This document shows, in pieces, positions 1 through 64,000 of a stretch of 64,000 nucleotides of DNA (positions are counted from its first letter, which is position 1; the number at the start of each line of letters is the position of its first letter). The DNA lies in assembly GCA_040285745.1 (NCBI GenBank), contig JAUFOR010000001.1, positions 1,116,001 through 1,180,000 on the forward strand, written 5' to 3'. The stretch comes from Barthelona sp. PCE (taxonomy: Eukaryota). The notes under the pieces were generated by a model that worked only from the letters and a program-made list of their open reading frames with translations, ran no database searches and was not told the DNA's origin. A program made the position numbers and the translations under genes.

Positions 1-693
1 ATGAGCACCACGTGTGTTCAAATACTCCGTCAGATGATGTTTCATGCTCTCCGGTGGTGTAAACGATATTGTTTTGGAATTACGAAGAGCAGCTGTTCTC
101 TTTCTTACAGACATTTGTGAACGTAGTTTTGTAGTAGTTTCTTTATCAAATACTGGAAATAACTGCTTGAATATGGCATCACGGCCCTTGTCCGTATCTT
201 CGCCGCCCAGCAACGTATCATAATCTCCTTCTGAGAGTCCCAAAACTGTTAAAAGTTGACTCTCTGTCCATTCATCTGAACCGCTTACGGCATCTGTGAG
301 GTATGAAAGCTCGTCCAACGCGGCAAATCCTCCCTTCTCAAACATCTGTGTCACCGAACTGCCATATATTGTTGGTGGTGGTGGAATGAAAGAGTTAGAA
401 GGCAAGTTATCTTGTGGACTGACTGGAGTTTCGACCAGCACTCGGTTGAGCAGCTTGACACAGGCCCTCTGAAATGGAACAGCCTCATCACGTGCATCGA
501 AAAAAACTGGATACACGTGTGTCATTATGCAATGATAAGTTGTGGCATTGGGGTACTCGGCGAGAATGGACGCGAACCCGTGTGCGAATGTTTCTGTAAC
601 GGAATCCAACGAGGAAACCGCTTGGTTGCAAAAATCCTTCCATAAACGATTAACTTTGTTTTGAACACTGCTACGGGCTTTGACAACGGTCAT
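1..693 (-). CDS. Hypothetical protein, 5' part (runs off the window start)
   Basis: ATG at 693, open to base 1 (MTVVKARSSVQNKVNRLWKDFCNQ...). Absent from the ORF track because no stop falls in the window. Confidence 0.75.
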   Translation of the reverse strand, partial: MTVVKARSSVQNKVNRLWKDFCNQAVSSLDSVTETFAHGFASILAEYPNATTYHCIMTHVYPVFFDARDEAVPFQRACVKLLNRVLVETPVSPQDNLPSNSFIPPPPTIYGSSVTQMFEKGGFAALDELSYLTDAVSGSDEWTESQLLTVLGLSEGDYDTLLGGEDTDKGRDAIFKQLFPVFDKETTTKLRSQMSVRKRTAALRNSKTISFTPPESMKHHLTEYLNTRGAH

Positions 694-832
694 TTTCGAA
701 GCAATTAATAAAGAAAAGGGATGAAAAAACGCAAACATTTCCATTATGTTTACATAGAATAATTTCAGAAAGAAAATGATACTACTAAATAATCTACATG
801 TTTTACTGAATAGTAATGTGTTGTGTAATGTG

Positions 833-3038
833 TTAATCGACATCTTCGACGTGGACCTGAGGCTGAGGAGCAGCACCGGCACCAGGAGCACCAGCACCAG
901 GGAATCCAGCACCAGGGAAACCAGCGCCAGGAGCACCAGCACCAGGGAAACCGGCACCAGGAGCACCAGCACCAGGTTGACCTTCAGCGTAAACCTTAGC
1001 CATGATGGGCATAATCTTGTTCTGGAGTTCCTCCTTCTTACCAGAGAAATCATCCTTACCAGCAGTAGCCTTGTTGGCTTCGAACCAAGTCATGGTCTCC
1101 TCAACAGCTGTTTGAATGGTAGCAACATCTTCACCAGAAAGCTTACCCTCCAACTCAGTGGTAAGGGAAGACTTAATGGAATAAGTGTAAGACTCGAGCT
1201 CATTACGGGCATCAATGGTCTCCTTAACAATACGATCCTGTTCTTCGTGTTGCTTGGCTTCCTTGATCATCTGGTCAATCTGTTCTTTAGACAGACGATC
1301 CTTATCGTTATCAATTGTAATAGACTCACTGTTACCAGTTCCGGAATCAGTAGCCTTAACCTTCATGATACCAGACTCATCAACCTCGAAAACAACCTCG
1401 ATCTTGGGAGAACCACGAGGAGCGGGGGCAATGTTAGAAAGCATAAACTGACCGAGCAAGTTGTTGTTAGCACAGAGAGGACGCTCACCTTCGAAAATAC
1501 GAATGTTAACAGAGGTTTGGTTATCGGCAGCGGTAGAGAAAGTCTCAGACTTGGAGCAAGGAATCTTGGTACCACGGGGGATCAAGACAGCCATACGCTC
1601 ACCAAGGGTTTCAATACCAAGGGAAAGAGGAGCGACATCAACCAAAAGGACATCACCAATGGTCTCATCAGGGCCCTCATAAAGAAGGTGAGCCTGGATG
1701 GCGGCACCCATAGCAACGGCCTCATCAGGGTTAAGCTTCTGGTTAGGGGTCTTACCGTTGAAGAAATCCTTGAGGAGTTGACGAACCTTAGGAATACGAG
1801 TGGAACCACCAACAAGAAGGATCTCATCAACCTCGTTCTTAGAGGTATCGGAATCACGGAGAACCTGCTGGACGGGCTCGAGACAACCACGGAAGAGATC
1901 CATGTTTAGCTCCTCGAACTTAGCACGAGTCAAAGTATACTCGAAATCCTCACCCTCGGCAAGAGCCTCGATATCGAGGACGTGCTGGGTAGCGGATGAG
2001 AGGGTACGCTTGGCACGCTCACAGTGAGTACGAAGACGACGCTTAGCACGGGCATTGTTAGAGATATCAATGCCAGTTTCCTTGGTGAATTCAGAGGCAA
2101 GGAAGGTGACGAGACGGTTATCGAAATCAGAACCACCAAGGTGAGTATCACCAGCGGTAGCAAGGACCTCCAAGAAACCACCCTCAACACAAAGAAGGGA
2201 AACATCAAAAGTACCACCACCAAGATCGAAAACAAGGACCTTACGCTCATCCTCGGATCTCTCAGAGACACCGTAGGCAACAGCGGCAGCGGTAGGTTCG
2301 TTAATAATACGAAGGACGTTGAGACCAGCAATCTCACCAGCATCACGGGTGGCGGATCTCTGAGCATCGTTGAAGTAGGCGGGGACAGTGACGACAGCGT
2401 CAGTGACCTCAACACCGAGGAACTCGGTGGCGCATTGCTTCATGTGACTGAGGACAAAAGCAGAAATCTGTTCAGCGGTGAATCTCTTCTGTTCACCCAT
2501 GTAACTAACCTCAACAAGAGGTCTGTCAGTGGAGGCATCCTTGACGACGGCGAAAGCCCAGGTTTGGGCATCACGCTGAACGCTAGGATCGTGGAATCTG
2601 TGACCAATCAAACGCTTAATATCGTGAACAGTGTTCTTAGCGTTTCTGGTAGCGGCACGGACGGCACTCTCACCAACAAGCTTGTCACTAGCAGAAAAAG
2701 CAACAACAGAGGGAGTAGTACGGGAACCAGCCAAGTTAGGGATAATTTCAACACCACCATTACGGTAGACGGCGACGGCAGAATACTAAATATTAGAAAT
2801 TTCGTTTAGAAAAGCTTGCAAGCAGACTTTCCAAAAAATATGTTGCGCAAATATTCTTATCCAACATTCACTACCACCAACAGGCGCGCAAACACAGACC
2901 TGATGCAGATGCAGTGGAATGCATTGAATAAAGAAAACTACAACAACTAACTTTTTAAAAAGTCTCACACTCACTAAGTAAGAATAATAAACATACAGTT
3001 GTACCGAGATCAATACCAACAGCGCACTTCTTAGACAT
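833..3038 (-). CDS. HSP70: Cytosolic-type Hsp70; exons 3038-2997 and 2785-833
   Basis: Spliced N-terminus [31 protein letters not shown]. Motifs [37 protein letters not shown](A/F)P repeats, ends HVEDVD. Confidence 0.97.
866..975 (-). repeat. 15-bp coding tandem repeat ([10 protein letters not shown]) in the Hsp70 tail
   Basis: Repeated gcaccagg(a/g) units, matching the peptide repeats. Confidence 0.9.
2786..2996 (-). other. Spliceosomal intron (211 nt) in Hsp70
   Basis: GTATGT...CTAATATTTAG; removal restores GIDLGTT|YS in frame. Confidence 0.93.
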
Positions 3039-3427
3039 TTTAATAATTTGATAAAAGTTAAAAAAGGGAAAGTAAGTTTTTGAATCCGTGTTCATTTTCC
3101 TTAACATATGGAATTCGATTTTACGTTTAATATGAGGTTTGGTGCCAGTTTGGCGAGAGAATTTTGCTCAAAGCTGGAGTAAAATAAAGGTCCATAAATA
3201 GGGACCATCTTTGATTTTAAAAAGGTATTTTCATGCTGCTTTTGCGGTTACATATTGATTTGTGTGTGGTTTAAGAAGTTTTTAACGAACATGAAATGCT
3301 AGTTAACAATAAATCCCCTTGTTTGGATCAATTTCAATATTTGCAGTATTTTTATGGGCTAATTTACTTACTTGGCTGAACAGAAACAAGAATCAGCAGC
3401 AAAAGAAAACGAAAAACACAAGATTAT

Positions 3428-4546
3428 TTACACTAAAGGTAAAGCTGCATCATCTTCTTGCTTCTTTGCCTCATTACTGTAATGGTTATAGGCAATTGTT
3501 GATGTGAGCAGCATAACAAAACCAAGAAGTTCGAAAATCGTGTATACACAAATCATTTCACCATATTGTGGATTAAAGTGATGTAATATGACATTTGTAA
3601 GGAATAAGAAGAACGCTCTGAGGGCGTCCAGGAGAACACGGTGCATGGGGGATAGCTTACACATAATAAGTAAACCAAGATAGTTTAGGAAGAGTACACC
3701 CATTGCGAAAGCTAAACACAATAATTTTAGTACCATACTCTGACTGAGAGCATCAAATGTTTCGAATGAATCTTCACCAATAGGAGAAGATTTGAAAATT
3801 TGAGCAACAGGTATTAGAAAAACTAGTGTTACGAGTGTTCCGCTAATTCCTTCAGCGCCAACAACTTTTTCCGTTGGATATTCGACGTCCTTGAGTAGTA
3901 GGGCTTCAACAATAGACTGTACTGCGTGTAATGATTCTCCAAGAATACTTGCAATAATACACACAATTTGAGTTGTAGTAGACGCATGGACAACGGTGTG
4001 ACCACTGGCATTGGTGTAAACTGAGGCAACACCAACGAAACTGAGACCTAAAATACTTAATAGAAGAGACATAGCCTGTTTCTTTGTCTTGCTAGGAAGA
4101 TTAAGTTTTTTCCTGTACATTTGTTCTCCAATGGCTACAAAAACTATTGTACTTCCTCTAAGCAGTTGCATAATGGTGGCATCGACGTAAACCATAGCTA
4201 TACCACTTATCGTGGACGCTAATAAATCACAGCACGAAGCTGCAGTAGTGTAAAAGATGAATTTCTTTTTTTGCTTCTTTTGAGCTTTCTTTTCTGTTTC
4301 AGTAACAAGAACATACTCAAAAGGGTTATTAGAATTTTTCCCTTTCTTTGTCTTTTTTTTTGCAGAAATCATTAAAATACTCTCCGCAACAAACATAAGT
4401 AATGTGTAGAAGATGGGTGCTTCGAAACGTTGCACTTGACTATGTTTCTTTGAAAAGTAAGTCACAGAAAAAGATGCTTTCATAGTCGTCATAGTAATAA
4501 TACCTGTAACGAAAAAGCACAATATTTGAAGATGTAAGGCTTGCAT
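3428..4546 (-). CDS. SLC35F6-like / DMT-superfamily membrane transporter
   Basis: About 10 hydrophobic segments; QLLRGSTIVF, VVGAEGISG, LSPMHRVLLDALR. Likely start MQALHLQ at 4546 (ORF open to 4624). Confidence 0.75.
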   Translation of the reverse strand: MQALHLQILCFFVTGIITMTTMKASFSVTYFSKKHSQVQRFEAPIFYTLLMFVAESILMISAKKKTKKGKNSNNPFEYVLVTETEKKAQKKQKKKFIFYTTAASCCDLLASTISGIAMVYVDATIMQLLRGSTIVFVAIGEQMYRKKLNLPSKTKKQAMSLLLSILGLSFVGVASVYTNASGHTVVHASTTTQIVCIIASILGESLHAVQSIVEALLLKDVEYPTEKVVGAEGISGTLVTLVFLIPVAQIFKSSPIGEDSFETFDALSQSMVLKLLCLAFAMGVLFLNYLGLLIMCKLSPMHRVLLDALRAFFLFLTNVILHHFNPQYGEMICVYTIFELLGFVMLLTSTIAYNHYSNEAKKQEDDAALPLV

Positions 4547-4944
4547 ATGATAGTTATTTAAGTTCACGAGTGAATGTGTAAAAGTAATAAATAGTAAAGT
4601 AAGCTTTTTAAGAACAAATCTCATTCAATGACAAGAGCCGGTTTTGTGTTTTACTGAATTTGCAAAATTGTACATTTTTCGGATACTAATGACCATAAAA
4701 CTGCCGAAACTGAATTTATAACTCTTTTTTCAGCATGTTCATAAAAGAGGTACATTTTGCTGAGCCCTGGGACTGATTGATTTTTTAGAGCTATTTAAAT
4801 ATCTTTCCATGTACAATGAGGGTATATATTGTTGTAAACGCAACAAAAATAACCCATCGCCTATTATCATTCCTGTTCTGAAATTTTTTCTCATGTTCTT
4901 GATGTAATTGATTGTACATCGATTTTATTGGCATATATTAGTTT

Positions 4945-6309
4945 ATGGGTAAGAAAAGGAACAGAAAAAATAAGGAGAAGCCCTCAAAGCGGAAGAACAA
5001 GCCTAACAGTAATGTTAGCTATGGGCTTGGGCAAAGATGTGATCACCAGTCGTTCTTGCACGGCTTTGCAAACAAAGGGCAACTCTGTTGGTTAAATAGC
5101 ATTCTACAAGTACTGTTTCAAATTCCTTCTTTGCGTGAGGAACTCCAATTATCTGGATCACAATCTCACATTGTTAAAAACATTCAGAAACTGCTTGAGG
5201 AGTCAGAATCAGCTGAATTTAGGGTTTTAAAAGCACGTTCTTTACTACCTTTTCTAATGGAATATGATCCTTCCATTACACAAGATCAACAAGATGCTCT
5301 ACATGGTTTTCTCACCCTCACGAATGCACTCCATGAACAACTAAGCTTCACAGATGAAGATATTCAATCGCGATCATTTTTCACAAGAGATAGTATAATT
5401 GATGATACCTTTAAATTTTGCACCAATATGTCGTTTGAATGTGACACGTGTATGTCAGTACATGGGTTCATACAGAATCATTACACCCTCTCGCTTGTTT
5501 TATCGGACCCAAACAAGAAAGGGAAGAAGGGAAGAATGGTAAAGAACAGCGTTAAACCAAAGCGTATCAAACAGTGGCGCAAGGAATACCGCAATGCACT
5601 GAAAAGAAAGAAGATATCACGTGCTGTTTCATTCGAAGAATTTGTGCTCAACAAGTACTCAATTAATCTCTCAGCTGAAGCTCCAAAAGAAGAAGAAGAA
5701 ACTATTGAAGATAATACTGAAGCTAAAGAAACGGGATTGACCGTCCAAAACTGTCTTGATTGGTCATTAACTGAAGATATTATTGATTTTGATTGCTATG
5801 TGTGCTTTGATACATACGCACGTCAACAATTAAAAGAAATGCGTAGATCTATACTTATGCCTGATGAATTGGCATTCCTTGCAACGAAACCACTTACAAC
5901 AAACTCAAAATCTGAGGCTCTACAGAAGGGAGAAATTGATGCTTATAATTTTATTGAGGCAAATATTTCAGAAAAATTTGACAGATACAGAAGCAAACGT
6001 GCTGTGATGCGTGAAGAACTCGTTGAAGACCATTTACCACAGGTTTTGGTGCTTCAATTAAAGCGTTTTGACTATACTGGAAAAAAAAATAACACTCCAG
6101 TTACAGTTAACAATACAATAACAGTACATAACATATGCTACACGTTAATGGGTGTCATTGACCACGCTGGTACTCTCCACCATGGTCACTACACATGTAT
6201 GATTAAAAAAGGCAATGTATCGTATTTTTGTGATGATTCTCACATATCACAGTTATCAATATCCGAAATAGACAAAATTCAACCATATTTAGTTTTTTAT
6301 GTACGGTAA
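4945..6309 (+). CDS. Ubiquitin-specific protease (peptidase C19)
   Basis: Cys box GFANKGQLCWLNSILQ, QQDA, LQLKRF, His box HAGTLHHGHY, downstream DD. Confidence 0.92.
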   Translation: MGKKRNRKNKEKPSKRKNKPNSNVSYGLGQRCDHQSFLHGFANKGQLCWLNSILQVLFQIPSLREELQLSGSQSHIVKNIQKLLEESESAEFRVLKARSLLPFLMEYDPSITQDQQDALHGFLTLTNALHEQLSFTDEDIQSRSFFTRDSIIDDTFKFCTNMSFECDTCMSVHGFIQNHYTLSLVLSDPNKKGKKGRMVKNSVKPKRIKQWRKEYRNALKRKKISRAVSFEEFVLNKYSINLSAEAPKEEEETIEDNTEAKETGLTVQNCLDWSLTEDIIDFDCYVCFDTYARQQLKEMRRSILMPDELAFLATKPLTTNSKSEALQKGEIDAYNFIEANISEKFDRYRSKRAVMREELVEDHLPQVLVLQLKRFDYTGKKNNTPVTVNNTITVHNICYTLMGVIDHAGTLHHGHYTCMIKKGNVSYFCDDSHISQLSISEIDKIQPYLVFYVR

Positions 6310-6316
6310 TTAATGA

Positions 6317-8932
6317 TTAATCTTCAAAATTAATCTCAATCTCATGTGAATCATTTTCTAAATCACTATTATTAAACGTTAAACCTTCTGCACTACCAAA
6401 AACAATAACAGTTAAAGAACCATTATCTATTACAGGCGTTGTGGGATTACTCAGCCCTATAGAACTTGTTAAATTTTGTGATCTTAAATCAGGACTTCTT
6501 TGCATCATAAAGACAAATTGTTCATCTTCAATATCTGTTTCTTCGAATGTTTCTTTAATTACATTCGATTGGGTCTGGGAAGTAAAAAGCATTGAATCAA
6601 ATACTTGAGTTCGCATATCACTTGATGTGCTACGTTGAGTAGAATTGGTATTTTGAACAAACTCAAAATCACTGATATAATCATGTTCAACCTCATTTTC
6701 TTCATAAAGTTCGCTCAATTGTAAATCATGTGGAACAAATCTGAAAGAATCTGGAACTTCATTAGCAAAACCTAAACTTGACTGTTGAGCTAAATCTTCA
6801 ATCATGCTACTCAAATTAATGCTATCTAATCCGCTACCCAAACCATAATCCATTCCTGAACCGTAACTATCCACTATTTCTTCAGTCGATATAACTCTGT
6901 AAATGTTCTTTGGTTTTTCTACGGATGTACGATACTGTTTACCCAAACCACGTTGCACAATGTTAATTCTATACTCTTGATACGTGTTGACACATCCCAT
7001 GATGATCGTTACAAACATAACCAATGCGGTAAAAACAAAACTATGATGATGAGGTTCAGTAATAATTTTAAAAACTGCTGCTATATCAAATAGCATAAAA
7101 ATTGAGTACATTATAATCTTAAATTTGTTTGTCTCTGTCTCAATATACAATTCTTCACCTTGCTCACCAACAGTTTTTGTATAAAAAAATATTCGTCGAG
7201 TATGTATGAAAAACCAACATACCATAGGGGCTATTAATAAAGGGGGAAATGGTATAAGCATTATATAACTGCTATAAATGAGCGGAAGGGCGTTGAATTG
7301 CAAATATAAACTCTGACGATTAATGGTAAACTTTATAGGTATAACAGGTTCTTCAATATCCGTTTCAAACTCTAAATCTGAAACAAAATTAAAGCTACCG
7401 TACAAGTTCAGATCAGAAGTTGGTGGTCTTTTCATTTTGATCTCAAAATTTCCATGTGAGACTAGTGAGAAATATATTAATATATCTTGTGTTCCTGTTT
7501 TAATCCCTAGACCATGTAAAAATTGAATAAAATTCAATTTCCACAAAAATGAATACTTGAGTTTTCTGTTCTGCCAACATACTTCCCAAAAATGCTCATC
7601 ATCTATATGATAAAAAGCTAAAACTAAGTTCATAGTATCTATATTCTTCATTTCCTTCTTAGAAACGTTTGGTTGCTTTCTTTTTAAGCGTTGATATTCC
7701 AAAAATATATCAATAGAGCTATCCTTTTTAATACATCTAGTGTTATCAAAAATAAACCTAATTAACAAACTACGCTCCAACAAAGACTTAGGAACAATGT
7801 GACTTTTAATATCTTGATTCAATTTTCGAATTCGTGTTAAAAATAAAATTACAAATAAAAGTAGATAATACATAAATGCGTTAAAATAAACAATTCTACC
7901 GCTAAATATACCATCATACATTGTATGTGTGAACGCCTTAAGGATAAACGGAGGAATGTACAACAAAGTAAAACTCTTTATGCCATAATGAAAATTATTT
8001 AACAAATATGCATAAATCTTTCTCAATAAAAACAACCATAAAACAAAGATTCCAAGATGTACAGCACCACCGTAAAAAGAACCAGCAATCTGTACTAATA
8101 ACTGAAAATAAACATTAAACGAATCAACAATTTTGAATGGAATGAAAAAAAGAAAAAAAACTAAATGACTTCCATAACCAAAAATCTTTGTTAAGGCAAT
8201 TGAAGAATGTACAATCATAAACTCATAAAAATTATTATTATGATAAATATTCTTTCCAAACATATTTAAAGTAAAAATTATTGAAGAACCTAACAATTGA
8301 AGTAAAAAACAAACAAATAAACTATTAATAAAAAATATTCTTCCTTTAGGTGCTTTAATAATAATATTTTTAATATATGGGAAATGTAAAGATAAAGAAT
8401 AACTGAATGCTCTAAATATTTTCCATATTAATATTACAAACATTATTGCTAATGATAAAAATGCTAACCCTACAAACGGACTAAAAACATGATATGGATC
8501 ATCATAGATATAAAAGGAACATGAACCTTCGATATTCTTAACAGAATGAATGACCTTATATGTTCCCACAGGTATAGTAATATAAAAAATATAAACACCT
8601 GAATAACCTTTCTTTGTGAATACATCAAATACTTCACAATGATCATTCATTAGCGATACAGAAGTAGAAATGTTATCTTGGTTTAAGGAGGATAAACTAT
8701 TTGTTTTCGTAAAAGAATCGTAAGCCATCATGTATGGAAATCCATAAAAGCCGTACCCAAGATCCAGGTGAATATGTGAGTCTAAATTGTCTTGTGAAAG
8801 ATGTTGTTCACAGTTATTAAACTCAATTGCTCGACCATGCACAAAAAGAAATGAAAGAAAAATCATGGGGGCGATTTTGTGTATAACTGATATCAAAACA
8901 TATGTAAAATTATACATCGCCAATATGCTCAA
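6317..8932 (-). CDS. Multi-pass membrane protein of unknown function (start uncertain)
   Basis: 871-codon ORF with many hydrophobic segments and an acidic Ser-rich tail. Confidence 0.7.
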   Translation of the reverse strand: MSILAMYNFTYVLISVIHKIAPMIFLSFLFVHGRAIEFNNCEQHLSQDNLDSHIHLDLGYGFYGFPYMMAYDSFTKTNSLSSLNQDNISTSVSLMNDHCEVFDVFTKKGYSGVYIFYITIPVGTYKVIHSVKNIEGSCSFYIYDDPYHVFSPFVGLAFLSLAIMFVILIWKIFRAFSYSLSLHFPYIKNIIIKAPKGRIFFINSLFVCFLLQLLGSSIIFTLNMFGKNIYHNNNFYEFMIVHSSIALTKIFGYGSHLVFFLFFIPFKIVDSFNVYFQLLVQIAGSFYGGAVHLGIFVLWLFLLRKIYAYLLNNFHYGIKSFTLLYIPPFILKAFTHTMYDGIFSGRIVYFNAFMYYLLLFVILFLTRIRKLNQDIKSHIVPKSLLERSLLIRFIFDNTRCIKKDSSIDIFLEYQRLKRKQPNVSKKEMKNIDTMNLVLAFYHIDDEHFWEVCWQNRKLKYSFLWKLNFIQFLHGLGIKTGTQDILIYFSLVSHGNFEIKMKRPPTSDLNLYGSFNFVSDLEFETDIEEPVIPIKFTINRQSLYLQFNALPLIYSSYIMLIPFPPLLIAPMVCWFFIHTRRIFFYTKTVGEQGEELYIETETNKFKIIMYSIFMLFDIAAVFKIITEPHHHSFVFTALVMFVTIIMGCVNTYQEYRINIVQRGLGKQYRTSVEKPKNIYRVISTEEIVDSYGSGMDYGLGSGLDSINLSSMIEDLAQQSSLGFANEVPDSFRFVPHDLQLSELYEENEVEHDYISDFEFVQNTNSTQRSTSSDMRTQVFDSMLFTSQTQSNVIKETFEETDIEDEQFVFMMQRSPDLRSQNLTSSIGLSNPTTPVIDNGSLTVIVFGSAEGLTFNNSDLENDSHEIEINFED

Positions 8933-9194
8933 ACTATGAACCTGCTAAGACTAAAAGATGAAGAAATAATAAAAACAAGACTCTCTCTTCCGTTCATACA
9001 GTTTTCTACCGGTGCCTAACATTATTTTATTGTGTTTTATGTGTTTTATGATGTGGTGTCATAAAAAATTCAAAAAATGTTGCAAAAAATTCTATCAAAA
9101 ATTTCCAACATTTAACATTCATCAAAGACTGTAAAAAGTCACAGATTGTTAAAAATATCAACTCCAATGCAGAAATATTCATGATTAAAGTACT

Positions 9195-9578
9195 TTAATG
9201 ATGTTGATTCCTACTCAAACGAGCTCTCTGAGCTGCTTCGATCTGCGCCTGCATATCGTTGTGTCTGGAAATTTGTCGTTCTCTTACTTGTTGATTGGTT
9301 GAAAGAGCCATATTGATAAATTGGTCTTGTAGATTATTCAATTCTTCATTCAGCTCTTCTATTTCAACTGCAACTGTAGCATTAGTGTTAATGATTGCCG
9401 ATTCCTTCTCAAGTTCAATAATTCGATTCTCATACTGAAGATTCTGATGATTCAAGATCTTACATTTTTCAACAAGCTCATTATTGATCTGCTCCAGTTC
9501 ATCATTGCGCTCCCTTATATATTCAATTTTTCGCTGTGATGCTAAGCAATCTTGACAAACAAGCTCTGCTGTTGGCAT
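9195..9578 (-). CDS. Small coiled-coil protein
   Basis: MPTAELVCQDC... followed by E/N/Q-rich heptad-like sequence. Confidence 0.6.
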   Translation of the reverse strand: MPTAELVCQDCLASQRKIEYIRERNDELEQINNELVEKCKILNHQNLQYENRIIELEKESAIINTNATVAVEIEELNEELNNLQDQFINMALSTNQQVRERQISRHNDMQAQIEAAQRARLSRNQHH

Positions 9579-9639
9579 GTGATTCAAGTTATAAATACAA
9601 AAGCAGGTAAAATTTCTGTTTAACAATCCATAAACCAAA

Positions 9640-9793
9640 TGACTTCATAAGGGCTGAGTTCTCTCGGATACATTGACTTCACAGGGGCTGAGTTCTCTCG
9701 GATACATGCATGTTTACTGACAGATATCTAGTTGACTTCACAGGGGCTGAGTTCTCTCGGATACATGCATGTTTACTGACAGATATCTAGTTG
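9640..9793. repeat. Tandem repeat: 34-bp core x3, the last two copies within a 59-bp unit
   Basis: tgacttcacaggggctgagttctctcggatacat at 9674 and 9733, variant at 9640; gcatgtttactgacagatatctagt follows copies 2 and 3. Confidence 0.93.
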
Positions 9794-11094
9794 GATGGCG
9801 TGAATAAGTTCCTAAGCTCGAGGTCGGGTAATTGAGTTCCCACCCCATAAAAAATAGTAAAAAAGAGAAATCCGGAATGTACGATAAAGGACGTAATTCG
9901 GACAGCACATTCATGAGTCACAGATTCACTCTGCCATGAGTTCCGTCAACCACATGCTTCCATCATTCAACAAACAAAAATACACCTTGTGGACCAACCT
10001 CTAAAACACTTCTTTATGGGTCTTAACATAAGTACTTTTGCGGTTTAAACATACCCACTGTATCAAAAAAGTTTGATGTGATAAAAAAAGTATATTAAAA
10101 AGAGGATTCCAACATTGCAGTTGGCATGGATGAAAGAAACATTTCGGTAGGAGGAGAACAGAATTGGTAAAGTATCCTAGATGCTTATAACCCTCTTAAA
10201 TTGTAGAAAAGAACTCCAATTTTTCAGATTCCTCCTCAATTTCGAACATTCTGATTTTTATGGTCAAAAAACGGCTTACTAGACGCATTCCGTCGCTGAA
10301 AACCATATGTAATATCGATATCACGTTGCATTAAAGAGAACCAAATATCTCCCCTTCTCCACATTTTGCACACACCGCCGCAGTGAAACACGGTATAATA
10401 TGCTGCCTCGATCATTTTTCCGGCCACGAAACATCTCATCTAATGAGATGTGACCTGGAAGCAAACAATTCACAACTACTTCAAACAATTCAGCAATGCA
10501 GACGTGTTTATCGGTACATATTACGCTAATAGCTACAAAGAGTCATCATGTAACAGAGGAAAGAATTGAAAACATCAACCTGCCTTGAAATATGTGCGTT
10601 ACGCAATTGTGCCTACATTTACAATATCTGCGCGCCCAACTATTAGTGCTTAGGCGTTCTCGTTGTTATGCATTTTAACTATCTGGGAGATTGCGCTAAA
10701 AGAATATCCGCTGCTTATTTTTCGAAGCGACTGAAAGGGTGAGAGATAAGGATGTGAACGAAGCAAACCCTACATTTGAGTACTGAATACTACTACTATA
10801 AGTATTCTCTGTTAATATTGTACAGTATCACAAAAATCTTCACAAGGCATCATAAGAGACTACGACAAGAGTCTTATTCGGAGTGAATACTCGCAGGGAA
10901 CTCGAGGAAGAATCGTCACAATAATTCCACATCAATTTGACGATAAGAGGAGTTAAATGAAACTTCCCCTTTTGCTTAATAATAGATTGTCCAGTTGTTC
11001 TTCGCGAATAAATTGGGTTGTGTGGGCTTCGAGGAAGATGAGCCTATTGTAGGTACAAGTCTTCATGTGCTCTTTTTATTATCAGTTATGGATT

Positions 11095-13212
11095 CTATTG
11101 ATTATGATAATCTGGCATGTGGTACTCAAAGATGGATGCTTCGGCCAGGAACGATGGAAGATGGAACGTTTCCACAGTGGGATTGATCGATTCTGGGTCT
11201 TCATCAACGTTATATGTTTTCAACACCATTGTCTTGGTCTCCTCCTCGTATGACATGTCTTGAATAACGTTGTTAGGCAGATTTGGATCGTGTTTTATCT
11301 TCATATCAGGAGAATATTGTAAATTGTCGTTTGTGAAAAAACGCGTTTTAATTGCACCATCTTCAACGTATACTTTAATGATACCATCCCTCACGTGTAT
11401 GTATGAATCTCCCACGAAATTAAGGAAACGATTACCTTCCTCAATTTTTTCATTCATATTATTCTGATAAAGGTGAACAGGCTCTAAGAAGCTTCCTGTT
11501 AACCAATCAAGACAGTGTAAATGTTGCGTTGTTGCAGCCCTACTGCGCGTATATACAACAAACAGCTGATGATCAGGTGTTTCAGCCAATGGACGAGGGT
11601 TAAAGTGAACATCACCTGTATATCCAGGTTCAAAAACAATGTGCTTTTGAATCTCCACGTCATACCCGTTGACATTAAGCTGAAAAAAATGGATTGCTTC
11701 ACTACATACAATGCACGCTGAATTATCAAAATGTGAACCATGAACACTTCGAACGTAAATATTCTGGGGAAGCTCTAAAATCATCTTTTCTCCCAAATAC
11801 ACCAAGCCTGTGTCATTGTCACGATAGTCAACATTTAATGGCAGCCCTTGAATAAAACCACAGTTTTCTGAACCATGATGAGGTAAAATGGTTATTACAG
11901 GCTTGGATTTTGATTCATTCAAGTGAATTTTGACACAAAACTCATCTTTTTCACTATGCTCCTTTGCCATTACAAAAAAATCATCTCCTTCATTTGGATG
12001 AACTGAAAAGATATGGCACCACATACGTGAATGCAGTTTCCTACGCCCACGCAGCACAATAAGCTTCCTTTCTTTAAAAAAAAAGTAATATCTTATCAAA
12101 GAGTCATCATACACTTCCGCTTTTCCATCAAAAAATATTTTCTTTGCTTTAAGTCTTTTCAAACGCACTACCTCATTATCAACTGCTCTGAATTTGATTG
12201 GGCCATAACGTTCTGTTATTTCATCAACACCATAAAAAACACAATCTTCATCATGAAAGTAATTATCGTTCAAGTCTATATGCTTCAAGTCATTGCAGAG
12301 TACATTCTTAAGATTCATTTCACCCCCTGCTATCCCCAATTCACCGTTTTCGATATGAACCACCACACATCTTGAACCAATAAGTAGCATTGACAAAACA
12401 TCTTGAGTGAGCGTTAATAATGCAATTTTTGAGTTTTTCTTAATATACAATCCTTTAAGCTGCGGAAACCTTTCTGTCAAGTTAACTTGGTTCCTCTGAC
12501 AGTCAAATATTATTAGTTCATCAATTTCTTGATAGCGAAACCTGACTGAGAATATGCAATCCGAGTTTAAGCACCTGAAGTGTTCTAAATGAACACCATG
12601 TAACTGCTCAATATCAGGTTCATGTGCCTCGTCCACGTCATCAACAGAAAAATTGTAATGCCATATGGTATCATCTCGGTAATTCCTCAACAAAATGTAG
12701 TTTGGAGTTCTCACCGAAATTGAGTAATATTCTCCAAGACATCTATATTCTTCGGTTAGCACATTTAATATGTAGGATTGTATCACTCTTCTATTATCAA
12801 CGGTTTCCCTAATGGCGAATAATAGGTGGTTTTCATCCATCGGAATTATTCTGCTTGATAGATTTTTGATCATCGGAAACGGAAATGGTATTCTCCTGCT
12901 TGTATGTTCATCGCTCATGATATCGTTAAACAATAAAATATCAAGATGAGTTAACATCTTACTGTCATCACGAAGCTGTTCGATGATCATGTACGATTCT
13001 CCAGCTTTTAATTTGGATGTGTATTGAAGAGGCTCATGCGTATCCTCCACATACCCAACAAAGTCCTTGTCTTCAATAGCGCTTTCAATGAGGCTGATAT
13101 CTTTGTTTTCTCTTGACTTAAGCAATATTAGGCCATCTTCCTCAAATATCAGCTTCCCCTCGGGATAAGTATTAATGATAAGGTCGTCCTCGAATTTACG
13201 AACCCTAGGCAT
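11095..13212 (-). CDS. Protein of unknown function (705 aa), paralog of 56201-58308
   Basis: Shared MPR(V/I)RKFEDDLII start, FNPRPL, and TYNVDEDPES...FH(L/V)PSFLAEASI end. Confidence 0.85.
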   Translation of the reverse strand: MPRVRKFEDDLIINTYPEGKLIFEEDGLILLKSRENKDISLIESAIEDKDFVGYVEDTHEPLQYTSKLKAGESYMIIEQLRDDSKMLTHLDILLFNDIMSDEHTSRRIPFPFPMIKNLSSRIIPMDENHLLFAIRETVDNRRVIQSYILNVLTEEYRCLGEYYSISVRTPNYILLRNYRDDTIWHYNFSVDDVDEAHEPDIEQLHGVHLEHFRCLNSDCIFSVRFRYQEIDELIIFDCQRNQVNLTERFPQLKGLYIKKNSKIALLTLTQDVLSMLLIGSRCVVVHIENGELGIAGGEMNLKNVLCNDLKHIDLNDNYFHDEDCVFYGVDEITERYGPIKFRAVDNEVVRLKRLKAKKIFFDGKAEVYDDSLIRYYFFFKERKLIVLRGRRKLHSRMWCHIFSVHPNEGDDFFVMAKEHSEKDEFCVKIHLNESKSKPVITILPHHGSENCGFIQGLPLNVDYRDNDTGLVYLGEKMILELPQNIYVRSVHGSHFDNSACIVCSEAIHFFQLNVNGYDVEIQKHIVFEPGYTGDVHFNPRPLAETPDHQLFVVYTRSRAATTQHLHCLDWLTGSFLEPVHLYQNNMNEKIEEGNRFLNFVGDSYIHVRDGIIKVYVEDGAIKTRFFTNDNLQYSPDMKIKHDPNLPNNVIQDMSYEEETKTMVLKTYNVDEDPESINPTVETFHLPSFLAEASIFEYHMPDYHNQ

Positions 13213-14119
13213 ATAGCTGTAATGAAGTGGGTGAATGTTGAGATAGTATATATATATTAAATATTAGTGCTTGTAAGTGGCATATAAAGATGATATAATA
13301 TATGTGAAGCGCGCATATGTGAAACAGAACTACATTTGCATTTCTATCCCCTCACAATTTCATTGATGTGGTTCGCAGGGCTTGTAGCGCGTGACAAGTA
13401 AGATGGTGGACGCGTACGGGCATTGGTTTGGTTGTGGGGCACGTTTTTGCTGTGTTGTGGGTGTTGCTGGCGGATAATATATTTGAGGGTTTTGCAGATG
13501 ATTTGGGTTTCTTTCAAACTTCTATAGCATGCATAATGATGTATCAGCTACCTTCTTGCCGTTGTACGCTTTAGCACCAATTGCAGTACAAGAATGTGGA
13601 TTAGAAGCGTTCATTTCAGAAGCACATTCTGATGTTGATTTTGCACCGCACTGCGGAACATTGTGTGTGTTTAAGTATCTGACGAGGTACAAGATCTCAC
13701 TTTACTTTTGCTGAACAGGGATTTTGAAAAGCAGGAATATGATTCTTGCTTTGTTCCTCCTAGAATATGAGCACTCAAAAGAAGAAGATTGAGCTTCAGA
13801 GTGGGATTCGAGGAAGATGAGCCTATTGTGGATGCAAGCACAGAGTACTTACACCCACAATAGTTTAAATAAATATAAAAAAATAATAGTATAAAAAGAG
13901 AACTGGTTTCTCTTTTCCCTCCCAGAATACAGCCGGGGGGCATCCAAGCAACCAACTGCCTCACTGGCAATCCACACTTCAGTGTAGACGAGATAAAAAA
14001 GAAGTGCCCAAAAAGCTCCACTGTCATGGGCTCCAGCCTTACATACACGCAAACACACAATTTTATACACGTTTTATGGACTAAAAAGCTTCACAAGATG
14101 CCGTTGGTGCAAAAATTTA

Positions 14120-14201
14120 TCTCCGGAGCCAGAATTGAACTAGCGACCTCAGGATTACCAAACTTTACAGTCCCGCGCTCTTCCAACTGAGCTATCCGGA
14201 G
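14120..14201 (-). tRNA. tRNA-Tyr(GTA) with a 9-nt intron at 37/38 (14156-14164)
   Basis: CTCCGGA/TCCGGAG acceptor stem, GCTC/GAGC D stem, CGGGA-CTGTAA[AGTTTGGTA]A-TCCTG anticodon arm, GCTAG-TTCAATT-CTGGC T arm, downstream T-run. Confidence 0.96.
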
Positions 14202-14954
14202 CAAACCTCCATTTTGAGTATTTTGGTTTTTTTGACGGAAATATTGCAACAAAAATATTAAGTATCAAATTGGTTATTCACAATTACGGTTGGTTTTCTC
14301 CTCCATCTCACGTAATTAGGGGTTAAGTATACCGAAAATAGTGTTGTAATCAAACGGTAGAGACCCGCCATCGATTAAAAATTACTAATTAGTTTTAATA
14401 TTTTTGAGAAATTTAATAATTGTTCTTTGTTTAAAATAAACTTGATTTGGGCCATACCACTAATGTACATTCATACAATACACAAATAGATTGTGAGATA
14501 ATTTGGAGGAATAGAGCGTACGTGTGTATTTTAATTTTTCACGTTTAATGGTTGCATGATTAGTGTATTTGAACCATTTAGGGATTAGAATGGTACTAGT
14601 TTTTCAAATGTCTACGGGTGTAAACGAGCACCGCACGCACGTAAATCTTTTACAGAAAACTTACTGCTAAGAACGTATTTTTATATTTTTACACACCTTT
14701 ATCGGGTATCATGTCCCGGGTTACACACCAAATGCGTGCGAAATGACACTTTTACTGTCATGGGGCATAGAACATTTCTGCATGCGTGGTTATGTATTTC
14801 AAGCTATTCTGTTGTTCGGGGGCCGCCGATGTGCACGTTTTACACAAAATAGCAGAGGAAAGATGCGTTAGTCATAACAGGTAAGAACCCTGTTTTCAGT
14901 TTTTTCATCTTCTTTCCCTTAGTTTTTTATATATTCTTCTTTGGAAAAGCTCTT

Positions 14955-17900
14955 ATGCAACAACGTGAAACAGTTCCCAGGTATCTTAACGGGGAACAAG
15001 GTATTTAAATTTTCATACCCTTTTTTTTTTAACTAACACTCAGTAGATTTCGAGCGTTTTGATCTCAAGCAGTGCATAGAGGACCGGAGATACGCCGACA
15101 TAACAAAGTTCTTACGCACACCCGCTCATGGTATTCGTAAATTGTCAGAGTACCTCATATCTGAAAACAAGGACATTAGCTTAACGTTTGATGGCACTTC
15201 TAAAGGCTTTAATCATTACGTAGGTGCTACAATTATGGTCAAAAAGTCTTTATTGGTTGCTTTTAATCAGAGATATCCTGATTTTTCAATTGCGGATTGG
15301 CGGCCAAGGGAAAACGCCGATGAGGATACAGTTTTTTCATATCCTATCTGGTTTTTCCCAATAGAAACTACCTCTGCTGACCACTTATGGGTTGCTTTTC
15401 GTTTTATGCTTGATTTTTTTCATTTTAACAAAGTTAATGCCAAGATTACTGTCTCTTTGGACGGTTGTCCTGCAAACATTTTGTTTTTAACCCAAATGAA
15501 CAGCTTTAAAGATGGATTTATCGAGAATATTAAGCTCATCTGTCGTCGTTACAGTTTAGTTTTTCCTTTGTTATTCGAAGGTAAAGAAGTCCCCGATATC
15601 ATGACAGAACCGCTTAAAGCGAACGTTTATCCACATGCGTGTATCAGTCATGCGTTTTTGAATTCAGGTATTTTTTGTTCACAGAGTGATCTGAGTTCTT
15701 TAACATCTACGCAGTTGATTGAGCGTTTAGACAAACAGATAGACCTCAGAACACTATTTGCTTCCTTATCCGGGTTAAGTGATGCCAAACAATCATTGAT
15801 GCATGTTGTTGTCAGTCTTCTTTCATGGACAGTCGATTTAATTGGCAAACTTAAGGTAAATGAACTGGATCATTTCGTCAGCAGAAACGTCGAGGTAAAG
15901 GAAGATAGTATTAAAGATAATCTTCTCAATGAAACTGTCTTTCTCACACTGTTTAAGGATGTTAGTTATGCCGATATCACCTCGAATGATCACTTTAATA
16001 AGGCTTTTCTCACCACTGTGATACGTTTACATTCAATCCAGTCCATTCTTTTGTTTCTTTTTGACAAGAGTTTATTTTATCGTTTATTAAGAGATATTTT
16101 TTCATTCATATCAATACATCACGAGTTTACCGGTGCTGATCTATTTGATTTGATGAAGCCTTCAGGCGAAATTTCTAAGGATTTTAATCCAAGAGCAGCT
16201 GATATGAATTCTCCTTTGACTCAGGAAATCCTAGCTCGTTTTCAATCATTTGAGGAGCTACTAATTACTCGTTTCCGGAGTCTCAAGCCTTCCAAAGCTT
16301 TAGATACAATGACTGATGTGCTAAAGAAAGGTTTTGCATCCAAGATAGTTTTTGGTGGTAGCACAGAAGTCAAGAGTTCACAAACGCAAAACATTGTCCA
16401 CTTTAAGTATCTAGCTAACTGTGGTAGGTTTATTGAAGAGATGTCATTAAGTGGAGAACAATATGCATTCTTGAATTTAATCTCCCAGTTCTTCCATTCT
16501 TTGCTTACTTTTCATTATAATGTCATCAAGGACAGTACAGATCGTAATACTGCATTCACACAGTTGAGTGAACTTTTTGATAAGAACTATGAACCACTTT
16601 GCGTTGATGGAAATGGACAGGGCTTTATTTTTGAGGCCAGAATCAGGAACAGGATTGTTAAATCTAGTATTTCATGTTCAGTGACTGATCCAGTCATTAA
16701 GACTGCAATGGGTTGGTTTTCAGATCTTCTCAAGTTGTTTCGTTTTTCTGTTGTTGATTGCTTGCTTAGGTACGATACAAAATGGAAGGATGTTCCCAGA
16801 CATGTTGCATTTCGTGCTTTAGACAAAGCTCAAGAGTTCTTTGATAGTACCAATCTTATTCGTATTCTCCCTGCTCTTTCTGATATCTTCCCTACTTCAA
16901 AGGATCTCATTGCATCTGGTTATCCCGTTGACCGCTTCTTTGGTATAAGTACTCATTGTTTGACAGAAGATGTTTTGTTTAAGCTGCATTATTCTCATAT
17001 TCCTTTTCTAGCTTTTAAAGTTGGTAGAGCCACGATATTTCTCACAAATTACGACATCAATGATGATGTTATGATCACTTCCGATCCTCAAGAGACTGTC
17101 TTTAGCTTTATTAATGGCAATTTTCTTCTTAGTACAACTCGTTTTGAAGCTTCTGTCTTAGAAGTTGACGATTACGCTAAAGTGCATTTGAGAAAGGCGA
17201 TGATTAACAGTATGCTTTCAGTTTTTAAAAAACAAGGTTTGATGTGTAATTTTGATCGAGTTCTAGCATCCAGAAAAAGATTACGCGACAATGGGGTTTT
17301 CAAAGTTCTTAGTAAGACTTTAAACTCTGTTTCCATATGTCATGATATGCATATTTTACAGTTGAATGGCTCTTTTTTGTTGGATGACACTGAGTATACG
17401 GTTTTCAATGTTGCTGTTGATAATGCTAGATCTGAGGTTGTTTCTACCGTTTTTAATGATGAGGGTGATGTTGCTGTTGACGTTTGTCGTCTAAACGTTA
17501 TTGGTGCCAGTAAGGAATTTATGTTTAAGGTTGGTCCTGGCTGCGAGATTACTCTCCCCTTTTTAGGTTCTCATTTATTATCATCTCCAATTGAATTCAA
17601 GTTGAAATTCACAAGAAAGAAGATGTATCGTGTGCACGGAACTCTAGCCAATCTTGATATTTGTTTTGTAGCAGTAGATAATGTTCTCCACACACTGCTG
17701 AAGCTTTACTCAGTATCCAAACCATATTTAGGCCAGATCAGTTACTCCATCAACTATGAAACCGTCGTTGTTCCTTCAATAGCAGCTAACATAATGAAGA
17801 TTCTTGGTAAGAATATTAATTTGCACCTGGCCTTTCACTTAACAGATCTTATCTCTTCAAGAATGTCCTCTGGTAAGATTTACTCCTTTGAATGTTTTAC

Positions 17901-18819
17901 ACGTAAATGGAATGAAATCATGAAACTGAAGCAAGCTAAGGACAATTTCGATGCTTCGGGTGATGGATTGTTTAAGAAGAAGACAGAGCAGTGGAACAAA
18001 CTTGTTCGAAAGGGTGAAAGAGTTAACATCACGTCTGTTTCTTTTGAAAACCTGATTCAGTTGCACAAACCTCTTGCCGAAACTTTTGCTTTTGATACTG
18101 ATGTCTACAGGAACGTCGATAGTAGCTATACCGATGATTTGTTGCTCAATCGTTTTGTTGCTATGGCTTTGGATTTTCTTCAGGTTAAACATCCAGATGC
18201 GTCAGATGATGCCTTTCCCAGCCACATTCACAAGTGCTGGACTAACCTCAACTGTGGAAATCGTTCACTAAGTGATATCCAACAACGTGTTGCATGGCTA
18301 CTTCAACATGATTCCGATTTTCAGCCGGATGCTGCAGCTGTTATGGCCTGTCGTGGGTTACGATTCGATCCGCTCAGGCACCAAGAATTTATTGATCTTA
18401 TGAAGGCCGATCCCATTTTTCCTATTGCATTGGACTCTGCAGAAGTTTCCAGATTGATTAATCGTCCACAGACACTAGGAATTAAGGATTTCTCTCGTAT
18501 GGCACCTCAAGTTGTTATTGCGCATAGTATTATGCAGTACACGTGCAAAGAAACATCGAAGCTAACGCGATTGAGAGATATTGCATATTATTTCAAGCTA
18601 ACTGCCATTGGTTATGAATTCTTTACAATCGACAATGTGACCGTTCCCGGTATGTTGACCAAAACTGGAATCGTAGACAACGCAATCAGAACAATGCTTG
18701 ATTTTGGAGGATTTACTTTTTCCCTTAAGCAGTACATCGTTTTGTGCACAAATGGAATCCCCGTTAAACGCACTATAGGGGAACGCAGCGGTTTTAAGAG
18801 TCAGAGAACCGATAGTTGA
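14955..18819 (+). CDS. DDE transposase of the hAT/P/MuDR/Kolobok/Dada clan, ~1270 aa; exons 14955-15000 and 15044-18819
   Basis: ISLTFDGTS (D, 15190), ITVSLDGCPAN (D, 15460), HACISHAF (CxxH, 15640-15651), TSDPQETVFS (E, 17092). A phase-1 intron joins MQQRETVPRYLNGEQ in frame. Confidence 0.78.
15001..15043 (+). other. Spliceosomal intron (43 nt) in the transposase gene; alternative in-frame acceptor at 15046
   Basis: GTATTT...T-run...ACTAACACTCAG; removes the in-frame TAA at 15034. Confidence 0.85.
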
Positions 18820-18891
18820 TTAACAAACAATAATAAAACCTATTTTATTTTAGCTATGTGGTAAGAGTAGTGAATACACATTATTGCAGAA

Positions 18892-19476
18892 TCATTTACT
18901 TTGGGTAACCATAAACGTAGGCACCATCATACCAGAAGTAGACGACGCCCCGTAACCATCAATAGTAGGATAGAAATTGCAACATGTTCCACAAATCATA
19001 GGATGTGGATACTCAGGGTTATGACCATGGCAATCTTTAAAACATGATCTCAATGGTTTGCTCTTATCAAACAAATACAGTAAATTCCCTGTACGGATAG
19101 CAATAAGAGCACTTCTAGTCTTGATGGTGAGAACACGAACATCATCTTCATTCTTAGAAGAGGTTGTTGTGACAAAAAATTGTCCTCCAGTACTAGGACA
19201 AACAGAATTCGTCTCAACATCACAGTGAACAATACCGCTGTTGATGCAGAACTTCTCCAAACCAGTTAACATAAGTAACAAAAACCCAATGTACTTGTGA
19301 CGATCGACATCATCACCAGTACAATCAAACGCAGAACTGTAATGTCCACATGGCTTCATAAAAAGCTCATGGAAACTGTTCTTTTTGTACTTAGCCTTGT
19401 CAGGAGCCAGAAGACGCATGACAGCAATTGTCTGACATAAATATTCAAACGTGTAACTGCCAGAGAGTGTACGCAT
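18892..19476 (-). CDS. Element cargo ORF, paralogous to the C-terminal half of 20849-22237; may be the 3' part of the 19490-20440 gene
   Basis: FEYLCQTIAVMRLLAP, SFHELFMK and RSALIAIRTGNLLYLFDK match the paralog. Confidence 0.75.
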   Translation of the reverse strand: MRTLSGSYTFEYLCQTIAVMRLLAPDKAKYKKNSFHELFMKPCGHYSSAFDCTGDDVDRHKYIGFLLLMLTGLEKFCINSGIVHCDVETNSVCPSTGGQFFVTTTSSKNEDDVRVLTIKTRSALIAIRTGNLLYLFDKSKPLRSCFKDCHGHNPEYPHPMICGTCCNFYPTIDGYGASSTSGMMVPTFMVTQSK

Positions 19477-19489
19477 GTTGACATGGTCT

Positions 19490-20440
19490 TCAAGTTACAT
19501 CACTACATGGAAAAATTCGTGATATCAATGCTTCCAAATCCTGTTCGGTACAGAAAGGAGTTTGTCGTTGCTCAAACTCGACAGTGTTGCGAAAACGCAA
19601 TGTATCTCCAAAATTAAGGTTGTCACAACTAATGTACTGATTCATACCAATATTATTTTTAGCAGAATCACCCAATAAATATATGGGGTTCAAACAAGAG
19701 CCGTCAACGAATCTACTCAAGTTAACAGCAATACTAGCAATCAAACTAGCAGAATCTGCACCACGGTGATGCATAATGCCAACCAAGATTACACCATTAA
19801 TATCTTCTTTATCTACACCTTCCGTGTTTTTAATACCCTGAAAAGACATAACATTAATAAGCATTTCCCACAAGATTCTAACTCTAGAACATTCTGGAGA
19901 CTCAGTTTCAGTTTCATCAAGATCTTCTGTTTTTGGGTCATTCGTCATTTTCATAGCATCGAGCATTTCGTTCAAAGAGACAAATGATAACCCTAAAAGA
20001 GAGAAAGGAACAACTTTAGCGTACGTACTGCCATCATGTTTGAACATACTAAAACCTAAATACTTGTTCATGTAATAAACACACTCCTTAACAAATTCAT
20101 TAAATTCCCACAAACGCTTCCTGCGGCTCCGCTCAGCTTCATCAATTTCAGGTTCTTCATCAACCTCAACAATTTCAGGTTCTTCATCAACCTCAACAAT
20201 TTCAGGTTCTTCATTAGGATCACTTTCACTGGACTCTTCATCAAATGTTTCCCAATCACTATCACTAGGTTCTTGACCGGGTTCTTCTTCATTGGTGTCC
20301 TCATCAAATGGTTGTTTCTCCTTAAAATCATTTGACGACTCTCCAACACGTTGGCATTTTTTATCGTGTATATCTTCATCATATTCAAATTCCGATGAAG
20401 AACGAGAGGTACCAGATATCATAACGTCGACTGGATGCAC
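19490..20440 (-). CDS. Element cargo ORF with an acidic N-terminus, unknown function
   Basis: 316-codon ORF with EEPEIVEVD repeats; ends 13 nt before the next ORF, in a different frame. Confidence 0.7.
   Translation of the reverse strand: MHPVDVMISGTSRSSSEFEYDEDIHDKKCQRVGESSNDFKEKQPFDEDTNEEEPGQEPSDSDWETFDEESSESDPNEEPEIVEVDEEPEIVEVDEEPEIDEAERSRRKRLWEFNEFVKECVYYMNKYLGFSMFKHDGSTYAKVVPFSLLGLSFVSLNEMLDAMKMTNDPKTEDLDETETESPECSRVRILWEMLINVMSFQGIKNTEGVDKEDINGVILVGIMHHRGADSASLIASIAVNLSRFVDGSCLNPIYLLGDSAKNNIGMNQYISCDNLNFGDTLRFRNTVEFEQRQTPFCTEQDLEALISRIFPCSDVT
20143..20214 (-). repeat. 27-bp coding tandem repeat (EEPEIVEVD, ~2.7 copies)
   Basis: caatttcaggttcttcat at 20143, 20170 and 20197. Confidence 0.9.
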
Positions 20441-20848
20441 TTTTACGCAATAAAACTAAATGTAAACCCAGAATTTAGATGAAAACTCTATAACAATTAA
20501 CGTACAAATACTTTTATGCTTTATAGCTTGGAAAACAAACGACTGTTCAATACTTCAAGCTAAAATTACAATAAAACAAACTTATTACAAATAGAATTTT
20601 TATTACAACATAATCGTTATTATATGAATGAAAACAGAGCTGTTATATCAAGAACAGCACCAAAAACAATAAGATTTCACGTTACTCATGAAGAGAAGGT
20701 GGACCTTTTTTTTATTATGCCAATTTCGCATATTTAGAAGAATTTGCTTGTTCTCAGTGAATTAAAACTACACGAACCATCGCCCACACACAACAAAAAT
20801 TGAATCAACGAATAGTTAAGATATGTACAAACCAATATTGTGAAAAAT

Positions 20849-22237
20849 TTACTTGGTCATAGAAATACTGAAATACGGCAACATCACAGCACCAGACCTC
20901 GCCATCTTGTACTTCTCAATGTCTCTGGGATTGGGAAAAAACACAGTGCCGGAGACAGAACAAGCAGGAAACAAAACCGGTGGGGGATGGCAGCAACACT
21001 TTGGAATGATACAATCTGTATTTCTAGGGATCTTATCGAAGAGATACATGAGGTTACCGGTGGACAGGGTGAGCAAAGCACTACGGAGATGAATTCTGGA
21101 TTCCGAAGTATGAAGTACTTCATCCTCGTCCTCATCATCTCTCGACTCGGTGACAATTATGAAACTGTCACTTGTCCCGATGCAAGGCGTAGTATCTTCA
21201 TCATCCAGGTTATAATGAACATCAACAGGATGAAGAACCAAGTACCGAATAGTGTTCAGAGCCAGATACAAATATCCAGCGTGCATGCGTTCATCGACGC
21301 TGTGAGGGGTCACATCTTCGTCAGGATTGTAATGAGATGGCATCTTGTGAAACAATTCGAAAAAACTGGAAGTTGGCATTCGAGTTTTTGGGGGTGACAG
21401 GATACGCAAAACAGATAAGGTCTGGAAAAGATAAGCAAAGTCAAATTCCAACCTATGATCGACTAACTTCAAATACATATCGAACGAACCCTTAACAACA
21501 GGAATTACAAAGTCTTTCCCGTTATGATTTATGTTAACATGCAGGTACTTATCGACTCCGGTACCGCACCGAATGCTAAACTTATAGTTAGACGATTTCC
21601 CATTTGCAATTTTAATGTTAAAGCCAGTATAATCAGGTGCTGTAACAGGCTTGGTAACCGTAAACTTTGAATCATCGTTAAAGAACCTATAGATGATACT
21701 AGTGATCATTGGGAGCGAAAGGTCCTGGAACGATTTGTCCTTCCTGAAATGATCGATACAAACCAAGGCGGGATGAACATAATCTCGTTCAAACACGAAC
21801 TGGTCATGATAACGGGCAAACTCGGCATAATACATAACGTTTCTACCCATGGTTGGATCAGAAACGAATGTATTAAACATGTTACGCAGATCGGAAATGG
21901 AATCACCAGACAACAAACACACAAGGCCGTTGGTAAAACGATACGGATCATAATAACCGATACGAACATGCACCCCTTGCTCATCAAGATCATAATCATA
22001 ACGAGCAGAGGCCAATAGATCAGGAGCAACATCATCAATAGGACCATCAACAACATCACGGCCACCGGTGGGACCATATACAACAGTAGATACATTCTGC
22101 TGTTTGGAAGAAGGACCTTCAGACGTTGCAACATCAACAGCTTTGCGTTTGCGACGAGCAATTGCACCGTTAGTAGACTCTTCTTCAGATCTGTTTGCTT
22201 TGTCATGTGGCTTCAAGTCAAACCTATCTTTTGTCAT
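20849..22237 (-). CDS. Element cargo protein (462 aa), unknown function; basic NLS-like RRKRK and Cys/His-rich C-terminus
   Basis: Long ATG-initiated ORF with an internal paralog in the same element. Confidence 0.82.
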   Translation of the reverse strand: MTKDRFDLKPHDKANRSEEESTNGAIARRKRKAVDVATSEGPSSKQQNVSTVVYGPTGGRDVVDGPIDDVAPDLLASARYDYDLDEQGVHVRIGYYDPYRFTNGLVCLLSGDSISDLRNMFNTFVSDPTMGRNVMYYAEFARYHDQFVFERDYVHPALVCIDHFRKDKSFQDLSLPMITSIIYRFFNDDSKFTVTKPVTAPDYTGFNIKIANGKSSNYKFSIRCGTGVDKYLHVNINHNGKDFVIPVVKGSFDMYLKLVDHRLEFDFAYLFQTLSVLRILSPPKTRMPTSSFFELFHKMPSHYNPDEDVTPHSVDERMHAGYLYLALNTIRYLVLHPVDVHYNLDDEDTTPCIGTSDSFIIVTESRDDEDEDEVLHTSESRIHLRSALLTLSTGNLMYLFDKIPRNTDCIIPKCCCHPPPVLFPACSVSGTVFFPNPRDIEKYKMARSGAVMLPYFSISMTK

Positions 22238-23425
22238 CGTTTAACGTAATTCAACAAGGGAAACAAATGATAAATAAGAAAGTAAGTTGAAAGCAGGTTA
22301 TTGGAGAAAATACAAATAAACACCCCTGGGAGATGTATACACAAGATTAACACTCGTACAAGGTCAATAATATATTGACCAAGCATATACAACAATATTA
22401 CCAAAAAGCTCACATAAAGTTATAATACACAAATAACCCGGCCTAAGCCGAGTTACCAGGAAATTAAGGTAATGTACAACAAATAATATACACAAGAATT
22501 AGGACATGATACCATAAACAATATTTTCATCCTTTACACACAATTTCTCATTTCTAAAACACTGAAACGTAGGATTCATACGTAATTGTGCACGAAAATG
22601 GAGGAGATCACAGTGAAAACAAACCTCATAAAAAAACAAATATTATAACATCACACTTCATCAAATATACGAAGAGTAAGCACTGAAAGCGGGCAATTTA
22701 CAGCGCAGCGAGTACAATTATGATGGGTTGACCAGCACAAACCCCTTATAACGAGAGTTTGCTTTTTCGTCATCACACTTTCACGTTTCATGTGAAAAAA
22801 TCATAGTAGTACACTCACAGCGCAAGAGGGGCCACTTTAATATGGATGTTTTACATTTCAATTTTCACAACTTTCTGGGGTATTAATTTATAATAATCAA
22901 ATTTAATTGCGTATAGCCATTGTATATATTTACATACCAGTACATAGCGCTACCTATTATACTTTTTTTGGAAGTAGGCAATTAATCATTTTTGATTTTC
23001 TTTTTTATAAATGAGGAGACAGGCCTCATACAATGGGTTACACTTCATATTGAGGTTGGTGGAAGATTTGGAATTGGAAAATATTTTTCAGAAAACATTT
23101 TGTAATCCAATAACAATAAGATAAACAAGCATGACATTACAATCGTATCCCTGTTAGGAAGATCTTGCAGTTGATTTTGAACAGAGAATGGAATAGAACA
23201 TATGCTGGTGTTATTACCAGTTTTCCTATTTATTCTAGTTGTACTGCTGCTTAGTAATTGAAATACGAGATGTATGACTTACAAACTGAAGATGGTAGCC
23301 CGTATGCGGCACCATGACCTCTGTAAAGAATCTCCTACTATCCTTTACTAATCGTTCATAGTTTTCTATGGGCATTACTTACAGTAGCAGGACCCCTCCA
23401 CCAAAAGCTTTTTGAAAAGGCAGAG

Positions 23426-25011
23426 TCTGCCGACTGAGCTATCCGGAGCAAACCTCCATTTTGAGTATTTTGGTCGTTTGACGGAAATGTTGCAACGAAA
23501 GTGTCAAGTATCAAATTGGTTATTCACAATTATGGTTGGTTTTCTCGTCCATCTCACGTAATTAAGGGTTAAGTATATTGAAAATAGTGACGTGATCAAA
23601 CGGTAGAGACCCGCCATCGATTAAAAATTACTAATTAGTTTTAATATTTTTGAAAAATTTTATAATTATTCATTGTTTAAAATAAGCTTGATTTGGGCCA
23701 TACCACTAATGTACATACATACACAAATGGATTGTGAGATAATTTAGGGGAATAGAACGTATGTGTGTGTATTTTAATTTTTCACGTTTAATGGTTTCAT
23801 GATTAGTTTATTTGAACCATATAGGTACTAGTTTTTCAAATGTCTACGGGTGTAAACGAGAATGTTGACTCACCACACACACACGTAAATCTTTTACAAA
23901 AAACTTACTGCTAAGAACGTATTTTTATATTTTTACACACCTTTATCGGGCATCATGTCTCGGGTTACACACTAAATGCTTGCGAAAGGACACTTTTACT
24001 GTCATGTGGGCATAGAACATTTCTGAATGTATGGTTATGTATTTCAAGCTATTCTGTTGTTCGGGGGTCACCGATGTGCACGTTTTACACAAAATAACAG
24101 AGGAAAGATGCGTTAGTCACAACAGGTAAGAACCCTGTTTTCAGTTTTTTCATCTTCTTTCCCTTAGTTTTTTATATATTCTTCTTTGGAAAAGCTCTTA
24201 TGCAACAACGTGAAACAGTTCCCAGGTATCTTAACGGGGAACATTTCGCATTTTGTTTTATCACCGTTTTCACGGATTACTCAAAATCCCCACGGGCATC
24301 ACAGCAGCGAGGACGGGCGCTTTGGCGAAGAGGGCAACTATTTGGACGGCATTGGGCTGTTATTTTTTATTCAGTGCAACCTTGTTTGACTACAACTCAG
24401 TGGCTGTTGAAGCATATAAATTGGCTGTTTCAGTGTGGACGAGCACGGGTTTTCGTGACACGGGCATACTGCGCACGTAATTGAAGTTTTAGATTTTTTA
24501 ATTGAACTTTCCAATGTTTCGTACAGGAATTACTAATATTTATACTTTTTTTGGAAGTAGGCAATTAATCATTTTTGATTTTCTTTTTTATAAATGAGGA
24601 GACAGGCCTTATACAATGGGTTACACTTCATATTGAGGTTGGTGGAAGATTTGGATTAGGAAAAAATATTTTTCAGAAAACATTTTGTAATCCTATAACA
24701 ATAAGATAAACAAGCATGACATTACAATCGTATCCCTGTTAGGAAGATCTTGCAGTTGATTTTGAACAGAGAATGGAATAGAACATATGCTGGTGTTATT
24801 ACCAGTTTTCCTATTTATTCTAGTTGTACTGCTTAGTAATTGAAATACGAGATGTATGGACTTCCAAACTGAAGATGGTAGCCCGTATGCGGCACCACCA
24901 TGACCTCTGTAAAGAATCTCCTACTATCCTTTACTAATCGTTCATAGTTTTCTATGGGCATTACTTACAGTAGCAGGACCCCTCCACCAAAAGCTTTTTG
25001 AAAAGGAAGAG
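23426..25011 (+). mobile_element. Non-autonomous derivative 1 (A-B-C, 1586 bp)
   Basis: tRNA 5' fragment plus arm A to 24243, unique filler B 24244-24539, arm C 24540-25011. Confidence 0.88.
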
Positions 25012-26598
25012 TCTTCCTACTGAGCTATCCGGAGCAAACATCCATTTTGAGTATTTTGGTCGTTTGACGGAAATATTGCAACGAAAGTGTTAAGTATCAA
25101 ATTGGTTATTCACAATTACGGTTGGTTTTCTCGTCCATCTCACGTAATTAAGGGTTAAGTATACCGAAAATAGTGTTGTAATCAAACGGTAGAGACCCAC
25201 AGTTAGTTAAAAATTACTAATTAGTATTAATTTTTTTGAGAAATTTTATAATTGTTCTTTGTTTAAAATAAACTTGATTTGGGCCATACCACTAATGTAC
25301 ATTCATACAATACACAAATGGATTGTGAGATAATTTAGGGGAATAGAACGTATGTGTGTATTTCAATTTTTCACGTTTAATGGTTTCATGATTAGTTTAT
25401 TTGAACCATATAGGTACTAGTTTTTCAAATGTCTACGGGTGTAAACGAGAATGTTGACTCACCACACACACACGTAAATCTTTTACAAAAAACTTACTGC
25501 TAAGAACGTATTTTTATATTTTTACACACCTTTATCGGGCATCATGTCCCGGGTTACACACCAAATGCGTGCGAAAGGACACTTTTACTGTCATGGGCAT
25601 AGAGCATTTCTGCATGCGTGGTTATGTATTTCAAGCTATTCTGTTGTTCGGGGGCCGCCGATGTGCACGTTTTACACAAAATAGCAGAGGAAAGATGCAT
25701 TAGTCACAACAGGTAAGAACCCTGTTTTCAGTTTTTTCATCTTCTTTCCCTTAGTTTTTTATATATTCTTCTTTGGAAAAGCTCTTATGCAACAACGTGA
25801 AACAGTTCCCAGGTATCTTAACGGGGAACATTTCGCATTTTGTTTTATCACCGTTTTCACGGATTACTCAAAATCCCCACGGGCATCACAGCAGCGAGGA
25901 CGGGCGCTTTGGCGAAGAGGGCAACTATTTGGACGGCATTGGGCTGTTATTTTTTATTCAGTGCAACCTTGTTTGACTACAACTCAGTGGCTGTTGAAGC
26001 ATATAAATTGGCTGTTTCAGTGTGGACGAGCACGGGTTTTCGTGACACGGGCATACTGCGCACGTAATTGAAGTTTTAGATTTTTTAATTGAACTTTCCA
26101 ATGTTTCATACAGGAATTACTAATATTTATACTTTTTTTGGAAGTAGGCAATTAATCATTTTTGATTTTCTTTTTTATAAATGAGGAGACAGGCCTTATA
26201 CAATGGGTTACACTTCATATTGAGGTTGGTGGAAGATTTGGATTAGGAAAAAATATTTTTCAGAAAACATTTTGTAATCCTATAACAATAAGATAAACAA
26301 GCATGACATTACAATCGTATCCCTGTTAGGAAGATCTTGCAGTTGATTTTGAACAGAGAATGGAATAGAACATATGCTGGTGTTATTACCAGTTTTCCTA
26401 TTTATTCTAGTTGTACTGCTTAGTAATTGAAATACGAGATGTATGGACTTCCAAACTGAAGATGGTAGCCCGTATGCGGCACCACCATGACCTCTGTAAA
26501 GAATCTCCTACTATCCTTTACTAATCGTTCATAGTTTTCTATGGGCATTACTTACAGTAGCAGGACCCCTCCACCAAAAGCTTTTTGAAAAGGAAGAG
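25012..26598 (+). mobile_element. Non-autonomous derivative 2 (A-B-C, 1587 bp)
   Basis: Near-identical to the previous unit; identical ORFs offset by 1587. Confidence 0.88.
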
Positions 26599-27331
26599 TC
26601 TTCCTACTGAGCTATCCGGAGCAAACATCCATTTTGAGTATTTTGGTCGTTTGACGGAAATATTGCAACGAAAGTGTTAAGTATCAAATTGGTTATTCAC
26701 AATTACGGTTGGTTTTCTCGTCCATCTCACGTAATTAAGGGTTAAGTATACCGAAAATAGTGTTGTAATCAAACGGTAGAGACCCACAGTTAGTTAAAAA
26801 TTACTAATTAGTATTAATTTTTTTGAGAAATTTTATAATTGTTCTTTGTTTAAAATAAACTTGATTTGGGCCATACCACTAATGTACATTCATTTATAAA
26901 TAGATTGTGAGATAATTTAGGGGAATAGAGCGTATGTGTGTATTTTATTTTTTCACGTTTAATGGTTGCATGATTAGTGTATTTTAACCATATAGGTACT
27001 AGTTTTTCAAATGTCTACGGGTGTAAACGAGAATGTTGACTCACCACACACACACGTAAATCTTTTACAAAAAACTTACTGCTAAGAACGTATTTTTATA
27101 TTTTTACACACCTTTATCGGGCATCATGTCCCGGGTTACACACCAAATGCGTGCGAAAGGACACTTTTACTGTCATGGGCATAGAGCATTTCTGCATGCG
27201 TGGTTATGTATTTCAAGCTATTCTGTTGTTTGGGGGCCGCCGATGTGCACGTTTTACACAAAATAACAGAGGAAAGATGCGTTAGTCACAACAGGTAAGA
27301 ACCCTGTTTTCAGTTTTTTCATCTTCTTTCC
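26599..27331 (+). mobile_element. Truncated fourth copy (arm A only)
   Basis: Matches arm A up to ...catcttctttcc, then diverges. Confidence 0.85.
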
Positions 27332-27609
27332 AGTGGCAGCATGTGGCCGCCTCAGGATTGCTAGTAAGTACGCTTTTCCAAAAATTACTTCTCAATTCAC
27401 TTTTTATTATTTCTAAATAAACATACAATCGGACATATACTTCAAACAAAAAAAAATATATAGGCGTGCAAAAATTGAACCTAAGACCTTTTGGTTGAAA
27501 ATTCAAATGATGTATGAGAGATAAAAATAAAATTGATTAATACGGAAATTAACAACAGTAATATTATTGTGAAAGTTAACAATATTTATCAAAGAACCAA
27601 AACCAAAAA

Positions 27610-27681
27610 CTCGAGCGCAGGGAATTGAACCCTGGTCTCCGGTGCGACAGACCGGAATAATAGCCATTATACGACGCCCGA
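27610..27681 (-). tRNA. tRNA-Asp(GTC)
   Basis: TCGGGCG/CGCTCGA acceptor stem, CCGGT-CTGTCGC-ACCGG anticodon arm, CAGGG-TTCAATT-CCCTG T arm, TTTTT terminator. Confidence 0.95.
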
Positions 27682-28134
27682 TGAACTGTTGTTCGGAAAT
27701 AACTCTAAATTTTGATCAAGATTATATTTATAAACACCGTTTTTTGAGCTCTCGTCGTATATTAAGACTACAGTATTTTTATACATTCTGTGTTGGTTTA
27801 AACATGTACTTTAGGAACAAAATTTTGTTGAGAACCCTTTTTATCAATGTTGAAAATTTTTTTTAAAATGTTTAATTATGCTTTTTTCAAACATCAAACA
27901 TCATTTACATATATTTTTTTGTAAAGAAAATCTGAAAATATATATCATAGTAGTATTTAGAAAAAAGGTTCATTTTTTTGCATCTTGTATTTTCACTTTT
28001 TGGTGAACTTTGAAGCATCACACAGTTTTACTCTTTGAAAATAACTCCTTAAACTGAATACTTTGTCTATATTTCAAGACTACGTTAAAAGTGAAAATTC
28101 TCTTATTTACTAAAAATATTAAAAGTTCTTGCAA

Positions 28135-31100
28135 TTATCTTAAGAAATCAGCTAAAGACATCTTAATAGCACCACTACCGCCGAAACCACTAGAATTTAG
28201 CTGTTGCTGTTGCTGACTAGGTTGTTCATTCTTCTTACGCTCCTTCTTAATGATTGTTGTATAAAACTGCTCAAGATCCCTATATTTATCAAATTCTGAT
28301 TTAGGTCGAGTATATCGAACACCCCCAATCAAATCCTGAAGTATAGGATACAAACAACCTGCCTGAGAGTATATTGCAATCATTTCTTTTGAAATATCGT
28401 AATTAAATATCACATCAAACTGATTATAATTAATTGATGGGTTTTCTTCTGTGCCAATAAATCCTTCCATTGTAGTAACTGCAAGTTTCTTATCAACACC
28501 CTTCTGTTTGACCAGTTTTTCACATAATCGAATGATGAATTGACGATCTGGGATAGATCTTGTTTGGTCGGTTAAGTTCTGGAAAAATATCCTTAGAGCA
28601 CTTAAAAAGGTTGTTTTAGATGCAAAAACAAGTCTGAATAACTCAATCACAGGTCTTAAATCAGTACTCATCGTTGTCAACGGAACATACGGTTTGAAAG
28701 CACAAAATACAGCATACAAATCATAATGCACTTGTAACTCCAAATCTGGTGTGATCTTGGTTGCGCTTGTGGCTATGCACTGTGTAAAGAAGCGTAAGAC
28801 GTAAACTTGCAATAGTTGAATCATAATATCAGGTATTAATTTATCCAAGTGTGCTACATCCAAGTCGATCATACGGTCGTTGATGAACTGCAAGATGCAG
28901 AAAAGAGCCCGATCCATTGGTGACTCCTGGGCTTCATCGAAGGTTACAGGAGCAAAAATTCTCATGCTTTCAAGATTATCAAAGTCAGCAATGAATGTAG
29001 GCGGCAACTCTGATGCGTCAGCCATCGTTGCCTTGATATTGTGCTCGATAAACGATATAAATTTAAATGTGGAAGTTTTTGCAGTAACCTGGAAGCCTAC
29101 ATGATTCTCTCCGAAAAAATCAAGCAATGTGCTCTCTAAAGACGTCAAAAAGCAAAACACAAGCGTCTTGCGCAGCCTGTTGAGCGTCTGGTTCAACGTA
29201 CGTCCGATACTGTCAATCTTCTTCTGTAAATGTGTCTTGAAAACGTTGTAGCGCACATCGTATATTTCAACGTCTGTTCCCATAGACTCGTAGAACGCGC
29301 TGATATGCATCAATTGGTCCTCCTTAAAGTCTGGGAGCATATTCTTGAACGACACCATGTCATTAATGCTCAAAATCCAGAAATGTGGAGTCACTGACGA
29401 TATAGCACGCGATCTGTTGTTATATTCAGCGAAAAAACGATGCAGTTGATCAAGACAGGTCATGGTAACAAAGAAAGTCAGGATATCACAGCCTGAAAAC
29501 TGTTGGACACGGATTCCTTCCACTGCACTATTGATGATCATGAGCAAAGTTGTTGGTGTCACAGTGCGCTCCAATGTGTGTTGAGCCTGATGACCAATTC
29601 TTAAACACTCTGGAAGACAACCATCTTCCATAAACATAGATAGAACCGGCATTGAACACTGTGCGTACTCCGACAGCAGTTCACGCTCGGTCATTTCACA
29701 AAAATTAAAAAAATCACTGCTAGGTGTGGGATCTTCAATGTTGAAAGCAAATCTGGAATCTGGTAAGTACTGGGAGAACGCAATATCAATTGCAGAGTCC
29801 ATCTTACGCGTCAACGACCGCTGCAACAGCTCAATGTAACGCTGATAAATGGGAAAGAAGGAGTCACTGAAGTTATGGAAACCGTATAGGTAATCATCTG
29901 TTACCTCTTCCGGTTTCTCGTAAGAAACAACAAGAGGTTCATCATTAACAATTGTGTAACCAGGCTTGATGGTTGGAAACTCCCAATCATCCAAAACTTC
30001 TGGATCACACAATAATAAACCAATTTCCATCATTAAGTCATCACGGGATGCTCCAAAATCAGATAAAAACTCAACAATAGATAGCAAATTGAACGAAAAA
30101 ACATTAAACTCTCGTTCATCATCAGGATACATGTGCTCACTATCAATATTATAATCATTTTTAATGGTTGAATCAATGAATGCATCCAGCTTCTTTTCAA
30201 GCATTTTATGTGCCTTTTCAAGGAAATTACGCCAATAACGAGGATGTTTAATATCTAAACGACAATGAATTTTTGTTAACAACAAAGTATCAATATCATC
30301 ATAATCTAACATAGATAATTCATCTAAAAAGTGCTTAAACGAGCGGACACCACTGGCCTTGAGTAGGGGTTCAAGTTTTTGTTGTTGTTGGGTGTTGCAT
30401 AGTTGAGTAAATAAATTGGTATTAGCATTAGACTGAATAAGATGAAAAATAAACATATCATGCTGAGGAAAACATGGTGCAAGATCAAAATACGTACTTT
30501 TTATGACATCACAAAGATCTTGAACACAATCTATAAAATCTGGAATTGATTTAGCTTCGAGAAAGATATTATTGCAATTTTCTAATGAAGTGTGACGACA
30601 GTGATTCATGAGCATGGTCATAACATCAAATTGAACATGGCGAGAGCCTTGAAATATGTCGATAGCTTTCGCCAACGTAATTTTTTCAAGAATATTAAAT
30701 CGCATCTTTGCTGCTGATCTGATATCCTCAGGACGCGAGTTATCTTCACAAATTTCTTTTAATAACAATAATTCATCAAAACAAAGTGAAAAAATTTTTG
30801 TTTGCAATCCCAATTTCTCTTGCTCAATCAATTCACGCTGACAGACAATCGCCTTCGCAATGAGATGCTGTGGGGTATCATTAGGCTCAAGAACAGCAGA
30901 AAAAAACTTGTTTGTGATCTCTGTCAAATCTGTGTGACTATTAAGTGAATCATACGTGGCATCCTTTGTGTTGAATGCAAAGGGGACATCGCGGTAGTCA
31001 CGGACCGGGCAGAGAAGAGTGAGGGGCTCAATTTCATCGTTATCAACATACATCTTTGTTAAGCAGCTGTTGAGGAGCTCTTTTCTGTATTCAATGAGTT

Positions 31101-31530
31101 TTAAGTAGTAATTATGCAGTGAGGGGAAGCGCAGAACATAGTTGTCTGTGTTGAGCTCATGCAGCAAAGCTTTTTTCAGTTTGTAAAACTTGTTAAGGAT
31201 TGTCAGAAACTTTTCAACTTCTAGGAGGTTGTCTCTCAGGATGCTTGCGGTCTTAATGGCATCAAAATTCTCGAGAGTGTCCAGAGCGGTATCAAATGAC
31301 TGCAAACTTTCAGAATAACTGGATCTCGCATGTTTAATATGGTTGGACGTGCTGACAGAGTCGAGACACTCCTTGATATTGGTAAGATGGATGCTAACCT
31401 TTGAAAATCGTTGTTCTCTCGCTATTGAGCATTCCTTTGATAGTTCAGCGATTTCTGTGTTCAGGTCCTCAAGGGTGCGCTTACCATCCAGGTAATGCTG
31501 CACGCCAGACTTTTTAAGGTTCTTGCTCAT
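28135..31530 (-). CDS. Large helical protein, possibly exocyst Sec6/EXOC3-like
   Basis: 1131-codon ORF. The N-terminal coiled-coil pattern resembles Sec6; family call tentative. Confidence 0.5.
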   Translation of the reverse strand: MSKNLKKSGVQHYLDGKRTLEDLNTEIAELSKECSIAREQRFSKVSIHLTNIKECLDSVSTSNHIKHARSSYSESLQSFDTALDTLENFDAIKTASILRDNLLEVEKFLTILNKFYKLKKALLHELNTDNYVLRFPSLHNYYLKLIEYRKELLNSCLTKMYVDNDEIEPLTLLCPVRDYRDVPFAFNTKDATYDSLNSHTDLTEITNKFFSAVLEPNDTPQHLIAKAIVCQRELIEQEKLGLQTKIFSLCFDELLLLKEICEDNSRPEDIRSAAKMRFNILEKITLAKAIDIFQGSRHVQFDVMTMLMNHCRHTSLENCNNIFLEAKSIPDFIDCVQDLCDVIKSTYFDLAPCFPQHDMFIFHLIQSNANTNLFTQLCNTQQQQKLEPLLKASGVRSFKHFLDELSMLDYDDIDTLLLTKIHCRLDIKHPRYWRNFLEKAHKMLEKKLDAFIDSTIKNDYNIDSEHMYPDDEREFNVFSFNLLSIVEFLSDFGASRDDLMMEIGLLLCDPEVLDDWEFPTIKPGYTIVNDEPLVVSYEKPEEVTDDYLYGFHNFSDSFFPIYQRYIELLQRSLTRKMDSAIDIAFSQYLPDSRFAFNIEDPTPSSDFFNFCEMTERELLSEYAQCSMPVLSMFMEDGCLPECLRIGHQAQHTLERTVTPTTLLMIINSAVEGIRVQQFSGCDILTFFVTMTCLDQLHRFFAEYNNRSRAISSVTPHFWILSINDMVSFKNMLPDFKEDQLMHISAFYESMGTDVEIYDVRYNVFKTHLQKKIDSIGRTLNQTLNRLRKTLVFCFLTSLESTLLDFFGENHVGFQVTAKTSTFKFISFIEHNIKATMADASELPPTFIADFDNLESMRIFAPVTFDEAQESPMDRALFCILQFINDRMIDLDVAHLDKLIPDIMIQLLQVYVLRFFTQCIATSATKITPDLELQVHYDLYAVFCAFKPYVPLTTMSTDLRPVIELFRLVFASKTTFLSALRIFFQNLTDQTRSIPDRQFIIRLCEKLVKQKGVDKKLAVTTMEGFIGTEENPSINYNQFDVIFNYDISKEMIAIYSQAGCLYPILQDLIGGVRYTRPKSEFDKYRDLEQFYTTIIKKERKKNEQPSQQQQQLNSSGFGGSGAIKMSLADFLR

Positions 31531-31814
31531 ATGCCCTGTTAGAAAAGGGTTGGATTGTGTAAAACGAGAAATGATGCTTTCAGGGTGGATCTTCCTCGAC
31601 TGTCAACACGCTCCAATTATTTGTACAAGTAATTACAGTTTCTAAAGAAGGGATCATAATATGAGCTCTCATTTTTCTCACTACATTGCTCATTTTGTAG
31701 TGTCAATCCAGCTCAACTATTGTCAAAATGTGTGTGTAGACAAGGTGAAGTGCTTCTTGAGACTCCATGATTGGTTTTCGTTTTTTATCCAATTTCGCTT
31801 GTATTTACAATTAA

Positions 31815-32822
31815 ATGTTTGCTAACGACGTAGTTATTCGCAGTGACGTTATCACTGATGACGATCTTAAGAAGGATGTTATCGTTGAAGGACTTGCTGA
31901 TATCGTTCCTCCTAAAGGTGCAGATGTTTACGTGCACTATCACGGAACGCTGTTGGATGGTACCGTTTTTGACAGTTCATACGAACGCTCACAGCCCTTT
32001 AACTTCAAGCTTGGTGAGCGCGCTGTTATTTCCGGTTGGGATTTGGGTGTTGCCACCATGAAGCTTGGTGAAATCTGCCACTTGATCTGTCCTCCACAAC
32101 ACGCTTACGGAGACCGTGATTCAGGCAAGATCCCAGCCAACTCAACTCTTCATTTTAGGGTTGAATTATTAGGATTCCGTCCTGCAGGTTTATTCAACGC
32201 CGAAGACGTCGAGGAGAGCGCCAAGATGGTCTCTGAGTATAAGAACTATGGTAACCTCTTTATTAAAGCCAAGCGTTTCGATGGTGCAGTTGAGAATTAC
32301 GTTAATTGTCGCACTCTTACCAGCGAAGTCCTCAAGAACGAGCTCACTGATGAGCAGAAGGAGGCTGTCAAGCTCGCAGATCGTGGCGCTGCTTTGAATC
32401 TCGCGTTTGTCAATCTAAAGGCTGGTCATTTCGGTGATGTTAAGCGTTATTGTACAGCTGTTCTCAATGAGGATCCTGAGAACATCAAGGCTATCTTCCG
32501 TCTTGGTTTAGCTTATCGTGGTATGGGTGAGTTTGATGAAGCTGTTGCTGAGTTCGAACGCATTTTGACTATTGATCCGAATCAAGTTCGTACCGCTAAT
32601 GAGTTAAAGACAACTCGAAAGATGGCTAACCGTGCCAATCAGAAGTCAAAGAAGGCCAGCCGTGCTGCCTTCAGAGCTATGGCTGAAGATCTTGAGAGAG
32701 AGGCTGAGGCTAAGAAAGAGGTTGAAGCCGCAAAGGAGGAAGAGACAGCTGAGGAGGAAGAGGACCTTGTTGAGAAGGCTATGCGTGAAGGTGTTGAAGA
32801 GGCTATTGAAGAGTCTGCCTAA
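31815..32822 (+). CDS. FKBP-type peptidyl-prolyl isomerase with TPR repeats
   Basis: VHYHGTLLDGTVFDSS, VISGWDLGV, IPANSTLHFRVEL, then TPRs (NIKAIFRLGLAY). Confidence 0.95.
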   Translation: MFANDVVIRSDVITDDDLKKDVIVEGLADIVPPKGADVYVHYHGTLLDGTVFDSSYERSQPFNFKLGERAVISGWDLGVATMKLGEICHLICPPQHAYGDRDSGKIPANSTLHFRVELLGFRPAGLFNAEDVEESAKMVSEYKNYGNLFIKAKRFDGAVENYVNCRTLTSEVLKNELTDEQKEAVKLADRGAALNLAFVNLKAGHFGDVKRYCTAVLNEDPENIKAIFRLGLAYRGMGEFDEAVAEFERILTIDPNQVRTANELKTTRKMANRANQKSKKASRAAFRAMAEDLEREAEAKKEVEAAKEEETAEEEEDLVEKAMREGVEEAIEESA

Positions 32823-32881
32823 ACAACGTGAATACTAATTCAATAGTAAAAAAGTGCAAGTAAACATTTCAACAATTTACT

Positions 32882-34447
32882 TTATTTCTTGTTTCTGCTT
32901 CTGGACCATTCCAGATCGTAGGGCATACCCTTAAAAACAGGTTGCTTTTGCTTAATATTAAGAGCACGAGCAGCTTCTTGTGGAGTAGCATAAGTTAACC
33001 AAGCTTGTCTAGGAGCAGCTCTGGTTTTCCCAGCCTTACCATAACCAAAACTAATCTCCAAGATAGTGAAACCAGTAAAGAACTCTCTAATGTCCAAGTC
33101 TGTTGTTCCATCAGGGAAATCTCTCATATACAGAGTGGAATTCGTTGCATCAGGTGGTAATGAACCATCAGAGCATGTGGCGTGGCCAATGACACGTTGA
33201 TGGACAGGATCCCACTGTAAAGTAGTGTATAAAGTACTCATCGTTTCTGACCAAATCTCAATGTAACGATCATTCATACGCTGTCTATTCTTCGTTAATA
33301 ACACATCTTTCGACTGTTGATCTACGCAATCAATGAGGACACAGCCACTGAAACGGCCGTTTGCTGTTGCTTCAAACACAATACCACCTGGTTTAACAAT
33401 AGCAGGATGTATGAACTTATCAATATCACGGATCGTTACCTTGAAAGGAAGACCGCGCATCTTAACCAGGAACTGGCCTGCCTTAGGGCCCATCGTTGGT
33501 GGGGGCATGATTGGTGCTGCTGGTTGATACTGCATGCGCTGTGGGAAAGGAGGTACACCGCTGCTTTGAGGGGCAAAGTGTGAGGTACGTGCACCATGCA
33601 TCATGTAGTCCATGGGAGGAGCGTTCATGGGAGGAGCATTCATGGGAGGGGCGTTCATGGGAGGAGCATTCATGGGAGGAGCATTCATAGGAGGAGGGTT
33701 CATAGGAGGAGCATTCATGGGAGGGTTTGCGGGTGGCATAGATTTCTGTGTGGGTACAGGCAACTCAATGGTCTGACCGTGCTCAAGCATGATACACACC
33801 AATTGTGCAAGACACTTAGACTCGTGACTGGCGAGAGAAGCAGCTTCAGCGACAACAAAACCTGTACCAGTTGAATAAGGTGAAGATAAAACCTCCTGAC
33901 GAAGCACTGTGATCTTCTGCTTGGTTTCAATCACATCACGCATGTCATGGGTAATAACTCTTTGTACTTCATTACCATCAAAAGCCTCAGTTTCTTGAAA
34001 TTGACTTAACATATCACTAGCAAGTTTTCTACGGAAGAGATCGACGTACTTGAGGTCGAGCTCGGAGGCTATGTCAACAATCATGTTTGGTGCCATTAGT
34101 GCAATGTAACCATCTTCAAGATTAACAGCAACATCAATGGCGTGTCTGTAAAAGATTTCTGCAATGGTCTGTCTGTCGTTGTACATTGCAAAAAGTACGC
34201 TGGATCCATCAAAGAAGGCTTTAATAGCTGTTTGTAAACTATCCAAGGCAAATCTCAATGGTACCTCTGTTTCTCTTACGGTGGAGAATGTGTTGAGGGA
34301 TGTGATGTAGAAATGGTCCTGGAAAACAATATTGTGTGATGAAGTATCGATTAATGTGAAAGCAATATCTGAAATTTCGCGTTTTCTCTCATTGTTCACT
34401 CGCGTCTCAAATGCGACCGCCACAATACCTGCTGGGTGTGAAGGCAT
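32882..34447 (-). CDS. RNA-binding protein with quasi-RRMs (hnRNP F/H-ESRP family) and a possible degenerate N-terminal DEDD-like domain
   Basis: VKMRGLPFKVT...RYIEIW qRRM, a second RRM, MNAPP repeats. Confidence 0.8.
   Translation of the reverse strand: MPSHPAGIVAVAFETRVNNERKREISDIAFTLIDTSSHNIVFQDHFYITSLNTFSTVRETEVPLRFALDSLQTAIKAFFDGSSVLFAMYNDRQTIAEIFYRHAIDVAVNLEDGYIALMAPNMIVDIASELDLKYVDLFRRKLASDMLSQFQETEAFDGNEVQRVITHDMRDVIETKQKITVLRQEVLSSPYSTGTGFVVAEAASLASHESKCLAQLVCIMLEHGQTIELPVPTQKSMPPANPPMNAPPMNPPPMNAPPMNAPPMNAPPMNAPPMNAPPMDYMMHGARTSHFAPQSSGVPPFPQRMQYQPAAPIMPPPTMGPKAGQFLVKMRGLPFKVTIRDIDKFIHPAIVKPGGIVFEATANGRFSGCVLIDCVDQQSKDVLLTKNRQRMNDRYIEIWSETMSTLYTTLQWDPVHQRVIGHATCSDGSLPPDATNSTLYMRDFPDGTTDLDIREFFTGFTILEISFGYGKAGKTRAAPRQAWLTYATPQEAARALNIKQKQPVFKGMPYDLEWSRSRNKK
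33611..33727 (-). repeat. 15-bp coding tandem repeat (MNAPP)
   Basis: catgggaggagc(a/g)tt units. Confidence 0.9.
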
Positions 34448-34847
34448 TTATGTGTGTATGCTTTAAAATGGTAAGAATTGAGAAAGCAATGGTACTGCTT
34501 TTATCTCTTATTTCCAATAGCAATTGTATCGTTTGTCGGGTAAGCGTTGGGATGCAGTATTATTTTTATGTGATTATTGGTTATTGGTAAATTTTTATGG
34601 GTTATTTGTGAATTGCAGTCAGTTTTAGGTTTTTTATTTCTTTAAGAAGTATTGCGGGCATGTATCAGAACTTTTAGAATAAGCTGTAAGGATATAAAAT
34701 AGTATTTGGCGGGCTTGTTTTTTTAACATTTTTGTATGTAGCTATTTAACGCTATTAACATTCTCTATGAATGATTAATTACCACAGGACAAAGAGATTG
34801 TGCTTTAAAATATAAGCAATTTGAACACTCTGTTTACACTATAGAAG

Positions 34848-35273
34848 CTATTCGATTTCAAGCTCTTCAATATCTTCAATATCGAAATCATCAAGGTCGT
34901 ACTCTCCTTCTGGAGATGGCGGCATGCCAATAATAAATTCACTTTCATCATATTCAGCGGTTAAATCTTCAACTTCAACAGGTACGTGCTCAAGATCAAT
35001 GAGTTCATCGTCAGCAAGCTCGGATCTAGTCCATTGCCATGTACGAATTAATTGGAACAAAGAGGAACCAAGGAGAACGGCCAAAAGTGCGCCAATAACC
35101 CATAAGGGTACTGTGGGCTTGTCTTCGGGCTTAGCATTCTAAATGTAAGTGACGTGCATATTTAATGTATCTCTACATACCTCACGAATGGTTTTCTTAG
35201 AAAGACCAAGATTCTTTAAAGCCTTGTCGCTTTGGGCAGCAGCAGCTTTGGAAAAGGTACGAGGGGTTCCCAT
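34848..35273 (-). CDS. SERP1/RAMP4-like ER membrane protein with an acidic extension; exons 35273-35181 and 35138-34848
   Basis: The 42-nt intron GTATGT...CTTACATTTAG (35139-35180) joins ...KKTIRE|NAKPEDKPTVPLWVIGALLAVLLGSSLFQLIR, matching the RAMP4 pattern. Confidence 0.78.
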
Positions 35274-35461
35274 GATGTCCAATAGATAGGGGTGTGAAAA
35301 GGAAAAACAGCTCTGACAAAACACTTTCCTCACTGCATCACCCAATCAACAGAACACGGCTATCCTGATGGATGATATGGATGTCATATGGAAGTTTCAG
35401 AGGATTATATATACAGATAACCTGTTTATGATCTTTTACTCCATTTCTTAACACATTTAAC

Positions 35462-35968
35462 ATGAGCACAACTAAAGAGGTCGAAACCACTGAGAAAGCA
35501 ACGGGCTTCTCATTTGATATTGCACAAGTTATCGATAACATCACTTCAAAACATCTTTCAACACAGAATTCAGCAAAACCTATTCTTTCAAAGTCTAGAT
35601 CATCGGCACACAAGATCGACCAGGCAAGGAAGGAATACAAGGTGAAGAAGGAACTGATCCGACTACGAAAAGAAAAATTACGCAAGGATCATGTTGATGT
35701 TGATCAATGGGATAAGAAGAGCGAACGGAGGTATCGTAAGAATGCAACAAAGGGTGTTGTTCAGTTGTTAAATACTATTCAACAGTACAAAATGAATGGA
35801 GCTCGACCAGCTTCAAACAGTAATATTCTTCAACATTTGTTAGATAAAGTACATTCTCACAGTGCCCAAGACAATGGCCACGGGCGTGAACCACCAAAAA
35901 AGAAGCAGAAGAAGAGCTGGAACGCACTTAATGAAAAAACTGATCTTTTTTCAGATCTTATGGAGTAG
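35462..35968 (+). CDS. RRP15: Rrp15-like ribosome biogenesis protein
   Basis: ERRYRKNATKGVVQLLNTI motif and C-terminal KKSWNAL. Confidence 0.75.
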   Translation: MSTTKEVETTEKATGFSFDIAQVIDNITSKHLSTQNSAKPILSKSRSSAHKIDQARKEYKVKKELIRLRKEKLRKDHVDVDQWDKKSERRYRKNATKGVVQLLNTIQQYKMNGARPASNSNILQHLLDKVHSHSAQDNGHGREPPKKKQKKSWNALNEKTDLFSDLME

Positions 35969-36121
35969 GTTTTTGATTGATTCTACTACACAGGCTAAGC
36001 AGACAACTATTCTCATCAATAAATTTAAATGAAATAGCTCACATTATTAGAGTCTTGTTTTATTATCATCACCTCTTTCCATTCTATATTTGTCTTAGAA
36101 CTGATTGAAACTTGAAAACAG

Positions 36122-38179
36122 ATGAGCAGAAAGGAAGGAGACGATACTTTAGCGATATGCAAGGGACTTGTCTACTTTTTTATATTTTACGCATTCTTTA
36201 GTTATGCATCTTACTTCTCACGGCCTCATACACCTGCATACTTCTTCATAGACTCATTGAAGGACCTGTTTCTGTATGAGGAATTCCCAGAGGAATCTAC
36301 CCATATTTATAAATCATTTGGAGATGTTCAAACGTATGAAGAGATGTATCAATACATCGAGGGCCCACTTCTAGGTGGGTTGTATGTATCAGAAGATTAT
36401 GCGGGAAATCCTCTTCCAGATACCAAAAAGAATAAGTATCTTTATGGCATTGATCTGGTAACCTCCGCAGTGCGTATGACACAGGTGCGAATCAAAAACG
36501 GGTCCTGTGAAGTACCAGATCTATTTAAGGAGTCAATATTTGATTGCTCAGTTGATTATACATCAAAATCTGAAGATACTGAAGATTTTCGCTTTTTTTA
36601 CAATGAATCAACATTTACACCAAATGAAACTATCCCATATTCACATCAGAACCCTTGGACTTGGCATTCATCTTCTGAATTGAAAGGTTTATCATATCAA
36701 GGAAGGCAATTTTCATATCCCGGTTCCGGTTATATAGTTGATCTCCCACCAGATGCAGACATGGCACTGGAGGTAGTGCGCTATCTACAGGAGAACCAAT
36801 GGGTGGATGATCATACACGAGTCTTATTTATTGATTTCACTGTTTATAATGCAAATTTGAACCTATTTGCAGTGATTAGATTGGCTTTTGAGCACACAGC
36901 GGGTGGAGCGGTGTTTCCGACTTCAACTTTCAGATGTCTACGACTAATTCGAAACCTAACTAGAGATGACACTATAGTTTTTTTTGTAGAAATTGCAACT
37001 GTATGTTTTGCTTTTATTCTTTTTTTAAATATGATTAGAAAGGTATGGAAGTACGGGTTCAGGGGTTTCATAAAGAGAAACTTGTGGAATATGCTGGATA
37101 TTATGATTATTACGGTTTATATAACGATTGTAGCATTAAGACTGATGGTGAATAGCGCAATATCTGATCAATTGGACCACTTTGATCCCACAGATCTATG
37201 GAAATACACAAATTTCCAAGATACTGGATTCATTATGAATCAAGAGCTCAATGTTTTGAGTGTGTTGAATTTTTTGATGACATTCAGGTGGTTTAGATAT
37301 GTAACAGTCTCACGCCGTCTTGCCCAGCTAATGCTGGTGTTGCAGGTTGCAGCAGGAGATCTGATATCTTTAATCATAGTAATGGCAATAGTTTTTTGGG
37401 GTTATGTCTCCATGGGACAAATTGCATTCGGTATTGATGTATCAGAGTTTAGGAACATTGCTCAATCTGCGTTAACATTATTCAGAGCTGCTTTAGGTGA
37501 TGTAGACTTCCAACCCTTATATGATGCAAATCGATTTTTAGGACCTGTTTTTTACATTTCTTTCATGTTCTTAATGTTATTGGTGCTGTTAAACATGCTC
37601 ATCGGTATCCTGGGTGATACATATACAGTTGTCCGGGAGCAAATTGCTAATGATCCAGATGTGTTATTAGATTCCATTGTTAAATATTTCAAACAATCTT
37701 TTATTGGTCGTAAGCTGTTGGGAGAGCCCGATATGGAGTGGGTGTCCAATAAGCTGTTGTCTTTTGATATGATCGACAAAGACAACGATAATAAGATCTC
37801 GTTGGCTGAGCTGCGTGGTATCCGAAATGATCATCGTGAGGCGTTTTGTAAGGCGTTTGGTCGCAACGCAACAGCAGTCGAAGTGCTCGGGCTGTTTGAT
37901 AAGGACGGTGATGGGTTCTTGCAGGAGAAAGAATTTGAAAAACTGAAAGCGCAACTTATTCAGGCTAAAAAAGATGTTCAGGAGGAAAAAACCATGAAAG
38001 AATGGCGTAAAGTGCAACTGGAGAACTACAAAAAGGGAAGAGATGTCAGTAGCGTAATGCAACAAAACCAGCAGAGCATGGTGGTTTTGATGCGCCAGAT
38101 TTCAGAGCTAAGAGAGCAGGTGGGCTCGCTGCAGGTGCAAATTGCAGAGTCACAGAGACATCAAAGGTATAATCGTTAG
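36122..38179 (+). CDS. PKD2: Polycystin-2 (TRPP) cation channel with EF-hands
   Basis: WVDDHTRVLFIDFTVYNANLNLF, six TM segments, LLNMLIGILGDTY, EF loops DKDNDNKIS and DKDGDGFL, coiled-coil tail. Confidence 0.93.
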   Translation: MSRKEGDDTLAICKGLVYFFIFYAFFSYASYFSRPHTPAYFFIDSLKDLFLYEEFPEESTHIYKSFGDVQTYEEMYQYIEGPLLGGLYVSEDYAGNPLPDTKKNKYLYGIDLVTSAVRMTQVRIKNGSCEVPDLFKESIFDCSVDYTSKSEDTEDFRFFYNESTFTPNETIPYSHQNPWTWHSSSELKGLSYQGRQFSYPGSGYIVDLPPDADMALEVVRYLQENQWVDDHTRVLFIDFTVYNANLNLFAVIRLAFEHTAGGAVFPTSTFRCLRLIRNLTRDDTIVFFVEIATVCFAFILFLNMIRKVWKYGFRGFIKRNLWNMLDIMIITVYITIVALRLMVNSAISDQLDHFDPTDLWKYTNFQDTGFIMNQELNVLSVLNFLMTFRWFRYVTVSRRLAQLMLVLQVAAGDLISLIIVMAIVFWGYVSMGQIAFGIDVSEFRNIAQSALTLFRAALGDVDFQPLYDANRFLGPVFYISFMFLMLLVLLNMLIGILGDTYTVVREQIANDPDVLLDSIVKYFKQSFIGRKLLGEPDMEWVSNKLLSFDMIDKDNDNKISLAELRGIRNDHREAFCKAFGRNATAVEVLGLFDKDGDGFLQEKEFEKLKAQLIQAKKDVQEEKTMKEWRKVQLENYKKGRDVSSVMQQNQQSMVVLMRQISELREQVGSLQVQIAESQRHQRYNR

Positions 38180-38515
38180 TGATTGTCCAGTAAAATCGTT
38201 TCACATTTTCGTGTATACGGAACACTTTAGTGAATTTCACATACGTTCTACTGTTCAAATTAATTACAAACATGAATGAGTCTCGAGAATAAAATTATGA
38301 ATTCTTCGCGATAATAGTGAAAATGAAAAAACATATAATGAAAAGAAATATCATTTTGAATAATCCAACATCCTTACTTCATGATCATTTTCTCAAGAAT
38401 TGCACATTATATGTGATTATTGCGAGCCATATTCATCAGATATGTAGTTTTTATAGGTGATGTGATTATCAAAAGAGTAGTAATCGTATTCTCAATTTCT
38501 ACCTCTAATTCAGGA

Positions 38516-40135
38516 ATGAATCACTCAGCAATGAAATCAGGAAAGGCTGCTCGTGATGTCCTCCATCAGTTCAGGGATGCAGAGTACAACCCAATTGATC
38601 TTTTATTGGAGTTGATAAAGGGTTCAGGTGAAAGCGATCTTGAAAGCGTCTTACTCGCTGAAATCGAGCGCAAGGAGGCGGTACTTGCTTCGTGCGACAG
38701 GCACTTGGACGTTCACGTTGAGTCCTGCTTGAAGCAGAGCGAAGATTCAAGGCCTTTGTTACATCGTCTCAAAAACCAGCTTAAAGACGTCCGTGAGGCC
38801 TTTATGAGTCAGAAGGATGAGATTCACAAGATAACTCACCTCACACCCGACTTCTCCGCACTGCAACCTAATGCTATTGCTGTTCGTAACATCAGCGCTT
38901 GTATTGCAGTGGTTAAACAACACACATCAGCCACATCACTCATCAGTGGTGTTGAGATGGCGTTGGAAAACAACGATACTCTATTTGATATTTTGAAACT
39001 GCTTGAAGATCTGCCTGATCAATCAAAAATTAGCGCAGGGTTGCTCCCCAAGTACAAAAGGCTCGGGCATGCATTATCTATGCGTTTTCGTAGTGCTTTT
39101 GAGGTAAAAGAAGCATTAAAGTTTTTTGATGCATTAAGAAAATTTAGACTTGAAAACGATGTGGTAGAAATGGCTGACGCTCAGAATGCAGTCCCAACAG
39201 GCATTGCCGAGCTACTGGATTGTGTTGAATCACTGCATGAGTTGTATGGCGACACTGTACTCTTTAATAAGTGTGTTTCTTTGATGATGAAGCGCGTCTC
39301 TCTCTCAACTATGTGGGAGGGCGCAAATTTCGCCGAAGCATGGGAGCGTAAGTCTCTAATCGAGAAGATATGCCCACAAATTGAGGTTGTATACGTTTCT
39401 GGCCTCTCCGTCTTTCAGAAAAGTATACGCCTTGAATTCGCACAAGCAGCCGTCACAAGCATCACAGAGAATGCCGTTACAGTGAAGGATGTGCAATCTC
39501 TGCTGACTTTTCTTGATTACATAGTTGATATACCTGATAAATTAGTGAATCTTATTAAGGCTTATGCCACGCTGCCCAAGGGCCCTCTGGTTAATGTTAT
39601 CTTGTTAGAATATAACAGGGTTCAGGGCATTATCGGAAATGTCCTAAGGAGTATATTTTCAAGTTTACCATCATTTGATGTACCTAAAACCCCATTATCT
39701 TTTTCTGTGTCGTCCGAGGAGGCGTTTGAAGTGTGTTTATTATGTGCAAAAACAGTTTTGGAAATTGATTATGTTAGCCCTCTTCTTACCATTTATCCTG
39801 TCGAAGCAGGTAATATAAATTGGGCATGGGACACGGTTCTCGCTCATTTCAATGGAACAACGCTTGTTACAGCTCTAGAAGAAACTATTAGTTCGAAACG
39901 TACATTTGTATTAGCAGACTATTTGTTGAGTTTAGTTGAAATTATTAGTTTAAAAGATGAAAAAATTAACAACATGCTTCTACGTAGAGCAACTATATTA
40001 ATCACAAAGCGTTTTGCAGATGAATATGAAAGTATTAAGATGCCTGAAGTTGAATATTTGTTAACCATCACTAATACTCTTAATATGCCTATTCATACTG
40101 ATTTAGAAGCAGCAATTGCAGTCAAAGGGACATAG
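38516..40135 (+). CDS. Helical tethering-complex-like protein, possibly Vps53-like
   Basis: N-terminal YNPIDLL and coiled coil ending ...AVRNISACI resemble Vps53_N; tentative. Confidence 0.5.
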   Translation: MNHSAMKSGKAARDVLHQFRDAEYNPIDLLLELIKGSGESDLESVLLAEIERKEAVLASCDRHLDVHVESCLKQSEDSRPLLHRLKNQLKDVREAFMSQKDEIHKITHLTPDFSALQPNAIAVRNISACIAVVKQHTSATSLISGVEMALENNDTLFDILKLLEDLPDQSKISAGLLPKYKRLGHALSMRFRSAFEVKEALKFFDALRKFRLENDVVEMADAQNAVPTGIAELLDCVESLHELYGDTVLFNKCVSLMMKRVSLSTMWEGANFAEAWERKSLIEKICPQIEVVYVSGLSVFQKSIRLEFAQAAVTSITENAVTVKDVQSLLTFLDYIVDIPDKLVNLIKAYATLPKGPLVNVILLEYNRVQGIIGNVLRSIFSSLPSFDVPKTPLSFSVSSEEAFEVCLLCAKTVLEIDYVSPLLTIYPVEAGNINWAWDTVLAHFNGTTLVTALEETISSKRTFVLADYLLSLVEIISLKDEKINNMLLRRATILITKRFADEYESIKMPEVEYLLTITNTLNMPIHTDLEAAIAVKGT

Positions 40136-40546
40136 AGGAGTATCTCCACCTTTTCCAACATTCATTTGTTCCAAGGCATAAATTTCTAAACCTTCTTCGT
40201 TTTTATACATTGGTCTTCCAATTTGATTTTGAGAACCATTAAATGCGAATTTTTGTAAGTCCTTTGGGAGTTCTTTAACCCAACCAGGTTTGTTTTTCTC
40301 TAATAGTTCATTAATATCTTCTTCGGTAGCAAAAAGTCCATCAACATCGATATCATTATCATTATCTAGATTTTCAACAACTGGAGGTTCAGGCGTCTTC
40401 TTCTTCTGTGTAAACAATGCTTCTAATTCATCTAAATCAGCATCAAAAACTTTCTTTTGCTTTGTTTTGGTACGTTTGTTCTTTTTAACGGATGGTTTCA
40501 TATGATCAGCGTTTTTCTTTGGTTTTCGGTTTGTGTTCTTGCCCAT
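40103..40546 (-). CDS. DUF1764-family protein
   Basis: C-terminal EEGLEIY...GGDTPLCPFDCNCCF signature. Confidence 0.88.
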   Translation of the reverse strand: MGKNTNRKPKKNADHMKPSVKKNKRTKTKQKKVFDADLDELEALFTQKKKTPEPPVVENLDNDNDIDVDGLFATEEDINELLEKNKPGWVKELPKDLQKFAFNGSQNQIGRPMYKNEEGLEIYALEQMNVGKGGDTPLCPFDCNCCF

Positions 40547-40646
40547 TTCAGTGTAAAACAATGAATAAAGAGGTGTTATTAAAAAAACCATCTATTTCAA
40601 CCGTAATTTTAGGTTTATTTCGCATTTGTAGGGCTAATACCATGCA

Positions 40647-42833
40647 ATGATCCCAAAAGCAATCGAAGTTTGTCGAAAAAACATTCAGGAACATAAGAAA
40701 GAGTTGAAAGAATTCCTCTCCTCTGATACACAAGAAGTAGAAGATGCTTCGGCGAATGTACGCCAGCTGCAGGAGGATATCCTGAGGCTAAACATTGAAT
40801 ACGAGGAACGTAGGCTGGTTGTTTTAGAACAAGGAATTGCTTCATCAGTTGAACGAGCTCTAATGCGAGTTGCCGAGGACACTCAGCTGCTCACCACACA
40901 GGAGGCGCTGCGGGAAAAGGAACATCAACTGGACAAGGCATCATTCAAGCAACGCAGACTCTTGAATTCAAAAATGGACTTTTCTTTTTCTGGTTTAGAG
41001 CTTGATACATTGTACACTGCTGTAGAGAACTTTGTTAACGAAGGCCGCATTAAGCTTACATTGGATAAACAGATAGCTAAAGCGACAAACCCAGATCGGT
41101 CAGGGTTCAATCCCAGTTCAATTCCAAGTCTGTTAAGACAGCTTGCACAGGTTTACATGAGCAATACAGACGAGGAGGTGCCGTATGATGATGTCTATCT
41201 TGTTTGTGAGCGATATTTTTTTTCCCGCTGCGATTTACTTTTTGATGAAATTGCTCAGGATGATGTAGTTCAAAGGAAAGATGCTGTACTGGGGGAGAGG
41301 TACACAGAGTTTCTGGGTTTGAATCAAGAACAATTAGGCATTAGACCTCAGTTTAGAGACGAAGCAATCATTCCCTTTTGTGCTGCTATCACTAAGTTAC
41401 AATTGGTGTCGTTGGCCAACACGCCGGGGGACAAGATGGTAGCGCTGTTGGCAACCGCCCAAGCTATATTTACGAGGTTACAAGAATTCAGTACTGATTT
41501 AGTTGGTGCTGATGACTTTGCAACTCTTTTTATTTATGTTATTGTTCATTCACATGTTCCTCGCATTTACAGTGATTTCCAATTTATGTTTACTTACAAA
41601 CCAGAGTTTTCAGATATTAATGAAAGTGATTATGTTTTGACGAGTCTTGAATTCGCTCTAGAATATCTTATAGGTATGGATCCAGGTGATATCCCGGAGT
41701 TAACGTCGACATTTGCTGAACATATAATATTAATGCCGCGTTTTAATCAACATCTTTCAGCACTCTTTGATTTAGTGCAAAAAGATGTAGTAATTAATGA
41801 TTTTTCATTTTTATTACCAATGGAATGGTGTCAGAACCCAAAACATCCCAGCAAGGCTGTTATACAGAGAGATCCAGGATCTTCAATTACCGTTGATGCT
41901 GTGAAATTGAAGCAATTACCACTACAGACTTTGAATCATATAGAACAAACATTAATCAGCCCTAGCGACGCCTGGTTGTCATGTGAGACCGCTATTACTG
42001 AAATCAATGGTGTGGAAAGAAAGTGTGTAGCAACCGTTGCTAACAGGCTTCTAGCCCCACCCTCTGTTATATTTACAGCAGGACCTGACTTGGAGTCGAG
42101 CATCCTGCGCCTGGAGATTATATGTTCTGTTACTAATGCAGGATGGTTAGTCAATCCTCGTGATGCTTTTGATGATGACTCCAATTTGTTGAAAAAGCTT
42201 GCTTCACGTTTTAGTTGCACCTTGGAAAAAGCCCCAGAAGCGCTTGTCCAACATGTTAAACGTATCCAACACTTCTTACAGTTGCTGGATTGCTGGCCGT
42301 TGTTCACCCCTTTATCCGGTTCGTTTGATTCGTTGACCCTGTTCGCCTGCAAGCGCTTTCGCACAAGGTATGAGAAGTACTTCTCAGACAGACTTATGTT
42401 GAAACCTTATCGTTTAACAGAGACCTTTTTGCATCCACAGTTCCACGACGCATTGTACGTTGTTTCAATGGGACTATGCGACCGTTTGAGCGTTGTCATG
42501 AACCTCCCTGCCGCGTGTGGAACCCCACAGATGACGACCGCGCTGCGTGCGTTCCAGGTCAGAGAGAATTTGCCAGACACAGGTCAATTCACCCATGAAA
42601 CAACGAAGCGACTGTTCTGCAGTCTACTCGACCTATACACAGAGCGCAGCAGCTACTATGCACCAATTCCACCGTTGCCTATGTCGTTACAACAATCAGA
42701 GATTGATTGCAGTGAATCACATCTTTCAATGATCAGACAAGTGCAGTCCCTTCGCACAGAACGTAAGACTCCCTCTGCAGGGACCGCAGCAACCGGTACT
42801 GTAGAAGATGATATGTTTGCCATAGAGCTATAA
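40647..42833 (+). CDS. VPS9-domain Rab5 GEF with a C-terminal STB6-like / PGBD-like region
   Basis: TPGDKM, VGADDFATLFIYVIV, ESDYVLTSLEFAL; later TALRAFQVRENLPDTGQFTHET. Confidence 0.85.
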   Translation: MIPKAIEVCRKNIQEHKKELKEFLSSDTQEVEDASANVRQLQEDILRLNIEYEERRLVVLEQGIASSVERALMRVAEDTQLLTTQEALREKEHQLDKASFKQRRLLNSKMDFSFSGLELDTLYTAVENFVNEGRIKLTLDKQIAKATNPDRSGFNPSSIPSLLRQLAQVYMSNTDEEVPYDDVYLVCERYFFSRCDLLFDEIAQDDVVQRKDAVLGERYTEFLGLNQEQLGIRPQFRDEAIIPFCAAITKLQLVSLANTPGDKMVALLATAQAIFTRLQEFSTDLVGADDFATLFIYVIVHSHVPRIYSDFQFMFTYKPEFSDINESDYVLTSLEFALEYLIGMDPGDIPELTSTFAEHIILMPRFNQHLSALFDLVQKDVVINDFSFLLPMEWCQNPKHPSKAVIQRDPGSSITVDAVKLKQLPLQTLNHIEQTLISPSDAWLSCETAITEINGVERKCVATVANRLLAPPSVIFTAGPDLESSILRLEIICSVTNAGWLVNPRDAFDDDSNLLKKLASRFSCTLEKAPEALVQHVKRIQHFLQLLDCWPLFTPLSGSFDSLTLFACKRFRTRYEKYFSDRLMLKPYRLTETFLHPQFHDALYVVSMGLCDRLSVVMNLPAACGTPQMTTALRAFQVRENLPDTGQFTHETTKRLFCSLLDLYTERSSYYAPIPPLPMSLQQSEIDCSESHLSMIRQVQSLRTERKTPSAGTAATGTVEDDMFAIEL

Positions 42834-42837
42834 GTGT

Positions 42838-43944
42838 TTACTTTTGTAATTCCATAATTTGTTTTGTAATACGATCATTCTCTGCAATAACAACTTTGTC
42901 AAGGGAAAACCAAGTGTTCACACAGGACATGTATCCATGAAGTTGTTCAGTAAATGCTTCTGTATATTCTATATTTGCTTCTAGTAATTGTTCCTTTAAA
43001 TACGCACTATCATCCATGAGTACATCATTTGTTGAAATAAATGCGGCAACTGGTGGCAAATCAACGTATGATGTGTTCTCATTTAGAGCAAAATATTGCA
43101 TCATGCATGTAATAACACTTCCTTTATGGTAAGCTGTTTCTAGCATTTCCTTAGTGTCTAATTTCTCCTCCTTTATCACTTTTTCCAGATCAATGTCACA
43201 TACTGGTGGTGCATATAACGACCAAACAAGCATCATCATTGCCTTATTACAAGAATACTTACTGTACTCTGGAACGTTATAAGAAGTGCCTGAGAAGTCA
43301 GTTAGTAAAGCAGGGTAAATTAAATTGAGACCCTTTGCCTTCAACCCAGCATCACGGAGCATCATTGCTGTGAAGAGTGCAAGGTTTCCACCAGCGCTAT
43401 CACCAGAAATAACAACATTAGTAGGATCGATGCCATATACCTCACCGTGTTCGATGATATTCTTTGCTACAACAAAACAATCCATCAAACCAGTGGGGAA
43501 TGGGTGCTCTGGTGCCTTCTTGTAGTATATTTGAATCACGATAGATTCAGTATCATGGGAAAGCATTCTGCAAAAAAGATCCTTACGAGGTACACTTCCG
43601 CTTACCCAGCCACCACCGTGTATGAATATAATCGCCTTGTACTTGTTATCCTCGTTGAGGACCTCATAGTCATTGGGATAGTAAAAACGAGTTTTAGTCT
43701 CTTCAATCATCATGTCCGTTACTACACCACAATCTCTTCTACTTAATCTGATTAAGAGGAGACCTATGAAGCGCTTGAGCCCCTCAAAAGGTGAACTGAG
43801 TCGGATAAGACGTCCCACACGGGGTTTGTTTGTTTTGAAAAGTGTGATAGCCCTGGGCATCGATAAGGACGTCATCTGCTTGATAACGACAGAAAGTGTC
43901 AGGAGTCCCAAAAAGAGAGACACAATCGAGCTGAATGCAAACAT
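42838..43944 (-). CDS. HSL-family alpha/beta hydrolase (esterase/lipase)
   Basis: HGGGW, APEHPFP, GDSAGG, late D and HG; N-terminal TM segment. Confidence 0.93.
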   Translation of the reverse strand: MFAFSSIVSLFLGLLTLSVVIKQMTSLSMPRAITLFKTNKPRVGRLIRLSSPFEGLKRFIGLLLIRLSRRDCGVVTDMMIEETKTRFYYPNDYEVLNEDNKYKAIIFIHGGGWVSGSVPRKDLFCRMLSHDTESIVIQIYYKKAPEHPFPTGLMDCFVVAKNIIEHGEVYGIDPTNVVISGDSAGGNLALFTAMMLRDAGLKAKGLNLIYPALLTDFSGTSYNVPEYSKYSCNKAMMMLVWSLYAPPVCDIDLEKVIKEEKLDTKEMLETAYHKGSVITCMMQYFALNENTSYVDLPPVAAFISTNDVLMDDSAYLKEQLLEANIEYTEAFTEQLHGYMSCVNTWFSLDKVVIAENDRITKQIMELQK

Positions 43945-44089
43945 GTTAGGAGAATTATTGTGGAAAACGCTATATCTTCAAATCACTAGTCACAACAGAA
44001 TATATCTCTACAGTTTAACCAGAGAATCATAAAGGAAATCCACAAAAATAAATGAGAATATAATTTACAAAAAAGAACTACTAGTTCAA

Positions 44090-45259
44090 CTAGTTCTTCT
44101 TTTTCCTCCGCTTTGACGGTTTGGAATGTGAGTTGGGGATGATGCCTGGGAGCAGCGCTGGAGGTAGGGAATTCATCTCCATTTGAACAACACTGGTTTT
44201 AAGTGTAGGTAACTTAAATGTATCTTCTTCTTCTTGCTGTCTAGAATGCTTAACGCTGGGGGAAGCGGCCACCTCCATAAGACTATTCCTCCTACTACCA
44301 ACCTTCCTGGTGTTTGAAAGAGCAACAGTTCTATGTATATTAGGAATCTCCGTTTGTACCTGTGAAGCGTGCGTGGGTGATGTATGTGACGTTGCAGTGT
44401 TCCTCATGGTCAATGAAGTCGGTAATCCATCAAAGAAAGGATGATGCAAAGCTTGTTGTGCTGTTGGTCTTCTTCTACTATCCAAATGAAGACAGCACAA
44501 CAGCAGATCAACAACGTCTGGGGGATAATGCCTGAATTTCATACGTATGGATGATCGGGTATCCATACTAAATTTCGCTCGACCTGCATCACCATATACT
44601 TCTCGAGGTAATGAACCCAAGGTTCCCTGGATCAAGTAGAGCATGTCAATGTCTGAGTCACCGGGGAAAAGTGGTTCACCAGTTAACATCTCTGCCACTA
44701 GACATCCTACAGCCCAGATATCAACGCAGGCACTATATTCTTTGTTTAACAGCAATTCAGGTGCACGGTACCACCGAGTGCTGACGTACTCAGTCATGTT
44801 CTTGGCATCTTTACGTGCAAAGCCGAAATCACACAGACGAAGTTTTCCATCCAGTCCCAATAAACAATTTTCAGGTTTTACGTCCCTGTGTATTGCATGA
44901 TTCTTGTGCATATGGTCGAGGGCAAGTAGTAATTGATGTGTAAACATCTTAATTTCGTCAACAGCCATTCCATTATCGCTCTTTTCGATAATCTGTAAAA
45001 GGGTCTTCGGACAATATTCGAAGACAAGGTAGACCTTTTTCTTGCGTCGGAAAACTTCTAATAGCTCAACAATATATGGAAACCGAAGCGTATGTAGCAT
45101 TCTAATCTCTCTATGGATAGCTTTCCGTGATTTCTCGTCCTCTTCTGTATCTCTAAGCCGTTTGATGGCGACCGTTTCTCCTGTCGATCGTTTTCTAGCC
45201 TTTATGACGACACCATATGCTCCTTCACCAATACAGCCCAATGGTTCGTATGCTTTCAT
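44090..45259 (-). CDS. CDKL-family Ser/Thr kinase
   Basis: GEGAYGVV, YLVFEY, HRDVKPEN, LCDFGFAR, TEYVSTRWYRAPE, FPGDSDID. Confidence 0.93.
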   Translation of the reverse strand: MKAYEPLGCIGEGAYGVVIKARKRSTGETVAIKRLRDTEEDEKSRKAIHREIRMLHTLRFPYIVELLEVFRRKKKVYLVFEYCPKTLLQIIEKSDNGMAVDEIKMFTHQLLLALDHMHKNHAIHRDVKPENCLLGLDGKLRLCDFGFARKDAKNMTEYVSTRWYRAPELLLNKEYSACVDIWAVGCLVAEMLTGEPLFPGDSDIDMLYLIQGTLGSLPREVYGDAGRAKFSMDTRSSIRMKFRHYPPDVVDLLLCCLHLDSRRRPTAQQALHHPFFDGLPTSLTMRNTATSHTSPTHASQVQTEIPNIHRTVALSNTRKVGSRRNSLMEVAASPSVKHSRQQEEEDTFKLPTLKTSVVQMEMNSLPPALLPGIIPNSHSKPSKRRKKKN

Positions 45260-45386
45260 TATTGTGTGGGTATATGTGCAGAATGTGTGTGTGAATGTGT
45301 GGGAAGAGGGAGAAAAAGGCACAACAAAATAGGAACACTAAAAAACTCACGCTTTTATTAATTTGACTGGTCCACAGGGAGCACTT

Positions 45387-46292
45387 CTACTCCCCAGGCA
45401 TGAAAATATCGAGCTTTTTGTTATAAAAATCAACCATATATATGGAATTAACACTTTGTTCTGAACCATAGCATAGAACATTCTCTCGATCTGGCGTATG
45501 TGTCTCGAGGCTTTCCAGGGTGTCTGCGCAAAAAATAAATGTTCCACATTGACAAGCTGCACAAACAAGTTTGTCTTCTACCTTTTGAACTCGCCATACT
45601 GCAGCATCCATTGCAGTGCTGTGTACGGTCCTCAACTTACCGCGTTCAGTGAGCTCAAATGCATAAAAATGATCATCATAACACCCACAATAAAAAAGAT
45701 TTTCAATCTTGGTAATTGAACAAATAGCAGCATCAAAACGCTTCACTACGCGTTTGATTCCACCCTGAAGCATGTACATGGGCCCAGATCCACCTCCTAT
45801 AAGTACGGTATCTGATGAGTCATCCACAAAACAACAGGAATAAGCTTCGTATTCATCTATTTTAATGATTGAAAGCAGTTCAAATGTATGTGAGAGGAGT
45901 GCAACATTTCCGTCATTGAATCCAACGCATATAAATTTGCTATTCTGACAAAAACAGTCTGCAATAGCGGAGTGAATATTGGTAGAATTCTTTTCATTGG
46001 TTACTCTATTGAAAGAATTGATCCCACCGTCAGAGTCAATGAAAAGTAAGATATTCTTATCTAATATGGAGAATTGTGCGTCATAAACACCTTTGTTGAG
46101 TTTCCATTCCCATGTGGTTTGAAGAGCACCCGAGCTGACGGTCTCAGACAAATTCACAAGCGCTACACCACCGCATCTTGTGCTTGTAGCACCATCAAGT
46201 AACTCATAGTAGCTTAAAAGCCCCAAAGTTTGAGTTTCGTCAATTCTAAGCCCACAGCAAGTGAAAGGTAGGTCAATTTCAATCCTTCGCAT
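45387..46292 (-). CDS. DPH7: WD40 protein, Dph7 (diphthamide synthesis)-like
   Basis: GCYDD, AVWRVQ, CAACQCG, LCYG, DFYNK in the order seen in Dph7. Confidence 0.65.
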   Translation of the reverse strand: MRRIEIDLPFTCCGLRIDETQTLGLLSYYELLDGATSTRCGGVALVNLSETVSSGALQTTWEWKLNKGVYDAQFSILDKNILLFIDSDGGINSFNRVTNEKNSTNIHSAIADCFCQNSKFICVGFNDGNVALLSHTFELLSIIKIDEYEAYSCCFVDDSSDTVLIGGGSGPMYMLQGGIKRVVKRFDAAICSITKIENLFYCGCYDDHFYAFELTERGKLRTVHSTAMDAAVWRVQKVEDKLVCAACQCGTFIFCADTLESLETHTPDRENVLCYGSEQSVNSIYMVDFYNKKLDIFMPGE

Positions 46293-46472
46293 GTGTAAAT
46301 GGTGATAATTTAGTAATATGGACATCACATTCTGAATCTATGAGTATGGTTCTTTTATCTCATCATCAGCAAAGTTGGTGTGCCTCGCGAATATGGGGCT
46401 CAACAGTACGCTTTTAAACCTTGTTCTTGAAAAATGTAACTGTTTTACTTTTCTTACCCGTTTCAATCTATA

Positions 46473-48333
46473 ATGTCGGAAAAACAACTGAGACCGCTTT
46501 GGATTAGGCTTAAGAACCTCACAGAGAACCCTGATGAGGATCCAGAGGAGATTATTGATGTTTGCGATCGAAGTATGAACAATTTTGTGTAATGGTGTAT
46601 ATTAACATTCAGTTTTGAGACTCGCACCCACCAGCAAAGATGCTTTACTTGCAAAGATTACAGCTTTGACTTTCCTGGGAGGAGACAGCGTTGATCCTGC
46701 ACTTACACTTTTGCATGAACATGATTTGGTCAATGTTGTCCCATTCCTTTACGCCTACAACCTGTACTCCGCTAAGCAGTACGATGAAGCTCTTGAGGTT
46801 ATCGAACAACATCACAACGACGATGATGAGGGTCTTACAATGCTCAAGGCACAAACCTTGTTCCGTCTGGAACGCTTTGGGGAGGCTGCGAGTGTGTTTG
46901 AGGAGCTTCTAGCGGATGACCCTGATGATATTGATTTGCGTACGAACTACATCGGCTGCCTTGCGGCTATGGAGGCCGACCTGACTGATGCCCAACACAA
47001 GGAGGCCACAAATGTTGGAGAGGATGAGTTTACTGATGAGCTGGTCTTTAACAGTGCATTGTTGAATATCAAAATGGATGAAGTCGCTGATAAGATCATT
47101 CCTGCACTGGAGATGTCTGCAGAGAACGTCCCCGCATCATTGGTGCCAAGGTACGAGCTGTTATTGGGTGTTATCAACGCAAAGTTAGGAGAGACTGATG
47201 CTGCTCATACGTTTAACGAAAAAGTACGTTTGAATGAGGGTAGCGGTAAGGCACTTCGCAGTCTGGCCCAGAACAACGACCTTGCCATTGTCGGTTTTGA
47301 TTCTGAGAGTACAAACACGCTGAAAAAATTAAAACGTCTCTCTTCAACAGAGTTGGAAAAACGTCATCGAAACACAGTGCTATTCAACAAGGGTGTTGTT
47401 GCCATCCAGGTCAACCACTTCATTGATGCTCTTAAATGCGCTGCCGATCTTCCAGCAGAAGAACGTATAATCATTGAAACTGCTGTGGCCCTCAAGGAAG
47501 GAAAAGTTGCTCGTGCTGAAAGTAAGCTGAAGGCCTTTTTGAGAGACAACGAGTCTGCTGCTATTCGTCAGATCGCAGCTCAGTTATTAATTAACGCCAA
47601 GAGATTTAGTAACGCTGCAGCAATTTTAGCCAACCACGGTGATGCACGTACTCTTGCTGTAGTTAACGAGCTGGCCAATGAAACGGCCGTAGCAAAGAAA
47701 CACTACATGGACTTGGACGAACCTACTCTTGTGTTTGAATTCATGTATAGACAGGGTGCTTATGCTGACGCAGTTAAGTATCACAACCAGCACACTCAGG
47801 CATTGTCCAACCCAAACATGATGGCTATTTATATGTTATGTTTGTGCGAGGTTGATGTTGAAGCTGCATTCAGTATGGTTTCTGAGAATGTACTCGGTGA
47901 GCTCAGTGTTAGTGGTAACGCCAAGCAACTAGAGGCCCTACAGGCACAGGAGTTGGCTACACTCATTGCAAATGTGAAGAAAATGCTTGAAAAGAAAAAA
48001 ATTGGTGGGACAGTTCAGAAAAAGAAGCGCCGTAAGAAGCGTAAGCGTAAGAACAAGCCAGCTAAGAACTTTGATCCGAACGTTGAGCCAGATCCATACA
48101 GGTGGATGTCTGTTGCTGAACGTGCTGAAGCCATGCGTTCACAGGGTCGCAGAAACCGTAACAGAGCCAAGCAAACGCACCAGGGTGCCACTAACGTTAA
48201 TGATCGCCTTGATATGCGTGCAAAGGAGGAGGATAAGAAACAACAGCCTCAACAGAGTGGAAGAAATGGTAAGAACGTTCGTAATAAGGGTTCTAAGGGT
48301 CGTAAGGGCCGTGGTCGTAAGAAGCGTCGTTAA
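46473..48333 (+). CDS. SRP72: Signal recognition particle subunit SRP72; exons 46473-46572 and 46613-48333
   Basis: TPRs, basic tract then KNFDPNVEPDPYRW...ER, THQG. A 40-nt intron GTATGA...TTAACATTCAG restores the frame. Confidence 0.9.
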
Positions 48334-48415
48334 AAAGTAATAAATATGTTTCTGTTTTCAGTGCAAAACAATGTATACCCGACTAATTATTGTTAGATTT
48401 ACTACGAAAAATGGA

Positions 48416-48730
48416 TTAAAGTCCGAAATCGAAAACATTGGAAAGTTTTGGTTTGAAAACTGCAATCTTAGTTGCTTCAGTTTTCTTCTTCTTCAAGAAG
48501 GTATCTAGCTTATCAGCCGCCTGTTGCTTCTTTGAAAAAGTATCAATAGAAGCCTTTAACATATTTGGAGCCTGGGTTCTACTAAACTTAGGCTTCTGCT
48601 TTGTAGCAGCCTTTTTCATAGCTTCAGCAAAGTTAATGCCAGTGCTCACGGGTTTTTTACGTGTAGGTTTAGGCTGGGGAGCTTCATCTTCACTTTCATT
48701 CTCAATAAACTGCGACTTTTGTGGTGCTGC

Positions 48731-48783
<53 letters not shown>

Positions 48784-49702
48784 GGAAGCTGTTTGGTCGC
48801 CATTTGTGCTGCTCTTCGAACTTGCTGGCTTTGCGCTGTTTGTACTCTTCACCCTCTTCGTTTTTGTTGAATTTTTCATTTCGATTAAACTTGTTGTTTC
48901 CATCAAATTTGTCGCTTCTACTTCTATCAAACTTATTATCTCGATCAAACTTAGGCTTCTCATCTCTTTCATAACGGTTATTGTAACGGCGCTCATCACG
49001 CTCATATCTGTTTCTTCTGTTCATAGGTTTGCGATTGTAAGGTTGACGTTCATCATCATCATCATAGCGTTGATCTCTCCAACGATCTTTCCTACTATCA
49101 CGGAACTCACTTCTGGGCTCATATACCCGCCTGGGAAGAACATCCTTCAACGACAAAGCTTCTGCAAGATCATTAGGATCCACTTCATAAGCAAAAAATT
49201 TTGGATCAGGTCCTATAATATCTTGGAATTCCTCACCTTTAACATAATCCTTGAGACCTTCCTGTGGTCTGAATTGAACACGCTTGTTGTTTAAATCACG
49301 AAAATGAAGTCTAGGAGCAAGATAACCACAAGGTAATCCATTTCTACTCTTATAAAACTTCCTTCTCCACTCACGATTAAATTGTTTCCCTTTCCTAATC
49401 CTGGTTTCTTCCTCCTCAGCTTGGGCTGCAATCCTTTTGTTAAGCTCTATCTCATATGAAGGTTTTGCCATCTCAACTTTGATACGATTCCCTTTAAATA
49501 CTGTACCTGTTAGTTTCTCACACATCTGCGCAAGATTGACCTGGGAGCGGTCAACCACCAGTGTTAAGTGTGCGAAACATGTGAAAGGTTCCTTATTTGT
49601 GAAGCAAACATCGAAACAATGCCCATATCGTCCCATCAGTCGGTCAACGTCAGTTTCAGTGGTCGCAGGGCTCAGGTTGCCGATATATATGCGAGTCTCC
49701 AT
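48416..49702 (-). CDS. N-terminal RRM protein (NOL8-like) with poly-Q
   Basis: RIYIGNL...FKGNRIKVEMAKPSY. Confidence 0.75.
48731..48784. repeat. (TTG)18 microsatellite encoding poly-Q on the minus strand
   Basis: Seen directly. Confidence 0.97.
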
Positions 49703-50003
49703 GTGTGAAAGGTGCAATAAATCGAGAACACTTTGTTTTTAATGTTTTCTGGTATCTGTGTGTAACCAGCGTTTACCTGAGTGGGCGGCAAGGATTGTTG
49801 ATAAAACAAAAATGAATTTAAGATTCATTTATGTTGTTAACCGGCAAAAAAGCTCATTTTTGGTTAACCTTACGATTTGCAATGATTTCACTGATGTTTG
49901 TGCGCACTGTGGATATTCTTTGCTCTTTTCAAACTAATTGTGTCATCGGTAAGCACAATCGTTTCGTTTTTTTTTATCTCATTTCTTTTCTGCGTTCTTT
50001 GAA

Positions 50004-50636
50004 ATGAGCGCAGGAGATGGGCAGAAAAATTCGTTCGGGGAGGCTATTGATTTCTTAGAAGCACCTGTAATACGTGAAAAACGTGAGGCATTTGATATAC
50101 ATGTTCAACAAGGGCGTAGAAACGGACAATCTCTGTTAGGAAGCATAAGGATGGGGGCAAATCGGGTGAATGTTATAGACGATGATGAACCTCAGGAAGT
50201 AGAAGGTTTTCGGAAAAAAGCCCAAATTGTTGTAGATCCTGATGATGAATCTGATTTGATTGATGTAATTGTTGTGAAAAAGACAGTTTCTGCACCACCA
50301 CGGCCACCACAAGCAAAAAAACCACAAGTTAAAACAGCACAAGCACGGTTGGATTTGATAGTTGCTAAATCAGATGAAACAGCAACCATGGGTGCATCAA
50401 AGGTACGCCGAGTTGTCATCAAGAACGCATCAGAACTTTCTAAACCCCAAGCACCTTCGAATGATCGATTTTCATGTCCTATTTGTTTTGGATCCTCTGA
50501 AGATGGGATATATGCAATGCCATGCGGTCACCTAGTGTGTTCTACGTGTTTACCATACCTTGAGCAGCGTGGTAGAAGGAAGTGTCCGCTTTGTAGGCGA
50601 CCATACACCACTGCAACAAAACTATACATTTCATAG
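50004..50636 (+). CDS. C3HC4 RING finger protein
   Basis: CPIC...PCGHLVCSTC...CPLCR at the C-terminus. Confidence 0.9.
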   Translation: MSAGDGQKNSFGEAIDFLEAPVIREKREAFDIHVQQGRRNGQSLLGSIRMGANRVNVIDDDEPQEVEGFRKKAQIVVDPDDESDLIDVIVVKKTVSAPPRPPQAKKPQVKTAQARLDLIVAKSDETATMGASKVRRVVIKNASELSKPQAPSNDRFSCPICFGSSEDGIYAMPCGHLVCSTCLPYLEQRGRRKCPLCRRPYTTATKLYIS

Positions 50637-50768
50637 TTATTTTTATTTCAATTGAATCATTAATTTCATGGTTCGTACTGGATTTAAGAGGCAGAAACAC
50701 GTTAGAATTAGATATATTATCTCAGAATAAAACAAAAAATGTTTGCCAAAATTTAACCCTTTACAATA

Positions 50769-51095
50769 ATGTCAAAGCTTGAAGAAGCCTCGAAAGAGAT
50801 GATGGATAGCATGCGCGTGCTCTTTGATGGTGAATCAGAGCAGTCGATGAAAACACTGGAGTTATTATCATCCATCAACACATTGGCTAAAGATGAGACA
50901 GACAGGAACGTAGAACGCATTCGGGAGACCAGGGAAGAGTTGGATGTTGTGTTTGAAAAGTATAAAGCCTTACAACCAATTTTTGCACATATAGATGATA
51001 TCGGTGACAAGCTGGATATCCTTGAGGGCCTACTCGGTAACTTGGACGGGTACACGAGCTATCTTGAGCAGGTTCTTGCATCATTCACACCTTAG
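50769..51095 (+). CDS. BLOC-1 subunit 2-like coiled-coil protein
   Basis: LQPIFAHIDDI...LEGLLGNLDGYTSYLE pattern, 108 aa. Confidence 0.65.
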   Translation: MSKLEEASKEMMDSMRVLFDGESEQSMKTLELLSSINTLAKDETDRNVERIRETREELDVVFEKYKALQPIFAHIDDIGDKLDILEGLLGNLDGYTSYLEQVLASFTP

Positions 51096-51358
51096 TTTTT
51101 TTTTTATGATATATTGCTTATTTCAGGTATTTTTTTGGATACGGCACGGTATCTCCGTATATACCACTGTTTCTAATACTCTGGTTTGTCAAAAACCAAA
51201 TCAGTTTGTGTAAATATTTTTTCTTGAATGAACGCATGAGTCTTGAACTGTTACACATTGTCAGCACTTGCACCTGGTAAGCCAAACCTGTTCATGGTAG
51301 TGCCGTAATGGATCAAATAATGTTTACCTATTCTCTAATTCTGTCTTTCTTTCGCGAA

Positions 51359-52873
51359 ATGGGGGAGCATGAAAATGACACTGATGCTATTTACAGCGAG
51401 GGGAGCACTTTAGAAGAAGTCAAAAGGATCTATCATGAAACAGTGGATATTACTGATGATCCTATGTCATCTATGATATCTAGCGAATCGTTAGACGCCG
51501 ACACAGAGGACCTATGCCTCACAGATGTGATTCTATCAACTGATATTGATACAGATGACGATACCAACGATGAGGTTTTAATTGTGGTCGAAGAAGAAGA
51601 ACTTATTGATGTGATACCTATCATGACACTGGTTGTTGGACTTTTACCCATTTTTGCAGATGCAATCACAATGAGTTTACTTTTACCTTTATTGCCTGGA
51701 TTATTAGAAGAATATTTCGGAATCAAAGATAATTCATTTCATGTAGCCATGGTAGACAGTATTGTGTTTGCAGGCAAGTTTTTCTCATCGATGTGGATGG
51801 GTTTTATAAGTGATAAAATCGGAAGAAAACAGTTACAATTGTTAAGCATAACTGCTTTGTTTTGTACAACATTATTGGTAGCATTCTCACCAGTTTTCTG
51901 GCTGGTGGTCGTGGGCAGAGGCGTACTTAGTGCTGCGAACGCCACAGTAGCCCTAGGAAGAGGTTATTTGGCGGATATTCTACCAAAATATTCTAATAGA
52001 GTTAACAAATTCGCTTGGGGTCTGACAGGATCCATGTACCAGATCGGCCGTGTGTTTGGTAGTCTTTCAACAGGAATTTTGTTGAATGTTACGATTTTTG
52101 GTGATCAATTTTTACCTCCTTTGCTTGCTTTATTGATATTACAAACAATTGTTTTTATAGTAGTTTCAATATTCTTTAAGGATGAGGAGCGTCGTTCTAT
52201 TATTACAAAGGGAGGAAGTCTTATAGATTCCTTTAAGTACGTTTTCACGCACAAAGAAATTATGCTCGTGTTCTTACCAGGTTTGTTCAGCACTGCGGGC
52301 AACGGAGCCACACTTGTGCTGATGGTACTGTACGGTAACGGCCCTCTTGGGCTCTCAGCTAGTGGTACAAGTTTTTTCGTAGCCCTTTTTGCTGCGATTG
52401 CCACTGTTTATCAATTATTGGTATTTAGGCGCATTCACTGGCAGTATCGCACCATATATCGGGTCGGGCTGTTGAGTTTTATAGCCTTCTGTATCATATA
52501 CCCACTTTGTTACTACGTCCGTGATCACAAGTATTTACCTCTTATTTTAATATTTCCTGCTACTCTTGGTGGTATTGGATTCATTCATAACGTCCCAATC
52601 GCGGTTGGTATGCTAAGTATGGTTGCCCGTGGTAGTCAAGGTTTCGTACAAGGTTCAACCAACTCTATTAGAGCTGTTGCTCGTGGGTTAATAGGAAGCT
52701 TCGCTGTTGGTTATATATACAGTGAATTTGAGTCCGTTGCTGCATTTATCTATGTAGGTTTATTATATTTAATACCTTTTTGTATTAGTTTCTATTTACC
52801 TGATACAGTAGAAGATGGCATGGTAAAACAAACTTATGAAAGTGATTTTGAAAGTGAAGAAGAACAGAAATAA
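51359..52873 (+). CDS. MFS transporter (DHA1/TetA-like)
   Basis: Motif A GFISDKIGRK, LLPLLP, about 12 TM segments. Confidence 0.9.
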   Translation: MGEHENDTDAIYSEGSTLEEVKRIYHETVDITDDPMSSMISSESLDADTEDLCLTDVILSTDIDTDDDTNDEVLIVVEEEELIDVIPIMTLVVGLLPIFADAITMSLLLPLLPGLLEEYFGIKDNSFHVAMVDSIVFAGKFFSSMWMGFISDKIGRKQLQLLSITALFCTTLLVAFSPVFWLVVVGRGVLSAANATVALGRGYLADILPKYSNRVNKFAWGLTGSMYQIGRVFGSLSTGILLNVTIFGDQFLPPLLALLILQTIVFIVVSIFFKDEERRSIITKGGSLIDSFKYVFTHKEIMLVFLPGLFSTAGNGATLVLMVLYGNGPLGLSASGTSFFVALFAAIATVYQLLVFRRIHWQYRTIYRVGLLSFIAFCIIYPLCYYVRDHKYLPLILIFPATLGGIGFIHNVPIAVGMLSMVARGSQGFVQGSTNSIRAVARGLIGSFAVGYIYSEFESVAAFIYVGLLYLIPFCISFYLPDTVEDGMVKQTYESDFESEEEQK

Positions 52874-52878
52874 ACTAG

Positions 52879-53982
52879 TTATATATCTAAAAAACGATTA
52901 TAATAATAACGAATACCACTAAAACTTTCATCACGAGCAATACGACCTTCTATTTCTGCTTTCTGGATAGCTAATTCGGCTAAATAAGGAGAGCATTTCA
53001 TGTATTGAGCAGCGCTTTGTATAGAAAATCCATCATTAAGAACTGAACAGAGACGAACTTTAATATTTTCGAGATCTAGATTGCGCAAACATAAAACTTC
53101 ACCACATGATAATTTCCTCAACAAGATAGGTGCATCGTCTTTGATGAGGTCCAGTCCCTTGCGGAAATCACTGGGAGAAACCATATCAATGCCACGAGCT
53201 CTGTTATAATAACAAAACGCATCCGTCAAGACCATAATACCACCTTCACTTTCCAATAGAGGGATTAAAAAGTCAATGAGCTCATCTGAAAGCTTCTGAT
53301 GATAATTACTAGCTTCTGTAGAAACAGGATTAGTGAGACCTAAATCTAAAAGTAATTTAGATGCTTGGGGATTTGTTTTGTTTTGTATTTTCTTCACTAA
53401 GTCAATTACAGGGCGGGCATAGTTCATGAGCGAGTTGATGTCAGATAATGAGCTCTCCACTAAAGCACTTTCTTCTTCGCGCTTGATTTTTGAACGGGCC
53501 AAAACAGCAGCAATGCCAACACCACGGATCTCTCTGCGCATTTTGTTGCTGGTTGTCCGCACGGTAGACTGTTGCCATGCCTTTGCGTTGAGTGCGAACT
53601 GTAACTTACTGAGCAAAGACTGTAGTGTAGATTTTGGACTTACACGAATCGAAAACTGAACGTTTTGAGGCATATTGGGCTTGTTTGTTAGCGAAAAGAC
53701 AACCTCATCGCTCCTGAACCAACCACGCTCGTTAATACGGCATGTTGAATCATCGATCAAACTCAATGCCAGAGCAGATGCATGTTCAGCTTGCTTTATG
53801 TATATGTAGTGCGATGTGAGTTCTATTGCGATGGGATCAAAGAGAGATTGATCCTCACTAAAGAGCATAACCTCAACTTCATCTATTTGAATGGTTGAAA
53901 CTTCCTCTTTTGCAAAAGCGATGCCCCTTCCCTCCTGGTACACAACTTTCCTGAAGAATGGTGATATGTGATTAGGTATCAT
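52879..53982 (-). CDS. VPS36: ESCRT-II subunit Vps36
   Basis: GVGIAAV, LSDINSLM, GGIMVLTDAFCYYNRARGIDMVSPSD, RDESFSGIRYYYNRF. Confidence 0.92.
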   Translation of the reverse strand: MIPNHISPFFRKVVYQEGRGIAFAKEEVSTIQIDEVEVMLFSEDQSLFDPIAIELTSHYIYIKQAEHASALALSLIDDSTCRINERGWFRSDEVVFSLTNKPNMPQNVQFSIRVSPKSTLQSLLSKLQFALNAKAWQQSTVRTTSNKMRREIRGVGIAAVLARSKIKREEESALVESSLSDINSLMNYARPVIDLVKKIQNKTNPQASKLLLDLGLTNPVSTEASNYHQKLSDELIDFLIPLLESEGGIMVLTDAFCYYNRARGIDMVSPSDFRKGLDLIKDDAPILLRKLSCGEVLCLRNLDLENIKVRLCSVLNDGFSIQSAAQYMKCSPYLAELAIQKAEIEGRIARDESFSGIRYYYNRFLDI

Positions 53983-54018
53983 ACTTGAAAATGATTGTAA
54001 AAACAGAAAACACATTTA

Positions 54019-55935
54019 TTATTCACTGATGCCATAATTAAACGCCAGGAGCTGCTGCAACTGTTGCGCAACACATGGAAGAATGGGTTTTGTAGCCTCA
54101 ATAATGATGAATAGTTCATCTATACTACCATTCTTCATTACAAATTCAAAATACCGATAGACAAAGGGCGCCTGTGCTTTAATGTCGATGCGCGACACAA
54201 GGGCTGAGAACAAATTAATCAAATCATCTGTCTCATAATGATTCTTCAATTCATCAAATCTTCTTTTTTCTCTTGAAAATACTGATCCTGTGACCCTAAT
54301 AGAAGGCGTGGCAGCTCGTATGGGCGTCACAGCAAGGACAGGCTGTTCAATTCCGTTCTTTTGAAATCGATCATATGCTCTTGCTGCTTCCCACCTCATT
54401 TTTGTGGGTAAGGCATCCCATACGTCCATATCAAAGCCTTTAGGACGCACAGCGACGCGCTGCCTCTTACTTTCAAGTCGAAATGTTGACATACTTTTTA
54501 CCTTATGAGCACTTCTCTTTTTTTTCTGGGTGATGATAATATCATCATCATCTTCTTCTTTTTTAATATCTTCTTTAACTGGTGGTGCAACACTCTCGCC
54601 AGGTGAAAGAGGACGTAAGAAATTATCAAGGGTATTACGTGTGTATAATATACTTCTTTTTGAGAACTCTCGTCCTTGTAGTTTCCCAAGTGTAATACTC
54701 ACACCCCTTAAATCATTAACATCAAATAGATCATCACTTTTTCTACATAAATCTAATGTTATATCCTTAATATCATCACCAGTAGTAATATTCTTATGCT
54801 GTCTAATAGGATAAACTCTACCCATACCCATATATTTAGCTGGATCCTTATTAGCATCTGGCTGCCTGACATGGAAAGCCAACGTAAGATGCTGAGGACT
54901 CTGTTTTCTTGTTCGTAATCTCTGTAAAACCTCATCTGTAAGTTTTGATACAAAATCAATTTTTGATTGGTTGTCTGTGAAACGTACACCCCAATTCAAA
55001 TTAACGCTAATTGACTTTCCAAATCGATGCCCACCAAGCATCAATCCTTTTGTAGATCTACCATTTGCTAATTCTAATATTGAGGTTCCTCTTTGTGAAC
55101 CCAGCCTCCTTTTTAAAATATGGATGGAACCCTGTGATAAAGCTCGAATTGTGGTGATTCCCATACCTTTGAGGACACGTTCCATTGCTGGACCGACGCC
55201 AGGAAGTACTCTAACATCACTTTTTGAGGTTATTGTTCGGAATTGACGTTGATTTGGTATTACAAAAACACCTTCCTTACTATTGTCAGGCTTTGCGTAT
55301 TTTGTAGCAATGCGTGCTGTATCGATGGCGTACGAGCACCCAACAGAGCATTGTATTCCTGCAATCTCAAACACACGATGTCGAATACGTTTCAGTACTT
55401 GGGTAATTTCTTCTTCCCCAACTAAATCCGTGATATCAAGAAACGCCTCATCACAGGATACAGGCTCTATGTACTTTGTAAAATGCAATAATGCATCATA
55501 AAACAAAGCACTTATTGTTTTGTACTGATCGAAATCATAAGGCAACAAAACCAAATTAGGACATTTTTCATAAGCAGCACGAACCCACATACCACTCTTT
55601 AATCCATATGATCTGGCTATGTAGTTGCATGTTGAGATATCACTAGCACCTGATGAAGTTACTGAAGTTGCATATGAAATGGCAACAGGTTTATCAACTA
55701 AGTCAGGTCGGTTTAGTAAAGAAGCAGATACAAAGAAGCAGTCGAGATCAACGTGGGCGAATAAACGGGCCTTTGGGGAACGACGTAGTGACTCGTTATA
55801 CATGGAGTCTATCTTCAAATTTTCTATCAATCCTGCAACCTTGTCTATTGCTGCGTTTTTCATCTCAGAAAGCATGTGGAGCCGTGAGGACTGGAAATAC
55901 GACTGCACAAAATCGTTATCAGAACATTTTATCAT
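54019..55935 (-). CDS. REV1: Y-family polymerase Rev1 (no BRCT visible)
   Basis: SRLH N-digit, HVDLDCFFVS, YIARSYG, SCDEA, PAKYMGMG, UBM-like DMDVWDALP. Confidence 0.9.
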   Translation of the reverse strand: MIKCSDNDFVQSYFQSSRLHMLSEMKNAAIDKVAGLIENLKIDSMYNESLRRSPKARLFAHVDLDCFFVSASLLNRPDLVDKPVAISYATSVTSSGASDISTCNYIARSYGLKSGMWVRAAYEKCPNLVLLPYDFDQYKTISALFYDALLHFTKYIEPVSCDEAFLDITDLVGEEEITQVLKRIRHRVFEIAGIQCSVGCSYAIDTARIATKYAKPDNSKEGVFVIPNQRQFRTITSKSDVRVLPGVGPAMERVLKGMGITTIRALSQGSIHILKRRLGSQRGTSILELANGRSTKGLMLGGHRFGKSISVNLNWGVRFTDNQSKIDFVSKLTDEVLQRLRTRKQSPQHLTLAFHVRQPDANKDPAKYMGMGRVYPIRQHKNITTGDDIKDITLDLCRKSDDLFDVNDLRGVSITLGKLQGREFSKRSILYTRNTLDNFLRPLSPGESVAPPVKEDIKKEEDDDDIIITQKKKRSAHKVKSMSTFRLESKRQRVAVRPKGFDMDVWDALPTKMRWEAARAYDRFQKNGIEQPVLAVTPIRAATPSIRVTGSVFSREKRRFDELKNHYETDDLINLFSALVSRIDIKAQAPFVYRYFEFVMKNGSIDELFIIIEATKPILPCVAQQLQQLLAFNYGISE

Positions 55936-56200
55936 CTAAACGTGATGTTGAAAAAAAAAAGGGGAAATAGTTTCAATTGAGAACAAAAATATGTGGTGTG
56001 CGAGAGTCCTATGTAATAATTGGCCCTTTAGATAGTGAAATCTCACTGAAAAAGGTGGATAAGGAAAAACGAAATGAATTTTCGAAACATTGTTTATTCA
56101 GCTTCTTCTGTGTATTGGGGGGGGGGGGGGACATTCGCCCATCATTGGTGGAATTTATATCAATAGTTTAGATGAAAGTATTGTTCCACAAAAAACAGTT

Positions 56201-58308
56201 CTATTCAATGTGATCATGGGGCATATGGTATTCAGTGATGGACGCCTCAGCCAGAAACGATGGAACATGGAACGTCTCAATCTCAGGATTCATCGATTCA
56301 GGGTCTTCATCAACATTGTAAGTCGATAAAACCATCGTCTTTGTTTCTTTTTCATAAACTACGGACTGCACAACGTTGTTGGGTAGATTTAAATTGTTGT
56401 TTTCGTCATAAATTGGTGGTAATATGGTATTAGTGAAAAATCGCGTTTTGATGATACCATCAAGTACGGTAACTCTATAAACACCTTCATTAACTCTAAA
56501 GTGTGTGTCTCCCAAAAAATGTTTAAAACAATTACCTTCAATCATATCATCACAACGTGTGCGCTTGTAAAGCAAAACTGGTTCTGAGAATCTACCAGTT
56601 GACCAATCTAAACAGTACAAATTCTCTGCCTCTAGTTCTTCATTACATGTCCGTACAACAAAAAGGTGGTGATCTATCTCTACTAATGGACGAGGATTGA
56701 AGAAAACATCTGAAACATTTTCAATATTGAAAATGTAGTGCTTTTCAATCTTCACGTTATGTTCATTTATCATAAACTGGAAAAAATGTATTGACTGTGT
56801 ACATAAAATGCACACATAGTTGTCAATCATCGAACAAAAAGAACTGTTAAAATACAAGTTTGGAGGACTTTCCAAAATCATTGTATCACCTAGAAAAGCA
56901 AAATATCTTTCATGATTGCTATAGTCAACACAATACGGCAACCCTAGGATAAAATTTTGATAAAAGTAGCTGCCATGTGGAAATCTCGTAATAATTGGTG
57001 TTAAATCTGGACCCTCCCAATGAATTTTCACAAGTTGTTTTCCTTCTCCCCTTATATTTTCCTCTGCTATTACATAAAAATTATCTTCTTTAGTTATGTA
57101 AACTGAACGTTCTCGATAATAAACTGGATAATCAAAATTTTCTCTTAAATTATGAATTGAGATAATTTTTTTTCCTTTTAAATTAAAAAAATAACGTCTG
57201 CTCTGATGATCATCAAGATAGTTAGCTATCCCATTGTAAAAAACCTTTCTGGGAAAAAGATCATGCACACGCATCACTTCAAGATCATTAGTTCTGAACT
57301 TAACAGGACCATAACGCTTTGTCTGTTTGCAAACACCATAAAAAACACACTCTTCATCGTGAAAATCTTGTGAAAAGTCAATATGCCTGTAATGACTACA
57401 GGATATTCTATTACACTCCATAGATCCTGAAGATTTAAAAATTTCACCTTTTTCAATATGTACAGCAACATAAACTGAGCCATCACTGAAAATAATAGAC
57501 AAAACATCTTTTGTTAGTGTCAATAAAGTAAAACTATATAAATAACTTAAACTAATCTCTTTAATTTGTGGAAATTTTTCCACTAAATCAATACGTTTTC
57601 TTTGACGATCAAACATAAATATATGGTCTATTCCAGTAGCAGATGAATCAAAACATACACAATCAGCATTTAAACATTTTAAAAAAGTAAAGTGGTTCAT
57701 ACCATGATTTGATAATAGTGCTATATCAGGTCGATAGGCTTCATTCATGTCATTCACAGAGAAATTGTATTGGTATAATGTAAATTGTTCATCAGGGACA
57801 GTCAACATAATGTAGTTTGAAAAGGCTTGGAAATGACCGTATTCTCCAAGACATCTGTACTTTTCAGTCATTATGTTAAAGATGTAGCACTGTGTCGATT
57901 GCCCGTCCATGTGGTCGTTATCGATATCAGTAATTGCAAAGAAAAGGTGTTTTTGATCTAATGGTAAAATAACATCTTTGTATAAATATCGTTCAAAATT
58001 GTCAAGTTCAAAAGGAAAAGGAACTATTGTGCTTGTGTGTTCGTCACTGCTGATTTCTTCGAATGATAGGATCTCAAGCTCGGATAAAATATTATTTTCG
58101 TTGTGAATACGTCGAATGAAAATATAACCTTGCACGTGTCTTCCACATATCCAACAAAATCCTTTCCTTCTATGGCGCTTTGAACAAGATTGTCAATAAT
58201 TTCCTGATTTGAACTGAGCATTCGAACACCTTGCCCCTCAAAAATTATTCTGCCCTCTGGGTTAGACTCGATGATCAGGTCATCTTCAAATTTTCTAATA
58301 CGAGGCAT
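56201..58308 (-). pseudogene. Paralog of 11095-13212 with a frame break near 58136 (frameshifting deletion or atypical intron)
   Basis: The N-terminus (MPRIRKFEDD...YVEDT) and the body (QGYIFIRR...) are in different frames; roughly a dozen codons of the paralog are missing at the break. Confidence 0.7.
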
Positions 58309-58631
58309 ATGAAATTAAACAAAACCGATGCTATCTGTGCTTGAATGAGGTGAAAAATTGAATATCATCTATTCAGTAAGATTCTGGTCATATTTGCGTG
58401 TTAGACTTTTGCGTAATCGTTCTGACATGCTGAATGAGCGCTTACATGGCTTTTGTTTGAGAAGTATTTGTTTTCAGTTTCATATCCCTTTCATCGTTTG
58501 TTTATGGGCAGTTATGGTTGTTGATTCGTGTCATATGGGCAGTTATGCCTCCGTGTGATGTGCATCTTTGGTATATGCGACGTTACAGGGGCTATTTTTT
58601 TTGTTTGAATAGATATTTTTTTCATTTACTA

Positions 58632-60977
58632 TCACATTTCATCAAGGATACCCGCAGCCCACTCGATAATTATATCTCGATACTTAAGAGCAAACGATAC
58701 TGTCAATAATCGACGTTTTTCATGATTACGTTTCATAATTTCTATTAGAGTATTAACTACTGAATCATTTAATCTAACATGACTGAATTGGTTTGGATCA
58801 AATTGGATGGCAATTAGTAACAAAAAGCGTGAGAATAGTATACTATATGCACAAAAATGTTCTATCCAGTTTTTTCTTGCTGTAATTAATTGCTGACAAA
58901 CAGGAAGCTTTCTGAAAGGCGTTATTTCCAAACCTAGAAGACCATAATACGTGATTGTGACAGCATTGAGTGTCTCTGCGATGGAGGGTAAGATCTTGAT
59001 ATCAAAAAATGTTGATGCATCAAAAGAAAGTAAATTATTAACGTTCATTCCATTTATATGATCGCATAATTCATATAAATAATGCTCTTTGAGTGCAAGA
59101 CACAGCTTGTCACGGTGGAATATCTTCTTTAACTTGAAGTACGGACCAAATAAAAATAGCATTACCATTTTGGCAATGGTATCCTTGTCATTACATAGAT
59201 GTTCAAGTGTCATTGCTTGCGGATATTGTGTGGCGAGATCTAGTTCTACAGCAAACGTGTCTAGGTCATAGATATATGTAACATATCTACGTTGGTAAGA
59301 TTCATCATCATGAAACATTTTGCTCTGGAATTGATTTTCTGTCAGTGTGATGAACTCGTGTCCAAATAAATGGCTGCGTACATTTTGAATCAAAGTAACG
59401 GAGGAGGGGAGTTTAGCAAATGGAATGCGAATGCTTGGAAACTGAGTTTGTGCTTCAGATTTAGAAACGTGAATTGTCATTGTTGAGACTGAACTGACTG
59501 CTGTGTTTGGTGATGATGTGAGTTGTTCATTTGTTTCGATTATTTCGACTTCCAGTTTGGAAAAGGGATCATTTGAAGTCTTGTTCAATTGACAATAATC
59601 ATCCCATTTCGTTTCAGATATCCTAATGGGACGATCATTCAATTTTTTTGAAGGTCTCAGATGAGGACGAAAAAGACATTTTCTATAAAAATGATCAACA
59701 ATACATCTCATCAAATCATCACCTAAATAGTTTTTTAGTGATGTTAAAACGTCATTGGTAGAAATAAAGTCGGGAACTTTATACTCAAATTCATCAGGAA
59801 AAATCGATAAAAAAAGGTCGGCTATTCCTTTCATTTTTGAAATAGAAACATTATCATGACTTTTGATCAACAAGTGACCAATAAGGTGCGAATAGTCATC
59901 AGGAATATCCAAAAATTTAACATCTTCAAAAAAACGTTCAAAATCATCAAAAAGAGGCAATTTCAATCCTTGCACAAACATAGCATAACAATATTTTGCT
60001 GCTAAAAGGAGATCTGGACGCAATTCCTTTCCAATTGATTTATAAAGGAAACTACCAAAAAAAAGAAACCCTAAAAAGTCAAAATCTTCAAAATCTGAGA
60101 CTTTTAACAGTTGTTTAGTAAGACAATTGGAATGAATACCCAAGAATAAACGTTGGTAATGAGTGTAATATTGAGGATAATGTTTGGGAAACCAATTAAA
60201 GTTAAGAAAAGCTGAATTATTCACAATATCAAGCTTACCTTTCAAATTGTGAAAAATTCTTTCTATTAACCATTGGCGTATTCTTTTTTCTCGATTAGGG
60301 ATCATAAAACAACAGTTCTTTAGATGATTGATTGTATTAACATCGGCAATTTTTGAATAATGTAATATACTACTATTACAGTTAGGTAGGACTTCTAAAG
60401 TATTGATAAGTAGATCAACATTAATAGGAAACGGGAGGCGCTTGTAGTCATTGCATATTCTACCAATGATTTTCCAATAATAATAACTCAAGGAAGGTGA
60501 ATTATTGAGCAAAAATAATGTTTCCATGTTATAATAAGTTGAGAAAAAGTCTATTGATTCATCGTCATAGTTTGGATCACTTTCAAGCTGCAATAGTATA
60601 TGATAAGCATTCATAAGTAATCTCCGCAAATCTGATATTTTGATTAACGATAGTTGAACGATACTGACAGTAACACACAGTGTAACTATGCTTGTGATAC
60701 AATGAGCGTGTTCATATTTTAACATATTCATCAAGAACTGTTTTTCGAACTGTTCTTCAAAAACTGTTTTTTCTTTTTTATACTCACGTAATACTGCACC
60801 AAATTTTTTGAACAGTTCTTTGACCGATTCATCTGGATATATAGCAACTAACAATGATATTAGAGTGCGTTGGGCACCATTATGTGCTGTATACCATTTT
60901 TTTATGCTTAAGGCTTTTCTGTTTTTTTTAGAAATATGAGTCGCTTTTTTACCTTTATACCTCTTTTTCTTACCCAT
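58632..60977 (-). CDS. Hypothetical protein (781 aa) with a basic N-terminus
   Basis: Long ATG-initiated ORF; no recognised motif. Confidence 0.75.
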   Translation of the reverse strand: MGKKKRYKGKKATHISKKNRKALSIKKWYTAHNGAQRTLISLLVAIYPDESVKELFKKFGAVLREYKKEKTVFEEQFEKQFLMNMLKYEHAHCITSIVTLCVTVSIVQLSLIKISDLRRLLMNAYHILLQLESDPNYDDESIDFFSTYYNMETLFLLNNSPSLSYYYWKIIGRICNDYKRLPFPINVDLLINTLEVLPNCNSSILHYSKIADVNTINHLKNCCFMIPNREKRIRQWLIERIFHNLKGKLDIVNNSAFLNFNWFPKHYPQYYTHYQRLFLGIHSNCLTKQLLKVSDFEDFDFLGFLFFGSFLYKSIGKELRPDLLLAAKYCYAMFVQGLKLPLFDDFERFFEDVKFLDIPDDYSHLIGHLLIKSHDNVSISKMKGIADLFLSIFPDEFEYKVPDFISTNDVLTSLKNYLGDDLMRCIVDHFYRKCLFRPHLRPSKKLNDRPIRISETKWDDYCQLNKTSNDPFSKLEVEIIETNEQLTSSPNTAVSSVSTMTIHVSKSEAQTQFPSIRIPFAKLPSSVTLIQNVRSHLFGHEFITLTENQFQSKMFHDDESYQRRYVTYIYDLDTFAVELDLATQYPQAMTLEHLCNDKDTIAKMVMLFLFGPYFKLKKIFHRDKLCLALKEHYLYELCDHINGMNVNNLLSFDASTFFDIKILPSIAETLNAVTITYYGLLGLEITPFRKLPVCQQLITARKNWIEHFCAYSILFSRFLLLIAIQFDPNQFSHVRLNDSVVNTLIEIMKRNHEKRRLLTVSFALKYRDIIIEWAAGILDEM

Positions 60978-61552
60978 TTAATGGTTTTAAAAAGTATACT
61001 TTAAATGAAAGAGTAAAAAAATTCTTTATCATGCATTTGGTTCTTTCTTTTTATACTTGATGCAATTAAGAGCATATAAAACCGTTCTTTCATCATTGAA
61101 ATGTTTAAATAATCGCATTTAATGAGTTGGATGATGTGAGCTGATACTTTTTTTACGCAGGTTACCATTTTTTTCTTTTTTCTTTAATAACTAGGCACTG
61201 AACACATGTAGTAACTGTAAGACATCTTTTTCTTTTGGATAAAACAGCAAGTGTAATCCTGAGAAAACAATTTTCCGTATGTTCTCAGTATAAGAAGTTA
61301 TGCTATAACAATTGACAGTATACCGGACAATAATTAGTAGTATCGTCATTTTGGAAGCCTATTTTGACGGTGAGGCTGTAGTTTGTTGAAATTGAGAGTT
61401 TAACTGTGTTGAACAATTTCCATGTTTAATTCGTTCGGGTCAACACTATTATCCCCCGTGAAGCACGGAACGCTTTTCATGGAACCTAGAACTTTGAAGT
61501 TTTAAATAACTTTCATTATTTGCTTTAAAACCTCATTCATTCTACATTTTTA

Positions 61553-62785
61553 ATGAGTACAGAAACAGAACCAGTCGTCGTTACACTCGAAGTCAACCTC
61601 GATGAGACTGATAATATTCCAGAAATTGAAGAAAAAAACCAAAAGCCAGTTGAAACACCCGAACCGGTTGAGCAAAAGCAAGAAGCGGTCGAAGAAATGG
61701 AGCCCGTCAAGGTCCAGCCATTAGATCAGCCAAAAGAGCCAAAAGAAACACACAAACATTCTCCCAGCATTAAGGGAGTTAATATTGCATCATATGCCTT
61801 TGTCATGGGCCTCCAGGGTCTCGGCCTCGTGTACAAGAAGACTCATGAGCATTGGGAATGGAGTGAAGTCATTCCTGACATTATTATGTATGTTGCTCTT
61901 GCTTTTGCAGCTCTCTTTTCCGTCTTATACATTATCAAAATCTTCAAGGAGCCTGCAGAGGTAAAGAAAGAATGGAATCATCCAATTCGACGAAACTTTT
62001 TTGCTGCTGTTCCAATTGTAATTATGTTGTTTTCTCTTTTGTTCAATGATAAGAGCTATGACGCTGCTGTGATTCTTGGTTTAGTCGGAATTACTTTACA
62101 GATCTTGTTTACTTTATATCTTCTTGGTGTCTGGATCCAGGATGATCGTATGTCAGTTGATCGTTGCTCCACCATCCTATTCCTGCCTGTTGTAGCTGTT
62201 TTGTTAGGTGGTCTTGTATTTGCAAAATTGCCAAATTTCCATTTTCATAAGGAAATTATGTACTTCTGTTTAGGTGTAGGAACAATGCTTTGGATCAAAT
62301 TGAACGTTAACTTCTTCCAAAGATCAATTTACGGTAAAAAATGGTTACAAGGTAAATTCGCCTTTGCCAACTATATTTTATTAGCTCCCACTGCAATTAT
62401 GGCTGTCACAATTGAAATCATCAGCAAGCGTAACGGAGGAACCACCGCATCACCTTTGGCTATTGCTTTATGGGGTTGTTCTCTCTTTTATCTTTTATTC
62501 AATTTACGTTTATTACCTCTTTTCTTTAAAGTTGGTGCTTTTAACAAATATGCAATCTCTATGAATGCTGTTATTTTCCCTAATGCTGCATTAACTGTAA
62601 GTACTTTTATGGTTGAATATTCACTTAATATTGGTGGTTTATTGCTAGGTTTGGTTATTTTCCTTACTGTTGTTACTACTGTTGTGTTCATTGCAACAAT
62701 AATTAACATGTTTAAGGGTGAGTTCTTCGCTGAGGTACTTCCCAAGAAGAAACCTGCAGCCAAACCTGTTTGTTGTGATGTTTAA
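61553..62785 (+). CDS. TDT family (SLAC1/TehA-like) anion channel/transporter
   Basis: YAFVMGLQGL, EVKKEWNHPIRRNFF, VIFPNAAL, about 10 TM segments. Confidence 0.88.
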   Translation: MSTETEPVVVTLEVNLDETDNIPEIEEKNQKPVETPEPVEQKQEAVEEMEPVKVQPLDQPKEPKETHKHSPSIKGVNIASYAFVMGLQGLGLVYKKTHEHWEWSEVIPDIIMYVALAFAALFSVLYIIKIFKEPAEVKKEWNHPIRRNFFAAVPIVIMLFSLLFNDKSYDAAVILGLVGITLQILFTLYLLGVWIQDDRMSVDRCSTILFLPVVAVLLGGLVFAKLPNFHFHKEIMYFCLGVGTMLWIKLNVNFFQRSIYGKKWLQGKFAFANYILLAPTAIMAVTIEIISKRNGGTTASPLAIALWGCSLFYLLFNLRLLPLFFKVGAFNKYAISMNAVIFPNAALTVSTFMVEYSLNIGGLLLGLVIFLTVVTTVVFIATIINMFKGEFFAEVLPKKKPAAKPVCCDV

Positions 62786-63025
62786 GCAGTTATTCATGTA
62801 ATATTAGCTCAGGGAAACACTCGTTGAGTCTAACTCAGTTCAGTCTGGGTAAATCGCACTAGTAAATAGCCAAGCTTTGATCATATCTATACAATCAAAC
62901 CTTATCTAAATCCCATCGCGTTGAAATAGTCAATATTTATTACTTCAATATTGGAACCAATCTTTTCATCCTTTAGTTGTTTGCACTGAGCATAATCAAA
63001 GATAAAATATAATTTGTTTTACTAC

Positions 63026-64000
63026 TTAATAAACATCATCAAAAACGATACGACCACCATCACTAACAGCACAAAGCTTTAACGACATAGTACCAACCAT
63101 CAACTCTTCAGGGATACGCTCACCAGGGGCAATATACCGAACACAAACAGCTGCAGTGTCAATCTTAAACAGTGCACCAGCCAATGTCTTCAGATCGTCA
63201 ACAGTCATTGTATCAGGTAACTTCTTTGTAACAGAAGTCATGTCACCAGTTACAGAGTTGTTTTGGAGACCTAATTCAATAATAGTACGTTGAGAAGTAG
63301 CTGCTTTAGTGGCAACATGATCACGGTTAATATCGTGCTTCTTACTGAGACGTTCGAGAGCTTCTCTCTTATAATCCTCAATTTGATCATCATCAAGCTC
63401 AAACGAGCGAACAACAAATAAAACTTCTGCATCTCTACGTTCATTACGAAGAATTTCTCCACCATTGAACTTACGCAGATAAGGCATGAGGGCGACAAGG
63501 AAAGATCTATCCTGTCTGTTTTTGATAAGAGGACAATCAACAACCTTTAATTCAGAAAGACTTTCCCTCATAGCAACTACAGACTCCCAATCGTCAAAAG
63601 CCGTTTGACTTAATAGTAAGAGACGCACCTTTGGGAGGGCCGTGGGGTCAAGGGTTGTGATTGCAGGGTTGTTATCCAGATAAAGAATGTCCAATTTAGG
63701 GAAAAAATGAAGGAAATCTAGAGCAGGAGATGTGAGCTCATTCTTTGAGAGAACAAGCATCGTCATGTTATGTGTCTCTGTTACAGTGAGGTTCTGCAGC
63801 TTTAAGTCAGCTATGTATAAAGAACGAAGAGAGGTAAAAGATTTAATCACCCATTCAATATCAGAACCGGTAGCAGAACTGCTGTTGAATACAAGGGATG
63901 TTATTGTACTGTTGGTAAAAGTCTCATCCACAAAATCTGAGGGTGAATCTGTGAATTGACAGTGCGCACAATAAATTTCACGTAAACCAGGCAAATTCTT
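63026..64000 (-). CDS. TBCE: Tubulin-folding cofactor E-like (LRR plus C-terminal ubiquitin-like domain), 3' part
   Basis: LRRs, NGGEILRNERRDAE, KKLPDTMTVDDLK; the frame is open to the window end. Confidence 0.8.
   Translation of the reverse strand, partial: KNLPGLREIYCAHCQFTDSPSDFVDETFTNSTITSLVFNSSSATGSDIEWVIKSFTSLRSLYIADLKLQNLTVTETHNMTMLVLSKNELTSPALDFLHFFPKLDILYLDNNPAITTLDPTALPKVRLLLLSQTAFDDWESVVAMRESLSELKVVDCPLIKNRQDRSFLVALMPYLRKFNGGEILRNERRDAEVLFVVRSFELDDDQIEDYKREALERLSKKHDINRDHVATKAATSQRTIIELGLQNNSVTGDMTSVTKKLPDTMTVDDLKTLAGALFKIDTAAVCVRYIAPGERIPEELMVGTMSLKLCAVSDGGRIVFDDVY

What the first reader, a model, noticed from the sequence alone, without database searches (positions are those of the whole stretch)
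14955..18819. Divergent, intron-containing ~1270 aa DDE transposase with a long unexplained C-terminal extension
Seen: FDGT, LDGCPAN, CISH and DPQETVFS occur in the order D-D-CxxH-E, with ~480 aa between CxxH and E and ~570 aa after E. Known: this arrangement defines the hAT/P/MuDR/Kolobok/Dada/IS256 clan. Only ~60 aa precede the first D and no zinc finger is visible. Inference: the C-terminal region could carry target recognition, such as tRNA gene DNA or Pol III factors.
Basis: partly seen in the sequence, partly recalled or inferred. Interest (0 to 1): 0.8.

Follow-up and report, generated by a model that had tools for sequence, protein, structure and literature searches.

The report
Two-copy orphan gene, possible diverged transposase
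This is a real 1,273-residue gene found only in the tiny-genomed protist Barthelona sp. PCE, in two copies; weak but consistent hints suggest it descends from a hAT/P-type cut-and-paste transposase, though this could not be proven.

Summary
The gene is real. It has two exons (14955-15000 and 15044-18819) and encodes 1273 aa. It equals the annotated Barthelona sp. PCE protein P0003.

The only relative in about 5.8 billion and 1.84 billion proteins is a 95% identical paralogue on another contig. Pfam, NCBIfam, PHROGs and PDB sequence searches find nothing.

Three weak lines point to a hAT/P-clan DDE transposase:
- TSDPQETVFS matches the catalytic-glutamate block of a hAT profile I built. 4 of 3000 shuffles reach its score, 1.1% over eight blocks.
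- All ten nearest named language-model clusters are hAT or P-element RNase H families, at scores 0.78-0.81.
- A low-confidence N-terminal model (pLDDT 44) has an RNase H-like strand order, and Hermes is Foldseek's top hit at E 0.015.

Against this, the N-terminal D and CxxH blocks score at chance. There is no zinc finger, no D-x-W, and no TIR or TSD. VIA Z never exceeds 5.5.

Verdict: probably (about 45%) a very diverged, low-copy or domesticated transposase-derived gene. The C-terminal 570 aa remain unexplained, and tRNA targeting is not supported.

The parts
14955..15000 (+). Exon 1: ATG plus 15 codons (MQQRETVPRYLNGEQ) and the first base of codon 16. It lies inside repeat module A.
   Evidence: The same N-terminus is found in P0003 and P0001.
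15001..15043 (+). 43-nt spliceosomal intron: GTATTT ... T run ... CTAAC ... CAG. An alternative in-frame acceptor, TAG, ends at 15046 and is the one used in the paralogue's annotation.
   Evidence: P0003 has V16 and P0001 lacks it.
15044..18819 (+). Exon 2, coding aa 16-1273, with the TGA stop at 18817-18819.
15187..15198 (+). FDGT. D65 lies in the middle of predicted strand beta-1 and is the candidate first catalytic Asp.
   Evidence: The best position of the hAT block-1 PSSM in the whole protein is aa 62, but at only 5.6 bits; 1448 of 3000 shuffles reach it.
15457..15477 (+). LDGCPAN. D155 lies at the end of predicted strand beta-4 and is the candidate second catalytic Asp.
   Evidence: The hAT profiles instead align this stretch to their CxxH block, at chance level.
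15640..15651 (+). CISH, the only CxxH in the protein. It lies in a predicted helix 60 aa after D155.
15652..17076 (+). Region of about 475 aa between CxxH and the E motif. It is predicted almost wholly helical and is a candidate insertion domain.
   Evidence: DSSP of the low-confidence model. Foldseek returns only generic helical solenoids for it.
17077..17106 (+). TSDPQETVFS. E699 lies at the start of a predicted helix. This is the only stretch that matches a hAT profile above chance.
17107..18816 (+). C-terminal 570 aa of unknown fold. It includes the most variable part between the paralogues (aa 801-1000), an identical stretch (aa 1039-1135, which holds HIHKCWTNLNC), and two basic segments.
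   Evidence: No hit in any library.
14179..14998 (+). Repeat module A. It comprises the first 23 nt of tRNA-Tyr, 753 bp of its upstream flank, and exon 1 up to two bases short of its end. It is 91-93% identical to part of each unit of the tandem array. Homology ends 2 nt before the 5' splice site.
14120..14201 (-). Intact tRNA-Tyr(GTA) gene with a 9-nt intron.
22957..27331 (+). Tandem array of 2.75 units with a period of about 1586 bp. Each unit is X (768 bp), then a 23-nt 5' fragment of tRNA-Tyr, then module A with an exon-1 copy but no gene body.

Best explanation
The locus is a genuine, spliced, protein-coding gene of Barthelona sp. PCE. Its 1273-aa soluble product exists in two dispersed copies kept intact by selection.

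My best reading is that roughly the first 720 residues are a very diverged RNase H-fold DDE module of the hAT/P 'C/DxxH' clan. The proposed order is: strand beta-1 with D65, beta-2, beta-3, helix alpha-1, beta-4 ending at D155, beta-5, CxxH at 215-218, an all-helical insertion of about 480 aa, and a helix that starts at E699 within TSDPQETVFS.

If the protein is active, D65, D155 and E699 would hold two metal ions for DNA nicking and strand transfer, with H218 at the scissile phosphate as in Hermes. This step is inferred, not shown.

The protein has no zinc finger, no D-x-W, no detectable hAT dimerisation domain and no inverted-repeat ends. It uses host-like codons and exists in only two copies. 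I therefore think it is a low-copy or domesticated transposase-derived gene rather than a canonical active transposon. The C-terminal 570 aa are an added module of unknown fold and role.
For: 1. Real gene under constraint.
- The frame is 1260 codons long and the intron is canonical.
- Both copies are intact. Their 62 differing columns are unevenly spread: 0 in aa 401-500, 20 in aa 801-1000, and 0 in aa 1039-1135. The permutation p is 0.008.

2. The copies are dispersed and the unit is small.
- The paralogue P0001 lies on a different contig (766,953 bp versus 1,334,541 bp).
- The two downstream neighbours (310 aa and 462 aa) have no paralogue at 90% identity or more.

3. The E motif.
- I built a hAT profile from 53 natural transposases. 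It hits Hermes at E 1.4e-51 with all catalytic blocks aligned.
- Its only or top hhalign hit on the target is aa 660-705 / 694-703, which aligns with yP.La..IPATSAPSERVFS.
- As a 14-column block the match scores 15.2 bits, reached by 4 of 3000 shuffles. The family-wise figure over 8 blocks is 1.1%.
- Among all 70 ORFs of at least 100 aa in the window, the next best score is 7.6 bits.

4. Language-model neighbours of aa 30-745 of the exon-2 translation.
- All ten best named clusters are DUF659, ZBED1 RNase-like, hAT or P-element TNP-like RNase H families, with scores of 0.78-0.81.
- Several of these clusters lack the hAT C-terminus, so this line is partly independent of point 3.

5. Fold.
- The AF2 single-sequence model of aa 17-262 (pLDDT 44.2, pTM 0.39) gives the order beta-beta-beta-alpha-beta-beta, with D65 inside beta-1 and D155 at the end of beta-4.
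- Seven of Foldseek's first 10 PDB rows are Hermes chains (best E 0.015, probability 0.84). The other three are Mos1 transposase and an Argonaute.

6. Precedent for the long insertion. Kat1, a domesticated hAT transposase, has C402/H405 and E895, about 490 aa apart. The target has 481 aa (passages of PMC4763223).
Against: No sequence method reaches significance for the protein as a whole.
- The hhalign score is 21.6-22.2 (P 0.14-0.18), and 7 of 92 whole-protein shuffles reach it. Distant true hAT members left out of the profile score 236-833.
- The N-terminal region scores at chance against two hAT N-terminal profiles: 50 of 120 and 52 of 120 shuffles reach its score with A4, and 66 of 100 and 55 of 100 with the DUF659/ZBED1-like profile A5.
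- The co-linear eight-block chain test gives z 1.84, with 43 of 1000 shuffles at or above the real score. Negative controls do no worse: 27 of 1000 for the 1131-aa orphan and 53 of 1000 for HSP70.
- The profile places its CxxH block on LDGCPAN, not on CISH.

Hallmarks are missing.
- D65 is followed by G-T, whereas D-x-W is invariant in 53 of 53 hAT sequences.
- The TRWxS tryptophan block is absent.
- There is no Pfam hit at E up to 10 to Dimer_Tnp_hAT, DUF659, TNP-like or any other transposase family.
- There is no C-x-x-C.
- D155 to C215 is 60 aa, against 17-40 aa in Hermes, Kat1 and P.
- No TIR or TSD is found around the gene, and the convergent neighbour's frame ends only 73 bp after the stop.

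The other lines are weak.
- Both structural models are of low confidence.
- Atlas scores under 0.9 are 'a lead only', and a third of shuffled proteins also get ten hits within one clan.
By my arithmetic, a 1-in-800 hit per protein is expected a few times in a proteome of 5064 proteins.
Confidence: 0.45

Rival explanations
1. This is a lineage-specific Barthelona protein unrelated to transposases. Its N-terminal alpha/beta domain merely has a common beta-beta-beta-alpha-beta arrangement, and the D/D/CxxH/E pattern and the TSDPQETVFS match are coincidences. The two copies arose by an ordinary dispersed gene duplication that carried the promoter module A along.
For: - No family, PDB or database relative was found by any sequence method.
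- The N-terminal blocks and the block chain score at chance, with negative controls scoring alike.
- The bare motifs are common in shuffles.
- Codon usage is like that of host genes (r 0.94).
- No TIR or TSD is present.
- Many other genes in this window also lack any Pfam hit: 10 of the 27 ORFs scanned.
- Another orphan family in the window is also multi-copy.
Against: - The E-block hit is rare under shuffling (4 of 3000; 1.1% family-wise) and is the clear outlier among the window's 70 ORFs.
- It falls at the start of a helix after a long helical region, downstream of an RNase H-like N-terminal domain, which is where a hAT/P enzyme would have it.
- The language-model neighbours and Foldseek's top hit point independently to the same clan.
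Confidence: 0.4
2. This is an active autonomous DNA transposon of a Dada-like kind that targets tRNA genes. Module A with its tRNA-Tyr fragment would be one end of the element, and the C-terminal extension would read the tRNA gene or Pol III factors.
For: - All 4 copies of module A in the window start at the same point, nt 23 of tRNA-Tyr. Three of them are tandem duplicates of each other, so this amounts to only two independent junctions.
- The gene is dispersed to a second contig while its downstream neighbours are not.
- Dada elements insert inside tRNA genes, including tRNA-Tyr in Perkinsus. They lack long TIRs and encode long transposases of the same clan (passages of PMC3706591).
Against: - The tRNA-Tyr is intact and not split. 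No 6-7 bp TSD is present, and no matching tRNA fragment lies at the other side of the gene.
- The protein has none of the CCCC and CCHC zinc fingers found in all Dada transposases.
- Only two copies exist, and they differ by 5% in protein sequence.
- The array pattern is explained more simply by tandem duplication of a segment that starts inside the tRNA.
- The flanks of the second copy could not be read.
Confidence: 0.07
3. The protein derives from another kind of mobile or viral element, not a DDE enzyme of the hAT/P clan, or from a strongly diverged conserved cellular protein that only profile or structure methods would recognise.
For: - The top three unfiltered language-model hits are unnamed eukaryotic clusters (scores 0.83-0.84).
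- The large helical middle region resembles generic solenoids in the poor model.
Against: No specific family emerged from any search. The only family-specific signals all point to hAT/P.
Confidence: 0.08

Closest known systems
hAT superfamily transposases (Hermes; solved structures 2bw3, 4d1q, 8edg)
   Same: - The order of elements matches: acidic residue in beta-1, acidic residue after beta-4, CxxH, an all-helical insertion, and Glu at a helix start.
- The E-motif context TS.P.E.VFS matches the profile's TSAPSERVFS at 7 of 10 positions.
- F lies at E+3, and an Arg at E+16 matches Hermes R588 and Kat1 R911.
- Hermes is Foldseek's top hit for the N-terminal model.
   Different: - There is no BED finger, no D-x-W, no TRWxS tryptophan block and no Pfam Dimer_Tnp_hAT hit.
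- Spacings are longer: D to D is 90 aa against 68, and D to CxxH is 60 aa against 17-28.
- 574 aa follow the Glu, where hAT enzymes have about 40.
- No 8-bp TSD or TIR was found.
- The profile-profile score is not significant.
Kat1, the domesticated hAT transposase of Kluyveromyces lactis (passages of PMC4763223)
   Same: It is a single-gene, host-kept transposase relative. It has a very long insertion between CxxH (402-405) and the catalytic Glu (895), about 490 aa against 481 aa here. Its sequence similarity to other hAT enzymes is limited.
   Different: Kat1 keeps the BED finger, W312 at D+2 and the basic cluster after the Glu, and it acts on defined TIRs at the MAT locus. None of these features is seen here.
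P element transposase / THAP9 (6p5a; passages of PMC8230255)
   Same: - It belongs to the same clan, with D in beta-1, D in beta-4, [C/D]xxH right after beta-5, an insertion domain and E in alpha-4.
- TNP-like RNase H_N clusters are among the ten nearest language-model neighbours.
   Different: There is no THAP finger and no Pfam hit to the TNP-like RNase H_N, GBD or RNase H_C models at E up to 10. The insertion is about 480 aa against about 190 aa. I could not build a P-family profile for a direct test.
Dada transposons (PMC3706591, passages)
   Same: They encode long, intron-containing transposases of the C/DxxH clan and are associated with tRNA genes, including tRNA-Tyr in Perkinsus. They have no long TIRs.
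   Different: Dada elements sit inside their target gene with 6-7 bp TSDs and carry CCCC and CCHC zinc fingers. Here the tRNA is intact, no TSD is present and the protein has no C-x-x-C.

Membership tests
RNase H-like fold DDE transposase/integrase superfamily | A five-stranded mixed sheet in the order beta1-beta2-beta3-alpha1-beta4-(alpha2)-beta5, with Asp in beta-1, Asp after beta-4 and Glu/Asp on a later helix, all meeting at one site. | tested here: inconclusive
hAT superfamily | D-x-W in strand beta-1. W is invariant in 53 of 53 profile sequences, and W182 of Hermes is needed for hairpin formation. | tested here: not met
   The sequence is F-D65-G-T-S, and no D-x-W occurs in the N-terminal domain. 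The hAT block-1 score is 5.6 bits, reached by 1448 of 3000 shuffles.
hAT superfamily | A CxxH motif 17-28 aa after the second Asp, followed by L-x-L. | tested here: inconclusive
   One CxxH is present (aa 215-218), but it lies 60 aa after D155. The profile's CxxH block fits best at aa 154 (LDGCPAN), at chance level: 1279 of 3000 shuffles reach the score.
hAT superfamily | A conserved TRW(W/N)S tryptophan block in the insertion domain (W319 of Hermes). | tested here: not met
   The best hit is 2.6 bits at aa 964, which lies after the Glu and so out of order. 1755 of 3000 shuffles reach this score.
hAT superfamily | A C-terminal hAT dimerisation region (Pfam PF05699) containing the catalytic S-E-R-x-F-S. 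| tested here: inconclusive
   There is no Pfam hit at E up to 10, even on short pieces. At the level of the 14-column block, however, aa 690-703 score 15.2 bits, reached by 4 of 3000 shuffles. hhalign extends the match to aa 660-705, but with P 0.14.
hAT superfamily | An N-terminal BED zinc finger. | tested here: not met
   Only 64 aa precede D65, no C-x-x-C occurs anywhere, and there is no zf-BED hit.
hAT superfamily | Short terminal inverted repeats and an 8-bp target-site duplication. | tested here: not met
   No inverted pair with matching flanks was found between 14090-15045 and 18700-18960, nor in 13000-23500. The true limits of the duplicated unit are unknown, because the second copy's DNA could not be read.
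P element / THAP9 superfamily | A THAP finger and the TNP-like RNase H_N, GTP-binding insertion and RNase H_C domains. | tested here: inconclusive
Dada superfamily | [quoted passage not shown] | tested here: not met
   The protein has no C-x-x-C or C-x(2-4)-C pair. The definition comes from passages of PMC3706591.
Dada superfamily | Insertion at a fixed site inside a tRNA or snRNA gene, with a 6-7 bp TSD. | tested here: not met
   The tRNA-Tyr at 14120-14201 is whole (54.9 bits). No TSD and no tRNA fragment lie on the far side of the gene.

The most novel reading that the evidence does not exclude
The gene founds a new, deep lineage of the C/DxxH clan of DDE transposases. The lineage would have no zinc finger, a helical insertion of about 480 aa and a 570-aa C-terminal module that takes over DNA or chromatin targeting. 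It survives as two copies in the smallest known genome of a free-living eukaryote, either domesticated for a host DNA-rearrangement task or still mobile at very low copy number. Its promoter and first exon come from a repeat anchored at tRNA-Tyr.
Probability: 0.25. Interest if true: 0.65.

Novelty: new variant of a known kind. Interest (0 to 1): 0.45.

Why it matters
Barthelona sp. PCE has a 10.2-Mb genome with 4.46% repeats, reported as the smallest known for a free-living eukaryote (passages of PMC11316075). A transposase-derived gene kept intact in two copies in such a streamlined genome would probably be doing host work, as Kat1, RAG1 and THAP9-like genes do. It would also extend the known range of the hAT/P clan into a deep metamonad branch, with an architecture not described for that clan. 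If the transposase reading is wrong, this is one more lineage-restricted protein and of little wider interest.

Tried and rejected
- **Own-genome search.** No genome is held for this window, so the paralogue's locus, the copy number at the DNA level and the element ends could not be examined.
- **Sequence searches with no result.** Pfam on the whole protein and on 11 pieces at E up to 10 gave only CNOT11 and MptE-like, at E 0.05-0.13. NCBIfam and PHROGs gave nothing. PDB phmmer on the whole protein and on five pieces gave nothing relevant. The metagenome scan with six peptide patterns gave 72 pattern matches, none confirmed. The earlier-findings index returned nothing in three look-ups.
- **Internal features.** There are no internal repeats and no membrane segment.
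- **Ends.** No TIR or TSD was found. Unit X of the tandem array has no homology to the gene's 3' flank, so the array is not a deletion derivative that shares both ends with the gene.
- **Insertion into the array.** I considered that 14999-22956 is one 8-kb insertion into the array. I rejected this as unsupported. Homology resumes 296 bp into X, and the stretch holds ordinary-looking host genes, including a possible CENP-C-like cupin (E 0.024), that are not duplicated.
- **Rfam.** A search at E up to 1 over the array gave nothing beyond tRNA-Asp.
- **The 760-aa model.** Its pLDDT is 36.9, and Foldseek returned only generic helical solenoids at TM 0.1-0.2. I treat these matches as meaningless.
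- **C-terminal half.** It could not be folded.
- **Aligned hAT sequences as AF2 input.** I did not give AF2 an alignment of hAT sequences with the target, because that would impose the fold and be circular.
- **Supplements.** The supplementary files of the genome paper were not seen. They may hold expression or localisation predictions for this protein.
Full report
**What is there.** The window is nuclear DNA of the metamonad Barthelona sp. PCE. Eight of eight window proteins that I looked up by exact sequence are in the public collection, all on one 1,334,541-bp contig. The genome paper describes a 10.2-Mb assembly in 8 contigs with 4.46% repeats and 5064 proteins (passages of PMC11316075). 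The surroundings are ordinary gene-dense chromosome: HSP70, a ubiquitin hydrolase, FKBP, a polycystin channel, VPS9, a kinase, SRP72, a Y-family polymerase and others. They are mixed with ORFs that have no Pfam hit, 10 of the 27 scanned.

**Gene model.** The flagged feature is a stop-to-stop frame of 1260 codons at 15037-18819. It is preceded by a 46-nt first exon (14955-15000) and a 43-nt intron of the form GTATTT...CTAAC...CAG. The spliced 1273-aa product is the annotated hypothetical protein P0003.

**Relatives.** Only one relative appears in a word-seeded search of about 5.8 billion proteins and in an exhaustive phmmer run over 1.84 billion representatives. It is P0001, 1272 aa, 95% identical, from a different contig of the same genome. 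JGI metagenomes hold nothing.

- The two downstream neighbours (310 aa and 462 aa) have no paralogue at 90% identity or more. The duplicated unit is therefore small and dispersed, not a large segmental duplication.
- Both copies are intact.
- Their 62 differing alignment columns are unevenly spread. There are 8 in the first 300 residues, none in 401-500 or in 1039-1135, and 20 in 801-1000. The permutation p is 0.008. This argues for selection on a working protein.
- Codon usage matches the host genes (r 0.94).

**Is it a DDE transposase? Sequence tests.** As bare motifs the evidence is trivial. CxxH occurs at least once in 44% of shuffled sequences, and ExxFS in 28%. Pfam finds nothing on the whole protein or on short pieces at E up to 10. 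NCBIfam, PHROGs and PDB sequences also find nothing. The session's Pfam copy lacks the new hAT RNase H models PF27041 and PF27039: they are precomputed on my hAT hits but were not reported.

To run a real profile test I fished natural hAT transposases from metagenome contigs with a degenerate DNA motif.

- The scan returned 120 loci.
- Six intronless full-length ORFs were confirmed as Dimer_Tnp_hAT, four of them also with zf-BED.
- A search with these six gave 99 relatives.
- I aligned 53 full-length sequences as A4.
- The A4 profile hits Hermes at E 1.4e-51. D180/W182, D248, C265/H268, W319 and E572 all fall on its conserved blocks.

Results against this profile:

- The target's only or top hhalign match is aa 660-705 (core 694-703, TSDPQETVFS) on yP.La..IPATSAPSERVFS, which puts E699 on the catalytic Glu. 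The score is 21.6-22.2 with P 0.14-0.18. 7 of 92 whole-protein shuffles reach it.
- Left-out distant hAT members score 236-833.
- I cut the profile objectively into its eight most informative 14-column blocks. The E block scores 15.2 bits at aa 690, reached by 4 of 3000 shuffles. The family-wise figure is 1.1%. It is the outlier among all 70 window ORFs, where the next best is 7.6 bits.
- The other seven blocks are at chance.
- The first-Asp block does find its best place in the whole protein at aa 62 (LTFDGTSKGFNHYV), but with a score that 1448 of 3000 shuffles reach.
- The CxxH block prefers LDGCPAN over CISH.
- The co-linear chain of blocks (z 1.84, 43 of 1000 shuffles) is no better than in negative controls: 27 of 1000 for a 1131-aa orphan and 53 of 1000 for HSP70.

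A second N-terminal profile came from a DUF659/ZBED1-like subfamily (A5, 26 sequences). It again places its catalytic-Asp strand on ISENKDISLTFDGT-SKGFNHYVGAT, but below the shuffle mean: 66 of 100 shuffles reach the score. The A4 N-terminal profile gives 50 of 120 and 52 of 120.

**Other lines.** The language-model Atlas gives only lead-level scores. For the whole protein the named neighbours are DUF659, ZBED1 RNase-like, hAT and TNP-like families at 0.77-0.79. For aa 30-745, all ten best named clusters are from these hAT and P-element RNase H families, at 0.78-0.81. The tool warns that a third of shuffled proteins also get ten hits in one clan. It does not say how often that clan is this one.

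Structure prediction without an alignment is poor. The model of aa 17-776 has pLDDT 36.9, and the model of aa 17-262 has pLDDT 44.2 and pTM 0.39. Even so, both give the order beta(D65)-beta-...-alpha-beta(D155 at its end), and the 760-aa model adds a long helical region and a helix that starts at E699. In the shorter model the full strand order is beta-beta-beta-alpha-beta-beta.

- **Foldseek** with the short model lists Hermes chains in 7 of its first 10 rows. The best has E 0.015, probability 0.84 and TM 0.24. Mos1 transposase and an Argonaute fill the other three.

**What is missing.**

- No zinc finger of any kind: there is no C-x-x-C in the protein.
- No D-x-W, which is invariant in my 53 hAT sequences and functionally needed in Hermes and Kat1 (passages of PMC4763223).
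- No insertion-domain tryptophan block.
- No TIR or TSD.
- The convergent neighbour's frame ends 73 bp after the stop.
- D155 to C215 is 60 aa. It is 17 aa in Hermes, 25 aa in Kat1, 28 aa in my profile's reference sequence and 36-40 aa in P/THAP9.

The long gap from CxxH to Glu (481 aa) does have a precedent in Kat1, at about 490 aa.

**The tRNA and the repeat.** An intact tRNA-Tyr(GTA) gene with a 9-nt intron lies 753 bp upstream on the other strand. The 820 bp from nt 23 of that tRNA to 2 nt before the gene's 5' splice site form module A, which includes most of exon 1. Module A recurs at 91-93% identity in each unit of a tandem array at 22957-27331. The array has a 1586-bp period and 2.75 units. 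In the array, module A is followed by unrelated sequence instead of the gene.

The promoter and first exon are thus a repeated module, and the paralogue shares the same exon 1. A tandem duplication with one breakpoint inside the tRNA explains the array. Nothing in it requires transposition, and Dada-type insertion is contradicted: the tRNA is whole, no TSD is present and no Dada zinc fingers are found.

**Verdict.** The gene is real and its motif pattern is as described. My estimate is about 45% that it descends from a hAT/P-clan DDE transposase and now persists as a low-copy or domesticated gene. I give about 40% that it is an unrelated lineage-specific protein. The remainder goes to an active tRNA-linked element or to another origin.

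Noticed in passing
window 22957-27331 and 14179-14998: There is a tandem array of 2.75 units with a period of about 1586 bp and 95-97% identity. Each unit carries a 23-nt 5' fragment of tRNA-Tyr (A box included) joined to 820-bp module A. The same module sits upstream of the target gene, and homology stops 2 nt before the splice donor. The longest ORF in a unit is 128 aa and is not in the protein collection.
   Followed up: partly
window 11098-13212 (-) and 56204-58192 (-): A Barthelona-specific orphan protein family. The two window copies are 45% identical over 649 aa. The first also has a paralogue at 90% identity or more (P0010, 700 aa) on a third contig. It has no Pfam hit.
   Followed up: partly
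window 18895-19476 (-) and 19493-20422 (-): A 194-aa ORF has a weak CENP-C/Mif2 cupin hit (E 0.024). It directly follows, in another frame, an annotated 310-aa acidic protein with a 27-bp tandem repeat at 20139-20214. The two may be one CENP-C-like gene split by a very short intron or a frameshift.
   Followed up: partly
window 14120-14201 (-) and 27610-27681 (-): tRNA-Tyr(GTA) has a 9-nt intron after the anticodon; ARAGORN in intron mode miscalls it Asn. tRNA-Asp(GTC) lies 280 bp beyond the truncated last unit of the tandem array.
   Followed up: yes
window 6320-31602: A 25-kb stretch in which none of the eight large ORFs scanned has a Pfam hit at E up to 0.001. It contains both tRNAs, the tandem array and the two multi-copy orphan genes. 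The 866-aa ORF at 6320-8917 is unusually AT-rich (GC 29.5%, GC3 23%).
   Followed up: no
L084:5624-7717 (+), a metagenome locus fetched as a hAT control: The same contig that carries a 913-aa hAT transposase also encodes a PIF/Harbinger-type transposase (Plant_tran and DDE_Tnp_4), so two DNA transposons are nested or adjacent.
   Followed up: no
A Pfam blank on the N-terminal half of a hAT-like protein therefore says little.
   Followed up: yes
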